This document shows positions 1 to 64,000 of a DNA stretch of 64,000 nt, piece by piece. Source of the DNA: Macrostomum lignano (lineage: Eukaryota); NCBI GenBank assembly GCA_002269645.1, contig NIVC01000099.1:682001-746000 (forward strand). Reading direction: 5' to 3'. The position numbers were made by a program, and so were the translations under genes. Positions within the stretch are counted from its first letter, which is position 1, and each line of letters starts with the position of its first letter. Below the pieces are notes generated by a model that searched no databases, was not told the origin of the DNA, and saw only the letters and a program-made list of their open reading frames with translations.

Positions 1-1739
1 CCGTGATTGCCTGGATTGCCTACTGCACTGTGTCTGCCTTGAACTACCTGAAAGAGCATCTCAAGATGATGCATAGGTAAGTTCAGTGGTTCTTGGTTTT
101 TGGTTTCTCCAATGAGATATTGAAAATCCCAGATATTTACAATCCCTATTTAGATATTTGCAATCCATTCAGATATTTAAAATCCATATCCATATTCAGA
201 GATTGCAAATCACATTCAGATAATAAAAATGTAAAATCCCCATTCAGATATTTGCAATCCCCATTCAGATATTTAAAATCCCCATTCAGATATTTGCAAT
301 CCCCATTCAGATATTTGCAATCCCCATTCAGATATTTAAAATCCCCATTCAGATATTTAAAATCCCCATTCAGATATTAAAAATCCCTATTCAGATATTT
401 ACAATCCCCATTCAGATATTGGAAATCCCCATTCAGATATTAAAAATCCCCATTTAGATGTAACCGCAAATACACATCCAGGTGTAAAGTACATAGAAAG
501 GAATTCGCAATTAGCTGTAGTGTCTCTTCACCACAACCGCAGAGACGTGAAGCCCAGCAACATCCTGGCCGACCGCTCTGGCCGGGTGAAGCTGTGCGAC
601 TTTGGCATCGCTGGCAACCTGGTGGACAGCATCGCTAAGACCCGGGACGCCGGCTGCCGGCCATACATGGCCCCCGAGCGTATCGACCATCAGCGAATGC
701 AGGACGGCTACGATGTGCGCAGCGACATCTGGTCTCTGGGCATCTCCCTGTACGAGCTCTGCACCGGCCGCTTCCCCTACAAGCAGTGGAGCACCATGTT
801 TGAGCAGCTCGAGCAGGTAAGCACTGGTGTCTTTGAGGGTGCACTGGTGTCTGAGGGTGCACAGGTAGCTTTGGTGACTCACAGGTAGCTTTGGTGACTC
901 ACAGGTAGCTTTGGTGACTCACAGGTAGCTTTGGTGACTCACAGGTAGCTTTGGTGACTCACAGGTAGCTTTGGTGACTCACGGGTAGTTTTGGTGACTC
1001 ACAGGTAGCTTTGGTGACTCACAGGTAGCTTTGGTGACTCACAGGTAGTTTTGGTGACTCACAGGTAGCTTTGGTGACTCACGGGTAGTTTTGGTGACTC
1101 ACGGGTAGTTTTGGTGACTCACAGGTAGCTTTGGTGACTCACAAGTAGCTTTAGTGACTCACAGGTAGCTTTGGTGACTCACAGGTAGCTTTGGTGACTC
1201 ACAGGTAGCTTTGGTGACTCACAGGTAGCTTTGGTGACTCACAAGTAGCTTTAGTGACTCACAGGTAGCTTTGGTGACTCACATGTAGCTTTGGTGACTC
1301 ACGGGTAGTTTTGGTGACTCACAGGTAGCTTTGGTGACTCACAAGTAGCTTTAGTGACTCACAGGTAGCTTTGGTGACTCACATGTAGCTTTGGTGACTC
1401 ACGGGTAGTTTTGGTGACTCACAGGTAGCTTTGGTGACTCACGGGTAGCTTTGGTGACTCACAAGCAGCTCGGCAACTTTGCAGGTGGTAAAAAGCGACC
1501 CGCCGCGCCTGACGGACGACCGGTTTAGCGCCAACGCGCACAACTTTGTAAACTTCTGCCTGACCAAAGATGTGCAGAGGCGGCCCAAGTACCGGGCGCT
1601 GCTGCAGCACAGCTTCCTCACGTCCGGCCCGGATCGGGGGGCCTCCGCCAGCTTCTTTGACTTCGTTCTGACCAGCTGCGTGCCGGAGGGCGGCGCTGCC
1701 GGCGGCATCAACGAGCTGGTGTCCGCCCTGCGCATCTGA
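1..1739 (+). CDS. MAP2K4: Dual-specificity MAP kinase kinase 4 (MKK4/SEK1), 3' part; exons 1-76, 543-816, 1485-1739; 5' exons lie outside the window
   Basis: Spliced frame reads ..NYLKEHLKMMHR/DVKPSNIL..KLCDFGIAGNLVDSIAKTRDAGCRPYMAPERID..YDVRSDIWSLGISLYEL..FEQLEQ/VVKSDPPRL..stop. DSIAKTRDAGCRPYMAPER is the MKK4 activation loop. GT-AG junctions at 77/542 (phase 2) and 817/1484 (phase 0). Confidence 0.93.
122..457. repeat. 21-bp minisatellite (AAATCCCCATTCAGATATTT-), MKK4 intron
   Basis: CATTCAG recurs at 241, 262, 283, etc. Confidence 0.9.
860..1463. repeat. 20-bp minisatellite ACAGGTAGCTTTGGTGACTC, ~30 copies, MKK4 intron
   Basis: Three units per 60-base line, in register. Confidence 0.95.
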
Positions 1740-2204
1740 GATACGCGCCGTTGTACTTTCTCCTTTTTTAGATATAGAACAGCTGACTGTGTTTCTGTTT
1801 AATCTCTTTCAAAGCATAGCCTGAATTTCGCCGGGTTTTTCTGCATGAATTCCCCTGAATTTACTTTGGCGTTTTTCTTGACCAAGATTTCCCCATAGTG
1901 AGACGAGGTCTCGATAAGTTAAACATGGAGAATTCCCTTCGGGATTTTCTATAGTTTTTCCAACCCTGTATTTCCGTATGAGATTCTCCAACTTCCAACT
2001 TCCTCCATCTTATTCGCCACTTGTTCACCTCTTTCATAACTGTTCGCGTTTCACTGCTTTGCAATTTGACCTCTCTAAAGCAATTTTAGAGGTTATATGT
2101 TTATAATTTTGTAATTATTTCAATAATTAAGATTTAATCTGAGTCCCAATTTTACTGCCCTCTGGTTGGATTTCCGTGTTTTTGTTGCCCGCAGCAGGCA
2201 GAGC

Positions 2205-2923
2205 CCACGACCCACTCCGTCAGTCCAGATGTACGCAGAAGGCAGAGAGCCCCCACCCCCAAACCACCAGTCCAGATGTACGCAGAAGGCAGAGAGCCCC
2301 CACCCCCAAACCACCAGTCCAGATGTACGCAGAAGGCAGAGAGCCCCCACCCCCAAACCACCAGTCCAGATGTACGCAGAAGGCAGAGAGCCCCCACCCC
2401 CAAACCACCAGTCCAGATGTACGCAGAAGGCAGAGAGCCCCCACCCCCAAACCACCAGTCCAGATGTACGCAGAAGACAGAGAGCCCCCACCCCCAATCC
2501 ACCAGTCCAGATGTACGCAGAAGACAGAGCCCCCACCCCACTTCTCCAGTCCAGATGTACGCAGAAGGCAGAGAGCCCCCACCCCCAAACCACCAGTCCA
2601 GATGTACGCAGAAGGCAGAGAGCCCCCACCCCCAAACCACCAGTCCAGATGTACGCAGAAGGCAGAGAGCCCCCACCCCAAACCACCAGTCCAGATGTAC
2701 GCAGAAGGCAGAGAGCCCCCACCCCCAAACCACCAGTCCAGATGTACGCAGAAGGCAGAGAGCCCCCACCCCCAATCCACCAGTCCAGATGTACGCAGAA
2801 GACAGAGCCCCCACCCCACTTCACCAGTCCAGATGTACGCAGAAGGCAGAGAGCCCCTACCTCACTCCGCCAGTCCAGATGTACGCAGAAGGCAGAGTCC
2901 CCACCCACTCCGCCAGTCCAGAT
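2205..2923. repeat. 47-bp minisatellite CAGTCCAGATGTACGCAGAAGGCAGAGAGCCCCCACCCCCAAACCAC, ~15 copies
   Basis: Period 47 (2221, 2268, ...); source of the ORFs at 2120-2971. Confidence 0.95.
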
Positions 2924-3281
2924 GTTGTTTTGTTGATTGCATGCTCTGCGCAGGTCTTTTCGGCTAAATGATCAACTGACTATTTTTGTTTGTTTTCTTG
3001 CGCATGTTTCCTGCTGTTATTTGATAGCAGAAAAGATTATAAGTTTCTTGTTTAGCTATTTTTTACGTTTTTGGTGCAACACTGCGCAACATTTGCACAC
3101 AATTTTTACGGTGCATTTTCGCATGCAATTAAGATTAGTGACACCGCAGTTTCGTGTCTGGAAAATTTAAACTCGTATTTGAATTCACTGAATATTGCCG
3201 CAGCTTGCAAGCTTGGATTTTCGCATGTTTTTTAAAAATATTATTATGGTTAAATTTCTGCCTAAAACTGACAATCATCCA

Positions 3282-3905
3282 TCGGACACCCAACTCGGAC
3301 ACTCATACACGGGACACCCCACTCGGAGACTCATTTACCGGATACCCCATTTGGACATTCATACACCGGACACCCACTCGGACACCCCACTCGGACACTC
3401 ACACCGGCCACCCCACTCGGAGACTCATTTACCGGACACCCCATTTGGACACTCATACACCGGACACCCCACTCGGACACCCTCTCGGACACTCATACAC
3501 CGGACACCCCACTCGGACACTCATTCACCGGACACGGACATCCTACTCGAACACTTATAGACCGGAAACCCCACTCGGACACTCATTTACCGGACACCCC
3601 ATTTGGACATTCGTACACCGGACACCCACTCGGACACTCATGCACCGGCCACCCCAATCGGAAACTTATTTACCGGACACCCCATTTGGACACTCATTCA
3701 CCGGACATCCTACTCGAACACTTATAGACCGGAAACCCCACTCGGACACTCATTTACCGGACACCCCACTCGCACACCCTCTCGGACACTCATTCACCGG
3801 ACATCCCAATCGAACACTTATAGACCGGAAACCCCACTCGGACACTCATTCACCGGACACCCCACTCGGACACTCATTCACCGGAAACCCCACTCGGACA
3901 CCCAT
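3282..3905. repeat. Compound minisatellite built on CCGGACACCCCACTCGGACACTCATTCA
   Basis: GGACAC core with several alternating variants and a higher-order block containing ACACTTATAGACCGGAAACCCC three times. Confidence 0.9.
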
Positions 3906-4445
3906 CAGACTAATTAATCTTTGTCGTTAAATTTTTGCACAGGTTGCTTTTCTGTTTTCACGCCTTACTCTGGTGCCCCGCTCTGTACACTGCGCTCTCG
4001 TCTATGCGCGATCCACACCGGACAAACTTGTTAAACTCGCAATTGCCCAAGTCCATCGCTCACTCGCTCTTGCGCACCTTGCATGTTGTCCAAGCAATAT
4101 TGTCTTAGTCTTTGTAGCGACACCAGAGTCTATTTAATATATGCCTCTGTTTTCTCTTTTGCAAATTGATGTTATTTGATTAATTGATTTATTAATTACC
4201 TGCCGCGCTGTTGTCTTCAGTTTCCATTCCCTGACTCAAATTTTGCGTGACTTCTTGTGCTACTGTGGGTCTAATTTCTAGCGTATAAATAATGTTAGTT
4301 TAGCTTGGTCGCGAAGCAATACTAATACTGTAGCTTTACTTGTGGACTGATTCGTAAGAAATATGACCATTATTTGTGTCCTTTTTCATGCGTCTTCCTC
4401 AGTACTAATCCTTTTCAGGATAAGAAAACAGTTAGGGATTGTTGG

Positions 4446-5050
4446 TGCATGAAGGATTCTGGGATTCTAGTTGGGGATTTGTGGATTGGGATTCTAGGTA
4501 GGGATTTAAGGATTATGATTCTAGCTAGGGATTCTGGGATTTTAGCTGGGGATTCTGGGATTCTAGCTAGGGATTCTGGGATTCTAGCTGGGGATTCTGG
4601 GAATCTAGTTAGGGATTCTGGGAATCTAGTTGGGAATTCTGAGATTCTAGTTGGGGATTCTGAGATTCTAGTTGGGGATTCTGAGATTCTAGTTGGGGAT
4701 TCTGGGATTCTAGTTGGGGATTCTGGGATTCTAGTTGGGGATTCTGGGAATCTAGTTGGGGATTCTGAGATTCTAGTTGGGGATTCTGAGATTCTAGTTG
4801 GGGATTCTGGGAATCTAGTTGGGGATTCTGGGAATCTAGTTAGGGATTCTGGGAATCTAGTTGGGGATTCTGGGAATCTAGTTGGGGATTCTGAGATTCT
4901 AGTTGGGGATTCTGAGATTCTAGTTGGGGATTCTGGGAATCTAGTTAGGGATTCTGGGAATCTAGTTGGGGATTCTGGGAATCTAGTTAGGGATTCTGGG
5001 AATCTAGTTAGGGATTCTGGGAATCTAGTTAGGGATTCTGAGATTCTAGC
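4446..5050. repeat. 21-bp minisatellite GGGATTCTG(A/G)GAATCTAGTT-, ~28 copies
   Basis: 7-aa period (DSGNLVG) in the ORF track. Confidence 0.92.
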
Positions 5051-5180
5051 TTGCATTCTACTCGTAAAACCGTTAAATCGATTCGCCATCTTCATAACTT
5101 GGCACTTTCTGCAATACGGTTAATTGCTTCTATTAAAAAAGTCAAATCCAAAAGCAGACGCAGCACCAGCAGAAGCAGCA

Positions 5181-8100
5181 ATGCGCAAGAAGCAGTCTTC
5201 CACGCGCCGAATGGCCGGCAGCGACGAAGACGACTTGGAGGCCACCGCGGCCGGCGAGCCTCCCAGCCCGCCGCCGAACGGCAACGGCGGCGCCGATGCG
5301 GGAGCAGAAGATTCGCAGGCAAAAGCAGCAGAAGGTGGAGAAGAAGCCGTACGAGAAGCAGAAGAGGCTGGGGCCAGAGAAGAATCTGCGGCGACGCCCG
5401 TCAGCACGAGGACTCGCGGCAGCAGCGGCGGCGGCGGCACGCACACCTCCCCGGTGTCGGCGCCCGGCATCTACGACACGGTGAAGTGCACCGCCTGCGG
5501 CAAGCGGGTGAACCCCTACAACGGCACCATGCAGCTGCACCCCATGCTCAGCGTGCTGGTCTGCCAGCGCTGCTACAAGTTTTATCGCACCGGCCAGTTT
5601 GACATCGACCACGACGGCAAGGAGAACCAGTGCCGCTGGTGCGGCGAGGGTGGCTCCCTGATCTGCTGCGACCGCTGCCAGCACTCCTTCTGCAAGTCCT
5701 GCATCCGCAGGAACCTCGGCCGCTCGGCGCTGCAAGGCGTTGAGGAGCTGCCCGATGATGCCGTCTGGAGCTGCTACATGTGCGACTCTGCGCCGCTGCT
5801 GGAACTGCAGGTGAGCTCGGCATTTCTCATCCTGGGCTCGGGTCAGCACTCTCTGCTTCAGCAACTAGCTCTCAGATCCTCATTTGCTAGGCCAGCCTCC
5901 CAGAGTGTCAGTTGCTGGGCCAATCTCCCAGAGTGTCAGTTGCTGGGCCAACCTCCCAGAGTGTCAGTTGCTGGGCCAACCTCCCAGAGTGTCAGTTGCT
6001 GGGCCAATCTCCCAGAGTGTTAGTTGCTGGGCCAACCTCCCAGAGTGTCAGTTGCTGGGCCAATATCCCAGAGTGTTAGTTGCTGGGCCAGCCTCCCAGA
6101 GTGTCAGTTGCTAGGCCAGCCTCCCAGAGTGTCAGTTGCTGGGCCAGCCTCCCAGAGTGTCAGTTGCTGGGCCAGCCTCCCAGTGTCAGTTGCTGGGCCA
6201 GCTTCCCAAGTCCCCAGTTGCTGGGCCAGCCTCCAAAGTCCCCAGTTGCTGGGCCAGCCTCCCAAGTCCCCAGTTGCTGGGCCAGCCTCCCAAGTCCCCA
6301 GTTGCTGGGCCAGCCTCCCAAGTCCCCAGTTGCTGGGCCAGCGTCCAAGTCCCCAGTTGCTGGGCCAGCCTCCCAAGTCCCCAGTTGCTGGGCCAGCGTC
6401 CAAGTCCCCAGTTGCTGGGCCGTCGCCCCTCTTTACAGTGATTCCCCAACAGCCAACTCAACTCTCCCTGCCCCACCCGCAGGCGGAGGCCCGGGTTGTC
6501 ATGCAGGCGGTGCGTGATAAGTACAGCACCGAGGCGGCGCGCAGCCGCAAGCAGCAACAGCACCAGCAGCTAAAACTGCAGCAGCAAAAGCAGCAGCAGC
6601 AGCAGAGGCTTCAGCAGCGCCAGGGGGCAGCTTCAGCAGCGCCAGCAGGCGGCTTCATGGGCCTGAAGCTGGACATGAGCTCGGTGCCCAGGCTGCCCGG
6701 CACCACAGCGGCGATGGCAACCACAGCCGGGGCGATGTCTGGCGGCCTCAGCAAGCAGCAGCAGCAGCAGCGCCAGCGGCAGCAGCTTCTCATGCAGCAG
6801 CAGCAGCGGTTCGCCCAGTCCGTGCCGCGGCTGCCGGCTGCCGCCGGCTCCTCCCAGTTGGCTCTGCAGCGCCAGCAGCAGCAGCAGCTTCAACAGCTGC
6901 AGAAATTGCAACAACAGCAGCAGCAGCAGCTGCAGCAGAGGCAGCGCGCAATGGCAGCAGCTGGCAGCAGTGCGGTGATGACGGAGCAGTGGTACAAGAA
7001 GAACGTCCGCATCGAGTCCATCCTGGCCGATATCGAGTCCGTGAACACTTATAACATTGGCCCAGCGCTCAATGCCACGGTCACCCTGCTGCAGGGCATG
7101 ATGCGCCAGTACAGCCGCCTGCTGCAGGATCTGGCCGCGGTCAGGTCAGTTCGCTGGCTGGGGTTTTTTTTGGGGAATTCTCTTGCTTGGCGGGATTTTA
7201 GTGAGATTTCCATGACGGTGGATTCTCTTTGATGAATTTCCATAGGAGGGTGGATTTTCCTTGCGGGGAATTTCCATAGGAGTGTTGATTCTCCTTGCCA
7301 TATGAGGGTAGAGTCTCCTTGTGGGGAATTTCCATAGGAGGGTGGATTTTCCTTGCGGGGAATTTCCATTGTGTCGTGTAGCTACCAGTATGTGCATGCA
7401 CTCAGTACGAGTACTAGTATTGATTTGTATTTGTACTTTCCTATTATTTCTTTCTCTATTATTATCTACGCAAGTTTGGCACGTTAGGTTTGAGTTATTG
7501 CTATTTGAGTTATGGCCAAATTGTGTACGCTTAAATTATGTCATCACTCTCGCGCACGTAGCATCGCTTTACAATATAAATACAGACATCAGAGCTTTGA
7601 TAGCTCTCTCGTAGTCTTCAACCACTTTAAACAAGCAGCATAGCTGATTTACCACACATAGGAGTGTTGATTCTCCTTGCCATGAGGGTAGAGTCTCCTT
7701 GTGGGGAATTTCCGAATTTCCATAGGAGGGTAGACTCTCCTTGCCATGAGGGTAGAGTCTCCTTGTGGGGAATTTCCATAGGAGTGTTGATTCTCCTTGC
7801 CATGAGGGTAGAGTCTCCTTGTGGGGAATTTCCATAGGAGGGTAGACTCTCCTTGCCATGAGGGTAGAGTCTCCTTGTGGGGAATTTCCATAGGAGTGTT
7901 GATTCTCCTTGCCATGAGGGTAGAGTCTCCTTGTGGGGAATTTCCGAATTTCCATAGGAGGGTAGACTCTCCTTGCCATGAGGGTAGAGTCTCCTTGTGG
8001 GGAATTTCCATAGGAGTGTTGATTCTCCTTGCCATGAGGGTAGAGTCTCCTTGTGGGGAATTCCCATAGGAGGGTGGATTCTCCTTGTGGGGAATTCCCA

Positions 8101-9841
8101 TAGGAGGGTTGGATTCTCCTTGCGGGGGAATTCCCATAGGAGGGTTGGATTCTCCTTGTGGGGAATTCCCATAGGAGGGTGGATTCTCCTTGTGGGGAAT
8201 TTCCATAGGAGGGCAGACTCTCCTTGCGGGGGAATTCCCATAGGAGAGTGGATTCTCCTTGTGAGGAATTTCCATAGGAGGGTGGATTCTCCTTGTGGGG
8301 AATTTCCATAGGAGTGTTGATTTTCCTTGTGGGCAATTTCCATAGGAGGGTGAATTCTCCTTACGGGGAATTTCCATAGGAGAGTGTATTCTCCTTGCGG
8401 GGAATTTCAATAGAGGGGTGAATTCCTGCAGGGAATTTCCATGCTAGGGCTTGCTCTCCTTTATGACTTTTTTCGAACGTTAAAAACTCAAAAGTAACTT
8501 CAAATATACAAAATTGACCTTTGATTGACTTAACCTGACCCCGCATAACCCCGTCTCCCCGAACACAGGACCAACCAGGACCGGGCCCAGGTGGTGTCCC
8601 GATTCAAGAGCGCCTACCGGATGCACCTGTTCCTGCGCCTCGGCAAGCTGCGCAGCCTCATTGCCGAGCAGGACCGCCACTCCGTGCGCAAGGCCGCGCC
8701 AGCCGGAGCCGCCGCCGCCACGCCGAAGCCGGCCGGCCTCTCCCTGGCCTCCGTGCTGCCGCAGTCCTCGGCGTCAACGATGGCTGCCGCGGCGGCGCTG
8801 CAGCTGCCTGGCACCGCCAGCAAGACAGTGATGGACGCGCAGGGCCAGGCGATCCCCATCGCCGAGCTGCTGCCCGAGCTGAACCGCAACATCCGGGAGA
8901 TGATCGAGCGGCAGAACCAGGCCCGCAGGGACTCCGAAGCCGCCGCCGCGGCTGCCGCGTCCGGCGTTGCCATTGTCAGCGGTGGCGAGTCGGTGGAAGC
9001 CGGCGGCGAAGGCGACATTGTTGTGCTGAGCGACGAGGAGGCCTCGTGCTCTTCCGGGGCGGACGGCATTGCGGAGCTTCTGGCGAAGCGGCGGCAGCGC
9101 GAGGCCGAGGCTTCCGCCGGCGCTGCGTCGGTCGCCACGTCGAAGTCGAGGAAGAAGAGCCAGCCGAGGAAGATCACCCTGCCCGCCACCAATCGGCGAA
9201 TCGCCCTCGGCGACGTTGACGACGAAGCCGAAGCTGGCAGCAACAGCAACGGCATCGGCGAGGACGCCGACGTCGACTACGGAAACGGCGCCGACGATTC
9301 GGCGATGCCACAGGTGGAGGCGATGAACGAAAATGGCGACGATGGGGCTGGCGAAGCGGCGTATGGCATGGAGGCCGACGCTGCTCCTGACGCTGCTCCC
9401 GGCGATGCTGGCGACGCTCCTAACGATGTTGGCGAAGCACTTGAAGATGTGGGCGAGGCTCCCGAGGATGTTGGTGAGGCTCCCGCCGATGTCGGCGAAG
9501 CTCCTGGCGACGCCAACAACGGCACGGAGGCTCCCACCAGCGATCGTGGCTCCGACGAGCCGTTCGACAGCGCCGACGCTGCCGCCGCGGATGTCGCCGC
9601 CGCGGTTGCCGCTGTAGCTGCGGCAGATGGCGACCAGTTCGAGCCGCTGTGGGCGACTCCGGGCGAGGAAGCTGGCCGGGGTGACAACGGGGATGGCGGC
9701 GGCTCCGTCAAGCGATGCCGCGCTGAAGATCCCGACGCAGCAGACGCCGATCAGGACGATGATGACGAGCCGGCGCACAAGCGGTCGCGGCCGCAGTCGC
9801 CCGGCAGTCTTGAGACGCCGCCTTCGTCCGTCACAGCTTGA
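5181..9841 (+). CDS. ATRX-like ADD (GATA-like + PHD zinc finger) protein without helicase domain, ~854 aa; exons 5181-5810, 6483-7144, 8569-9841
   Basis: Exon 1 encodes CTACGKRV..HPMLSVLVCQRCYKFY..DGKENQCRWCGEGGSLICCDRCQHSFCKSCIRRNLGR..WSCYMC, collinear with the ATRX ADD domain. Donor 5811 and acceptor 6482 (phase 0); donor 7145 and acceptor 8568 (phase 2) join the ORF-track frames. Downstream are poly-Q, a helical segment and an acidic low-complexity tail. ATG 5181 is assumed; an upstream exon is possible. Confidence 0.85.
5885..6420. repeat. 28-bp minisatellite GTTGCTGGGCCAGCCTCC(CAGAGTGTCA/CAAGTCCCCA), ADD gene intron 1
   Basis: Period 28; two unit types segregated into 5' and 3' halves. 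Confidence 0.92.
7235..8445. repeat. Minisatellite GGGGAATTTCCATAGGAG-..CTCCTT, ADD gene intron 2, interrupted by a unique AT-rich block at ~7370-7655
   Basis: ~34-bp units plus longer variants containing GCCATGAGGGTAGAGTCTCC. Confidence 0.9.
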
Positions 9842-9959
9842 GACAGTTGCCAGTAGCTTTTTGGCGTCTCCGACGCGGGACTGCTACTTGAAGTAGGATG
9901 CGCGCATATCAAATCGCAAATAGTGCTAAGTTTTCTATTAATAATGTTAAGTAAGCTGT

Positions 9960-11400
9960 TGCTAATCTAAACAATCAGGTCGAATGAATAGAATGGATTG
10001 CTAATCTAGCCAATCAGGTACAAAGGAATAGAATAAAATGCTAATCTAGCCAATCAGGTACGAAGGAATAGAATGGATTTCTAATCTAGCCAATCAGGTA
10101 CAAAGGAATGGAATTGATTGCTAATCTAGCCAATCAGGTACGAAGGAATAGAATGGATTGCTAATCTAACAATCTAGCCAATCAGGTACGAAGGAATGGA
10201 ATGGATTGCTAATCTAGCCAATCAGGTACGAAGGAATAGAATGGATTGCTAATCTAGCCAATCAGGTACAAAGGAATGGAATTGATTGCTAATCTAGCCA
10301 ATCAGGTACGAAGGAATAGAATCAATTGCTAATCTAACAATCTAGCCAATCAGGAGGTACGAAGGAATAGAATCAAATTGCTAATCTAACAATCTAGCAA
10401 ATCAGGTACGAAGGAATAGAATGGATTGCTAATCTAACAATCTAGCCAATCAGGTACAAATGAATAGAATGGATTGCTAATCTAACCATCTAGCCAATCA
10501 GGTACGAAGGAATGGAATGGATTGCTAATCTAGCCAATCAGGTACGAAGGAATAGAATGGATTGCTAATCTAGCCAATCAGGTACAAAGGAATGGAATTG
10601 ATTGCTAATCTAGCCAATCAGGTACGAAGGAATAGAATGGATTGCTAATCTAGCCAATCAGGTACAAAGGAATGGAATTGATTGCTAATCTAGCCAATCA
10701 GGTACGAAGGAATAGAATGGATTGCTAATCTAACAATCTAGCCAATCAGGTACGAAGGAATAGAATGGATTGCTAATCTAGCCAATCAGGTACAAAGGAA
10801 TAGAATGGATTGCTAATCTAGCCAATCAGGTAAAAAGGAATGGAATTGATTGCTAATCTAGCCAATCAGGTACGAAGGAATAGAATCAATTGCTAATCTA
10901 ACAATCTAGACAATCAGGTACGAAGGAATAGAATCAATTGCTAATCTAGCCAATCAGGTACAAAGGAATAGAATGGATTGCTAATCTAGCCAATCAGGTA
11001 CGAAGGAATGGAATGGATTGCTAATCTAGCCAATCAGGTACGAAGGAATGGAATGGATTGCTAATCTAGCCAATCAGGTACGAAGGAATGGAATGGATTG
11101 CTAATCTAGCCAATCAGGTACGAAGGAATGGAATGGATTGCTAGTCTAGCCAATCAGGTACGAATAAATAGAAAGGATTGCTAATCTAGCCAATCAGGTA
11201 CGAATGAATGGAATGGATTGCTAATCTAACAATCTAGCCAATCAGGTACGAAGGAATGGAATGGATTGCTAGTCTAGCCAATCAGGTACGAAGGAATGGA
11301 ATGGATTGCTAGTCTAGCCAATCAGGTACGAATGAATGGAATTGATTGCTAATCTAGCCAATCAGGTACGAATAAATAGAAAGGATTGCTAATCTAACCA
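9960..11400. repeat. ~40-48-bp minisatellite GCTAATCTAGCCAATCAGGTACGAAGGAATAGAATGGATT downstream of the ADD gene
   Basis: About 33 units; optional AACAATCT insert. Confidence 0.95.
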
Positions 11401-12574
11401 AAAGTTTGCTGAAATGCATCCTGAAACTTTGTTGGTTCTTTACATTCTGTATCTCGCCGCTGTCTTCTGCTTTGCAAAGGCGGTGTTTTATCCCCCAGCT
11501 AGTCCCCCAGTTGTATTCCCCCATTGGCATTCGTCTCATTTCGAAATCAAATTCCCTGCAGCTCCGGCCCCGTGTTTTATTCGCTTCATTGTTGCTATTA
11601 ATTTTGTTATTCACGGCTAGAATTTAGCCAGAAAACTCCCAGTGTAGTTGTGCCTACTCATAGTAGGCAGCGCGCGCGAAAATATCGCCTATTTGTGTTG
11701 CAATACGTGTGTGTCTGTGTATTTGGTCTCGCCCAATCAATCTATTTATACGGTAGTTTGTAATGCACCTGTACATGCGGTTTTATTTTCTCATCCTTCT
11801 ATTTTTCTGCGAATTCCCGCCCGCGTCCGATACGTAAAAACTGCTTTGCCTGTTTGCTGCTAATGTTAACAAACCGTTTTTATACACAATGCAGCACGAT
11901 TGTTTTAAACGCGTTTTTTATTGCATCAAACTTCTACTACTGTAAGTAGGCGCTGGCGGGCGCGCTTCGATTATTCTATAGTCCTATAATTTATTAGTAA
12001 TTAACTATTGTTAAATATTATTCAAACGGTTTTTCTGTTGTTACTTCCTACTATATTGTTGCACGCTACTTATTAACTACTGTAAGTAGCTTGCAATTCT
12101 AATTAAAAAAACAGCTTTGCTAGCTACTGCCTGCACGTGTCCTGCGGTTATCATAATATTTATTAATAATTTGTTCTTCTAAATGTGTTGTGCGCACCCT
12201 GTCGGAAATTGCTTTTTAATTTATTGCCCACTGATTAACTCGAGCGAATACCTGCATTGCTGAGCGAACGCTAAGTCTTAAACCACCTTAGTTTCAAATT
12301 AATACGTCTAATAATGTTGGATGTGACCTACGCTCTGGTCTGCATGTGAATTGAATCAACATAAACAAAGCATAAACTTGCTTTGAATGAGCAGATTTAA
12401 TTTTAGACCCTTTTGTCTGTTTCGTTTGCAAATAAATAAGCTAATTTAATGCTGAGCTTGCGCAGGCACTCCGAATGTCCAATGGCAATTCACCATCTTA
12501 ACTGTCCGCCTTTGTCTTTTGTGTTGCCTTTCTTCATTGCCTCATGGCCTGTGTCACTGACTGCGATCTTGTCC

Positions 12575-14770
12575 CTCCAACTGGTGTGTCACAGGCCCTC
12601 CAACTGATGTGTCACTGGCCCTCTAACTAACTGGTGTGTCACTGGCCCTCCAACTGATGTGTCACTGGCCCTCTAACTAACTGGTGTGTCACTGGCCCTC
12701 CAACTGATGTGTCACTGGCCCTCTAACTAACTGGTGTGTCACTGGCCCTCCAACTGATGTGTCACTGGCCCTCTAACTAACTGGTGTGTCACTGGCCCTC
12801 CAACTGATGTGTCACTGGCCCTCCAACTGATGTGTCACTGGCCCTCCAACTGATGTGTCACTGGCCCTCTAACTAACTGGTGTGTCACTGGCCCTCTAAC
12901 TAACTGGTGTGTCACAGGCCCTCCAACTGATGTGTCACTGGCCCTCCAACTGATGTGTCACTGGCCCTCCAACTGATGTGTCACTGGCCCTCCAACTGAT
13001 GTGTCACTGGCCCTCTAACTAACTGGTGTGTCACTGGCCCTCCAACTGATGTGTCACTGGCCCTCTAACTAACTGGTGTGTCACAGGCCCTCCAACTGAT
13101 GTGTCACTGGCCCTCTAACTAACTGGTGTGTCACTGGCCCTCCAACTGATGTGTCACTGGCCCTCCAACTGATGTGTCACTGGCCTCTAACTAACTGGTG
13201 TGTCACAGGCCCTCCAACTGGTGTGTCACAGGCCCTCCAACTGATGTGTCACAGGCCCTCTAACTAACTGGTGTGTCACAGGCCCTCCAACTGATGTGTC
13301 ACTGGCCCTCCAACTGATGTGTCACTGGCCCTCCAACTGATGTGTCACTGGCCCTCCAACTGATGTGTCACTGGCCCTCCAACTGGTGTCACAGGCCCTC
13401 CAACTGATGTGTCACTGGCCCTCCAACTGATGTGTCACAGGCCCTCCAACTGGTGTGTCACTGGCCCTCCAACTGATGTGTCACTGGCCCTCCAACTGGT
13501 GTGTCACTGGCCCTCCAACTGGTGTGTCACTGGCCCTCCAACTGATGTGTCACTGGCCCTCCAACTGGTATGTCACAGGCCCTCCAACTGATGTGTCACA
13601 GGCCCTCCAACTGATGTGTCACTGGCCCTCCAACTGATGTGTCACAGGCCCTCCAACTGATGTGTCACAGGCCCTCCAACTTATGTGTCACAGGCCCTCC
13701 AACTGATGTGTCACAGGCCCTCCAACTGATGTGTCACAGGCCCTCCAACTGGTGTGTCACTGGTCCTCTAACTAACTGGTGTGTCAAAGGCCCTCCAACT
13801 GATGTGTCACTGGCCCTCCAACTGATGTGTCACCGGCCCTCCAACTGATGTGTCACAGGCCCTCCAACTGATGTGTCACAGGCCCTCCAACTGATGTGTC
13901 ACAGGCCCTCCAACTGGTGTGTCACTGGTCCTCTAACTAACCGGTGTGTCAAAGGCCCTCCAACTGATGTGTCACCGGCCCTCCAACTGATGTGTCACTG
14001 GCCCTCCAATTGGTGTGTCACTGGTCCTCTAACTGATGTGTCACTGGCCATCCAACTGATGTGTCACAGGCCCTCCAACTGATGTGTCACTGGCCCTCCA
14101 ACTGATGTGTCACTGGCCTTCCAACTGATGTGTCACTGGCCTTCCAACTGATTTGTCACTGGCCCTCAAACTGGTGTGTCACTGGCCCTCCAACTGGTGT
14201 GTCACAGGCCCTCCAACCGATGTGTCACAGGCCCTCCAACTGATGTGTCACTGGTCCTCTAACTAACTGGTGTGTCACAGGCCCTCCAACTGATGTGTCA
14301 TTGCCCCTCCAACTGATGTGTCATTGGCCCTCCAACTGATGTGTCACTGGCCCTCCAACTGATGTGTCACTGGCCTTCCAACTGATGTGTCACTGGCCTT
14401 CCAACTGATGTGTCATTGGCCCTCCAACTGATGTGTCATTGGCCCTCCAACTGATGTGTCACTGGCCCTCCAACTGATGTGTCACTGGTCCTCTAACTAA
14501 CTGGTGTGTCACAGGCCCTCCAACTGATGTGTCACTGGCCCTCCAACTGATGTGTCACTGGCCCTCCAACTGATGTGTCACAGGCCCTCCAACTGATGTG
14601 TCACTGGCCCTCCAACTTATGTGTCACTGGCCCTCCAACTGATGTGTCACCGGCCCTCCAACTGATGTGTCACCGGCCCTCCAACTGATGTGTCACAGGC
14701 CCTCCAACTGATGTGTCACCGGCCCTCCAACTGATGTGTCACTGGCCCTCCAACTGATGTGTCACTGGCC
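12575..14770. repeat. 23/27-bp minisatellite CTGGCCCTCCAACTGATGTGTCA (~2.2 kb)
   Basis: Direct inspection; the 27-bp variant carries CTAACTAACT. Confidence 0.95.
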
Positions 14771-16309
14771 ATTTGTCACTCGCAAATCCAATTCAGTGCA
14801 AAGTTGGAAGTCGGGGCTGTCGCGCTATATTGAGCACAACCAAGTGCAGCGCATATTTGAATTTATTAAAGCTATGTATTTTGGTTGCGGCAATGCTTGC
14901 GCTAGGCTGACTAATCGGACTGCGGCGTTACAACAAAATATGAAGCGAGTAAGCGGTTTCCTTGCCGCTGCGAGCCGTTCTTGTTGCCAGCCGGATATTG
15001 TCGGAGCTTTTCTAGGGGGCAAGCAATAACCGGAGATGCCAAAGGAAGCGCGCAAAGCCGCTAGTTAGCTGGGGGCTGTGAATAAAAACAGAAAAAGTTG
15101 GGTGCCGTGTCGAGCAAATTAGAATATTGACTACTGCAATGCTGCAAGCAAATCGAGTGGCATATTGGTATAGTAGCAATTAATAAAGGGATCTACTTTG
15201 TTGAATAGTCTACATATCAGTGCAGATAGAAACGATGGATGCTGGCATTATGACTCGTGTGAACTCTCGAAGGCAGACAAAACACTGCAGAAAGCAGTTA
15301 AAATTAGTTTGAAGCGAGGAGGGCGTCTTCTATACTACATGAAGCGCAGAATGGGGATTTCGCTATCACAAACCATCGGTTAGCCGTCCGCGGTCTTTGT
15401 GGTTGATCCCCCAGCTCTTTGTGTGCGCGCGACCCCCGGCAATTTTGATGGGGCTGCAATTAGCTCTAGATTGGCCCGATGAAGTCTTTGTCGCTTTGCT
15501 TCAAGTGCGAGCTCATCAAAAGCAGAGGGGCATTGCTTGTCCTCTCAGCGGGACAACAGCGCTGCGAAAGTCGGAGCAAAAGTGGAAGCCAAAAGTAGTC
15601 GGAAAGGATTAATGACAAAGAGTGGTTGCACAAAGACCCGCCACAGCCTTCGAGTCGTGGGGCTGTCTCCTTATACTCGCCAGCTTAGACTAAAGAGGGC
15701 GCGAAATCAAACAGTCGATTCAAATATTTTTTGCTAAACTTTTGCTACAGTTAATAACACGAGTCACACTTGCCTGTCTTACTACTGGTTAGTAAACTCC
15801 AGTAGGGTGGAGCGAACAGTCTTTGCAGATTTTTACACTATAAAAAGTTTGCAGAGAAAGCAATGCCAGATCCGAAAGGGAACAACAGACCGACCAACAA
15901 CTGGTGCGCGAAGGCGAGGGAAGCTGGAGCGACTCCGAGCAGCATCGGACTGACAATAGAAGCAAAACTGACAATAGAAGCAATCAGACACCATAATTCA
16001 TTTGAGTTTGTCTATTCGAGAGATTAGCTAGCCAGAGGTCAAGAAACCATCCCCCGATTTTTATTGGCTAGCTGCCTACCCCTTCAATCCCTACCCCGTT
16101 ATCTGTTTTATTTGCCAGCTGCTACCCTTAACCCGTTATCTATTCTTATTGGCTGGCACCTCAGCCCCTCTCATTGGTTAAAAAAGAGGTGGCGGCTTGT
16201 CTTCTGCACTCTCTGATTGGCTGACCACCCCCTTGAATTCTTTGTCCCCGACCTCTGTCAGCTCTCTGTCTCTCTCTTCATCGCGCGTTCAAACCGCGAC
16301 ATCAGCTAA

Positions 16310-19300
16310 TCACATGATGCTGGTGGCCCTCGCACCCACGCGCCTGCTAGAGCTCATCTCCCTGGCAACGCTGACCGACCGGATCACAGTGCTGCTGCCG
16401 CGCCGGCTGGACATGGTGCGCTCGGCCAGGTCGGCCCGGTGCTCCGCCTCCTCGATCTGCTGCTGCGCCTTGCGGTACTTCGTCATGGCGATGGCCGAGA
16501 TTTCCTCCTGCAGAGGGGGCGGAGTGACAGCGGAAAGTCATAAACTTTGGCTCCAGGATCGCTATAGAGCCACCTGGGTGGATTTGTGAGTCAAATCGAA
16601 AGTCAACCCACAGCCAGCGAAGAGGCAAGCAGCCATGCCCAATCCCGACCTCTGAGCATACATGTTTGCAGGTACACGAGCACACAGCAGCCCCCTGTGA
16701 TCAAAAAAATCTGCGAGACGGATTGTTTCCAAGAAAAGTCTATTTTTGAAGGCACTTTCTAATCTGTTTCAGTTGCGGCCTTCACGAGTGCAGACATGTC
16801 CGAGTAGCTTTTAACAGCACTTGTAATTAGAAACAAAGCAACGCGGGGCCTCTGGTCGGCATCTTTGTTGAAATATTTGTCTAGAACATAGTGCACGACT
16901 TTCCAATTCCACGAGCATCCAGTGAACCCCGGCCCCGCATCGGCTTCCTCTATAGCTTTGATTCATTGGATTTGCATTAAAGAAATTCCAGTAAGAAAGG
17001 CAACCCGCAGGCATTGACATTGGCACGCATTGGCAGCTTGAGGGGGGTTAATTCAGTTCCGGTCGCAGTAAACAACAGTTGTTGCTACCGACAACTCCGC
17101 ATCCGCGTCGAACTCCACTTTGCTCGCAGATGCAGCCGCGCACGGCAGATCACAGTGAAGGGCATCGCATTGCGCGGCACTTGGCGATTTCCATAATTGG
17201 CGCTCCGACCAATAATGGGATCGTGGGGTATGGGGCGATGGGGCCGCCTCCAGCCTCCAGACAGGCAGGCATGCAGGCCGAATCAATACTGAATGCTGCG
17301 CCCGCATCCTCTCTTCTCCTCCCTGACATTTCCAAGCCGCATCAGGGGCGGGGGAGAGACTGGGGGAGCCGAGTGAGAGTGAAGCGGAGACGCACGGGCT
17401 GCACAGATCGAAGGCAAAGCGATGCGTCTTCGGATTTGCAGAAGAAGAAAACAGGAAACTGCAGCTGCAGAGCGGCTTCCGTGCGGACAGGATACATGGG
17501 GCTGGGGGGGGGGGGCGAAGGAAACAGCAAAACTGTGAGAGGCCAAAGAACCAAAGAATGAAATTTCCCGCTCCCGTTACCTCCTCCCTCGATCTTGCCA
17601 GAAAATCCAAGATCGAGGATCCACTTTGGTGATCCTCCATATCGTATCCCCCTGACCGCTACACGTGCATATGCTGCCCGATCCGTTTATCTTTCCAAAT
17701 TTTATTGGCCTCCCAAACACGCGTAGTTTATTATTCTCTGGCCAGTTTCTAAGTTTCTAACCATGGGGCATCCGCAATCACTCACCGACTCCTCAATCTG
17801 GCGCTTGTAGGTCTTGAGCTTCAGCTGGGTCTTGTCCAGCAGGTCCTGCAGCTCCATGTTCATCCTGCGCTCCTCCTCGGTCTGCGCCACCGCCTCCTTG
17901 GCCTGGCGCTCGAACTTGCGCGACGCCGCCTGAGCATCCTTGGCCTTGCGCTGCTCCTGGTCCAGCTCGGCCTCCAGGTCGCGAACCCGGCCCTGCAGCT
18001 TGCTCACCATCCGGCGGCCTTCGCGGGTGGCGAAAGCCTCCGCCTCCTCCAGCTTCACCGTGATCTCGCGAATCTCAACCTTGGCAATTGGGAAATCACA
18101 TATGGGGTTTAAATAAACTTATAAATGCTTATTTATTGAATCTGGCAAATATTTTAGGCTAGAAATATAAGTCTAATATTCTAAAATGGTGTTTAAATGT
18201 GCTTTAAAAATAAAACTAGAAAATAGCGTCACTTTGTTATTGTACACTGGTATTGCTAAAAATAGAGCTAGAATTGTTCTTCTACGCCAGTTTGGCTAAA
18301 AATAGAACCAGAACATAGCGTCACTTTGTTATTGCACACTTGTGTTGCTAAAAATAGAGCTAGAATTGTTATTCTACGCCAGTTTGGCTAAAAATAGAAC
18401 CAGAACATAGCGTCACTTTGTTATTGCACACTTGTGTTGCTAAAAATAGAGCTAGAATTGTTATTCTACGCCAGTTTGGCTAAAAATAGAACCAGAACAT
18501 AGCGTCACTTTGTTATTGCACACTTGTGTTGCTAAAAATAGAGCTAGAATTGTTATTCTACGCCAGTTTGGCTAAAAATAGAACCAGAACATAGCGTCAC
18601 TTTGTTATTGCACACTTGTGTTGCTAAAAATAGAGCTAGAATTGTTATTCTACGCCAGTTTGGCTAAAAATAGAAATATAACATAGCGTCATTTTGTTAT
18701 TTTACACTATCTTTGCTAAAAATACACTACCTCCAAAAAAATGGACCCCCGTCTTTCTGACTGTACATTTCGGGTTATAAAATCTTTCTTGGTTGAAATG
18801 CTTAATTCCGCTAATAAAGAGGCCCCCAGTCCCTCACCTCGAGCTGCTTGCGCAGGCTCTCCGCATTCTTGTAGTTCTCCTGCTCCAGCCGCAGCTCGTC
18901 GGCCAGGCGCTGCGCCTCCCCGGCCAGCCGGTTGGCCCGGTCGGCCTCGGCCAGCCGGCCGTTGTGCGCGTCATCGATCTCAGCCTGCGCGGCGGCCGCC
19001 TCCGCCTCCAGCCGGCGCTTGTCGTTGCTAAGCGACTGCATCTGCGCCTGCAGGTCGCCCAACCGTCCGGTGGCCTCCGCCGCCTCCGCCTCGGCCGCCT
19101 TCGCCTTCCGCTCGGCCGCCTCCTTCAGGCCGCGGGCCTCGTCGAGCTCACCCTGGGCGGCGGCGCGGCGCTTCTCGCAGGCGGCCAAGTTGCTCTGCGG
19201 CCGGTTGGGCGGGTTCAGATGGCGTTTAGTTACCGAGAATTCCGTTTATTTTGGACTACTGTTATGGCCCACCCCGCCGTCCATGTTTAACAGTCGCCCG

Positions 19301-22201
19301 GTTCAGCGATTTTAAAGTTGGATTTTATGATTTTTTAACTTTATGCCTCTTGCATAGTGTTATAATAAAGTTAGCTCTAATTAGGGTTTGGGTTATTAGG
19401 GTCAGAAGATAGCGAGTCAGCTAATGCAAACAGAAGGTCGGCTGAACTTACTGAACTCTATATCATGGCTCAGCAATAAATTCATCAATGAATCATCAAA
19501 ACCACTCACTTGAGTAGCATCGTGAGCCCGACGCTCCTCCTCAAGGTAGGTCTCGAGCTCGTGCACGCGGCTCTGCAGGCCCTTGTTGTCCTTGGCCAGA
19601 CCGGCGTTCATGCGACCCAGGTTGTCAATCTGGCCCTCCAGGTCGGCGGCCAGGGCCTCGTACTTCTTCTTGGTGCGGCTGATCTCGCCCTTGTACTTGG
19701 ACTCGATCTCGGTGATGGTCACGTGCAGCTCCTCGATGGTGCGCTGACTGGACTTGCGCAGGCTCTCCAGCTCGGCCTCCTTCTCGTTCAGCTTGGCCTC
19801 CAGCTCGGTCTTGAGCGAGGCGAGGGCCTGCGTGGTCTGCTGGTACTTCTGCTCCAGCTCGCGCAGCGCCTCCTCGGCGTCGCGCAGAGACGACGCCAGC
19901 GAGTCGCGCTCGGCCTGGAACTGGGAGCGCATGGCCTCGGAGTCGGTCAGGCGGCGGGTCAGGTCCCGGTTGGCGCTGTTGGCCTCCTTGAGCTGGCTGC
20001 TCAGCTGACCGTTCTCCCGCTCTAGGGCGGCTCGCTTGTCCTCGGCGCTCTGCAGGTCCTTCTTGAGCTTGGCGTTGTCCGCCTGCAGTCCCTGGTTGGT
20101 GGAGCTCAGCGAGGAGTTCTCAGACGAGAGCTCGTCGCAGCGGATGGTCAGCTGGTTGACGGTGCTCTCGGCCTGCTTGGCGCGCGAAGCCAACTCCTGG
20201 TTGGCCGCCTGCAGGGCGTCGATGTCGCCCTGAAGCTCCTTGATCTCAAGCGTGAGCTTCTGCTTGGTCTTCTCCAGGTTGCCGGCGCGGGTGCGCTCGC
20301 GCTCGGAGATGTCTTCCAGCTCCGTGATGCGGATGGTCAGCTTGCGCCTTTGGGGCGAGTGGGTATTGAAACAGGAACTGTTCTCAAGTTTGAGTTCGTA
20401 CTTGATAAATAGACTCTAAGCACCAACCTGATCTCCTCGTACTCCTCCAGCTTGACCGTCAACTCCCGGTCGAACTTGGACTTCAGGGAGGCCAGGTCGG
20501 CATTCAGCTTGGACACCTGTGTGCGCAGGTTGCCGGCGGCTTCGCTCTCCTCCTCGTACTTGGACTGCACAGCATAGTAGTCCTGCTGCAGGGTCATCAG
20601 CTGCGCCTGCAGGTTGTTGCGCGACTGCAAGCGGGCGGGGGAAGGGGAAGCTGGATTCGAATCTATCTTCTAAGAATTCCTGCAACAATAATCATCTTAC
20701 CCGCGTCTCCTCATCCAGACTCTTCTTGAGATCGTCCACCTGGCTCTGCAGCGACGACTTGGCCTTGCTCAGCGTGGCCGCCTGAGTCTCGTATTCGTGA
20801 GCTACGCGTTGCAGATCGACGTTCTCAGTCTGCAGACGGCTCTGAGCCTCGTGGAGGCTGCGCGACTGGGTCGTCAGCTCATCGTTCTGGCTGCGCAGCC
20901 GCGTCAGCTGGGCCTCGGCAGACTCGTACTTCGATTCGAAAGAGGCCTGGAAGGTTTTTGGGGATACAGACTCGGCTTCTGCTGCTTTTTTGATGAAGCG
21001 TCAAGGCAAAAGACCGCATATGCTGAAAGTCATGACATCACGAAGAGCATTAATGACGGCACTTGCGTGGGTGAGCCATTCACATGACGTTATACCAGTA
21101 GTCAAGTATTCTACGTAAGCTGAGTGTACATACCTGGTATGCCGTCGGCTCGTATTGAATACAACATTAGGCACAATAAAGACTGAATATCCAGCATAAT
21201 TTCCATGCAGCAGGCATTTTGCGTACCTTAGCCTTCATGGCCTGATCCACCTGGCTTGCCAGGTTGTCGATCTCAATCAGCAGGTTGGACTTCTCTTTCT
21301 CAGCGCGACTCTTCTGCTTGTTGGCGTTCTCCAGCTCGCCAGTCAGCTCCGTGATGGTCACCGTGTACTTCTTCTTCACCGTCTGCTCCAAGGACTCCAG
21401 CTGGCTGTTGGCGTTCTCCAGGTCTTTCTTGAGCTTCTGAACCTCCTGGTCTCGCCGGCGAAGCATCTCCTGGGCCTGGCTGCTCATGCCGCCGGCCTCG
21501 TCAAGACGCTCGTTGGCCGCGTCGAGCTGGTTGGCGTAGTCGTTCATGTTGCGCTCGGCCTGGACGAGTTGAGTTGGGCTCAAGAATTGAATTCCTTTTC
21601 TTCTTCAAAACTTCGCATCTTTAGGTAGACTAGATCGATAAAACAAAGTCTAGAAGTACATGCTGTACTTCATGGTCTGATATTGTTGAAATTTTTACGA
21701 CAACAGCTTTCACGAATGGTCTTGCTGATTAAATCTTGAGCCAGCATACTGTAGAAAATTTCCTGACACGCTGCCTCACAACGTACCCTACTGCGTCCAT
21801 CGCGCTCCATCTCCAGCAGATCTTCGAGCTCCTTGATGCGTGACTGAAAATTGGATTGAAGAGATGGATTCTTGTAAAGTTCACTGGTGTAAAAATAAGT
21901 AGAATAAATATTACAGCTACTTTATCATACTTTTATGGTTACTATTCGAATAGACCAGTGGTTATGCCACCTCGAAAAAACTGCCTCAAAAAGCGAAGAA
22001 CTTCAATTAGAAGCCATCTGATTTTAGCCTATAAAATCTTTTAGCGAGCAGTTTAGTAAATAGGACTAGCCAAGTGCCCCCCTGCGTGTGGCTCACCTCG
22101 AGGCGGTTCTGACTCGCCGGCGACAGGCCGCGGTAAATTCCGCGCGCCGAATAGGACGAAGAAGACGAGGCCTCCATGCGAGAGCTGCGACTCGAAGCCA
22201 T
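16310..22201 (-). CDS. Prm: Paramyosin, 874 aa; exons 22097-22201, 21787-21843, 21227-21559, 20701-20946, 20428-20624, 19510-20347, 18838-19194, 17786-18079, 16310-16507
   Basis: No motor domain. N-terminus [31 protein letters not shown]; rod with [26 protein letters not shown]; C-terminus [34 protein letters not shown]. These match flatworm paramyosin as recalled. All eight junctions are GT-AG with consistent phase. Confidence 0.95.
18210..18725. repeat. 92-bp tandem repeat (~5.5 copies) in paramyosin intron 7, two CTAAAAATAG motifs per unit
   Basis: AATAGAACC at 18301, 18393, 18485, 18577. Confidence 0.93.
18256..18673. promoter_or_regulatory. Cluster of ten perfect MEF2 consensus sites (CTAAAAATAG), candidate muscle enhancer
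   Basis: Ten exact matches to YTA(A/T)4TAR, first at 18256-18265 and last at 18664-18673. Function is inferred only. Confidence 0.4.
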
Positions 22202-23143
22202 GCCACCTGTGCTTATTGCAGTCGATTCGCTGCGGCTGTTTCAAAATTAGTAGATTAAATTAGACACGCAATTTGTTGCGATAGAACGGCAAAAAGCTAC
22301 TGGGACGATTGACTGAAACTAAGGGCTATTAGGAAATTTCGAAAAATCGGTTGCTACTAGGTCTGGTTGAAAAAATCACGAGAGAAACAAAAACCACAAT
22401 GAACCAGCGAAAGAGAGGCGGGCCCGGACACAGGAAAGGGCAACAGTGGCAGGGAAAAAACTGCTTCCACTTGAAACTCTCTCTCACTCTTGTTATTGGG
22501 CTTCGGCCGCCGTTAAATACTGCAGCGTCGATGCATCCCCTTTTCATTCTTCCCATTTAGCCTTTCCTCCCCGGCCTTCAATCCCCTGTTTTCCAGCAAA
22601 ACCGATGGATGGGCCGCGCTGCACAAGACAGGTTTTGCGCTCGCGCGCCCCGCGTGGTTGGCCTTTACGGACGGCCGGGCAACGCGAAAGGAATGCCGAA
22701 GTTTGCCGTCGCTGGGGGAGCGGCCCAGCAATTCTTTCCTGTCTAACTCCCAGTCTCGCATCCGCCATCGCTCCTCTTCAGTTCAGCTTCACTTTCTGTA
22801 CGCGCGAGGCAGCTAAAATTGGAACAGCGCGCGAAGGGCCGGCAGCGAGCGAGAAAATCTGCAGCTGGAAGAAGCAGACGGCGGGCCTGTTCGGCACCCC
22901 AAAGCTCCAAGTATTTTTTCGGGCCGCATCCCAGGAGCCGATCAATCGATAATTGCAAAGCCAGGTCAGGGCCGGGGCGGGGGAGGTCGCCCAGTCCAGT
23001 CAGTCAGGGTGCGAGATGGGAAATGCGAAACGGATAGGCGCGCAACTGCTGGCCTTACCTGAGGCAGATAACAACACGGATTTACAAGGCTGCGCATCGA
23101 GACTTTGCCAACTGGCGCACAAAAGCTTGTTTCATTAGGTGCT

Positions 23144-23391
<248 letters not shown>

Positions 23392-24879
23392 CGTATTCTC
23401 GCTATCTACCATCTATTGCCAGGACCTGCACCGGAGCGGTTACGAAAATTAGATTTCTCGGTAGCTGCTCGCACTCTTTTGCACTACTTGAGTAGTCTGA
23501 TTTTCGTTCGGCATGGCTGGTTCCAGCAGGTAGTTCCTCTGGATAAAAGCGCTTACCGCGCCCATTTGCTTTCCAGCTGCCTTAATCGTTTCCGGTGATC
23601 TTGTGTGCGTGCATTCAGCTTGATTGGCTGCGGCAAGCAAGCTCGAAAGAGCTCGCTTCGCTCGCACTTTCTCGCTATCTATCTATCTATCTATCTATCT
23701 ATTTAACTGATCTGGCAAAACTCTCAATGATGCTGCCTAAAGTAGGATGATATGCGCATTTAACTGGTTTATCTAAAACTCACTTATACAATATACAAAG
23801 GATAAATAATAGAATAGATGACGTGCTGGATTTTGCAAACTGGGTAAAGAACAGACCTATATAATCAAACAACAATACTATAGTCTTCTGTCTGTCATCT
23901 GTTGTGGGCATCCAGACCCCTCTGCCCTACCACAGGTAGCAGATCCTTGTTCCCATGACTGACTTTTACTTTAAAAGTATTTGCCCAGCAAATACGGGTA
24001 GGTTTAGCCAGCTTACCTTTCATAAATTTGAGATCGACTCATTGCTCACGATGTTAAAATACTCGTAGTTAATACCAGCGTAAATACCAGATGCAGCGCG
24101 ACTTTCTGAAGGAAAAGGGCGTCAAAAGTGCGCGTGCACTCCTAATATCCGATCGACAGGCAAAGATCTGCAGTGCTTGCAGTTGGCCCTGCTGGATTTA
24201 AGAAATTGAAAGCAAATTCGAACAGTAGATTGAAACCCCACTAAAGTGCCGCGCAACTTTATACCGACGGACGGCCTGCGCGTTTTCCATGTAAGTTGTT
24301 TTTCCCCTGTGTACAGGCTGGACCAGCCACCGCCGGCACTTCACATGTTCAAGTCCGGACAGGCAGGCGCTACTGCGGGACCAACAGGATGGGGAGAAGA
24401 GACTGCATGGGCGGCGGCCTCTCCTTGCCCGCGAAATGCGAAATGAAAAATGAAGCGGGCCGTGGACTGCAAAGGTAAAGTTTCTCCATCCGGACCAGAA
24501 TAAACTGTAAATGCCACGCCATTCCAGTGGTAGATCCGGTCTTGAGCTAAACATGCGTAAAAAGTACTCGTTGACAGTTGGTGTACCAAAAGTTACCACG
24601 AGAGGCAACCAAGATCCACAAATGGCAGCTGTTTGCTTAACTCTTTGTCACTTCCTGGACGCGGGGTCACAAAATATTGACACCCCTTACTTAGCATATT
24701 GTTGTGGCCCCTTCAACTTTAAATTCCTGTGTACATGTACGCCACTGCTTGTAGTACAATAACTAAATCAACTACATTGAGCATTTTCGCTGCTTTGCGC
24801 CAACAATAATAATAACTAATTACACCTGCCCCAATAGAGCCAGATGTGAAACCGACAGCTCAGCCGCAGCTATTGCGTG

Positions 24880-25104
24880 GCGCATCTGAAGGCTGCGTAC
24901 GGCTTTTCAGTCCAAGGACTGGGGGGTCGCCACACCCAGCCCCAATTACCCCAGCTAATGCTGGCATCCATTTTACAGCTGGGTGAACTGAAGCAATGCA
25001 GAGTTGAGTGTCTTGCTCAAGGACACAAATAGTACCGAGTGAGTCGAGAATCGAACCCCGACGTTTTAGTAGTGATTCCGACGCTCTGACCACTGGGCTG
25101 CAAG
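24880..25104 (-). mobile_element. tRNA-derived SINE, copy 1
   Basis: Minus strand: A-box-like GCCCAGTGGTCAGAGCG, B-box GGTTCGATTC, then TGTGTCCTTGAGCAAGACACT..CCCAGCTGTAAAATGG body. Alignable with the copy at 29925-30150. Confidence 0.75.
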
Positions 25105-25575
25105 CAAAGTAGCCGAAGAAGAAAGAATTGCAAGCAAAAGTCTGCAGCAAAATGATTATTTAACAACTGGGCGATGTTGCTCGTAGAGTTTGGGCGCAAA
25201 TTCGAAAATTCTAGTTTGCACCTTTATTAAAAAATAAAAAGTCTGCAGTTTCAGTGAACAGCTGCCAACGCAGTGCATGGGTATTTTATATTGAAACCAT
25301 TGCAATGATACGGCAGGCAGAAACTCTGCAGCCATAAAATAAAAATTTATCCTGTAGTTCAGAAGCTCCGCAATCAGTCACCCATCTAAGGAATATTATT
25401 ACTAATTTTTGTGTTCGATTAAAAATTGCTATGAAGTAAGTGACTCAAATAAATATAAAATAGCAAATAATTAGTAATAATAAGGATACTAATTACTAAA
25501 TAAATCACCTTATAAAAATTAGACAGCACAGAGAAGCTCCATTACTGTGGCCCCACAAATTATTGCAGATTCCTG

Positions 25576-26135
25576 AAGGGAGTTGCAGGGCGATTCCTGC
25601 AGGGAGTTGCAGGGCGATTCCTGTAGGGAGTTGCAGGACGATTCCTGCAGGGAGTTGCAGGGCGATTCCTGTAGGGAGTTGCAGGGCGATTCCTGTAGGG
25701 AGTTGCAGGGCGATTCCTGCAGGGAGTTGCAGGGCGATTCCTGTAGGGAGTTGCAGGGCGATTCCTGTAGCGAGTTGCAGGGCGATTCCTGCAGGGAGTT
25801 GCAGGGCGATTCCTGTAGGGAGTTGCAGGGCGATTTCTGTAGGGAGTTGCAGGGCGATTCCTGTAGGGAGTTGCAGGGCGATTCCTGTAGGGAGTTGCAG
25901 GGCGATTCCTGTAGGGAGTTGCAGGGCGATTCCTGTAGGGAGTTGCAGGGCGATTTCTGTAGGGAGTTGCAGGGCGATTCCTGTAGGGAGTTGCAGGGCG
26001 ATTCCTGTAGGGAGTTGCAGGGCGATTCCTGTAGGGAGTTGCAGGGCGATTCCTGTAGGGAGTTGCAGGGCGATTCCTGTAGAGAGTTGCAGGGCGATTT
26101 CTGTAGGGAGTTGCAGGGCGATTCCTGCAGGGAGT
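25576..26135. repeat. 24-bp minisatellite GGGCGATTCCTGTAGGGAGTTGCA, ~23 copies
   Basis: 8-aa period (IPVGSCRA) in the ORF track. Confidence 0.95.
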
Positions 26136-26983
26136 GGAGGCAGACCCACGAGCACAGGATATTATGACGTAATTAAAAATAAAGACAGTAAATAAGTGCG
26201 GCATTGAGAAAACACAGTGCCCAGAAAAATGACAAAGGAAAAAGAGATTAGCTATAAAATCAGACACTGTGGTCAGGAAATTTCCGCCGGTTGAGTCAGA
26301 AACCGCAGCTCCCAATGCGGGGTAAAAACTGAGAGTGAGGGACGTCACAGGCACAAACTAGCAGAAAGCGTATCAGTGAACTTTCCCATGAAAGCAAATT
26401 TTAACCTTAGACTGAAAGGTGCGCTGGATAGCGGCCGACTTTGACAATAAAACTGTCTAATTAATAAAGTTTAGCCAGGTGAGTTATACACAGACAAGTT
26501 TAAGATGCAATGCTGACAAAATTTTGCAGTGTTTAACAAAAGTGCCCGCACTTTTATTAATTGACAAAGTATTCGATAAAAAAACAATTAAATTATTAAA
26601 CAAGTAAGCAACTTATTCTGAAGAAAAACAACTTGAAGTTGACGAAAGAAAAATTTATCACTGTGCGGACGAAACACAGGAACCGAAAATTGATAATTAA
26701 TATCTCACAGACTTCACGAAATTCTATCAAAAAACCTCTGCACCTGATAGCATCATCTGCGATATTCAATAGTTTATCTAGGCCGTTAGTTTCAGCAGCT
26801 AAACTTTTACGCAAAGGGAAAGCGTCATGGAATTTCCGCGGAAAAGCCATGGGATTTCCATGGATTTCACATTGACAAGTTGCTGCTGGATACTCAAATC
26901 TGGAATTCTGACTAGACTGAGACAGAAGGTTCTGTTGATCAGGCAGCTGCATCGGTCTCTCTGGAGGACCAAGTTGGACTGCG

Positions 26984-29900
26984 CTAGCTGTTGGACCCGC
27001 AGTCCCCTTCTTCGGCATTCGCCGATTCTCCCTCCGTGTCGTCGCCAGCTACGAGCCGACGATCAAGCGGCCTTCGCAGCTGAAGTCGGGCGGCCGCATC
27101 GCCGAGCCTGTCGAGATGGACATCGTCGCCGGCGCCATCGGCCTCGACGTCGTTGTCGCACAGGTGCACCTCCTCGTCGATGTCCTTCTCCAGCTCGTCG
27201 GTGGTCGGCGCCGCTGCGCCGTCGACGTCTTCACTGTCGTCGCCGTCTTCGTCGTCGGCTTCGTCATTGTTGCAGTCGGCGCCACCTGAGGCGGCAGCAA
27301 CTGCCGGCTCGAAGGACCCGGCGGTGCTCGCCGCAGTGGCCCCGTCCAGCAGCAGCGGCGAGTCCGCGCCGGGGCCTCCACCGCCGCTGCCAGCGTCCTC
27401 CGCGTCGATATCAACGTCGATGTCGCCGGAGGTCGGCGCCGGCGCCGCCGATGTCAGCTGGAGGCGGTCGCGCAGCTCGCAGACGAGTCGACGCTGAACA
27501 GCGGCTTCGGCCTCCAGGTGCGCGGCGTGCCACGCCAGGTCCCGGCACTTCTGGTAGAAATTCGGGGCGCGCACCTGCGGGTGGGGAAGGAGAGCTGACT
27601 GACTGACTGACTGACTGACTGGCTGACTGACTGACTGACTGGCTGACTGACTGACTGACTGACTGACTGACTGACTGACTGACTGACTGACTGACTGACT
27701 GGCTGACTGACTGACTGACTGGCTGACTGACTGACTGACTGACTGGCTGACTGGCTGACTGACTGACTGACTGACTGACTGGCTGACTGACTGACTGACT
27801 GACTGACTGACTGACTGGCTGGCTGTCTGCCGCACAAGAACCCAGCCGCACCTGGAACCGCAGCAGCAGGCAGTCGGAGTCCAGGTATCCCTCGCTGCTG
27901 AGCAGGTCCAGCCGGAAGAAGCGGTTGTAGCCCCAGCACTCGCCAATGTCAAAGTCGGAGGCGAACTCGCGCACAATATTCCTGGAGGAGTCCCTGGCTG
28001 ACTGGTGCACCATCTCCACCCGGTACTCGTACTTGCTGGTCTCCGGCAGGCCGGCGGTGAGCTCCAGGAACACTGACAGGTAGTTGCCGCGCACGACTCC
28101 GTTGCCATCCGGATAGACTTTGAGCCGCCAGCTGAGGCCGTGGACTCGAAGAGGCTCGCTGTAGACCGGGTCCGCCCGCTGCTGCAGCTGGCTGAACTGC
28201 TCCAGCCGGAACTCGCTGCCGTCATACGGGGGCACGATCTCGGACTGGAACTCGGCGGGCACCGGGGCCGTCACCAGGCTGCTGGTGGGCTGCCTGCGGG
28301 GCGAGTGCGAATAGGCGATGGGAGGCTGCCCTGCGCTGCTACTGGTCAGTAGGCTGAGAGGGACATGCTTCGTGGCGTAAAAGCTGGGAACCGCCAACCG
28401 CACAGCCAGACACAAGCCAACCAGACAGCCAGACACAAGCCAACCACAGCCAGACACAAGTCACCCACAGCCAGACACAAGCCAACCACAGCCAGACACA
28501 AGCCACCCACAGCCAGACACAAGCCACCCACAGCCAGACACAAGCCACCCACAGCCAGACACAAGCCAACCAGACAGCCAGACACAAGCCAACCACAGCC
28601 AGACACAAGCCAACCACAGCCAGACACAAGCCACCCACAACCAGACACAAGCCACCCACAGCCAGACACAAGCCAATCACAGCCAGACACAAGTCACCCA
28701 CAGCCAGACACAAGCCAACCACAGCCAGACACAAGCCAACCACAGCCAGACACAAGCCACCCACAGCCAGACACAAGTCACCCACAGCCAGACACAAGCC
28801 AACCACAGCCAGACACAAGCCACCCACAACCAGACACAAGCCACCCACAGCCAGACACAAGCCTCCCACAGCCAGACACAAGCCAACTGCACAGCCAGAC
28901 ACAAGTCTACAGAACCCACCGCCTAAAGTCGTTGAACATGGCCAGAATGTTAGCGGAACGGTCGATCAGCTGACTCCGCGACAGCACCCGGACCTCGTAT
29001 TCCACGCTGTTGAGAAGCGATTCGAGCACCTCGGCCTCGTGAGCCAGGTGGCCGCGCTGAGTCATGAGGGTGACCAGCTTGGACTTGAGCTGGCTCTCCA
29101 GCCGCGTCACGATCAGCTCAACTGCGTTGCGAATCTCGCGAACTCGCTCGTCTTTGGCCTGCCGGACAGACTCCATGTTCTTCTCCTGGGATGGCGGTTT
29201 TGTGACTGACAAATTGACTGACTGATTGGTAAGTTAGGCGATTGACTGATTCTGTAGCTGACTGATTGGTGAACTGAGTTATTGATTGGTTAACTGGGTT
29301 ATTGATTGGTGAACTGGGTTATTGGTTGGTTAACTGAGTTATTGATTGGTTAACTGGGTTATTGGTTGGTTAACTGAGTTATTGATTGGTTAACTGGGTT
29401 ATTGATTGGTTAACTGGGTTATTGATTGGTTAACTGAGTTATTGATTGGTTAACTGGGTTATTGGTTGGTTAACTGAGTTATTGATTGGTTAACTGGGTT
29501 ATTGGTTGGTTAACTGAGTTATTGGTTGGTTAACTGAGTTATTGATTGGTTGCTTGCTTGCTTGAGCGACTGGTGGATGCGAATAGCCGATGCAAACGAT
29601 ACCGAAGCCAAGAAGCATCCCAGAATCGTTGCAGGCAACACAGGTAGAATAGGGAAAAAGTGACTCCAGACTAATTTAAAACGACGAGAAGTCACCAAAA
29701 AGTCGTCAAAGAGTTTCCTAAAGAGTCAATTTGAGTCTTTTTATTGCCTGCGACTCTGAAACGACTCTGGAGCAATGCAAGTGAGGCCGTAGAGTCCTAT
29801 CTGAGGCGTGCTGGAGTCGCTGTAGAATCACTGAGTTGCGTCTAAAGCGCATCTGCGTCAATTTATGAATCAGAACCGCATTTTGTATTTATAACAGCTC

Positions 29901-32900
29901 TATTTAATCTACTTGAGTTAGTAGGAGTTTGTAGCCGAGTGGTCAGAGCGTCGTACTTGCGACTTGAAGGTCGGGGGTTCGATTCGCAATCCCACTCAAA
30001 AAAAATTTGTGTCCTTGAGCGAGACACTTAACTCTGCATTGCTTCAGTTCACCCAGCTGTAAAATGGGTGCCAGCATAAGCTGGGGTAATTGAGGGTGGG
30101 TGTGGCGACCCCCCCCCAGACCTTGGACTGAACAGCCGTACGCCGCCTTCACCCGATGAAAACGGTACCCAGGCCAAGAAGCGCCCCGGAGTCAAAATGC
30201 ATGCTCAGCGACTCAGAAGTGATGCACTAACGATTTTAAAATGACGCTAAAGCGCTTCTTCTGCAACTTTTTTGGGCGAATCGTATGTGTCCATTACTCT
30301 GCCGCGATCAGTGGCTTGCCTATTTATGCCGCCGCGCGGTCCTTGCGCTCTCGCCACTCTTTGCGCTCAATTTTTTGAAAGGAAAAAAAATTGCTCGTAA
30401 CTTGTGGGGACTTCGTTTGCTGCTCCCCCCTTTAATGCTTCGTTGCGCTGTTGCCGCCTCGCTGCGCTTTGTTCGCCTCTTGGCCTGTCCATCCTCATGG
30501 TTTAGAGTCGTTTAGAATCACTCAGTTTTAGCCTATTGAACTCAAATTGCACTAACTAGCCTACCGAGTTAGTGGAAAGTTAAGCGCCAGCACAACGATT
30601 CTTGGGCGACTATTTCGCGACTCTTTTACGCTTCTACAACTCACGTGACGCGCTTGTGATGCAGCAGGCACCTCTCCGTCGCATTTGACGCGTTTGAGTC
30701 GTTAAAAAGTCACAAGAGTCGCCCCAGACGCGCTAGACTCACTAGAGAGTTGTTTGCAATAACTTTTTAGTGACTCTTGTCACGGTATCGTTTTCAACGG
30801 GTCAGATGCGCCGCGCAATAGCTGCTATCGGCTGCACATCTACCCAATTGGGATTGATTGATTGGTGTAATCAATCAGTATTATTACTATTGAGTTAGAA
30901 GAAAGTTGAGCGCCAACACAACTCTTGGATGACTTTTCTGCGACTCTTTTACGATTCTGCAACTCAGTCAACAGTCGCTCCAGTCACTAGTGAGCTGCCT
31001 GCCGACTTAGCTAGATTTTATTGATTGACCGCCAAGCTGACTGGTTGATAAGTAATCGATTAATCAATTTCTTGTTAAAGTCGGTCACTCACCACCTCCT
31101 GTATGAAGGAGATGAGCTCCATATTCCTTCGTTTGAGCTGGTCCACCTTGTCCTGGATGCGCATCACGTGCTGCTCGTAGACCCGCTCAAGCGGCTGGAA
31201 GGTGTGCTCGGCGTGCTGGGCGTCGAACAGGGCGCACTGGTGGCACACGGCCACCTGGCAGGTCTGGCAGTACACCGTCAGCCGCTCCTTGTGGCTGTCG
31301 CATCGGTCACTGCTGCGAGCATCACCAGGTGAGCCCTGTTGAGACTGAGTCTGGCGGCCCTGAGACACCTGCTGCTGCTGCTGCTGGCTTTGCAGCTGGT
31401 CCAGCTGGCTGGTTACCTCGTCTGCCCAGCGGCAGATGATCAGGTCCTGGACGTGAAGCGGCGACCTACGGACCCGGGTGTGTAGCAGTGGGGAATGGCT
31501 TGTGGAATCTGCAGACAGCACTGGGGAGGGTGGCGGTGTAGCCTGGTGGACTGGGGAGGGTGGCGGTGTAGCCTGGTGGATTGGGGAGGGTGGCAGTGAA
31601 GCCTGATGGACTGGGGAGGGTGGCAGTAAAGCCTGGTGGACTGGGGAGGGTGGCAGTGAAGCCTGGTGGACTGGGGAGGCTGGCAGTAAAGCCTGGTGGA
31701 CTGGGGAGGCTGGCAGTAAAGCCTGGTGGACTGGGGAGGGTGGCAGTGAAGCCTGATGGACTGGGGAGGGTGGCAGTGAAGCCTGATGGACTGGGGAGGG
31801 TGGCAGTAAAGCCTGGTGGACTGGGGAGGCTGGCAGTGAAGCCTGATGGACTGGGGAGGGTGGCAGTAAAGCCTGGTGGACTGGGGAGGGTGGCAGTAAA
31901 GCCTGATGGACTGGGGAGGGTGGCAGTAAAGCCTGATGGACTGGGGAGGGTGGCAGTAAAGCCTGGTGGACTGGGGAGGGTGGCAGTAAAGCCTGGTGGA
32001 CTGGGGAGGCTGGCAGTAAAGCCTGATGGACTGGGGAGGGTGGCAGTAAAGCCTGGTGGACTGGGGAGGCTGGCAGTAAAGCCTGGTGGACTGGGGAGGC
32101 TGGCAGTGAAGCCTGATGGACTGGGGAGGGTGGCAGTGAAGCCTGGTGGACTGGGGAGGGTGGCAGTGAAGCCTGGTGGACTGGGGAGGGTGGCAGTAAA
32201 GCCTGGTGGACTGGGGTTGGCAGCCACAGGAAGCATTGCAAGAGTCCAAACAGATTCTCACCGGCAATGCGGACACTGTGGCCGTTCAGACAGCCATCGC
32301 TAAAAGTACAAAAGTGAAGCAACGGCTTAAATTAAAGGTTTAAAGCAGAAAAGCAACTTGCACTGCAGCTGAACTGATATTACAGCTTTTGCTCACCCGA
32401 ATGCAGACTGAGCAGCACAGTTTTGAGCACTGGGGACACAGCCTGGCATCTCTGAGTCGCTCCATGCAAATAAAGCAGCGAAACACTTCAGCCAGACTCT
32501 GGTGGGTAAAGATTGATGGAGTTGGATTGTGGGCTGATAGATAAAATAAGCAATGAATTGGAATACAAATTTATAGACTTCCTTTAACCCTATATTGGAT
32601 TATAAAGCCTTCACATTGAGTATTCCTGAACTGCTATAAAAGGCTTTTTGCTTGGCTGCTTTATCGTCTTTGTAATACCATTAAAGAATTCCTTGGTTTA
32701 GATTACAAACGAAAATTTATAGATATCTTAGCTTATATCTTATAAAAATTGGTTGGCAATTATACTCGTATAAAAGCTATAAAGATAAAAGAACATCATT
32801 TTAGCAAACTTGAAAATATAGATTTAGGCCTAATCCACTGCACTAAAAGTTACAAGTTTTTATAGTGCATCAATAATATTATAGATTAAATCAAAATTAT

Positions 32901-35900
32901 CTACTTTACTGACATTATTTATATGCATATTTCCAAAATACAAAAAATTAACAAACTAAATAGCTAAAGTAGGGTGCCCAGTAAGCCTATTTTTAGCATG
33001 TGCAAGAACGAAAAAGGTGAAAAGTGATCTTCTTTAAATGGCTGTAACTTTTAAAATATTTAAGATATGGCAACGCTCTTACATTCATTAAAAAGTAGAC
33101 AAATAGATCTTTCAAACAACATAGTTTACATGGTTAGTACATACAACTACAAAGATACAGATTGTCAAACATCATGTACATTTTCGTAAATTTTCAAAAC
33201 TGTGCTGAATTTGCTTGAAAATATGGGGTCGGGAGAGCATATTTTAGTAAATGAGTGCATAACTGCTAAGAATGCTTGAACATTGGGTGTAGGTGACTTC
33301 CTGCAGGTCATTTTAAGTGAATTTTTTTGTTCAGAAATATGTACATATAACATTTAAATGGCCATAACTTTTGAATGGAAAGAGTGGCCACCCTAATTCT
33401 TTTTGCTACTTACTTCTAGTGACACAATGAAACTTTTAGGCAAGACAGGATGAGTGTAACTCTTGACGCAGCATGCTTAACAGAAATCGTCGAAATGCAT
33501 GCAAATCCCCAAAAGGGACATAAAAATCGGGAAATTTTTGAAGCTCGAAAAAAGAGCCAGTTAGTTTCGTTGATAAAATGATAGCAAAACAGGCCAAGCT
33601 CTTTGTCCTAAAGGCACATCCTGATAACTTTTGCCGCACCAAAGTTATTAAGCGTATTTGGCACAGCTGTACATGCAAATACACTATGGAGATAGAAAAT
33701 GTACATTGAGGGGCTATATGCTCCACAAATGTCACGCATGCAATTTTTTTCAGATGTGGATAGCAGGACTTACGATATACTTTATCTTTTATGCATTTCT
33801 CACTAATCCATCTTTTACTTGCAGATGCCAGACATGCTGCACCTGTACAGTATCTGCTATGAGTGCGTGACAAGCTCATTGTGTAGCTTTCTACAGTCGC
33901 CTCTCCCGTCCGAAGATCGCGCACAGCTTCTTGAAGGCCTACATCGGCGCCCCTCTCCTCTTATGGGGACAAGGCAGCAGCAGTAGCAGCAAAGGTTGGC
34001 AAACTGGCATGCTGCAAGTCGACTCTGGCACAGTTGCAGCTGGGACCACTGCAGGAAAGACAAATGCATTGTCCATGTAGATGGCCCAGACACTCTGCTT
34101 GCCAGCAGCTTCCTCGCATATCTTCAACCTCTACAGGTCCCGCACCTTCTTCACTTTCGTTACTGCCTCCCACAGGTTACAAAGTACGTCTAGTTCAGTG
34201 TCTGCAGGCAGACTAGGACATTCTGCCAAGCTAATTAAAAATATTAAAGCACTAAAATGGAGCAGCTGAGTAAAGGCTGAGCTCAGTGTTAGTGTGTGTT
34301 CAAGCCCAAGCGTTCTATGCATTCTATTGCAGCTCGTATTCTATGTCCTAAATCCCGCGTTGCCGAAGTCCACTTGCTGTAATACCAGCCTCCCTCGTTT
34401 CCAAATAAAAAACCCTTTGCCCGGCTATGATGATTAGCCACCTGGGAATAACATACATGAATTGACTTTCCTGCACAACTAGTGCATCCTATGGTCACAA
34501 CACTGAGCAAAAGGGTTCTCAGCCAATTCGGCTGCTGGCAGACAAACTGACTAGGGATGAAAACGGGAGCAGACGAATTGACTGTCATACTCTCATACAT
34601 GTACATGTACATACACAATGTAATCATGCTGTACACTGCCCTCAAGATTGTTAGATTGGCTACGAGCGAGTCACCAATTCAACACTCTATCGCCGAACTG
34701 GTATCCCATCCCAACAAACTGTTGCACAGTTGGCGACTCAAGTCTCGAGCTGCCAGGCCATGTCATCCAAGCCGATTCGTACCGCCCGCAGCTGGTGCAG
34801 ATGCTGCTGACGCTGCAGGCACCGTAATACTGGAGACGAAAGGCACGCACTCGCATTTTGTTGACTGCCTGCTGGCTGATGCAGCCGACACCCTTGACAC
34901 TGCCGATGGTGCGACCTACATTCGTGTCAAGGTCCTGAAACCCACCCTGTAACATTGTCTCGATCATGCCTGACTGGCTTGACTGTTAGTAGCTACAGTT
35001 GTAGTACTGTAGTAGACTCATAGTACAATGAGAAAGCCAGCATAGCAGACGAAATGTTCATTCAGATATTTGCTGACAAACGAACTACAGATGAATTGGT
35101 AGCAGACATTTTGACTGGATTACCACAAAAAGCTTTGTGCTGAAAAGTGGACACAGTGAACAAGTAAATGAATCAAATGATGCAAGTAAACTGTAAGGGT
35201 AAAGTCAATTGCTGAATTCGGGCATGGCCTTTTCAAACATAAAAGTACATGATTCAGTAACATACTACTTAGTAAAGCATCAATTCATTACAGTTGTCAA
35301 ATGGACTAAAAAAAAGCTTTTGAATGAATCTAACATGAAGATAGTATATTAAGATTGACAGGAGCTACATTGACTTTTAGACACCATAGACATCCAGAGT
35401 GGTACTTTGGAAGACCCATTTTCATGGAAATAATGGTCAACCATTTGCATACTACTTACAGGAGAAAGTCAAAAATCTTAATAATTATAGTATACACATA
35501 TTACTTTAATATGAAAGCAATAAAAAAATAAGGTGAATAGAAACTATACCATGAAAAAGCCAAAGAATGGCGCTCTTACAATTTTTTCTATCTATTTTGT
35601 CCTAATCCCCAGATATCTGGAGATATAGAATAATATACTATGTACAAAAATATATAAAATATTGCAGTAACAAAAATTAATTTCCAAAAGTTTGGTATGA
35701 TTTCACTCATAATATCTAGGGCTACAATATGGCATGGTTAAAAATTAGGATTGTAATTTTTTTTTGCACTGGACACCCTACCCTAACTCCATAGTCAGGA
35801 AGGTGGCAGAGTGTGCGCCGGAACAAATTTTGGCCTCTCCCAAAATTGTGCGCCGTGCGCCGACACAAAAACCCTCGTGTGCGCCGTTGTGCGCCCGCCA

Positions 35901-38900
35901 CTACCTGCCTTGCGACAATAAAAGACCTTTTTTTACAACATAGTCGAGTCACGAGACAAGAGAATATAATGGTTAATACGGGACGGTTACGGGCTATCTA
36001 TATTATATTATGAGAAATTGAGATCGTTAAACCGAAAATAGAAAAAAAAAAATTTTTTAATTTAATTTCTTATTTTTAAAACAAAACAAACCTAAAAAGT
36101 AAGCAAATGGCAAAAACAAAGATAAAAAGGAAAAGGAAAGTATTTTATTTTATTTTTTATGTTTTAGTAGAATGCAGTGTTACATTAGATAGAACAGTAA
36201 ATAGTGTACTGTAACAAGTAACGACTTACATTGTTACATGGGATCGCCACAAGGGTAACGCTGCATGTGGCGCGGCGCCTGCCGCGCCGCGCCGCCATGC
36301 GCCGGTGTCCTCTGGTGTGCGCCGTTGTGCGCTGCTGTGCGCTGTTGTGGCGCGCCGCTCCTTGAGAGTGCCATCCTTAGCAAACAACTCGCTTGCGGGT
36401 TGTTCGTTGACTTCGAAGGAGCATTTGACAATGTCCTCTTCCGCTCCTTCAGAAATTCTCTTTCCCGCAGGAATGTAAGACACAGCATTGTTCGCTGGAT
36501 TTATTTTATGATCCGCAAAAGGTTTGTGACATCCACACTTATGGGCGTTACCCTCACCCGGGCGGTGATGAAAGGCGGCCCGCAAGGTGGCGTGCTAACT
36601 CCACTTCTCTGGAATCTCGTCATGGACGAACTTCTAACCGCTGACATTCCCAGCAGTATCACCAGGGCGGGCTACGCCGATGACGTTGCCGCGGTCGTCA
36701 GCGGACCCGACCCCGCCACTCTGCGCAACCTGATGCAGCAATTCGCCGACAAGGCGGCCGACTGGGCTACACAGCATGGCCTAAAAATCAGCGTCACTAA
36801 GACTGTCGCTGTCGTTTTCACCAAGCGCCGTAAGTGGGAGATGAAAAACCTCACTGTCTATGGCAGAAACATCCCCTTCAAGAAGGAGGTCAAATACCTC
36901 GGTGTGACGCTAACGCATGACCTGCGCTGGACGAAGCACCTTGATAACGTCATCGGTCGGGCAAAACGCTGCTTTGCCCAGCTGCGCAGAGCCATCGGGC
37001 CGACTTGGGGCCTCTCGCCTAGAACGGTCCGTTGGATTTATACCGGCATCATCCGGCCCAGTATCACATACGCGAGTCTCATCTGGACTAGCGTGCTGGA
37101 GCAGAAGGCCGCCCGTCAGCGGCTGTACCAGCTTCAGGGCAGCATTTGCCGTGCCATCACAGGTGCGTACCCGTCCACCCCTTACGAGGGGCTGAACACT
37201 ATCCTTAACCTACCTCCGCGTCACCTATTTATTAGGGCGGAGGCTATGAAGTCTGCCTCCCGGCTTATCAGAGATAAAACGTTAAATAACGCGCCCTCTG
37301 GCTTTATGCCAATGAAAACATTAATCCCGCATATGGACTTTGTCCGCCGCGACCTTAACAACATCCACATGGACCTGGGCAATGTGGATAGTCGACCTCC
37401 CGCCCTCAACATCAGGAGGGGCTTCAAGACCGCCATCCCTGGCCGAGACAACATTCCGCTGGATGTCGGTGTGAACCGGCGCAGCCAGGGCATTCACTGC
37501 TTCACCGACGGCTCGCTGTTCAACGGCCGCGCTGGAGCGGGTATTGCCATTTTCCACGAGGGTAAGATGCTTCTCCAGGAAAGTCTGCACCTCGGTGAGA
37601 ACACCTCAGTTTTCCAAGCTGAAATTTGCGCCATTGAGCAGTGTGCCCAGCAACTGTTTCAGGCGAACATTAATAATTTTGACATTAATTTCTACACTGA
37701 TAGCCAAGCTGCTATTAAGGCCTTAACCACTGAGAATATCTCCGCTGCTACAGTATCTCAATGCCACCGCAGTGTGCAATCTCTCTCAGTCCTTAACAGG
37801 ATTAGAATTATCTGGACACCTGGTCACAGCAACATCCTGGGCAACGAGCTCGCGGACTCTCTCGCCAAGGAGGGCAGCAACCCAGACGGCAACCACCGTC
37901 TGATGAGGCTACCCACCCCCAGGTCGCAAGTCACCCGCCATATCAACAGGTGGCTCCATCAGCAGCACCAGCTCCACTGGAACAGCTGCACCGAGTACAG
38001 GCAGAGCCGCTCTGCCATGCCTAACCTGAACAGGAAAGTCTCTGATTATCTGATTTCGCTTAACAGAACCGACCTCAGGGAGATGTGCATGGTCCTAACC
38101 GGCCACGGATTCTTCCAGAGACATATATCGTTGCAAACCGGTTGCCCTCCCACCTGTCCCTTCTGTGGCATAGGAGAGGAGACCGCGGAGCATCACGTCA
38201 CCTTCTGCCCTTACTTCAACAAGGCGCGGCACAAATACCTCGGCCACCCCCAGCGGATGGACGAGCTGACCACCGCGGACAATATCCGAGACCTCCGCGC
38301 CTTCGTCCGGGACTCCGGCCGGATGAGGGTCGCCGATGCCTCCACTGCGGACCTGCCGACTACTGGCGGGGACTGGGCGCACCCCCAAGGCTAATCCTTG
38401 TGCTCTTTTACCTTGGGGTTGCGATAGGGGCCTCGCGGCCTATTCGCGGCGCCTGCGCCCCCCGTCAGTAGTAAGTAAGTAAGTAAGGTGGCAGAGTGTG
38501 CGCCGGAACAAATTTTGGCCTCTCCCAAAATTGTGCGCCGTGCGCCGACACAAAAACCCTCGTGTGCGCCGTTGTGCGCCCGCCACTACCTGCCTTGCGA
38601 CAATAAAAGACCTTTTTTTACAACATAGTCGAGTCACGAGACAAGAGAATATAATGGTTAATACGGGACGGTTACGGGCTATCTATATTATATTATGAGA
38701 AATTGAGATCGTTAAACCGAAAATAGAAATTTAAAAATTTTTTAATTTAATTTCTTATTTTTAAAACAAAACAAACCTAAAAAGTAAGCAAATGGCAAAA
38801 ACAAAGATAAAAAGGAAAAGGAAAGTATTTTATTTTATTTTTTATGTTTTAGTAGAATGCAGTGTTACATTAGATAGAACAGTAAATAGTGTACTGTAAC

Positions 38901-39669
38901 AAGTAACGACTTACATTGTTACATGGGATCGCCACAAGGGTAACGCTGCATGTGGCGCGGCGCCTGCCGCGCCGCGCCGCCATGCGCCGGTGTCCTCTGG
39001 TGTGCGCCGTTGTGCGCTGCTGTGCGCTGTTGTGGCGCGCCGCTGTGCGTCGCTGTGCGCCGTTGTGCGCCGTTGTGTGCCCAAAAAGGGCTTGTGTGCG
39101 CCGGAATTTTCTGACCAAACTGCCACCTTCCTGACTATGGCCCTAACTAAAGTCAAAGTTAGGTTTTGAATAGGAAAAAAAAATATATATATATATTTGT
39201 AAAACAGCAAAAACAACTAGTTGGCTAGGCCTATTAGTATAGCAAAAATATTATCAATATAAAGTTAATTATTACTTTAATTCTTAGTCAATCAAAAAGT
39301 TATAGGCCTATTCATATGTGCACTTATTTATTAAGCAACATAAAATTTGTATCTTATTCATTTTTAAATGACCTTTAGGCTTTAATGATAGAAACAATTT
39401 TACCTTAAAACATACCAAACTTATAAACTATAATACAAGCTGTTATACTATACTATTATTTAAGTATTTTATAAGAATTCTGAAAGATGTAGGTAATTTG
39501 CTAGATTCAATCAAATATAAGTTAAACTAAAGTTATATTTCATTGGTAAAAACCAAGTAGAAATTTTATAATTAATAGCACTTCACTGAAACCAACTCTA
39601 AAAGTGACAGAAACAAAAATGTACTTGATTCTTTAAGTACAAACTTACCTCAAGACCATCTTCAGCCAT
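26984..39669 (-). CDS. TRIM37: TRIM37 E3 ubiquitin ligase (RING, B-box, coiled coil, MATH/TRAF, acidic tail), ~610 aa; exons 39649-39669, 32397-32498, 32262-32299, 31093-31465, 28920-29185, 27852-28293, 26984-27574
   Basis: [128 protein letters not shown]. Several exons are absent from the ORF track and were found by reading the minus strand. The 7-codon first exon is the least certain. Confidence 0.92.
27596..27826. repeat. (GACT)n microsatellite filling TRIM37 intron 6
   Basis: Direct inspection; occasional GGCT units. Confidence 0.97.
28400..28905. repeat. 21-bp minisatellite CAGCCAGACACAAGCCA(A/C)CCA, TRIM37 intron 5
   Basis: 7-aa period (QPDTSHP) in the ORF track. Confidence 0.93.
29205..29550. 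repeat. 20-bp minisatellite ATTG(A/G)TTGGTTAACTG(A/G)GTT, TRIM37 intron 4
   Basis: Three units per 60-base line. Confidence 0.92.
29925..30150 (+). mobile_element. tRNA-derived SINE, copy 2 (TRIM37 intron 4)
   Basis: GTAGCCGAGTGGTCAGAGCG (A box), GGTTCGATTC (B box), TGTGTCCTTGAGCGAGACACTTAACTCTGCATTGCTTCAGTTCACCCAGCTGTAAAATGGGTGCCAGC shared with copy 1. Confidence 0.75.
31518..32218. repeat. 30-bp minisatellite CTGGGGAGGGTGGCAGTAAAGCCTGGTGGA, TRIM37 intron 3
   Basis: Two units per line, in register. Confidence 0.95.
35800..36359 (+). repeat. 560-bp direct repeat, copy 1 (left flank of the retrotransposon)
   Basis: Matches 38485-39044 at a constant offset of 2685; the only differences I saw are AAA (36045-36047) vs TTT (38730-38732). 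Confidence 0.93.
36360..38484 (+). mobile_element. 5'-truncated non-LTR retrotransposon (I/R1/LOA-like group) with partial RT, RNase H, CCHC zinc knuckle, short 3' UTR and (AGTA)n tail
   Basis: Uninterrupted frame to stop at 38394: [39 protein letters not shown] (RT); [30 protein letters not shown] (RNase H); [20 protein letters not shown]. Ends in AGTAGTAAGTAAGTAAGTAA. No endonuclease or RT motifs 0-2 present. Confidence 0.93.
38485..39044 (+). repeat. 560-bp direct repeat, copy 2 (right flank, abutting the AGTA tail)
   Basis: See copy 1. The ORF track shows identical 66-aa translations at 35813-36013 and 38498-38698. Confidence 0.93.
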
Positions 39670-41512
39670 CCTCCCATTTTGATTGGATCTCATTTTTTCT
39701 AATGACTTTGCCATGACTCGGAGAAACTTTGTAAAAAGCTATTTTGTCCTTCACAAATCACAGTAGTACAGTAGCTATAAAATTATACTGAATTGGACAA
39801 ATCCACTAAGCTAGGTCTAGGCCTAGTAAGTAAACTAAATTATCTAGTATTAGGGGGGCCTAGTAATAGTAATCAGATACGGTATCTAGACTAAATTCTA
39901 CAGCACGAATTATGTTGAGTGTATAAACAAGTGCAAGACTGCGATTTATTAAAGTAATTCAAAGACTATAAATTGAATATAATTGCAAATTTCATGCACC
40001 GATAAAGCTGCACACAAATTTGAGCTGAAGTTAAGTGATATCTTTGAAAAACGATAAAATCCAAGCGTTTAAAAACTTATCGTGTTTAGTTGAAACAAAC
40101 TTTTATATATCAAGCACAATTTTTTGATATTTTTTAGAAAGAACTACTAAAACTTGTACTCTCAGTAAATTATTAAAGCTATTTTTGTTTGACATTTATT
40201 GTAAATATTAGATGTCAAAATAAGTATTTTAGATAAGTGACGAACGAGTAAACGGCCGTTATCATTTCAACGCATCAGAAAAACCGTCTAGTGGGGGTAC
40301 TAGTTACTAGACAAAATTAGCTTCGTAAAAAACAGCTTAACTCATTCCACATCATTTACAATCGTCAGACCAAGGACCACTGTGCTATATTTACAGTGGT
40401 TCTTGCATCAGACTGCGCCTTGAATACATAAATGTACATAACTCATTATTCCTTGCATTTGCATCAAGTTCGAGCAAAACCATTTAACAGTTAAATGCAT
40501 GTGCGCATCGGGAATAAAACATAAATGGCAAAGCAACCAAGCGATCCCTGGAAGCTAATGACCAAATCATAACATTTTGGACCTCGATATTAATCATAAC
40601 AGTCCTTGATCATGTAGACTGAATTTCTGATTACGCTATCGCAGCGGTGTGTACTAAAATTAGAAATTATTTTAAGTAAGTTATTCTACTAGAAATTATT
40701 TTTATACATGCAAGCTCGAAGACTCTAAATTCACGGAAAACTCTGAAGCACAAAGTTTTTTTCCGGTGCTGTCACATATTAACAAAGGTAAGTGTAAAGA
40801 AAAACATTTGCCTACTAGAAAGTATAGCATGCTTTTAAATCAGATAATTAGACTCATATAAGCTGTGCCCAAGTTTTAAACTTTATTTAAACTTTCATTT
40901 TTAGTATAATTCTAAAATTTTAATATTAGAGGAAGTCAGGAAAAATTTAATTTTTACAACATACGAGGTTAATTAGTAAATCTATATTGTCACTATTGTT
41001 TTTGACTGTTTGTGCATTTATATAAGGAATCATTTTACAAAAAAGCATTTTTTTACTGGAAAATGTGAATAATATTGTGCTAGAAATTTCTCTTTACCGT
41101 TTATGTTAATTGTTAGTAAAAATTAATAAAGAAAAACTGTGCCTAAATGCTAAATAGAACACTTCAGGAGAAGCTGATGTCCTGAATACATGCATGTGGC
41201 GGCTGTCGTGTTTCCATATTTTTTTTTGTTTTTAGTATATGGAGATACATATGATCTTTTGCTAAAATACTTCACTAAAATGGCTATATTAGACATTAGT
41301 ATATTGTATAACAGTGTACGTGTACTGCACTTATACCTCAAATTTATTAAGAACTTAGTGATATTTAAGTGTATTTGCTAATTTTGGTGCAACTTTGCAG
41401 CTATATGTTTTGAAGGAAGGCCTAAAATATAAATTAATGAGTTTGGCCTGAAAATGATTATGAATAGATTTTAATATATAAAAAATTATTAAATTAGCAG
41501 CTATGATTAAGG

Positions 41513-42061
41513 CCATAGTCAGGATCAAGGCATCAAGCTATGTGTGCGCCAGAAGCCACCCCAAAAATTTCTTGGTGTGTGCCAGGTACGCCAGGCAAAA
41601 TTCACAAGTGTACCAAGTGGGCCAGTCCTAAATCCTAATCCTTATATATAAAAATGTGTAATTGCAAATAAGTAAAGATTATAAATTGAAGATTTGAAGA
41701 TTTATGTTTTTAATTTCAAAACTAATGAATAAAAAAGAGAAAAAAAACACAATTTAAAGAATATTTTAAATGAAGCAATGGTTGTCAATTGTCATTATAA
41801 TATATTTGCGAAATCATTATTAAACTTTGTGCAAAATTTCATGCTTGATTTTGTCTTTTGCCGTAGCCGTGGTGCAGCCTCCTTCAGTGTGCGCCATGCA
41901 GTGTGCGCCATGTGTGTGCGCCATTTAGAGTGCGCCAATTATATATATACCAAAGTGTACGCCAGAAGACCCTTTCAAAAATTTTGTGCACTAAGTGTGC
42001 ACCAGCTGTCCCAAATGTGCGCTAGAAATTTCCGGCATATATGACATGATCCTAAGTGTGG
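41513..42061. mobile_element. Degenerate relative of the hAT-like MITE
   Basis: Starts CCATAGTCAGGATCA; ends TGATCCTAAGTGTGG (12/15 inverted match). Flanks GATTAAGG/AATTGAGG (6/8). Same GTGCGCC subterminal motifs. Confidence 0.55.
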
Positions 42062-42372
42062 AATTGAGGCCATTGAGGCCATCTCTATTTGATGAAAAGT
42101 AAAAGCTAATTACTGGCACACTGCAATTAGCAACATGCATTTATTTGGAAGTTAGACCATCCTATTATTAAATATTATATCATAGCAAAATCTTATATAT
42201 TTATTTGTTTTTTTCCAAAAAATTTATAGAATTTCCTGGCATCCTGGATATAGACTAGAGAATGATTTTTCTAGGCAATGAGTCTGACTATGTTTATAAA
42301 TTTAAATTATTTTTTATCTTGGCAATTTAAGTATAAAAAATTTAATCTTGACTATTTTAAAACTCATTGCAG

Positions 42373-45300
42373 ATGTTGGAATTATTACTTGTATTGGTAT
42401 CATTCTTGTGTCAGCCACTTAGTATTAGTGGACAGAATGATTACTATTGTGGGCCACCTATGGTCAACAAGACATTGGGTGGTAAGTTACTTTTATTTTA
42501 TTGTACAGTTTGTATTTTTTATTTCAAATGCATTTGATATTGTATTTATTTTTTATAAGAAATAATCTAATATTTCTTTCTAGTTTGTTGTTTCTAATTA
42601 GTCTTTTACTATTGGTAGAACCAACTATTTTTAGGCAAATCTGATGTACACAATGGTGTTGTTACTATCTCTAAGCCCTTTTTTACTTGAGCCAATCTTA
42701 CAAGGGTCTATCCATATTTTCAAACCATTTGATATAGTTTAGTAACAAAAAGAACTTGAATAATTACTGTTTTATTTTCTGTAACTAAAAAGCCAAGAAC
42801 TTTCTCAACCCTATCTGAGTTTTCAAAAAAAATTCTGCTTGTGAAGGTTTGAGCTTGTGAATTTTTGAAGTTGTCAAAGATTCTGCATATCAATGATGCT
42901 TAGATAATAGCCCCCACACATGTCCTTCAATGTTACTTATAAAGTGCTTCTCCCTCGCCAGGCTGCCCATCTGGCTGGGTGAAGCTGGAGTCCACCTGCT
43001 ACTTCGTGAACATGTACCCCTACAAGACTTATGCCGATGCTGACAACGACTGCCGCGACCGCTTTGGTCTTTTGATGCGCATCGACTCCAAGGTGGAGTT
43101 CAACGCCTTCAGCAAGCTGCTGGATGAACAGAGCTACGACAAGACGGAGCCGTTCTACACTTCCGGCCAGTTGGACCCGGCCGTCCGGTTCAAATTCGTC
43201 TGGGGCGGCCACTCGCCCGACGTTGCCGCCTGGCGCACAGAGATTTACGACTTCTGGATCGACGAAATCCCCAGAGAGGGCGACGGCAAGCCGCCGGAAT
43301 CCTGGGGCGACCGAACCTTCGCCCTGCTTGGCAACAACGGCGCCACGTGAGTGACTTAAATTTTTTAGCCGTGAACGAGATACCCGAGGGGGGCGGCTTG
43401 TCGTACGATTTACACTCGAGAGGGCCAAACCCCAAAGGCACAGAAAATGGGTACGAGCTCTGAGGTAACTGCTTGATAATAGAAACAACTAGCGATCTGG
43501 TGCCCCCCTTCAGGGCGCCCAATAGGCTAAGAGCAAGAGTTATTCATGCAGAAAAGCCCATTTTCTTAAGAACCAATGCCTTCTTAGCTTTGTCTTAAAA
43601 TTGTCGTGGACAAAGATGCTTGCTATGGATATTTTGCTTCTAAAAGTAACAAAAGGACACAACAAAATAAAGCCTTCACAAAGATAACAGGCATTCCCCC
43701 TAAATCGGAAGCATCCCCCCAGACCGCAGGCATCCCCAAAAAGAAAGCTACTCCAGACAGCAAGAATCCCCCAGACAGCAAGCATCCGCCCAGACAGCAA
43801 GCATCCGCCCAGACAGCAAGCATCCGCCCAGACAGCAAGCATCCCCCAGACAGCAAGCATCCCCCAGACAGCAAGCATCCCCCAGACAGCAAGCATCCGC
43901 CCAGACAGCAAGCATCCCCCAGACAGCAAGCATCCGCCCAGACAGCAAGCATCCGCCCAGACAGCAAGCATCCGCCCAGACAGCAAGCATCCGCCCAGAC
44001 AGCAAGCATCCGCCCAGACAGCAAGCATCCGCCCAGACAGCAAGCATCCCCCAGACAGCAAGCATCCCCCAGACAGCAAGCATCCCCCAGACAGCAAGCA
44101 TCCGCCCAGACAGCAAGCATCCCCCAGATAGCAAGCATCCCCCAGATAGCAAGCCTATTGTAATGCCTATTGACGCCTTGTGGTGAGTAGAGAGAAGTCC
44201 AGACTTGTATTGGTAGAAAACTTATCAAGCAATAAGCCGCTCCTGTACACTTGTGTTTCTAGTTTTTATGCTAGGCCGCTCCCAAATACAGGTACTGAAA
44301 AAACTGCCTAAAATTAACGAATACAATAAATACACTTATCACTTTCATAATACTTTACCTACAGTAGTATTAAAGAATATTGCATTTAAGAAATTAAATA
44401 ATAAATAATTTTTCTATTAAATCCTATATACTAAAATACTCTACTAATAGTAGAAAAATCGGGAAAATACGTTTAATAGCACCAATAATAGCACCATCGA
44501 TACTCTACTTGTAGTAATAATATTCTTTTTCAAATAGTTATTAGTTCACAAGACGCAGCACCCACACTTCAATCCATGCACTCCGACCATCCGCAGCTGG
44601 GGCTTCTTCCTTCGCAACGGCACGATTCCGCGGCCCTTCATCTGCCAGGCCGACGCGACCGCCCTCTCGGCCGCCATTGGCAGCCAGCGCGGCTTCGACT
44701 ACGGCGTGGTCGGCATCAACAATGTCCGGCGCAGCCCTTGCATCCAGTCCGAGCCAGCCAACGAAGTTTACTTTGAGAACACCCGGGCCGGCAGCTTGGC
44801 CACGCCGCCTACGGCCGTGTTCCAGTGCCTGGCCTACGGCAACCCGCAGCCCACCTACACCTGGTATCGGTTCGGCACCAACATGCAGAAGACTAAGATT
44901 GACCCGCTGACCCAGACCCAGTACAGCGTCACCAACGGCAAGCTCACCATCAATCAGGTCGAGTCGTCTAGGGATTCCGGTACGGATCCTGCTGCTGCGT
45001 TCCTCTTGGTTCCATTTTCTGGGATGTCTGTCATAGTAGGCTGGGGACTCGTGACGTCATAGTAGGCTGTGGAATCGTGACGTCATAGTAGTGCCATGCC
45101 TTGGCCCTTAATGTCCTAACAGGCTTGCAATTTACGATGCTTTAACAGTATGACATCATTAGTCAAAGTCTTTTTATGCTAGATTTAGTCGCGTAGGGTG
45201 ACGTCATTAGTTGAAAAGCCTGTTTTAGCAAAGCAACAGCTGCAGAGTTACTGAGCCAGCTTCGATCACTCCACCCTTTCCAGGAAACTACGCCTGCGAA

Positions 45301-48300
45301 GCCGTGAACGACCTGGGCGCCGTGATGAGCCGGCACGCCGCTCTGAAATTTGGCATCTTGCCAACATTCCCGAAATCGTCGCAGGAGACAATCGAGAGGA
45401 ACGCCTTCCAGTTCGCCAACATCGAGTGCAAACTGTCCGACAACAGCAACCCCAGGGACTTGTTCAACTTTCAGTTCTTCTACAGCAACATTGCGCCGGA
45501 GACTTCCTCGGATATCCGGGAGGTCCGGCCGGATTTCCGGTCCAACCTGTTCGTGTCGCAGTCCACGGGCCGGTTGTACTTTAGTGAGGTCACCTCCACG
45601 GACATGGGGTTCTACTACTGCCAGGTGGGCGTCACCGTTGGCGTGTCCACCCAGGAGAAGGGGCCGAACATCTACCTGAAGGTCAACAACGGTGGCGGCG
45701 ACGAGATCAGCGTCATGGTGGCGGACGGCTTCCCGTCCAATGTGCCGAAGAGTCCCCTGCGCGGCGAGGACGTGCAGCTGGAGTGCATCGGCTACGGGCC
45801 CATCACCCGCTACAACCAGCCTCTCATCTACAGGTGAGACTCGCTTTCGCTTGCCTAAATGTGGTGAGATTTAGGGACAGCTCCATCACAGGTAAGATTT
45901 AGGGACAGCTCCATCACAGGTGAGATTTAGGGACAGCTCCATCACAGGTGAGATTTAGGGACAGCTCCATCACAGGTGAGATTTAGGGACAGCTCCATCA
46001 CAGGTGAGATTTAGGGACAGCTCCATCACAGGTGAGATTTAGGGACAGCTCCATCACAGGTGAGATTTAGGGACAGCTCCATCACAGGTGAGATTTAGGG
46101 ACAGCTCCATCATAGGTGAGAATTAGGGACAGCTCCATCACGGGTGAGATTTAGGGACATCTCCATCACAGGTGAGATTTAGGGACAGCTCCATCACAGG
46201 TGAGATTTAGGGACAGCTCCATCACAGGTGAGATTTAGGGACAGCTCCATCACAGGTGAGATTTAGGGACAGCTCCATCACAGGTGAGATTTAGGGACAG
46301 CTCCATCACAGGTGAGATTTAGGGACAGCTCCATCATAGGTGAGAATTAGGGACAGCTCCATCACAGGTGAGATTTAGGGACATCTCCATCATAGGTGAG
46401 AATTAGGGACAGCTTCATCACAGGTGAGATTTAGGGACAGCTTCATAACAGGTGAGATTTAGGGACAGCTTCATCACAGGTGAGATTTAGGGACAGCTCA
46501 ATCACAGGTGAGATTTAGGGACAGCTTCATCAAAGGTGAGATTTAGGGACAGCTTCATCACAGGTGAGATTTAGGGACAGCTTCATAACAGGTGAGATTT
46601 AGGGACAGCTTCATCACAGGTGAGATTTAGGGACAGCTCAATCACAGGTGAGATTTAGGGACAGCTCCATCACAGGTGAGATTTAGGGACAGCTCAATCA
46701 CAGGTGAGATTTAGGGACAGCTCCATCACAGGTGAGATTTAGGGACAGCTCCATCATAGGTGAGAATTAGGGACAGCTTTATCAAAGGTGAGATTTAGGG
46801 ACAGCTCCATCACAGGTAAGATTTAGGGACAGCTTCATCACAAGGTGAGATTTGGGGACAGCTTCATCAAAGGTGAGCTTTAGGGACAGATTCATCACAG
46901 GTGTTTTTTATGGACAGCTTCATCACAGGTGTTTTTTATGGACAGCTCCATCACAGGGGAGATTTAGGGACAGATCTATCATAGGTGAGATTTAGGGACC
47001 TCCAGCGAAGCTGAGACGCAGGACAAACGATTCCAGAGTATCAAAACTCCCAAATCCCAGGTGGCGCCGAGTGGGCCTCGAGATCCCCAGCAAGAGCCGA
47101 TGGGGCGACATCTTCAAGCGAGTGCTGGTGATCCCGAATGCCCAGATGGAGGACAGCGGCGCCTACGAATGCGAGATCGAGGACGGCAACAGGCGGACCA
47201 GCGGCTACCGGAGGCTTCAGCTCACCATCAACTCCGGCCCGTACTTCGTCCGCCGGCCCTACGACCTCATAGTTGACGAGGGCACCACGCAGCGATTCGA
47301 CTGCAAGGCCAGCGGCACCCCGCCGCTCACGTACGCCTGGTTCCGCGGCAACAACATCAAGACTGAGCTGCTGGACAACATCACAGATCTAGACAGGGCC
47401 CGGTTTACCTGGGACGTGTCCGGTTCCCAGCCCTACTTGGAGATTAAAAATGTGAAGCCGTCCGACTCCGCCGCCTACGGCTGCCGGGTCACCAACAGCT
47501 ACGAGACCATCTACGGCTTCGCTGAGCTGCGTGTGCTCAACTTCGCCCCGTCATTTTACAAGAATCCCACCAGCCAGGAGTCCGGGCTGGTGGGAAAGTC
47601 CGTCTACCTGCCCTGCGATGTCGAAGGCGCCCCCGAGCCCACCCGGACTTGGCGGTTCAAGGGCTCCGATCTTGCCGTCATCAAAGTTATGGATCAGGTG
47701 AGACTTATGCTGCTGCGTAAGTTCTCTGAACTGGAGTCCGAAATGTACCACCTGAGACACCTGGAATCCCAAATGTACTAGCTGGGACACCTGGAATCCC
47801 AAATGTACTAGCTGGGACACATGGAATCCCAAATGTACTAACTGAGACACCTGGAATCCCAAATGTACTAACTGAGACACCTGGAATCCCAAATGTACTA
47901 ACTGAGACACCTGGAATCCCAAATGTACTAACTGAGACACCTGGAATCCCTAATGTACTAACTGAGACACCTGGAATCCCAAATTTACTAACTGAGACAC
48001 CTGGAATCCCAAATTTACTAACTGAGACACCTGGAATCCCAAATGTACTAGCTGGGACACCTGGAATCCCAAATGTACTAGCTGGGACACATGGAATCCC
48101 AAATGTACTAACTGAGACACCTGGAATCCCAAATGTACTAGCTGGGACACCTGGAATCCCAAATGTACTAGCTGGGACACATGGAATCCCAAATGTACTA
48201 ACTGAGACACCTGGAATCCCAAATGTACTAACTGAGACACCTGGAATCCCAAATGTACTAACTGAGACACCTGGAATCCCAAATTTACTAACTGAGACAC

Positions 48301-51300
48301 CTGGAATCCCAAATTTACTAACTGAGACACATGGAATCCCAAATGTACTAACTGAGACACCTGGAATCCCTAATGTACTAACTGAGACACCTGGAATCCC
48401 AAATTTACTAACTGAGACACCTGGAATCCCAAATGTACTAACTGAGACACCTGGAATCCCAAATGTACTAACTGAGACACATGGAATCCCAAATGTACTA
48501 ACTGAGACACATGGAATCCCAAATGTACTAACTGAGACACCTGGAATCCCAAATGTACTTACTGAGACACCTTGAATCCCAAGTTTACTCATCCCACTCA
48601 CACCGAAATCCCCAGCCCGACCGGAAGTGCCCGCCAACGGCCAAGTACTGCCTGCTGCCCAGCGGCAAGCTGCAGATCCAGCAGCTGGTGGCGGCGGACA
48701 GTGGCCTATACTCCTGCGTGGCCACCAACCCGAGCGGGTCAGCCAACAATTCGGTCAGTCTGGCGGTTGCCGAGCAGCTCACATTCGATTTTGCGCCAGA
48801 GAATCGCCTGGTTCTGGTTGGCAGCACCGTTGACCTGCCCTGCCAGCTGAAGGCCACGGCCGCCAATCTGGACGTGAACTACATGTGGAAGTTCGAAAAC
48901 ATGGAGATCCTGTTTGGCCGCTACGATTTCGATGCCAGACGCTACGAGCTGACCCAGTTCTACAGGCCCTACAAGAAAGACTTCGGCACCCTGCGTATCT
49001 CCAACATACAATACGATTATGAGGGTGAGCTATGAGTATGAGGGATAGGACCTAATAACAGTTCAGGATGGGACCTGCTAAAAGTTCAGGATGGGACCTA
49101 CTAACAGTTCAGGATGGGACCTACTAACAGTTCAGGATGGGACCTGCTAAAAGTTCAGGATGGGACCTACTAACAGTTCAGGATGGGACCTACTAAAAGT
49201 TCAGGATGGGACCTACTAACAGTTCAGGATGGGACCTGCTGAAGGTTCAGGATGGGACCTGCTAAAAGTTCAGGATGAGACCTGCTAAAAGTTCAGGATG
49301 AGATCTACTGAAGGATCAGCATGAGACCAGCTGAAGGTTCAGTTTGAGACCAGCTGAAGGTTCAGTATGAGACCAGCTGAAGGATCAGCATGAGACCAGC
49401 TGAAGGTTCAGTATGAGACCAGCTGAAGGTTCAGCATGAGACCAGCTGAAGGTTCAGTTTGAGACCAGCTGAAGGTTCAGTTTGAGACCAGCTGAAGGTT
49501 CAGTTTGAGACCAGCTGAAGGTTCAGTGTGAGACCAGCTGAAGGTTCAGCATGAGACCAGCTGAAGGTTCAGTATGAGACCAGCTGAAGGTTCAGTATGA
49601 GACCAGCTGAAGGTTCAGTATGAGACCAGCTGAAGGTTCAGTATGAGACCAGCTGAAGGTTCAGTATGAGACCAGCTGAAGGTTCAGTATGAGACCAGCT
49701 GAAGGTTCAGTGTGAGACCAGCTGAAGTCGCACCCACCCGCAGGCAACTACACCTGCCAGGCCCAGACGCCGCTGGGCTACGAGGAGAGGTCCGCCTACC
49801 TCCGCGTGGCCGGTCCGCCCGGACCCTGCGCTGGCGTGGAAGTGCCGTCCATCAACAGCACGGTGTTCAACATCCGCTGGCGGTCGGGCACCAGCCACCA
49901 GAGCCCCATCACCGCCTACCAGCTGGAGCTGGAGCTGGCAGTCAACCCGGGCCAGTGGACAGTCCACAGCACTGTGCCAATGTCAGAGGACATCATAGTC
50001 CGTGAGAGGTCAAACGAGGACACGGGCCTGCGGCAGGCCCAGGTGAAGGGGCTGCCGTTCTACCAGCAGTACCGCATCCGGGTCAGCGCCATCAATGTGT
50101 ACGGCGTCGGGCTGGCCAGCCCGCCCAGCCAGGTGTTCGTCACCGTGTCCGGGCCGCCGTCCCGGGCGCCGCAGAATATCACTGGCGGCGGCGGCAAGGT
50201 GCGAATCCTTTTAATTAAGATTCTGTTGCCATGCGAGGCCTGGTGATCAGTTTCAAATTGTAGTGCTCACGAAATCTAAAGCGAAGAACTCCCTGAATTC
50301 CCCAGAATCGCTCTGAATTCCCCAGAATCGCCCTGAATTCCCCAGAATCGCTCTAAATTCCTAGGATCGCCCTGAATTCCCCAGAATCGCTCTAAATTCC
50401 TAGGATCGCCCTAAATTCCCCAGAATCGCTCTGAATTCCTAGGATCGCCCTGAATTCCCCAGAATCGCTCTGAATTCCTAGGATCGCTCTGAATTCCCCA
50501 GAATCGCTTTGAATTCCCCAGAATTGCTTTGATTTTCCAAGAATCGCTCTGAATTCCCCAGAATCGCTTTGAATTCCCCAGAATTGCTTTGATTTTCCAA
50601 GAATCGCTCTGAATTCCCAAGAATCGCTCTGAATTCCCCAGAATCGCTTTGAATTCCCCAGAATCGCTTTGAATTCCCCAGAATTGCTTTGATTTTCCAA
50701 GAATCGCTCTGAATTCCTCAGAATCGCTCTGAATTCCCCAGAATCGCTTTGAATTCCCCAGAATCGCTCTGAATTCCCAAGAATCGCTCTGAATTCCCCA
50801 GAATCGCTCTGAATTCCTCAGAATCGCTCTGAATTCCCCAGAATCGCTCTGAATTCCCAAGAATCGCTCTGAATTCCCCAGAATCGCTCTGAATTCCTCA
50901 GAATCGCTCTGAATTCCCCGCTGTAATATCAGCATAATCGACAACCTCCCCGCAATCGCCGCTCGCAGGTCAAGACGCTGGTGGTTCGCTGGAAGAAGAT
51001 TCCTTTAGCCTACCAGGGCGGCTCCAATTTCACCTACGATGTCCAGTACAGACGGGTCGGCGACGCTGACTGGCTGGAGGCCAGCCGGATCGTCGGCAAG
51101 CCGATGCACATCCCGCCGGATCACGTGGAGACCGCCATTGTGCTGTCCGGTGCCACCAACGAAATCAGCTTCAAGATGTTCGAAGCCAGGGTTCGCGGAG
51201 CCAGCGTCAAGATTGAAACAATTAACAACGTTGAGACAAAGACTCGCCTGACCGGGCCCTGGTCTGACATTATAAGGTCAGCCGCGCCCTCCTGTTTGTA

Positions 51301-54300
51301 TTTGCCTCTCTCTCTAACTCCCTACCCTCTACCTCACTACCTACCCTCTCCCTCACTACCTACTCTCTGCTCTCTCCCTACTCTCTCCCTCACTACCTAC
51401 TCTCTCCCTCACTCCCTACTCTCTCTCTTCTTCACTCCCTACTCTCTCCTTCACTCCCTACTCTCTCCCTCACTCCCTACTCTCTCTCCCCTTCACTCCC
51501 TGCTCTCTCCCTCACTCCCTACTCTCTCCCTCACTACCTACTCTCTCCCTCACTACCTACTCTCTCCCTCACTACCTACTCTCTCCCTCACTACCTACTC
51601 TCTCCCTCACTACCTACTCTCTCCCTCACTACCTACTCTCTCCCTCACTACCTACTCTCTCCTTCACTCCCTACTCTCTCTCTCTCTCTCACTACCTACT
51701 CTCTCCCTCACTCCCTACTCTCTCCCTCACAGTCTACTCTCTCCCTCACAATCTACTCTCTCCTTCGGTCCCTACCCTCTGTCAAGCTCATCCAGTATAA
51801 CGGATAAAATTCTGCTACAGAAGTTTTCTCCCTCATCATCTCTTGGCAGACTCCGCAGCGCCGAGCAGGTGCCGGTCAGCGCCCCCATCAATATCCGGAT
51901 CACTCCGTTCAACGCCACCGCTGTTGACGTGTTCTGGGAGCCGCCGCTGAACTATGATGGCATCGTTGGCGACATCCTCGGCTACCGCATCGTCTACTGG
52001 CCCAGAATCGCCTCCGCTTGCAGCGTGGAAAACAACAAGTACAAGGTGCTGCTGGCCCAGCGCCAGACCACCTACGGCAAGGCCACCTACGGCCAGGTGA
52101 TCGGGCTGGAGGCCGACAGCTTCTACTGCTTCAGCGTGCAGCTGTTCAACTCAGCCGGCGACAGCCCCGAGTCCTCTTGGCGCGACGTCTCAACCAATAA
52201 GATGTGGCCGACAGACCTGCCAACCAACGTGGTGGTGCACAGCACTGGCGAGTACAGCAGCATCAGCGTCACCTGGAACGGCGTCCGGCAGCAGCCCAAT
52301 GAGGAGAGCGTGGATGGATATATGGTGAGGGACTGGGGTTTGGCGGCCGCCTCATGACCACGGAAGAGGGAGTAGCAGTCGCTTGAAGGGTTAGTCAAGA
52401 GGGATTAGCAGTCGCTTGAAGGATTAGTGAAGAAGGATTAGTAGTCGCTTGAAGGATTAGTCAAGAGGGATTAGCAGTCGGCTGAAGGATTCGTCAAAAG
52501 GGATTAGCAGCTACCTGAAGGATCAGAAGGAGGGATTAGCAGCTACCTGAAGGATCAGAAAGGAGGGATTAGCAGCTACCTGAAGGATCAGAAGGAGGGA
52601 TTAGCAGCTACCTGAAGGATCAGAAAGGAGGGATTAGCAGCTACCTGAAGGATCAGAAAGGAGGGATTAGCAGCTACCTGAAGGATCAGAAGGAGGGATT
52701 AGCAGCTACCTGAAGGATCAGAAAGGAGGGATTAGCAGCTACCTGAAGGATCAGAAGGGAGGGATTTGCAGTCACCTGAAGGATCAGAAGGGAGGGATTT
52801 GCAGTCACCTGAAGGATCAGAAGGGAGGGATTAGCAGCTACCTGAAGGATCAGAAAGGAGGGATTAGCAGCTACCTGAAGGATCAGAAGGGAGGCATTAG
52901 CAGCTACCTGAAGGATCAGAAGGGAGGGATTTGCAGCTACCTGAAGGATCAGAAGGGAGGGATTAGCAGCTACCTGAAGGAGAACAAAAGCGGGATTAGC
53001 AGCTACCTGAAGGATCAGAAGGGAGGGATTAGCAGCTACCTGAAGGATCAGAAGGGAGGGATTAGCAGCTACCTGAAGGATCAGAAGGGAGGGATTTGCA
53101 GCTACCTGAAGGATCAGAAGGGAGGGATTAGCAGCTACCTGAAGGAGAACAAAAGCGGGATTAGCAGCTACCTGAAGGATCAGAAGGGAGGGATTAGCAG
53201 CTACCTGAAGGATCAGAAGGGAGGGATTAGCAGCTACCTGAAGGATCAGAAAGGAGGGATTAGCAGCTACCTGAAGGATCAGAAGGAGGGATTAGCAGCT
53301 ACCTGAAGGATCAGAAGGAGGGATTAGCAGCTACCTGAAGGATCAGAAAGGAGGGATTAGCAGCTACCTGAAGGATCAGAAAGGAGGGATTAGCAGCTAC
53401 CTGAAGGATCAGAAGGAGGGATTAGCAGCTACCTGAAGGATCAGAAAGGAGGGATTAGCAGCTACCTGAAGGATCAGAAGGGAGGGATTTGCAGTCACCT
53501 GAAGGATCAGAAGGGAGGGATTTGCAGTCACCTGAAGGATCAGAAGGGAGGGATTAGCAGCTACCTGAAGGATCAGAAAGGAGGGATTAGCAGCTACCTG
53601 AAGGATCAGAAAGGAGGGATTAGCAGCTACCTGAAGGATCAGAAAGGAGGGATTAGCAGCTACCTGAAGGATCAGAAGGGAGGGATTAGCAGCTACCTGA
53701 AGGATCAGAAGGGAGGGATTTGCAGCTACCTGAAGGATCAGAAGGGAGGGATTAGCAGCTACCTGAAGGAGAACAAAAGCGGGATTAGCAGCTACCTGAA
53801 GGATCAGAAGGGAGGGATTAGCAGCTACCTGAAGGATCAGAAGGGAGGGATTAGCAGCTACCTGAAGGATCAGAAGGGAGGGATTAGCAGCTACCTGAAG
53901 GATCAGAAGGGAGGGATTAGCAGCTACCTGAAGGATCAGAAGGGAGGGATTTGCAGCTAACTGAAGTTCGTCGAAGGGGTGCTCATTGACATCACGCCCG
54001 CTCCGGCCAGGTGCGCTACTGGGTGACAGGCGCCCCAGCCGTGAACTTCACGGACGTTGACGCCGGCCTCAGCAACGAGGTGACGGTCCGCTACTTGTCC
54101 AGCGAGACTCGCTACGACCTCCGGGTGTACGCCTATTCGTCTGGCGGCATCGGCACCTACAGCAGCCCGATGATCCAGTTCATGCTCATCCCCAAGGACC
54201 GCTGCGTGCCCGGCGCCAGCTGGGAGGCGCCGGACGTGCGCTACGTGTTCATCTGTTCCGGCGCCGGGCTGCGCGCCTCCCTGTGGGCGCTGGCGCTGGC

Positions 54301-54334
54301 TGGCCTGGCGCGCCTGCTTGCTCTGCATTATTGA
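42373..54334 (+). CDS. Cont: Contactin, invertebrate type (signal peptide, C-type lectin domain, 6 Ig, 4 FN3, GPI signal), ~1344 aa; exons 42373-42481, 42962-43346, 44597-44979, 45284-45833, 47061-47697, 48616-49024, 49744-50198, 50969-51276, 51850-52324, 54011-54334
   Basis: Signal peptide MLELLLVLVSFLCQPLSISG; lectin start GCPSGWVKLESTCYF..RPFICQ; Ig motifs DSGNYACEAVN, DSGAYECE, DSAAYGCRVTN, DSGLYSCVATN, YEGNYTCQA; FN3 motifs YRIRVSAINVYGVG, NITGGGGKVKTLVVRW, YCFSVQLFNSAGDSP; hydrophobic C-terminus LWALALAGLARLLALHY. All nine junctions are in phase. Confidence 0.92.
43750..44155. repeat. 19-bp minisatellite CAGACAGCAAGCATCC(G/C)CC, contactin intron 2
   Basis: Period 19 (43801, 43820, ...). 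Confidence 0.93.
45862..46995. repeat. 28-bp minisatellite CAGGTGAGATTTAGGGACAGCTCCATCA, ~40 copies, contactin intron 4
   Basis: Direct inspection. Confidence 0.95.
47740..48585. repeat. 30-bp minisatellite CTGGAATCCCAAATGTACTAACTGAGACAC, contactin intron 5
   Basis: Two units per line, in register. Confidence 0.95.
49045..49726. repeat. 23-bp minisatellite grading from AGTTCAGGATGGGACCTACTAAC to AGGTTCAGTATGAGACCAGCTGA, contactin intron 6
   Basis: Direct inspection. Confidence 0.92.
50290..50918. repeat. 20-bp minisatellite GAATTCCCCAGAATCGCTCT, contactin intron 7
   Basis: Three units per line, in register. Confidence 0.95.
51305..51765. repeat. Pyrimidine-rich ~19-bp minisatellite CTACTCTCTCCCTCACTAC, contactin intron 8
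   Basis: Direct inspection; G almost absent on the + strand. Confidence 0.9.
52365..53960. repeat. 32-33-bp minisatellite GGGATTAGCAGCTACCTGAAGGATCAGAAGG(G)A, contactin intron 9
   Basis: Direct inspection. Confidence 0.95.
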
Positions 54335-54467
54335 TTGTTTTGGAAATGTTTCTGTAACTGACTTGCTCTGCGTATTAACATTATTCATAATTTTCCTTGT
54401 GAAAATTCCCTCCTAATAGCTTAATTATGCTTTTGTATCGACTCCTAGGGTTCGATAAGGATCGATC

Positions 54468-55378
54468 CTAAAGAATCGCCCACAAGCCGCTCCTAAAGAA
54501 TCGCCCACAAGCCGCTCCTAAAGAATCGCCCACAAGCCGCTCCTTCCTAAAGAATCGCCCACAAGGAATAATCACCGCTCCTAAAGAATCGCCCACAAGC
54601 CGCTTCACTCCTAAAGAATCGCCCACAAGCCGCTCCTAAAGAATCGCCCACAAGCCGCTCCTAAAGAAACGCCCACAAGGAAGAATCACCCACAAACCGC
54701 TCCTGAAGAATCGCCCACAAGCCACTCCTAAAGAATCGCCCAGAAGCCACTCCTAAAGAATCGCCCACAAACCGCTCCTGAAGAATCGCCCACAAACCGC
54801 TCCTGAAGAATCGCCCACAAGCCACTCCTAAAGAATCGCCCACAAACCGCTCCTGAAGAATCGCCCACAAGCCGCTCCTAAAGAATCACCCACAAGCCAC
54901 TCCTAAAGAATCGCCCACAAGCCGCTCCTGAAGAATCGCCCACAAACCGCTCCTGAAGAATCGCCCACAAACCGCTCCTGAAGAATCGCCCACAAGCCGC
55001 TCCTGAAGAATCGCCCACAAACCGCTCCTGAAGAATCGCCCACAAACCGCTCCTAAAGAATCGCCCAGAAGCCACTCCTAAAGAATCGCCCACAAGCCGC
55101 TCCTAAAGAATCGCCCACAAGCCGCTCCTAAAGAATCGCCCAGAGGCCACTCCTAAAGAATCGCCCACAAACCGCTCCTGAAGAATCGCCCACAAACCGC
55201 TCCTGAAGAATCGCCCACAAGCCGCTCCTAAAGAATCGCCCACAAGCCGCTCCTAAAGAATCGCCCACAAACCGCTCCTGAAGAATCACCCACAAGCCAC
55301 TTCTAAAGAATCGCCCACAAGCCGCTTCACTCCTAAAGAATCGCCCACAAGCCGCTCAGAAGGAATCGCTCACAAACC
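54468..55378. repeat. 25-bp minisatellite CCTAAAGAATCGCCCACAAGCCGCT downstream of contactin
   Basis: Period 25 (54481, 54506, ...). Confidence 0.95.
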
Positions 55379-58300
55379 TTTCTTACATGCATGTTTCGGT
55401 CGGACCAGGCGTTCCAGCGCACAAATGCGGTGAAAATTATTCGCATTCCATCTGCTCCGCGCTGCGAATTTGCAAATTCAATCTTTTGATGCTTCTTTGC
55501 AGCGTTGCTGTCGTTCGGTTTTGCGTTACTGAATCGCTAATACTATTTGTAAGTCTCCCTTGTTAATGCTTTGTTTATCCCAAAAGTTTTCCTTCAACAG
55601 TGCATGCCCAAGTGTCCAGTTGTTTTTATTTATTCATAATTTTGCTTACCCTTATATTGCTGCTAAAACATTCACTACATTCCCTATGCTTTACAGTTTA
55701 TTGTTTCTGCATAATGACATTTAATTGAGTCTTGCTTTTTTTAAAAGATCATGTAGTACTTTAAATAGTTGGGTCTCGTTGGTCCGTTGTACGCCCACGC
55801 ATTCCAATTTTTGTACTTTTATCAGCGATTGTTAACGAAGTGGCCTTTCTTGATGTACATGCTGAACCGGCCTGGCTTGGAGCACCCAGTTCCGCATTCC
55901 TTAGCGACACAATTAACCTGAGACACAGAGTTCTCACCGCACAGTTCAAACAACTTCGAATGCTATGAGCTCTGGGACCCAACACTGCCCGATCTGTGTG
56001 TACTTTTATGCTGAGTTCGTTCCGTCTTTTATACTCTGCGCGCACTGGCAACATTATTATAATATTGTCTGTAATTATATTATAATAGACAAAGCTAAAT
56101 ATTAAACAATTTAAAAATGATCCAGTAAATAATTTCGAAATTATGGCCGCGATGTCCTGCTAACGGGCATCCGTGATTCAACAGAAGTTATTCCGAGATT
56201 TTGTTGATTTGAATTTGCATTTTTCATTTTAATGGAACTTAAAGGTAGAGTAGGTAGATAAGTCCGAGTCTCGCACTGGCCCGACTATACGATCACGCAA
56301 ATTATTTCCGGCTCCGATATTAACCCCATGGGAAATAGTAAAAATGGACAAAAAACAAAAATCTAAGTTAACCAAAGAACATCAAACTCCACATTGCCAT
56401 GTCACGTATGCATCCTCTGACTCCCTGTTCTCCAGGACTAGCGCATGGTCCTCTCTGCGCCATTCTTTACTTCAGTCATGCCTTCTAAGAGTACAACCAA
56501 GCAGATTTCTGTTGTCTATGGCCAATTTCTTTGGTTTGTTCGTCTCGCACCACGCTGCCACGTCTGACTGCTGACGGACGCGCACCAATTTGAATGAAGA
56601 AAAAAGGCGTCTATCCTTGACAGCAATATTGAGAAGTCGCCACCCTTTGCCCCAGTGAGCAGTGTCTTTCGACCAGCGTCTATCACCTGGCCAACCATTT
56701 TGATAAAATTTAATACTTGAAAAAAACGATGAAAATTGGGCGGAAGCTTCGATCCATCCAATCTTCGCCCTCCGCTCTTCCCAATCCCTCCTCACCCAGC
56801 CCAACTCTGCGTCGCGTGGCGTCACTGAAAAGACAATCCTGAGCTGGAATTTACTGCGCACTCTCAAAGGTGGCGAATTTTTAATGTTGTTGAGCAATAT
56901 GGTGCAAAACTACATGTATAACAGTTGTAGCGACTGGGTGCTGTACACTTGTGGGTGCCATGGCTGTATCTTTTGCATTGTTTAGTGCAATAAAGTCATG
57001 TACATAGTATGCAACTTGCCATCGTTTTTTCAGTTATTGCGCCAATTTTTGACAAACAAAAACAATACTTCATTTTTGAAGTATTTCTTGATTATTAGTT
57101 TTTTAATCTCAACGATAAAATACTTTCATGTTAGCTTTAAACTGTTATAACAAAGGTTCAATTTGATTGGATTGTTCTGAGCTGTTCAATAACAATAGGA
57201 GGCACCAAATACAGTGCGAGTGCACTTGTGTTGGCCATTGCAGCAACTCTTGTACCCGAACCAATCTTGGCCGCAACTTCCACCGCGTTGAGCACATCTC
57301 ATTCTAAAATTAAATGAACAGTTTCCCATCAGTCTGCATGACTATAAGGTGAAAATATATCATTCAATAAATTAATAGAATGTCAGAAATTTAGTCCAAC
57401 ACTAAAATAAAACAACCATTTATTTTATTCATTAATTCGGGTCCTTTTGAATTTCATACATGAAAAAGCAATCAGAACAACTTGAGGTTTGTCTCTTCTC
57501 AGAAATTCTCTCTATCCTCTACTATTTCTCCTCTACCCTCACTCCTCTCCTTTCTCCTCTTTTCTCTCGCCTCTTCTTCTATACTCTCTCCTCCCTCCTG
57601 GACTGCATGCAGTTATGCAGATAAAATTCGTTTGCCGATCCCATTGCGCAGTAACTAGACAAGCATGGACATAATAAAAATATGATTTTTTCTCACCTTC
57701 TCATGCCTGACCAGGCTCGCAAAAAAGGCAGTCGCGATGACTTGAGTTCGACTGGGTTAAACGTCGATGGCTGATCAGCCGAAGCAGAAAGCAGTTGGAT
57801 GGCCAACAGGCACGCGACCATACCCAGAATGCAACGGAGATGCATAGCAAAATTTGAGCCGAAATTGGAGGTTTTGTCAATTTAAAAATCAAGTGATAAT
57901 TTTTTACAGGAGAACTAGGGTCGATTCCAAGGCAATTCGATTTGCACACCAGATAGAGCAGATATAACAAAATCAACTCCGTCAGATAAGCATAGTCTAT
58001 GGTTCAATGCGAGTTTCAGAAACGTTGAACAGCCCAACTTGTCTCAATGAACTTTTAGTTGTACAGTTAGACTGACAGACGTACAGAGACGCAAGAAAGA
58101 TTGTGAGTCAGGCCATAGACTATGAAGTTATGAACCATAGACTAAGACTATGCGATTTAATTCTTATGGATGAGTTGATTTTCTAGCTACTTGTTAAATG
58201 TTGGCAGGGGCTCTTTTGTATGGCGCAACTTTTCATTTTAGAAGGATCATCCCGTTCATTGAAATTCTTATTCTAGAGCTTCCAACCCGTGAAGTTCTAT

Positions 58301-58556
58301 AACTCAAAATTAAAACGAGTACAAAAACTAAGGCTCGAACTCGCCATCAGGAAAACCACAGACAACCAGATTGTTGCTCGATCTGGCTTAATATGACAGA
58401 CTAATTATAACTATAGTCTTTACTACAACTAAGTTTGATGTCTACCTGGCTCATTCTTCTGCTATTCATTCGAATAGGCATTTGGAAGGCAGATTAATAA
58501 ATTGCGCTGGCAAATAGTTTGCTGTTCGACATGTAAAATAGAGTTCTTGATGCTAT

Positions 58557-61096
58557 CCCTAGATGAAGTTCTGTTTACTCATTCTTGGCAGATCTGTTCT
58601 TACTTAAATTTCTTAACAGATCTGTGAACTTTGGTTAACACATTCTTAACAGATCTGTTCTTACTTAAATCTCTTAGCAGATCTGTATCTGCTTTTGTCT
58701 TACAAGATCTTACAAATCTTTGCAAGCCATTTTTTATTGTTTAATACGTAAAAAACATTCGTGATTTTTTTAGAAAATACTTATGAGGTAAAGAGAAAAC
58801 AAAATTTCTAACTGTATATCAGAAAAAAGACTTTCGTATATTTTCACATTTCTCTGCTGGATCTTGTCAGATCAGTTCTTGCAGATCTGTACAGACCAGT
58901 TTTGAAAAGTGTCTGAATTGTTTTTTTCCACAAAATATTTAACATAATAGTAATTGCGTTTTTTAATGATTTGTATTTATTTTAGTTGTTCTTCTGGCAG
59001 CCAACAGTAAATGAATTTGTTTAAATATTCTTTCCGCAGTTCTGAACATAGTGGACCCTTATAGTTTGAATTCTCGCTCTTGCAATAATCTCAGTTCTTT
59101 CTTTTGACTTTGCCGAATACGTAATTTTTAATTCCTTAAATTGTTTCATAGTGTAGTATCACTATTTTTTACTTTTTTAGCCATAATAACTTTTTTGATT
59201 AAGTATAGCTATGGCTTTAAATGAAGAGCAGATCGCGTCATCAATTAAAAAAATTTGACATAATTGACAGACTGACTATAAAATGTATGATATGCTATAT
59301 ATATATCTATATCATATATATATCTAGGCTTGTTTCCTACTCCCAGGCCTATAAGTATGAGTAGGCCTAGGCCTATGACTTTGTTCTATGCTTTAATAGA
59401 AACAGAATGCATGTCTAGACCTAGTGATGTCCATTAATAATTCATTAATCCATTAATAATTTAGAAATTCAGTTACATACATAGATCAGTATTTTTGTAG
59501 TCTTGCATTTCATTATATTATATTTATATATACATACCTAGTTCTAGCCCCTAGGCTAGGGCTAGGCTAGTTCTAGTGACCTAGCTAGTAAGTAAATCTT
59601 AATTAAATAGGTCTATTCTGTTTTTGTTTGTTTTATATATGCTTATCTAGATTTATAAATAGGTAGACTGACATATCTGTAAAACTTGGTTTTAATCCCT
59701 CCTTGATTTTAAACACTTAGGTTAAGAGTGTAATGTCTATTTTTAGTAAATAGTGTTATAACTAGGCTTATCATTTTAATTTTAAAATAATATAGGCCCT
59801 ACTCTACTAAAAATTGTAATTGCTATATAGGGTATAGTTTTTCTGAATTAGAATTAAACCTGGATGCTTAAATATAGGCTTGTGGTTGTTAGAAAGTTAT
59901 CTTAAGCCTTGGCCTACTATTTGAAGAATATAGATAGGCATATCAAAATCTAAAATTATTTATACTAGATAGGCCTAGATAAATAATATGAAAAATATAG
60001 AATAGAAGAAAAACAGGTCTAAATTTAATTAGACCAAAGAACTTTTACAAAAGTTATTACTCTGACTATTTAAAAACATAACAATGATATTTGTTTTATG
60101 TTTTAGTTATTTTGAATTGAATATTGATGTTTAAAATCCCAGAACTTTACTACAATTTTCCCTTTCATTGCAGCTACTTTACATGGTCAATATGGCATTG
60201 CTACTTATGGGTTCCAAGCTTGTCTTTATACCAAATGGCAAAGTGGCAAGCATCCTATGATTGCTAAAAGAAAAAATGAATCCAGCCTAAAGTAAAAATG
60301 CAACATGATAAAGAGCCCTAAAGTATTACTAAGAGCTCTTATAGACCTACTTTTATTGATAACAAAGTAAGCTTTCTAGCAATATTGACTTTAAAATCTT
60401 TCAGTACTGGACTCTTTCAGTTTCAATTATTTGCAAACCAATTTAATTGTACATTGTAGTAAAAGATGCACCTGGTTTTTTTTCAAATGTTTCTGCTTCT
60501 ATTTTTTAGTTTCTAAAAGTATTGCTCACCCTAATTTTATTAGTCCATTGTACCATTAGTATTTTTTCTATTGAATGTGTGCTTAACTTTTGTTTTGAAG
60601 TTGACTTATTTTTTGCTTGTGCCATTTCCCTTGTGCATACAAGTTTTATTTCATGAGCATTTATGTGTATTTGTTTACATTTTCACAAATAAATATGTCT
60701 ACTTTATTTTAATTGTTCAATGACATTTGCTTTTGTTCTGGCAGCTTACTAGCACAATACTAAAAGTGCAGAATCAAATAAGAAAGTCCTGTCATAACTC
60801 GTGTTCTTTATTGGAATTAAATTAGTGCATTGGGGTTTTATAAATGGATTACTAAACAGATCTTGGAAGATTTGATAAGACGGACAATGCATTCAATTGG
60901 TAAAGCTTAATACATCTTACAAGATCTGCCCAGATCTCCTAAGATCTGCTCGTGCAGACCGTGCAAGATCTTCCTGCAGATCTTGTAAGTTCTGCCTATA
61001 TATTTTAATAGTGCAGATCTGTTACGTTCTTGCAAGAACGTAGCGAGAAGCTCCAGACAGATCTGCTAAGAAATGGCATGACGATTTCATCTAGGG
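58557..61096. mobile_element. Non-autonomous DNA transposon with CCC-start TIRs and AGATCT-rich subterminal repeats (EnSpm/CMC-like, tentative)
   Basis: CCCTAGATGAA at 58557 and TTCATCTAGGG ending 61096, with imperfect extension through ..TTCTT(G/A)GCAGATCTGT. Dense CAGATCT motifs at 58585-58900 and 60860-61070. AT-rich non-coding interior. No clean TSD. Confidence 0.6.
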
Positions 61097-62717
61097 AAAC
61101 AGCAAAACCCGGCAATGTGGGTTGATGAGAAGCATCGTCAACCGTGATGCTATAAACTGATCTTCATGCTATGCCGCCTATGGACTCATTCAATAAATTC
61201 AATCTAAATTTTATCCATTTAATAAATGTTTTAATTTAGACATGAATATTTAATTAAGTCAACTGCCGCTACTACATAATTCGCAACATTTAAGAGCATG
61301 AGCAAATAAACAAATACGTGCTGTATGATGGATTCTTTTCTGTGCAATCTAATATCCCGAGATAGTTTTCTACTTCTAAATACACACTGAACTATATCTT
61401 AACAATAGTTAAACCAGCAAACTATAGTGTACACATCGTGTATTTGTGGTAGACTTTAAAACCCTCCAGAGCCAAACCCTCCAGAGCCAAAAATACTCCA
61501 CAGCCAAAAAATCTATCTTGGCTGTACGTTTTAACCCCCCAAGACCAAAAATTATTGGGCTTTGCTAAGCGCGTCCATTTTTATATATCTGTTTCTAAAT
61601 AGTATATTCAATTGCTGCAGAAATTGAAGACCAGCCGTTTGTTATTCTGAACCAAAACACTCCGGACCCAATTAATTTGCTGTGATAATAGTGATATACC
61701 CCCCAATACCAAAACTTGACACCCATTTTTCTGTTTATTTTTTTGTATAAACTGTTCTGCTGGTTTGATGTAGCAACCAAGGTCGTTGTTATGCATTGGC
61801 AACACAAACAAACGAACATTTTTTAATTTTCTATTTTAAATTGCGCGTGCAGCACGTGCACGGTCTGTGCTAACTGTGTTAGCAGTCCTAGAACTCCTGT
61901 CAGTAGTTCAAGAGTATGGGGTACTGTCGTGTATACATCTAGGCATTTTCCTTATTAGCTAATTCAGTTAATTATTAAGCACATATAGTTATTTTAAAAA
62001 TAATATTCTTAACGCTAAAATTTAAGAGTGCCGCATGTGCATTCACTGGACAATCTAATTTGATTAATCTTAATTCAAATCTAATTCAATCTAATTTAAT
62101 ATAATTTTGGACTATAGCCTAAGACTATCTAGTTTCAACTAAGAATTACCCCTAAAATCGCCCTAAAAGTTTGATCCCTAAATGGTCTTATGAATTGCGC
62201 CCCAAAGCTGCCCGAAAAATATTACTATAGTCAAATAGTGCCTTATTACTGATATTCGAGCTTCTGAAATGAAACGGTAATTATAGGCCGGAGCCAAAAG
62301 ATTGACATTAACATTTGACTATCAACGTGAACTATTTGACTGCTGTTGCCTCGCAGTAAAAGGCTCGGCGGTCAAAATAATGTCAGTCAAATGTTGATGA
62401 CCCGAACAGCGGTGTTTTTAGTACATGTGATACATCATTTACATGCGCATTAGAAACTAAAAGCTAAAATTAAAGAGAATGAGTGAGACGCGTTGAGTAG
62501 AAAGCTGCAGTAGCTCCATGACTAATCAGTAACAACTTACCTTCATGTAATTAAGCAGCAGTTACTCGATAGCTAGTACTATGTAAATGCAAGGACATGT
62601 ACAATGCAGCATGCAGTCGCAGTATTGTATAGCTAGGCTAGGCTCCATCTTGATCTATACATGTAATGTGAGTGGGATCTTTTTAAACCCCGTGGAAGGT
62701 AGCTCGTAGATCCAGTG

Positions 62718-62881
62718 CATGGCGTACGCAGGGAGGGGGGGGGGCGGGGGGCCGCAGCCCCTGGGGCAAATCGCCCGCCAAAAAATTACGCCCCCCAGAA
62801 TGGCGTCCCCATGGACACCCAATATTGTCACCCCTAAGGATTGCCCCCCCCCCCCAGTATAAAATCCCGCGTACGCCATTG
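62718..62881. mobile_element. Small GC-rich MITE-like element
   Basis: ATGGCGTACGC..GGGA at left inverted against TCCCGCGTACGCCAT at right; G/C runs inside; sits in AT-rich DNA; no TSD found. Confidence 0.45.
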
Positions 62882-63191
62882 AGATAGATTACGAACTATG
62901 AAGTAATATTTACTGTATATCTTGCATCTTCTCTAATATCGTCAGATCTAGTTCCTGTGGATATCGCATGAAACAGTTGCAGTCGTGCGCAATATTGGGT
63001 CTACAAGACGATAACAATAGTCCATAATGCCGGATTTGATGTGTAAGATGTGTAAACTAGTCATATTAAAATCAATTCCTGACTGCATCATTCCATCGCC
63101 ATAGAACTAGGTGTTTAGTAGTGTTTGTGTAGGGGAATTCAGGAACTACTGAGGTATATGACGTTATGTACGCTCGTATACATGTACATCC

Positions 63192-63894
63192 CAAGGACGA
63201 CTTAAGTAGAAGGACGGGAAACCTCGTTTCTTAGAAAAGTTTTGAAGGCACTTTTTCCCTAAAAAATACACTACGGAGATAGGAAGTTTTCATTTTTTCA
63301 GCACAAAAATCGTTATTGCGTTTGATAGGAGGCAGATCCAGTGTTCATCTTTTGATATGTTGTGCCTTTTTTATTGCTCTATCGATATTTATAAAGCTTT
63401 TCGTTCAGAAAATTAGGATTCTATGTTAATTTTTTATTCTACGTATATTTCCTGGATCTAAAAATCACAAAAATGCATGACACAGCTCCAATATTTGGTT
63501 TTATGAACCTATTTTATCATCTCTGTTACAAATATTTGCTACACAGTCGGGTAAGAATGATAAAAAAGACTCATGAAGCTAAAGAGCCGAGCCGTGGCAT
63601 TCTAATGTATTGTATTTCAAGCACAAGACACGCGAAAATATACGTAGAATAAAAAATTAACATAGAATCCTAATTTTCTGAACGAAAAGCTTTATAAATA
63701 TCGATAGAGCAATAAAAAAGGCACAACATATCAAAAGATCAACACTGGATCTGCCTCCTATCAAACGCAATAACAATTTTTGTGCTGAAAAAATGAAAAC
63801 TTCCTATCTCCGTAGTGTATTTTTTCGGGAGAAAGTGCCTTCAAAACTTTTCTAAGAAACGAGGTTTCCCGTCCTTCTACTTAAGTCGTCCTTG
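63192..63894. mobile_element. Foldback MITE with ~259-bp TIRs and 8-bp TSD (P- or hAT-like)
   Basis: 63192-63450 is the near-perfect reverse complement of 63636-63894. Starts CAAGGACGAC, ends GTCGTCCTTG. GTACATCC flanks both sides (63184-63191, 63895-63902). Confidence 0.88.
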
Positions 63895-64000
63895 GTACAT
63901 CCGGGGTCCAATTTTAAAGTTCAATTTTTCATTAGAGATTTCAACCGATAGACAAACAATTTTCATTATAGGCCCTCTGATTTATAACAGAAAATGTAGT

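Follow-up and report, generated by a model that had tools for sequence, protein, structure and literature searches.

ATRX joins a histone reader, the ADD domain, to an SNF2 motor, and both are hot spots of disease mutation. In the literature we searched, insects are the one group in which the two halves are described as naturally separate, under the names dADD1 and XNP. A sequence-only reading of a 64 kb stretch of the Macrostomum lignano genome (the whole of which we call the window) claimed a stand-alone ATRX-type ADD gene without an SNF2 helicase. Does this flatworm gene lack the motor, and if so, what is its origin?

A three-exon gene encodes an ADD protein of 854 residues

Exons at 5181-5810, 6483-7144 and 8569-9841 on the forward strand encode a single 854-aa open reading frame that opens with an ATG at 5181 and closes with a TGA at 9839-9841. 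The features of the locus are as follows.

5140-5141, + strand: probable spliced-leader trans-splice acceptor, an AG 3' of an A/T-rich tract; the mRNA body would run from 5142
5181-5810, + strand: exon 1, residues 1-210, with the MRKKQ start, an N-terminal region rich in Ala, Gly and Glu, and the greater part of the ADD domain
5463-6518, + strand: ADD domain, residues 95-222, coding at 5463-5810 and 6483-6518 with intron 1 between
5811-6482, + strand: intron 1, GT-AG (GTGAGC...CCGCAG), for the most part a 28-bp minisatellite
6483-7144, + strand: exon 2, residues 211-430 plus 2 nt, completing the ADD domain and encoding the Gln-rich linker and the hairpin's first half
6519-6986, + strand: low-complexity linker, residues 223-378, 31% Gln
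6990-8671, + strand: flatworm-ATRX helical hairpin, residues 380-465, coding at 6990-7144 and 8569-8671 with intron 2 between
7145-8568, + strand: intron 2, GT-AG (GTCAGT...ACACAG), for the most part 34/56-bp minisatellites
8569-9841, + strand: exon 3, residues 431-854 and the stop, with the second half of the hairpin, an Ala-rich region, the SIM-like motif, basic patches and the acidic tail
9017-9040, + strand: IVVLSDEE, a hydrophobic core and then an acidic/Ser run, resembling a SUMO-interaction motif
9086-9175, + strand: basic patches KRRQRE ... SRKKSQPRK, putatively NLS-like
9194-9838, + strand: acidic Ala/Asp/Gly/Glu tail containing DVGEAP-type repeats, the motif EPLW and, C-terminally, KRSR (9779-9790)

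This is the layout that had been proposed from the letters alone: an ADD domain with CIRRNLG, then poly-Q, a helical segment of ~90 aa, an acidic tail and a stop at 9841. At the 5' end, the start of the transcript-derived model for a 97%-identical copy of the gene (10001 of locus L003) corresponds to window position 5142; in the Mlig_3_7 annotation, transcripts were cut at trans-splice sites (PMC5730564).

The same helicase-less architecture recurs in a flatworm contig from a metagenome (L004), whose conserved C-terminal end, DPLW ... PKKSRLSS-stop, resembles that of the window protein. The Gln-rich linker is poorly conserved both in L004 and in a diverged M. lignano paralog, and IVVLSDEE has counterparts at the same position in each (VVVLSDDDD in the paralog and IVLLSDDDE in L004). 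Going by the published consensus, IVVLSDEE may be a SUMO-interaction-like motif. Residues 601-854 of the tail are 21% Ala, 14% Asp and 9% Glu, and the window protein contains no strict PxVxL HP1 motif.

The ADD domain resembles that of ATRX

The ATRX-specific ADD family of Pfam (PF17981, ADD_ATRX) matched residues 99-142 with 46.8 bits against a gathering cut-off of 25.7. A phmmer search of PDB matched the human ATRX ADD at E = 7.7e-36, compared with ~1e-5 for DNMT3B and ~1.6e-5 to 1e-4 for DNMT3A. The predicted architecture is a GATA-like C4 finger, a PHD-like finger and a C-terminal helix, and CIRRNLG is found within the domain. All 12 zinc cysteines of the human domain are kept (C171, 174, 197, 200, 220, 223, 232, 235, 240, 243, 265 and 268), and H189, Y204, Q219, R246 and G249 are likewise unchanged. 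Judged by sequence, the domain is thus of the ATRX type, closer to ATRX than to DNMT3A, DNMT3B or DNMT3L. We take the pocket of the human ATRX ADD for H3K9me3 and unmodified K4 to comprise Y203, Y204, D207, I209, D212, D214, D217, E218 and Q219. Four of these residues are the same in the window protein (Y204, D212, D214 and Q219), three are replaced conservatively (Y203F, I209F and D217E), and two are changed (D207G and E218N).

The locus encodes no helicase

Pfam found neither SNF2 nor Helicase_C in the 854-aa protein. Tblastn of trematode ATRX helicase regions against the 64 kb window returned nothing at E<=1. When the entire 64 kb was translated in six frames and scanned with an HMM of the ATRX SNF2 region, the strongest match (E = 0.63) was at noise level. 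The stop codon sits within a 1.27-kb exon; downstream come a minisatellite and then a convergent gene ~6.5 kb away, whose minus-strand exons (~16313-22240) match Myosin_tail_1 and have paramyosin-like termini, as the sequence-only reading had it. At the other loci we fetched, no helicase matches were found in downstream stretches of ~10 kb (L001 and L002) and ~5 kb (L003). The helicase-less form is the sole product this locus can encode, and the initial claim of an ADD gene without SNF2 holds.

One alternative is an annotation or assembly artefact, with the real gene continuing to helicase exons beyond the window or on another scaffold. ADD-only entries in databases are indeed often split models of one gene: the snail Candidula has split ATRX models on contigs of equal reported size (P0042 and P0173), the fish Aldrovandia has them under adjacent locus tags (G00281220 and G00281210), and Echinococcus has 504-aa models alongside one of 1935 aa. 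At this locus, however, the stop lies inside a long exon with a minisatellite and the convergent gene next to it, and the 54 kb downstream contain no SNF2. Furthermore, the transcript-derived models carry poly(A) and spliced-leader evidence (PMC5730564), the acidic tail and its K(R/K)SR end are conserved in L004, and neither M. lignano paralog reaches a helicase. We consider an artefact very unlikely.

A helical hairpin is shared with fused flatworm ATRX

The segment of ~86 aa that lies ~150-250 aa C-terminal of the ADD domain carries the signature F-x-S-x-Y-R-x-H-L-F-x-R-L, and AF2 models it as two helices with a core pLDDT of 87-95. We built an HMM of this hairpin from macrostomorph sequences and then iterated it. 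The profile matched full-length ATRX of trematodes and cestodes with E-values of 1e-11 to 1e-13, recovered both hairpin halves in a six-frame scan of the window, and saturated at 21 sequences, all of them flatworm or flatworm-like. The ATRX proteins matched were those of Paragonimus (2202 aa), Opisthorchis (2115), Calicophoron (2223), Clonorchis, Heterobilharzia and Echinococcus canadensis (1935). Pfam detects ADD and SNF2-rel_dom in the Paragonimus, Opisthorchis and Heterobilharzia proteins and also Helicase_C in the first two; for Calicophoron, Clonorchis and E. canadensis, SNF2 status comes from our in-house ATRX-helicase HMM or from the source name "ATP-dependent helicase ATRX".

Shorter features follow the same distribution. 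The MRKKQ start is common to the window protein and to Paragonimus, Opisthorchis and Fasciola ATRX, while two short motifs, DGTxVVxP and IDLT, occur in the paralog, L004 and neodermatan ATRX and not in the window copy. The hairpin, the MRKKQ start and both short motifs are absent from ~125 non-flatworm ADD proteins. Beyond the hairpin, an HMM of the middle region of neodermatan ATRX found no significant similarity in macrostomorph C-terminal tails, where the short motifs alone match. Foldseek with the hairpin model returned nothing significant from PDB (the best hits were the N-terminal dimerisation hairpins of ING3/4/5, at E ~1.4-3 and TM ~0.4), and the hairpin profile matched no PDB sequence.

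Neodermatan ATRX (Paragonimus heterotremus KAF5400000.1, Opisthorchis felineus TGZ66706.1 and Echinococcus canadensis A0A915EWX5) is therefore like the window protein in its ADD domain and in a hairpin at the same distance from it. The neodermatan proteins then go on through ~700-800 low-complexity residues into SNF2-rel_dom and Helicase_C, whereas the window protein ends in its acidic tail. These comparisons identify the ~90-aa helical segment as an ancestral module of flatworm ATRX. Because the hairpin, the MRKKQ start and, through the paralog, the short motifs are common to fused flatworm ATRX, we read the window gene as the N-terminal, reader half of that protein.

M. lignano carries two diverged ADD-only paralogs

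GenBank models built from RNA-seq include the 97%-identical copy (P0001), with the same exon junctions as the window gene, and a 44%-identical paralog (P0002); both are ADD-only. The two ADD-only paralogs of M. lignano have diverged from each other and are both present in multiple copies, and the neighbouring genes differ between the two paralog loci. The window copy appears to be the more derived paralog, having lost DGTVVVQP and IDLT and gained poly-Q and acidic repeats.

Could the gene be a decaying relic, left non-functional after the helicase was lost? The L003 copy bears a 1-bp deletion that shifts the frame in the tail, and the window copy has dropped two conserved short motifs while its low-complexity repeats expanded. 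Against this, the 854-codon reading frame is intact over three exons, every zinc ligand is kept, and the copies show the signature of purifying selection (window copy against L003, dN/dS of 0.26). Paralogs with just 44% identity overall reach 68% in the hairpin, and transcript-based models exist for both the 97% copy and the paralog (PMC5730564). A dead remnant therefore seems highly improbable.

The separation seems independent of insects

Drosophila dADD1 (CG8290) and the insect ADD-only "ATRX-like" proteins are likewise stand-alone ATRX-type ADD proteins without an ATPase and with low-complexity and acidic regions, which raises the question of whether insects and Macrostomum inherited one old protostome fission. 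A dADD1-like protein of Aedes (P0006) has the same layout, with an N-terminal ADD, a Q-rich region, the hydrophobic-acidic "V(I/V)xLxSDDED" and an acidic tail. Yet BLASTP of this protein against the M. lignano paralog P0002 aligned the ADD domain alone, and we dropped the idea that dADD1 shares the hairpin because nothing beyond the ADD aligned. In a neighbor-joining tree of ADD domains, Macrostomum grouped with the insect ADD-only proteins in 1% of bootstrap replicates and the insects grouped by themselves in 100%. The hairpin and MRKKQ tie the gene to fused neodermatan ATRX, and the ADD/helicase fission of insects has been placed within Insecta (PMC4249797). The window protein also contains no MADF domains. 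An ancient dADD1 ortholog is, on this evidence, scarcely plausible, and the separation from the motor seems to have been independent of insects. Support for flatworm monophyly in the ADD-only tree was weak, at 22%.

We searched 1.8 billion representative proteins, a library that includes two M. lignano proteomes of independent origin, one from GenBank and one from UniProt/WormBase ParaSite. HMMER ranked macrostomorph-type matches first, followed by Nematostella, a helminth and neodermatan sequences. Among these representatives we found no other M. lignano ADD proteins and no full-length ADD+SNF2 ATRX from this species. A helicase-only M. lignano ATRX/XNP was likewise not present among the best 120 of 1300 matches to the Paragonimus SNF2 region, all of them at most 1313 aa and none from M. 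lignano. The supplements of the M. lignano transcriptome and genome papers mention "ATRX" at least once, in an uninformative GO table entry. The database search suggested in the sequence-only reading therefore yielded M. lignano ADD proteins that are all ADD-only, and no helicase-only counterpart among those best matches.

These searches bear on a further alternative, namely that an intact ADD+SNF2 ATRX lies elsewhere in M. lignano and the ADD-only genes are 3'-truncated duplicates of it, a hard-wired equivalent of mammalian ATRXt. Duplication is rampant in this genome, as the two ADD-only paralogs and their near-identical copies illustrate (PMC5730564), and ATRXt itself shows that a helicase-less ATRX product occurs in mammals (PMC13074095). 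Transcripts overlapping repeats were also removed in the GenBank annotation (PMC5730564), which could have kept a gene out of the databases. Against truncated duplicates, ADD-only proteins were all that the 1.8 billion representatives gave for M. lignano, and we regard this alternative as unlikely. Strict fission, for its part, is unproven because these searches turned up no M. lignano ATRX of either kind, helicase-only or full-length. Of the initial proposal of an independent fission or an ADD-only paralog, the flatworm-ATRX origin independent of insects stands, on the strength of the hairpin, MRKKQ and the 1% bootstrap value, and the choice between the two does not follow from it. We favor the reading that this is a functional gene whose product is probably the reader half of flatworm ATRX, arisen in macrostomorphs from a fused ADD+SNF2 protein independently of insects.

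A second free-living flatworm product, Dugesia japonica XNP (DjXnp, Q868M6, 1076 aa), also represents one half of ATRX. It is the opposite half: as deposited, the cDNA encodes SNF2 and Helicase_C behind a short Ser/Lys-rich N-terminus without an ADD domain. The nearest match of the DjXnp helicase is trematode ATRX, at 45%.

A candidate reader and adaptor without its own motor

The protein would likely be a nuclear reader of H3K4me0/K9me3 and an adaptor. Its ADD domain would dock on H3 tails that bear K9me3 and no methyl group on K4, and the hairpin, SIM-like and acidic motifs may recruit partners. The most likely partner would be an ATRX/XNP-type ATPase that comes from another gene and works in trans, as XNP does with dADD1 in Drosophila; in the working model for Drosophila, dADD1 is an H3K9me3 reader that binds a separately encoded remodeler and HP1a (PMC4249797, PMC10671109, PMC4083088). 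The insect ADD-only proteins lack the flatworm hairpin and have helicase-only XNP/dATRX as their partner, whereas in M. lignano such an ATPase is conjecture because we found no helicase-only ATRX/XNP among the best 120 of 1300 matches. Alternatively, the partners could be SUMOylated heterochromatin proteins.

Motor-free action may also be possible, as reported for mammalian ATRXt, which is likewise an N-terminal ATRX product with an ADD and without the SNF2 motor, localizes to heterochromatin and mirrors ATRX interactions (PMC13074095). ATRXt comes from a full-length ATRX gene as an alternative transcript, whereas the window has no downstream SNF2 exons to skip. Only tentatively do we suggest that reader and motor were uncoupled permanently in macrostomorphs, independently of insects, with the hairpin docking XNP in trans or the reader serving as an autonomous, SUMO-dependent heterochromatin scaffold. 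If so, M. lignano would be a second natural system that separates the reader and remodeler functions of ATRX, because it is tractable by transgenesis and RNAi and its stem cells are studied in vivo.

If the halves of ATRX came apart a second time, independently, in an early-branching flatworm, this would mark them as evolutionarily separable modules and offer a convergent case for tests in an animal amenable to RNAi and transgenesis. The previously unnamed hairpin of flatworm ATRX, including that of parasitic flukes and tapeworms, is a candidate partner-binding element.

Two other contigs were considered and rejected: a helicase-only ENA contig (L006) proved to be from a bdelloid rotifer (78% to Adineta) and not a flatworm, and L007 was unrelated. 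In UniProt, the ADD-only proteins of M. lignano carry the name "DNA helicase" despite having no helicase domain.

The ADD-only gene and its protein

The gene at 5181-9841 (+) consists of three exons, with GT-AG borders at both introns (GTGAGC...CCGCAG and GTCAGT...ACACAG), and its spliced ORF holds 854 codons before a TGA at 9839-9841. The best database match to the encoded protein, M. lignano BOX15_Mlig031735g2 (P0001, encoded at locus L003; 97% identity), is contiguous across both exon junctions of this model.

5181-5810 (+), exon 1
6483-7144 (+), exon 2
8569-9841 (+), exon 3
protein N-terminus, MRKKQ start, then an Ala/Gly/Glu-rich region
aa 95-222, ADD domain, including CIRRNLG
aa 223-378, linker, 31% Gln
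aa 380-465, helical segment (hereafter, the hairpin)
after the hairpin, an Ala-rich stretch, IVVLSDEE, basic patches and an acidic tail, in this order

All of the parts described by a sequence-only reading, namely an ADD domain with CIRRNLG, a Gln-rich part, a helical segment, an acidic tail and a stop at 9841, were present in the spliced ORF.

The ADD domain is of the ATRX type. It scored 46.8 bits against the Pfam ADD_ATRX model (cut-off 25.7), and among PDB sequences it matched the human ATRX ADD at E 7.7e-36, whereas DNMT3A/3B/3L were matched at ~1e-5 to 1e-3. Mapping on human numbering revealed that 12/12 zinc cysteines are kept and that H189, Y204, D212, D214, Q219, R246 and G249 are unchanged. 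Y203F, I209F and D217E are conservative substitutions, and the domain differs from human at D207G and E218N. The domain looks structurally intact, and H3-tail reading, a predicted activity here, is probably still retained.

In the sister copy, the transcript-derived model (P0001) begins at the equivalent of window position 5142, right after an AG preceded by TATTAAAAA. The AG in the 5140-5142 region looks like a spliced-leader trans-splice acceptor, and the locus-tag suffix "g2" suggests that the sister copy is the second gene of a polycistronic unit.

The gene lacks a neighboring helicase and is probably not a split annotation

Downstream of the stop codon, a 40-bp minisatellite is followed by a paramyosin-like gene, a B-box gene, a retroelement ORF and an fn3 ORF.

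130-1463, 2221-3905, 4517-5049, 5880-6421, 7657-8425 and 9959-11401, minisatellite arrays
~16313-22240 (-), paramyosin-like gene of about nine exons, placed by Myosin_tail_1 matches and termini
31075-32322 (-), B-box zinc-finger ORF
36265-38394 (+), retroelement with an intact 709-aa ORF (reverse transcriptase and RNase H domains)
50981-52357 (+), fn3 ORF

With the SNF2/Helicase_C regions from a pair of trematode ATRX proteins as queries, tblastn yielded no match in the window at E<=1. Furthermore, an HMM of 33 ATRX helicases, run on open stretches of at least 25 residues in six frames of all 64 kb, reached a best E of only 0.63. These results bear out the earlier observation that the window has no helicase exons. 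The next gene is convergent, as first read, and paramyosin-like: it carries Myosin_tail_1 matches on the minus strand, and ~6.5 kb separate its 3' end from the stop of the ADD gene. The same tblastn search found no helicase in the fetched parts of the locus of a 44%-identical paralog, the 97% copy, L004 (a metagenome contig with a related protein) or a Helobdella locus, where the downstream stretch covered was ~3 kb (L004) up to ~10 kb. The ADD model at the leech locus (L005, Helobdella robusta KB097304.1) is a 226-aa partial, and the 10 kb that follow its ADD exons contain no helicase-like sequence.

Densely packed minisatellites, with units of 20-56 bp and in part with higher-order periods, occupy the upstream region, both introns, of which they make up the bulk, and the sequence after the stop, where the 1.4-kb array at 9959-11401 begins ~120 bp past the TGA.

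Many "ADD-only" database entries are split annotations. The ADD (P0042) and helicase (P0173) entries of the snail Candidula both come from contigs of 308,578 bp, two ATRX halves of the fish Aldrovandia (P0027/P0183) have adjacent locus tags, and in Echinococcus (P0160/P0162) 504-aa models stand beside a 1935-aa model. These apparent ADD-only entries are split models of ordinary fused ATRX, and protein-database surveys of ADD-only genes will over-count. The window gene is at odds with this explanation on four grounds: its stop is internal to a 1.27-kb exon, the 54 kb beyond it are free of SNF2 sequence and include a convergent gene, transcripts underlie the models, and the conserved C-terminal end recurs in a second species (L004). 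The M. lignano GenBank annotation derives from RNA-seq assemblies, with gene boundaries taken from spliced-leader and poly(A) reads (PMC5730564), and the ADD-only models are therefore transcript-based.

The protein corresponds to the N-terminal part of flatworm ATRX

We searched a profile spanning the ADD domain to the helical region against 1.8 billion representative proteins and built a separate hairpin-only HMM from the matches. Within E-values of 1e-11 to 1e-13, this HMM matched the ATRX proteins of Paragonimus heterotremus (2202 aa), Opisthorchis felineus (2115 aa), Calicophoron daubneyi (2223 aa) and Heterobilharzia (1472 aa). By Pfam, ADD and SNF2-rel_dom lie in one chain in Paragonimus, Opisthorchis and Heterobilharzia, with Helicase_C also present in the first two; the Calicophoron protein was SNF2-positive with our own ATRX-helicase HMM. 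Upon iteration, the hairpin HMM also matched, in the same clusters, short Fasciola and Echinococcus models together with Clonorchis ATRX and Echinococcus canadensis ATRX (1935 aa), the last two classed as full ATRX by their length and by being named "ATP-dependent helicase ATRX" at the source. The iterated HMM saturated at 21 sequences, all flatworm or flatworm-like, and detected no hairpin among ~125 non-flatworm ADD proteins, 26 of which were scored as ADD+SNF2 ATRX.

Short features are shared as well. The window protein, its paralog and the trematode proteins have in common an MR(K/T)KQ start, while DGTxVVxP before the ADD domain and (V/T/S/F)IDLT after the hairpin are common to the paralog, L004 and the neodermatan (trematode and cestode) proteins checked. 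By its shared hairpin and short features, the locus therefore codes for the non-catalytic N-terminal portion of flatworm ATRX. Beyond the hairpin, the macrostomorph tails had no significant similarity to the neodermatan middle region.

The full-length ATRX P0091 (1855 aa), whose helicase is closest to those of molluscs, carries LPDGTVVVQPEP (the DGTVVVQP motif) upstream of its ADD domain, and this motif is therefore older than flatworms. After the ADD domain, P0091 has a segment, VDNLRLALKDIRAKAKMLQMELEKYE, that is similar to the first helix of the flatworm hairpin and is undetected by the hairpin HMM.

The helicase-less layout is conserved and duplicated

The metagenome contig L004 (ENA ERZ25070786) encodes, after removal of one short intron, a protein ~35-40% identical to the window protein. 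Its parts follow in the same order (DGTVVVQP, ADD, hairpin, FIDLT, IVLLSDDDE, acidic tail, DPLW, PKKSRLSS, stop), and its hairpin, LHLFLRLGKLRTLIAEE, is almost identical to that of M. lignano. No helicase was found by tblastn in the remaining 3.2 kb past the gene. Because L004 shares both the helicase-less layout and the C-terminal end, both predate the divergence of M. lignano and the L004 organism.

The paralog, BOX15_Mlig023686g3 (P0002; 758 aa, 44% identical), has ADD as its only Pfam domain, and hairpin identity between the paralogs is 68%, versus 44% overall. Genomic contexts differ between P0001, whose gene lies downstream of a Shugoshin_C gene, and P0002, flanked by kinase/ubiquitin-like genes and an ankyrin-repeat gene. 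Two contigs carry P0002, in keeping with the partial genome duplication known in the sequenced line (PMC5730564). The two paralogs paired in 100% of bootstraps in a neighbor-joining tree of ADD domains and therefore duplicated after M. lignano and the L004 organism diverged. The window copy has lost DGTVVVQP before the ADD domain and xIDLT after the hairpin, both of which persist in P0002, in L004 and in those neodermatan ATRX proteins that were checked, and its poly-Q and DVGEAP-type acidic repeats are expanded; it is therefore the more derived paralog.

The window and L003 copies differ by 24 synonymous and 20 non-synonymous changes (dS 0.040, dN 0.010, dN/dS 0.26). The acidic tail of the L003 copy carries a 1-bp deletion at ~13546 (window ~9536) that frameshifts the last ~100 residues and explains the odd C-terminus of P0001. 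This deletion may be a long-read assembly error, the alternative being a real lesion.

The flatworm gene is separate from insect dADD1

A fission that produced dADD1 has been placed within Insecta, with the fused gene taken as ancestral (PMC4249797). When an Aedes dADD1-like protein was aligned with P0002 by BLASTP, only the ADD domain aligned. In the ADD tree, insect ADD-only proteins grouped in 100% of bootstraps, whereas Macrostomum grouped with insects in 1%. Deep nodes were weak (flatworm monophyly 22%, Macrostomum plus L004 64%, neodermatans 61%), and the case for a flatworm origin therefore rests mainly on the shared hairpin and MRKKQ start, plus the two short motifs in the paralog and L004, rather than on the tree.

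In an exhaustive search with the ADD profile, every M. lignano match was an ADD-only protein. This is moderate evidence against a second, full-length ATRX in M. lignano, from proteomes that may be incomplete. What stands of the origins first proposed is a stand-alone flatworm ATRX reader separate from that of insects, which may be the product of an independent fission or an ADD-only paralog. In a helicase search, no M. lignano ATRX-type helicase was found among the best 120 of 1300 matches (all at most 1313 aa). Dugesia japonica XNP (P0172, Q868M6; 1076 aa) begins MAEPP and comprises the helicase half only. The ATRX halves may be separated more widely in free-living flatworms, triclads included, or the DjXnp cDNA may be 5'-truncated.

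A predicted helical hairpin and a model for function

AlphaFold2, run with nine flatworm sequences and a 108-aa query, predicted a long hairpin of two antiparallel helices (query residues 30-60 and 64-103), with two short helices ahead of it (mean pLDDT 73.5, core 87-95). Foldseek found no significant neighbor in the PDB; the top non-significant hits were the N-terminal dimerization hairpins of ING3/4/5, in which a PHD-type reader is joined to a helical-hairpin oligomerization/docking module, a likeness we treat as analogy only. The IVVLSDEE motif and the equivalent segments of the paralog and L004 would fit a SUMO-interaction-motif pattern (hydrophobic core plus acidic residues), and no strict PxVxL HP1 motif was found.

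We propose that the protein acts as an H3K4me0/K9me3 reader and adaptor, with partners that would be recruited through the hairpin and the short motifs. The likeliest of these would be an ATRX/XNP ATPase encoded by another gene, the arrangement seen in Drosophila (PMC4249797, PMC10671109). Otherwise the protein may work with no motor at all, in the manner of mammalian ATRXt (PMC13074095).

In the literature searched, we found no mention of ATRX or ADD in Macrostomum or flatworm evolution, and these genes are known in databases only as "hypothetical protein" or the auto-named "DNA helicase". Separation of ATRX reader and motor was already known in insects; new here is a flatworm case that seems independent of it and has a conserved hairpin specific to the lineage.

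Two database peculiarities accompanied these searches. Duplicated ADD segments, seen as two identical ADD domains in Nematostella EDO44497.1 (P0015) and as a repeated C-terminal ADD fragment in the helminth protein P0016, are probably assembly or annotation artefacts. Finally, UniProt calls M. lignano ADD-only proteins (P0003 A0A1I8J8C3, P0004 A0A1I8JC05 and P0014 A0A1I8IHU3) "DNA helicase" without any helicase domain, a name that appears to be automatic and misleading.

Follow-up and report, generated by a model that had tools for sequence, protein, structure and literature searches.

A 64,000-nt stretch of the Macrostomum lignano genome (contig NIVC01000099.1, positions 682,001 to 746,000 of the forward strand; hereafter the window) contains a 5'-truncated, RNase H-bearing non-LTR retrotransposon (LINE) that is flanked on both sides by a 560-nt duplication of its own target, a MITE. 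The locus is real and, in a flatworm, a naturally occurring case of a rare outcome that was known before. We consider it rather probable that a recently active LINE of M. lignano made both the insert and the 560-bp duplication in one event of target-primed reverse transcription (TPRT). A long target-site duplication (TSD) generated by TPRT is the most economical explanation of the structure, and it supports the proposal, made in a preliminary description of this DNA, of a second-strand nick about 560 nt from the first. The features of the locus are collected in Table 1.

Table 1. Features of the LINE insertion and its MITE target (positions are those of the window).
Feature	Position	Strand	Remarks
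Left 8-bp TSD of MITE, CCCTAACT	35781..35788	.	same octamer at 39141-39148
Left TIR of MITE, CCATAGTCAGGAAGGTGGCAG	35789..35809	+	nt 1-11 (35789-35799) outside the duplication
Copy 1 of the 560-nt target duplication, MITE nt 12-571	35800..36359	+	ends at the 5' junction of the element; gap-free comparison
AAA, the only difference between the copies (TTT at 38730-38732)	36045..36047	+	gap-free comparison
Filler CC at the 5' junction	36360..36361	+	from neither target nor element; possibly up to 4 nt
Body of the 5'-truncated non-LTR retrotransposon	36362..38471	+	ORF from 36361 to stop 38392-38394, then 3' UTR ending CCCCCCGTCAGTAG
Reverse transcriptase (RT) domain, C-terminal two thirds only	36382..36912	+	Pfam RVT_1, residues 8-184
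RNase H domain	37492..37878	+	PF00075, residues 378-506, E=4.9e-13
C-terminal CCHC motif (18 residues)	38155..38208	+	read off the translation; kept in relative P0003
(TAAG)4 simple-repeat tail	38472..38487	+	final AAG is also the first 3 nt of copy 2 (microhomology)
Copy 2 of the 560-nt target duplication, MITE nt 12-571	38485..39044	+	starts at the tail of the element; gap-free comparison
3' end of MITE, nt 572-667, unduplicated	39045..39140	+	includes the right TIR, 39120-39140
Right 8-bp TSD of MITE, CCCTAACT	39141..39148	.	same octamer at 35781-35788
Diverged, monomeric MITE relative	41513..42061	+	same 12-nt terminus CCATAGTCAGGA, GTGCGCC subterminal motifs, degenerate right end

A gap-free comparison at an offset of 2685 confirmed that the two flanking segments are direct repeats, identical at 557 of 560 nt, or 99.5%; the sole mismatch is one 3-nt block, AAA in copy 1 and TTT in copy 2, and identity breaks off sharply at either boundary. 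The limits of the repeats coincide exactly with the ends of the 2,125-nt insert between them (36360-38484), the boundaries being 36359/36360 on the 5' side and 38484/38485 on the 3' side, so that the repeats do bracket a 5'-truncated RT-RNase H element as had been described. The duplicated segment adjoins the simple-repeat tail of the element with its nt 12 and the truncated 5' end with its nt 571. The 3' junction reads TAAGTAAG-GTGGCAGAG and the 5' junction GCCGCT-CC-TTGAGAGT. Copy 2 had correctly been placed at the tail; the tail itself, however, is GTAG(TAAG)4 instead of (AGTA)n, and its overlap with the target is not the 2-nt AA then noted but up to 3 nt (AAG), and therefore the length of the TSD is 557-560 nt, about 30 times that of the usual TSD. 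Likewise, copy 1 ends at the junction with the truncated RT, as first read, but with the two filler nucleotides in between: on the target side copy 2 carries on with GT at the corresponding positions, and on the element side the window copy has L-L-E-S-A in place of the K-I-E-S-A of P0001, a full-length relative.

Deleting the insert and one repeat copy regains a MITE of 667 bp (571+96) without a long ORF of its own, in agreement with the preliminary description. Its TIRs are perfect 21-nt inverted repeats, of which shuffled sequences are expected to yield 0, and the octamer stands immediately outside them on both sides. An 8-bp TSD is compatible with the hAT, P or Merlin superfamilies. The duplicated DNA is thus target sequence and not an LTR, since it lies within a MITE whose TIRs are intact and whose 8-bp TSD is present on both sides. 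The related MITE lies 2.4 kb from the target MITE, and apart from this diverged relative we found no further MITE copies within the window. Metagenome contigs scanned for the MITE terminus together with the GTGCGCC motif gave 82 matches, all of them due to chance, and 0 of them with the inverted end.

The insert contains a single open frame, 36361-38394. Its match to the Pfam RVT_1 profile covers positions 65-205 of 205 (E=8.2e-19), and the RT is therefore N-terminally truncated; the same domain is complete in P0001. The copy is without ORF1, endonuclease and the N-terminal part of the RT, and is dead on arrival. It has no terminal repeat of its own, and its 5' end lies in the middle of the RT.

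The protein of the window LINE is 100% identical to M. lignano proteins and near-identical to dozens of M. lignano copies (UniRef or MetaClust entries), and the LINE is present in at least 74 gene models. A single informative residue distinguishes the window copy from the family majority. The insertion event is young, since the element hardly departs from the consensus of its family. The 3' end of the element, GTCAGTAG(TAAG)n, recurs in several other copies, in which the end of the 3' UTR is seen translated, including the peptide APAPPVSS. There is no second copy of the LINE within the window, the MITE/RT junction peptide is absent from all retrieved gene models, and a protein search with a 114-aa C-terminal query gave no candidates. 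Relatives at 50-54% identity are 5.2-kb elements with ORF1, ORF2 (Exo_endo_phos_2, RVT_1, RNase_H) and simple-repeat tails, which in L001 and L002 are (GATG)/(GAGT) and (ATG)n; in L001-L003, at 50-56% identity, the ORF with PF14529 (Exo_endo_phos_2) is accompanied by an upstream ORF. The close relatives of the family thus appear to encode an APE-type endonuclease. M. lignano gene models contain a candidate endonuclease region (IYLIQEP...) whose Pfam score is below significance. A PF03372 match in P0018 was rejected as the LINE endonuclease, as it is part of a fused downstream gene. Among three distant relatives with flanks, direct repeats of at least 40 nt are absent from the flanks of L086 and L088, and L087 is a 5.45-kb tandem repeat of LINE and other DNA on a 2x 'circular' contig, which is not interpretable.

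A second locus bears on whether the window is a one-off. The M. lignano gene model P0047 (UniRef A0A1I8GFM3) contains an independent 5'-truncated copy of the same LINE family, starting at the equivalent of window position 37079 and hence 717 nt further in than the window copy. Its host is an amino-acid-transporter (Aa_trans) gene, and a 66-aa exon segment of this gene, which is single in the Aa_trans family according to Pfam, stands on both sides of the LINE. The left host copy passes straight into element sequence without a usable splice acceptor, the right host copy comes after the element end APAPPVSS, and the duplicated segment stops within a codon of the 5' end of the element. The two 66-aa copies differ by H/Y. 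The target duplication is at least 198 nt long, a lower bound taken at the protein level from one gene model. Since this copy has the same outcome, long target duplication is possibly recurrent in the family and not unique to the window; with respect to the choice between a one-off and a family trait, which the preliminary description had raised, P0047 favours the latter at the protein level and with n=1.

Both junctions of the window insert carry hallmarks of TPRT: the 3' junction has a simple-repeat tail that shares 3 nt of microhomology with the target, and the 5' junction has a truncation within the RT and two filler nucleotides. They therefore support a TPRT origin. In the course of events that we propose, the endonuclease of the element would nick the minus strand between MITE nt 11 and 12 (35799/35800; 5'-CCACCTT^CCTGAC-3'). 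The resulting ...CCTT-3'OH would pair with the (UAAG)n tail of the RNA over at most 3 nt and prime cDNA synthesis, which would stop after 2.1 kb. The plus-strand 3' end would then be used about 560 nt downstream, after GCGCCGCT, instead of at the usual 10-20 nt, and in target terms the second-strand break would lie between 39044 and 39045. Joining of this distant plus-strand end to the cDNA would add the two filler nucleotides, and second-strand synthesis together with fill-in of the two 560-nt single-stranded stretches would duplicate the target. The distant second break might be a random or pre-existing nick, the end of a nascent strand at a replication fork, or the product of weakly coupled second-strand cleavage in this family or its host, as in NER-deficient human cells; alternatively, the RT might jump from its template onto a target transcript, with homology-guided resolution to follow. 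The AAA/TTT block is not predicted by a simple fill-in model. A hairpin-templated origin of this block was rejected, as the sequence predicted differs, and the site of the second break shows no structure or hairpin beyond shuffles (z=-0.94).

A single TPRT event might also have been completed outside the nicked duplex. The cDNA end would in that case have been joined to a broken end on a sister chromatid, homologue or homeologue, or extended by break-induced replication (BIR), the LINE forming the bridge of a direct duplication. Such a course has been put forward for tumours, in which L1 bridges tandem duplications (PMC7058536), and for 'large TSDs' of 1-10 kb (bioRxiv 10.1101/2024.12.14.628481), and near-identical partner chromosomes exist in M. 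lignano, since it is a recent hidden tetraploid (PMC5704211). The AAA/TTT block in the window and the H/Y difference in P0047 are expected if the copies stem from different chromosomes, but one mutational event per 560 nt fits a change after insertion too. This model and the same-duplex model give an identical final sequence, so that the window cannot separate them, and we regard this alternative as unlikely. It is very unlikely that the MITE was already a full or partial tandem dimer and that the LINE entered the dimer junction with a target deletion of at least about 115 bp, by which the inner ends of the MITE were lost. Tandem arrays are extraordinarily abundant in the window, and L1 insertions with target deletions are well known (PMC7058536); however, the array units measure 19-50 nt, none of them being about 0.7 kb, and the sole related MITE in the window is a monomer. 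Two independent rare events would be required, and a pre-existing duplication does not predict that in P0047 the duplication should end so close to the 5' end of the element.

Highly improbable, too, is an origin from two loci, in which the LINE stood after nt 571 in one MITE copy and after nt 11 in another and the two were fused through the LINE by ectopic recombination or by the assembler; in a variant, a read-through LINE+MITE transcript was retrotransposed into another MITE by homology-primed TPRT. The LINE is indeed a high-copy, near-identical repeat (at least 74 gene models), prone to recombination and assembly collapse, and the AAA/TTT block could be a sign that distinct MITE copies were involved. 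Nevertheless, this origin demands either two LINE insertions in the same orientation in one small MITE family or trans-mobilisation with a nick in a homologous copy, the window holds no second MITE or LINE copy, and P0047, whose target is a gene and not a dispersed repeat, would stay unexplained. We find it barely credible that the structure is an assembly artefact, namely a false haplotypic or tandem duplication round a heterozygous insertion with an ordinary short TSD. Assemblies of M. lignano are difficult on account of polyploidy and high repeat content (PMC10733133), and polishing could have replaced a block of 3 nt within a homopolymer run. Against this, both junctions are novel, one linking the tail with MITE nt 12 and the other MITE nt 571 with the middle of the RT; the erroneous joining of a short-TSD allele to an empty one would not yield both, and the same architecture is found at the second locus. 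Finally, direct repeats on both sides of an RT-RNase H frame might suggest the LTRs of an LTR retrotransposon, but this is virtually impossible and refuted by the anatomy of the locus. The repeats come from inside a TIR element that has an 8-bp TSD of its own; they have no TG...CA ends, beginning with AAGG and finishing with CGCT; the left one passes into the middle of the RT, with no PBS, gag, protease or integrase (Pfam finds RVT_1 and RNase_H only); and the element has a (TAAG)n tail and full-length relatives with ORF1 and APE-RT-RNase H.

The TPRT reading has its closest counterpart in the large TSDs of human LINE-1, also an APE-type LINE, in which a direct duplication of hundreds of bp of target starts at the 3' tail junction and extends to the 5' junction. 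L1 TSDs longer than 100 bp make up less than 10% of the events recovered in HeLa cells and reach 5.3 kb in NER-deficient cells (PMC5223499). In PMC2912911, large L1 TSDs are linked to 5'-truncated copies, as in the window, and such TSDs have been read as the use of a distant second-strand nick. The human cases, however, are engineered events in cultured or NER-deficient (XPA/XPC/XPD) cells, whereas the flatworm case is natural, apparently fixed in the germline, and concerns an RNase H-bearing LINE with a simple-repeat tail and at least two loci of its family. L1-bridged tandem duplications in cancer genomes and 'large TSDs' of 1-10 kb have also been described; like the window locus, they have one 5'-truncated LINE at the junction of a direct duplication and TPRT hallmarks at the 3' breakpoint (PMC7058536; bioRxiv 10.1101/2024.12.14.628481). 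These are somatic, range from kb to tens of Mb and have been explained by sister-chromatid bridging or BIR; the window duplication is 0.56 kb in a normal genome.

Rotifer R9 resembles the window LINE in being a non-LTR retrotransposon whose TSD is far beyond the usual 10-20 bp. It is a member of the R2 group of LINEs, which are specific for rDNA and have a restriction-like endonuclease, and each copy yields the same 126-bp TSD at one 28S site. In contrast, the targets of the M. lignano LINE are unrelated (a MITE and an amino-acid-transporter exon), RNase H and CCHC follow the RT in the window copy and Exo_endo_phos_2 (APE) is carried by its relatives, and the duplication measures 560 nt in the window and at least 198 nt (a lower bound) in P0047. 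According to PMC6895275, which cites Gladyshev and Arkhipova 2009, the 126-bp TSD of R9 is the record for a regular, family-wide TSD. To this extent the background given in the preliminary description was right, but it overlooked the sporadic long TSDs of L1, and its claim of novelty was overstated, because L1 TSDs of more than 100 bp and up to 5.3 kb (PMC5223499) as well as L1-bridged duplications were already documented.

Cutting and use of the second strand by LINEs is the least understood step of TPRT, and long TSDs are the footprint of an altered course of this step. Long TSDs have so far come mainly from work on engineered L1 in cultured or repair-deficient cells and in tumour cells, besides the fixed oddity of R9. 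A young, natural and sequence-perfect case and a second one from this family suggest that many such events could be obtained from M. lignano, which is a transgenic model and has active LINEs; with them the origin of the second break could be studied. It is conceivable, though doubtful, that this LINE family or the M. lignano germline routinely finishes TPRT from a second-strand end hundreds of nt away. Natural insertions would then commonly have TSDs of 0.2-0.6 kb or more and of variable length, and no earlier natural LINE lineage would be known whose cuts in the first and the second strand are, as a rule, uncoupled. Duplications of exons or segments would readily arise in this way, and through unequal exchange the long TSDs would bring about loss of the insertion or (target-LINE)n tandem arrays. 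Should both cases be one-offs, the locus is a tidy but unremarkable instance of a rare outcome already known. Long TSDs also make second copies of host DNA, such as part of a transporter exon in P0047, and they are recombination substrates able to erase or amplify the insertion.

With regard to its affinities, the M. lignano family resembles the I factor and the I/R1/LOA group: its RT is followed by RNase H and a CCHC motif near the C-terminus, its 3' end is made of short tandem repeats instead of poly(A), and 5' truncation is frequent. ORF1 and an ORF2 with APE, likewise typical of this group, are seen in its relatives. Families of this group have TSDs of about 10-20 bp. The source names 'jockey' and 'R1' found on matching proteins are automatic labels.

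The two direct repeats flanking the insert (copy 1 on the left, copy 2 on the right) were aligned without gaps, copy 2 being displaced from copy 1 by 2,685 nt. Of their 560 positions 557 agree, which is far beyond chance, and their similarity breaks off sharply at either boundary. As the preliminary description had it, they differ only by AAA against TTT: the sole difference is one 3-nt block, at 36045-36047 (AAA) and 38730-38732 (TTT). This block sits within an A11T6 run. A hairpin-templated switch was considered as its source and rejected, as it did not reproduce the observed block.

Coordinates of the repeats, the insert, the target element and other features of the window
Feature	Position	Remarks
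Direct repeats, copies 1 and 2	35800-36359; 38485-39044	560 nt each
Insert	36360-38484	2,125 nt between the repeat copies
Open frame of insert	36361-38394	single long frame
CCHC motif of insert	38155-38208	C-terminal to RNase_H in the open frame
MITE TIRs	35789-35809; 39120-39140	perfect 21-nt inverted repeats outside the 560-nt repeats
MITE TSD	35781-35788; 39141-39148	octamer CCCTAACT on each side of the TIRs
Diverged MITE relative	41513-42061	549-bp monomer, 2.4 kb downstream of the MITE
Minisatellite arrays (examples)	12573-14770; 52399-53966; 45863-46999	23 nt x93; 33 nt x48; 28 nt x41
Short-unit arrays	23144-23391; 27595-27829	(TCTA)62; (CTGA)59

The repeats bracket a 5'-truncated RT-RNase H element, as first described, with copy 1 ending at 36359. 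The insert matches two Pfam profiles, RNase_H (E=5e-13) and, over positions 65-205 of its 205 only, RVT_1 (E=8e-19), and finishes with a 77-nt 3' UTR and GTAG(TAAG)4. Dozens of UniRef proteins from Macrostomum lignano share 95-100% identity with its protein, and at least 74 gene models of this species carry pieces of the element. The gene-model protein P0001 continues upstream of the point where the window copy starts, which is therefore truly 5'-truncated inside the RT, without ORF1 and endonuclease; by the same comparison, CC at 36360-36361 comes from neither target nor element. When gene-model splice artefacts are left out, only one residue of the window copy departs from the family majority, so that the insertion is very young. 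Gene models reading through the 3' UTR (e.g. 'APAPPVSS') define the family's 3' end as ...CCCCCCGTCAGTAG plus a variable tail, and copy 2 therefore starts right at the tail; the microhomology noted earlier at this junction is present, but its overlap is up to 3 nt (AAG) and not the 2-nt AA first given. Metagenome relatives at 50-56% identity are ~5.2-kb units with ORF1, an Exo_endo_phos_2 (APE) ORF, RVT_1 and RNase_H, and with tails of (ATG)n or (GATG)/(GAGT)n. From these domains, the family is a LINE that bears RNase H and ends in a simple-repeat tail, and its relatives carry an APE-type endonuclease. An EEP match in gene model P0018 was discarded as the element's own endonuclease because it lies in a fused neighbouring gene. 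Many annotated M. lignano 'genes' (P0018, P0047, P0006-P0009 and others) are chimeras in which host exons are spliced to LINE sequence, the donor being either internal to the element, after ...RDSGRMR, or the GTAAGT in its tail. Names given to such models from Pfam matches, for example 'RNase H domain-containing protein' or 'Endo/exonuclease/phosphatase', are misleading.

Removal of the insert and one repeat copy restores a TIR element of 667 bp, as previously proposed; it has subterminal motifs of the GTGCGCC type. Shuffled sequences gave an expectation of 0 for its 21-nt TIRs. The perfect TIRs, the flanking octamer and the restored length together identify the duplicated DNA as MITE nt 12-571, that is, as target sequence; the alternative that the repeats are LTRs, already dismissed in the preliminary description, is refuted by this anatomy, since every defining LTR feature fails. 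The diverged relative downstream shares the 12-nt terminus CCATAGTCAGGA and the GTGCGCC motifs with the MITE, has a degenerate right TIR and is flanked by GATTAAGG and AATTGAGG; its monomeric form hints that the MITE did not originally carry the internal duplication. Positions 42362-42482 are probably a first coding exon, whose start resembles a signal peptide (MLELLLVLVSFLCQPLSISGQNDYYCGPPMVNKTLGG) and which is followed by GTAAGT; a gene may begin just downstream of the MITE/LINE locus.

A second locus was sought among the retrieved M. lignano gene models as repeats flanking element sequence, and was found in P0047 (UniRef A0A1I8GFM3), an Aa_trans protein. Here a 66-aa host peptide, RSGVRVSEF...HSQL[H/Y]NVTEID, occurs at residues 226-291 and 504-569, and the two copies, which differ at one residue (H/Y), enclose a 5'-truncated copy of the same element. 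The left peptide passes straight into the element at window-equivalent 37079, a truncation point different from that of the window copy; the element DNA at this junction has no correctly placed AG acceptor, which indicates genomic contiguity and not splicing. The right peptide comes after the element 3' end (APAPPVSS), and its start is probably a host exon acceptor to which the tail's GTAAGT is spliced, so that 198 nt is a lower bound of the duplication. Pfam aligns the N-terminal part of P0047 with positions 3-112 of the Aa_trans profile and the C-terminal part with position 132 onward; the reconstructed empty site is colinear with the profile, so that the 66-aa segment is single in the family. 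Judged from the gene model, P0047 is evidently an independent insertion of the same architecture, into a gene instead of a dispersed repeat. Host sequence lies on both sides of the element in 12 gene models, and nearly all of them exit it by the internal splice at ...RDSGRMR, leaving the true junctions unread. The tally of long TSDs for the family is 2 positives (window and P0047) and 0 informative negatives, and yields no rate.

In the window, the tail adjoins MITE nt 12 and the truncated 5' end adjoins MITE nt 571, with the MITE between these points present on both sides. This topology is exactly that expected from TPRT with strand breaks 560 nt apart, which is its most likely origin, and the junction anatomy supports the original long-TSD interpretation, which P0047 extends to another site. 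From the observed anatomy and junctions we infer an order of events and an origin for the distant plus-strand end. The minus strand would have been nicked at 5'-CCACCTT^CCTGAC-3' and cDNA synthesis primed on the (UAAG)n tail, stopping after 2.1 kb; the plus-strand end ...GCGCCGCT would then have been joined to the cDNA with two filler nucleotides, and second-strand synthesis and gap fill-in would have come last. Nothing unusual was found in single-strand structure at the second-break site (z=-0.94).

That one TPRT event made the 560-nt duplication is, in our judgement, quite probable, and within this reading we lean towards a distant break on the same duplex. If the AAA/TTT and H/Y differences between copies were polymorphisms present beforehand, they would be accounted for by resolution of the same event on a sister chromatid or a homologue; such resolution would leave the same sequence as TPRT on one duplex, and we regard it as improbable. 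A MITE dimer already present and hit by the LINE with a deletion would require two rare events, and would not predict the coincidence of boundaries in P0047. In a further scenario, separate MITE copies each received an insertion, and recombination or assembly then connected them via the LINE; in its variant, a read-through transcript homed to a different MITE. This would need a small target to be struck repeatedly and also leaves P0047 unexplained. The junctions speak against a false duplication in the assembly, as both are novel sequences, which would not arise from mis-joining ordinary alleles.

Long TSDs have precedents. TSDs of APE LINEs are normally 10-20 bp, and R9 has a fixed TSD of 126 bp (PMC6895275). 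Human L1 sporadically produces TSDs >100 bp, in <10% of HeLa events recovered; NER-deficient cells show a median of 1.5 kb and a maximum of 5.3 kb, which has been read as the use of a second nick that is distant and unrelated (PMC5223499). R9, put forward earlier as the exceptional case, thus holds as a fixed 126-bp example but is incomplete as the extreme. 'Extremely long TSDs' go with 5'-truncated L1 copies (PMC2912911), and tandem duplications of 1-10 kb have been 'regarded as large TSDs'; for L1-bridged duplications the explanation offered is that sister chromatids are joined or that break-induced replication takes place (bioRxiv 10.1101/2024.12.14.628481; PMC7058536). Our literature search on TSDs of M. 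lignano retroelements found nothing. The window locus is therefore a new case of a known kind of event, and a natural one. The more interesting possibility, of long TSDs arising regularly in this LINE family or host, we consider less likely than not.

In P0141 (UniRef A0A1I8IT93), a 17-aa peptide, FSRRGAHRQQSLPGWCG, occurs at residues 1-17, where it opens a fragmentary gene model, and at 1142-1158, directly 5' of a full-length element copy; this could be another insertion-linked duplication or a tandem (target-LINE) arrangement. The contig L087 (ENA ERZ25071824 ctg67416, 1-10906; 2x coverage, name ending '_c' taken as circular) holds a distant relative (31% aa identity) within a 5.45-kb tandem repeat, in which a 5'-truncated RT/RNase H copy is joined to ~3 kb of other DNA. 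The repeat could have been amplified by unequal exchange between such long TSDs, or could be an artefact of the assembler. In L088, a (TC)n tract of ~400 nt (5897-6300) is located directly 5' of a full-length distant relative that has EN and RT-RNase H ORFs, an arrangement reminiscent of microsatellite-targeting LINEs. The window itself contains, at 1-34000 and 43000-56000, >30 unrelated minisatellite arrays (units 19-50 nt, each 0.3-2.2 kb), and most 'ORFs' of >=150 aa fall inside minisatellite or simple-repeat arrays. Positions 24843-24917 resemble residues 83-107 in the N-terminal flank of gene model P0032 (92% identity), and represent another dispersed repeat, common to the window and the M. 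lignano locus of P0032.
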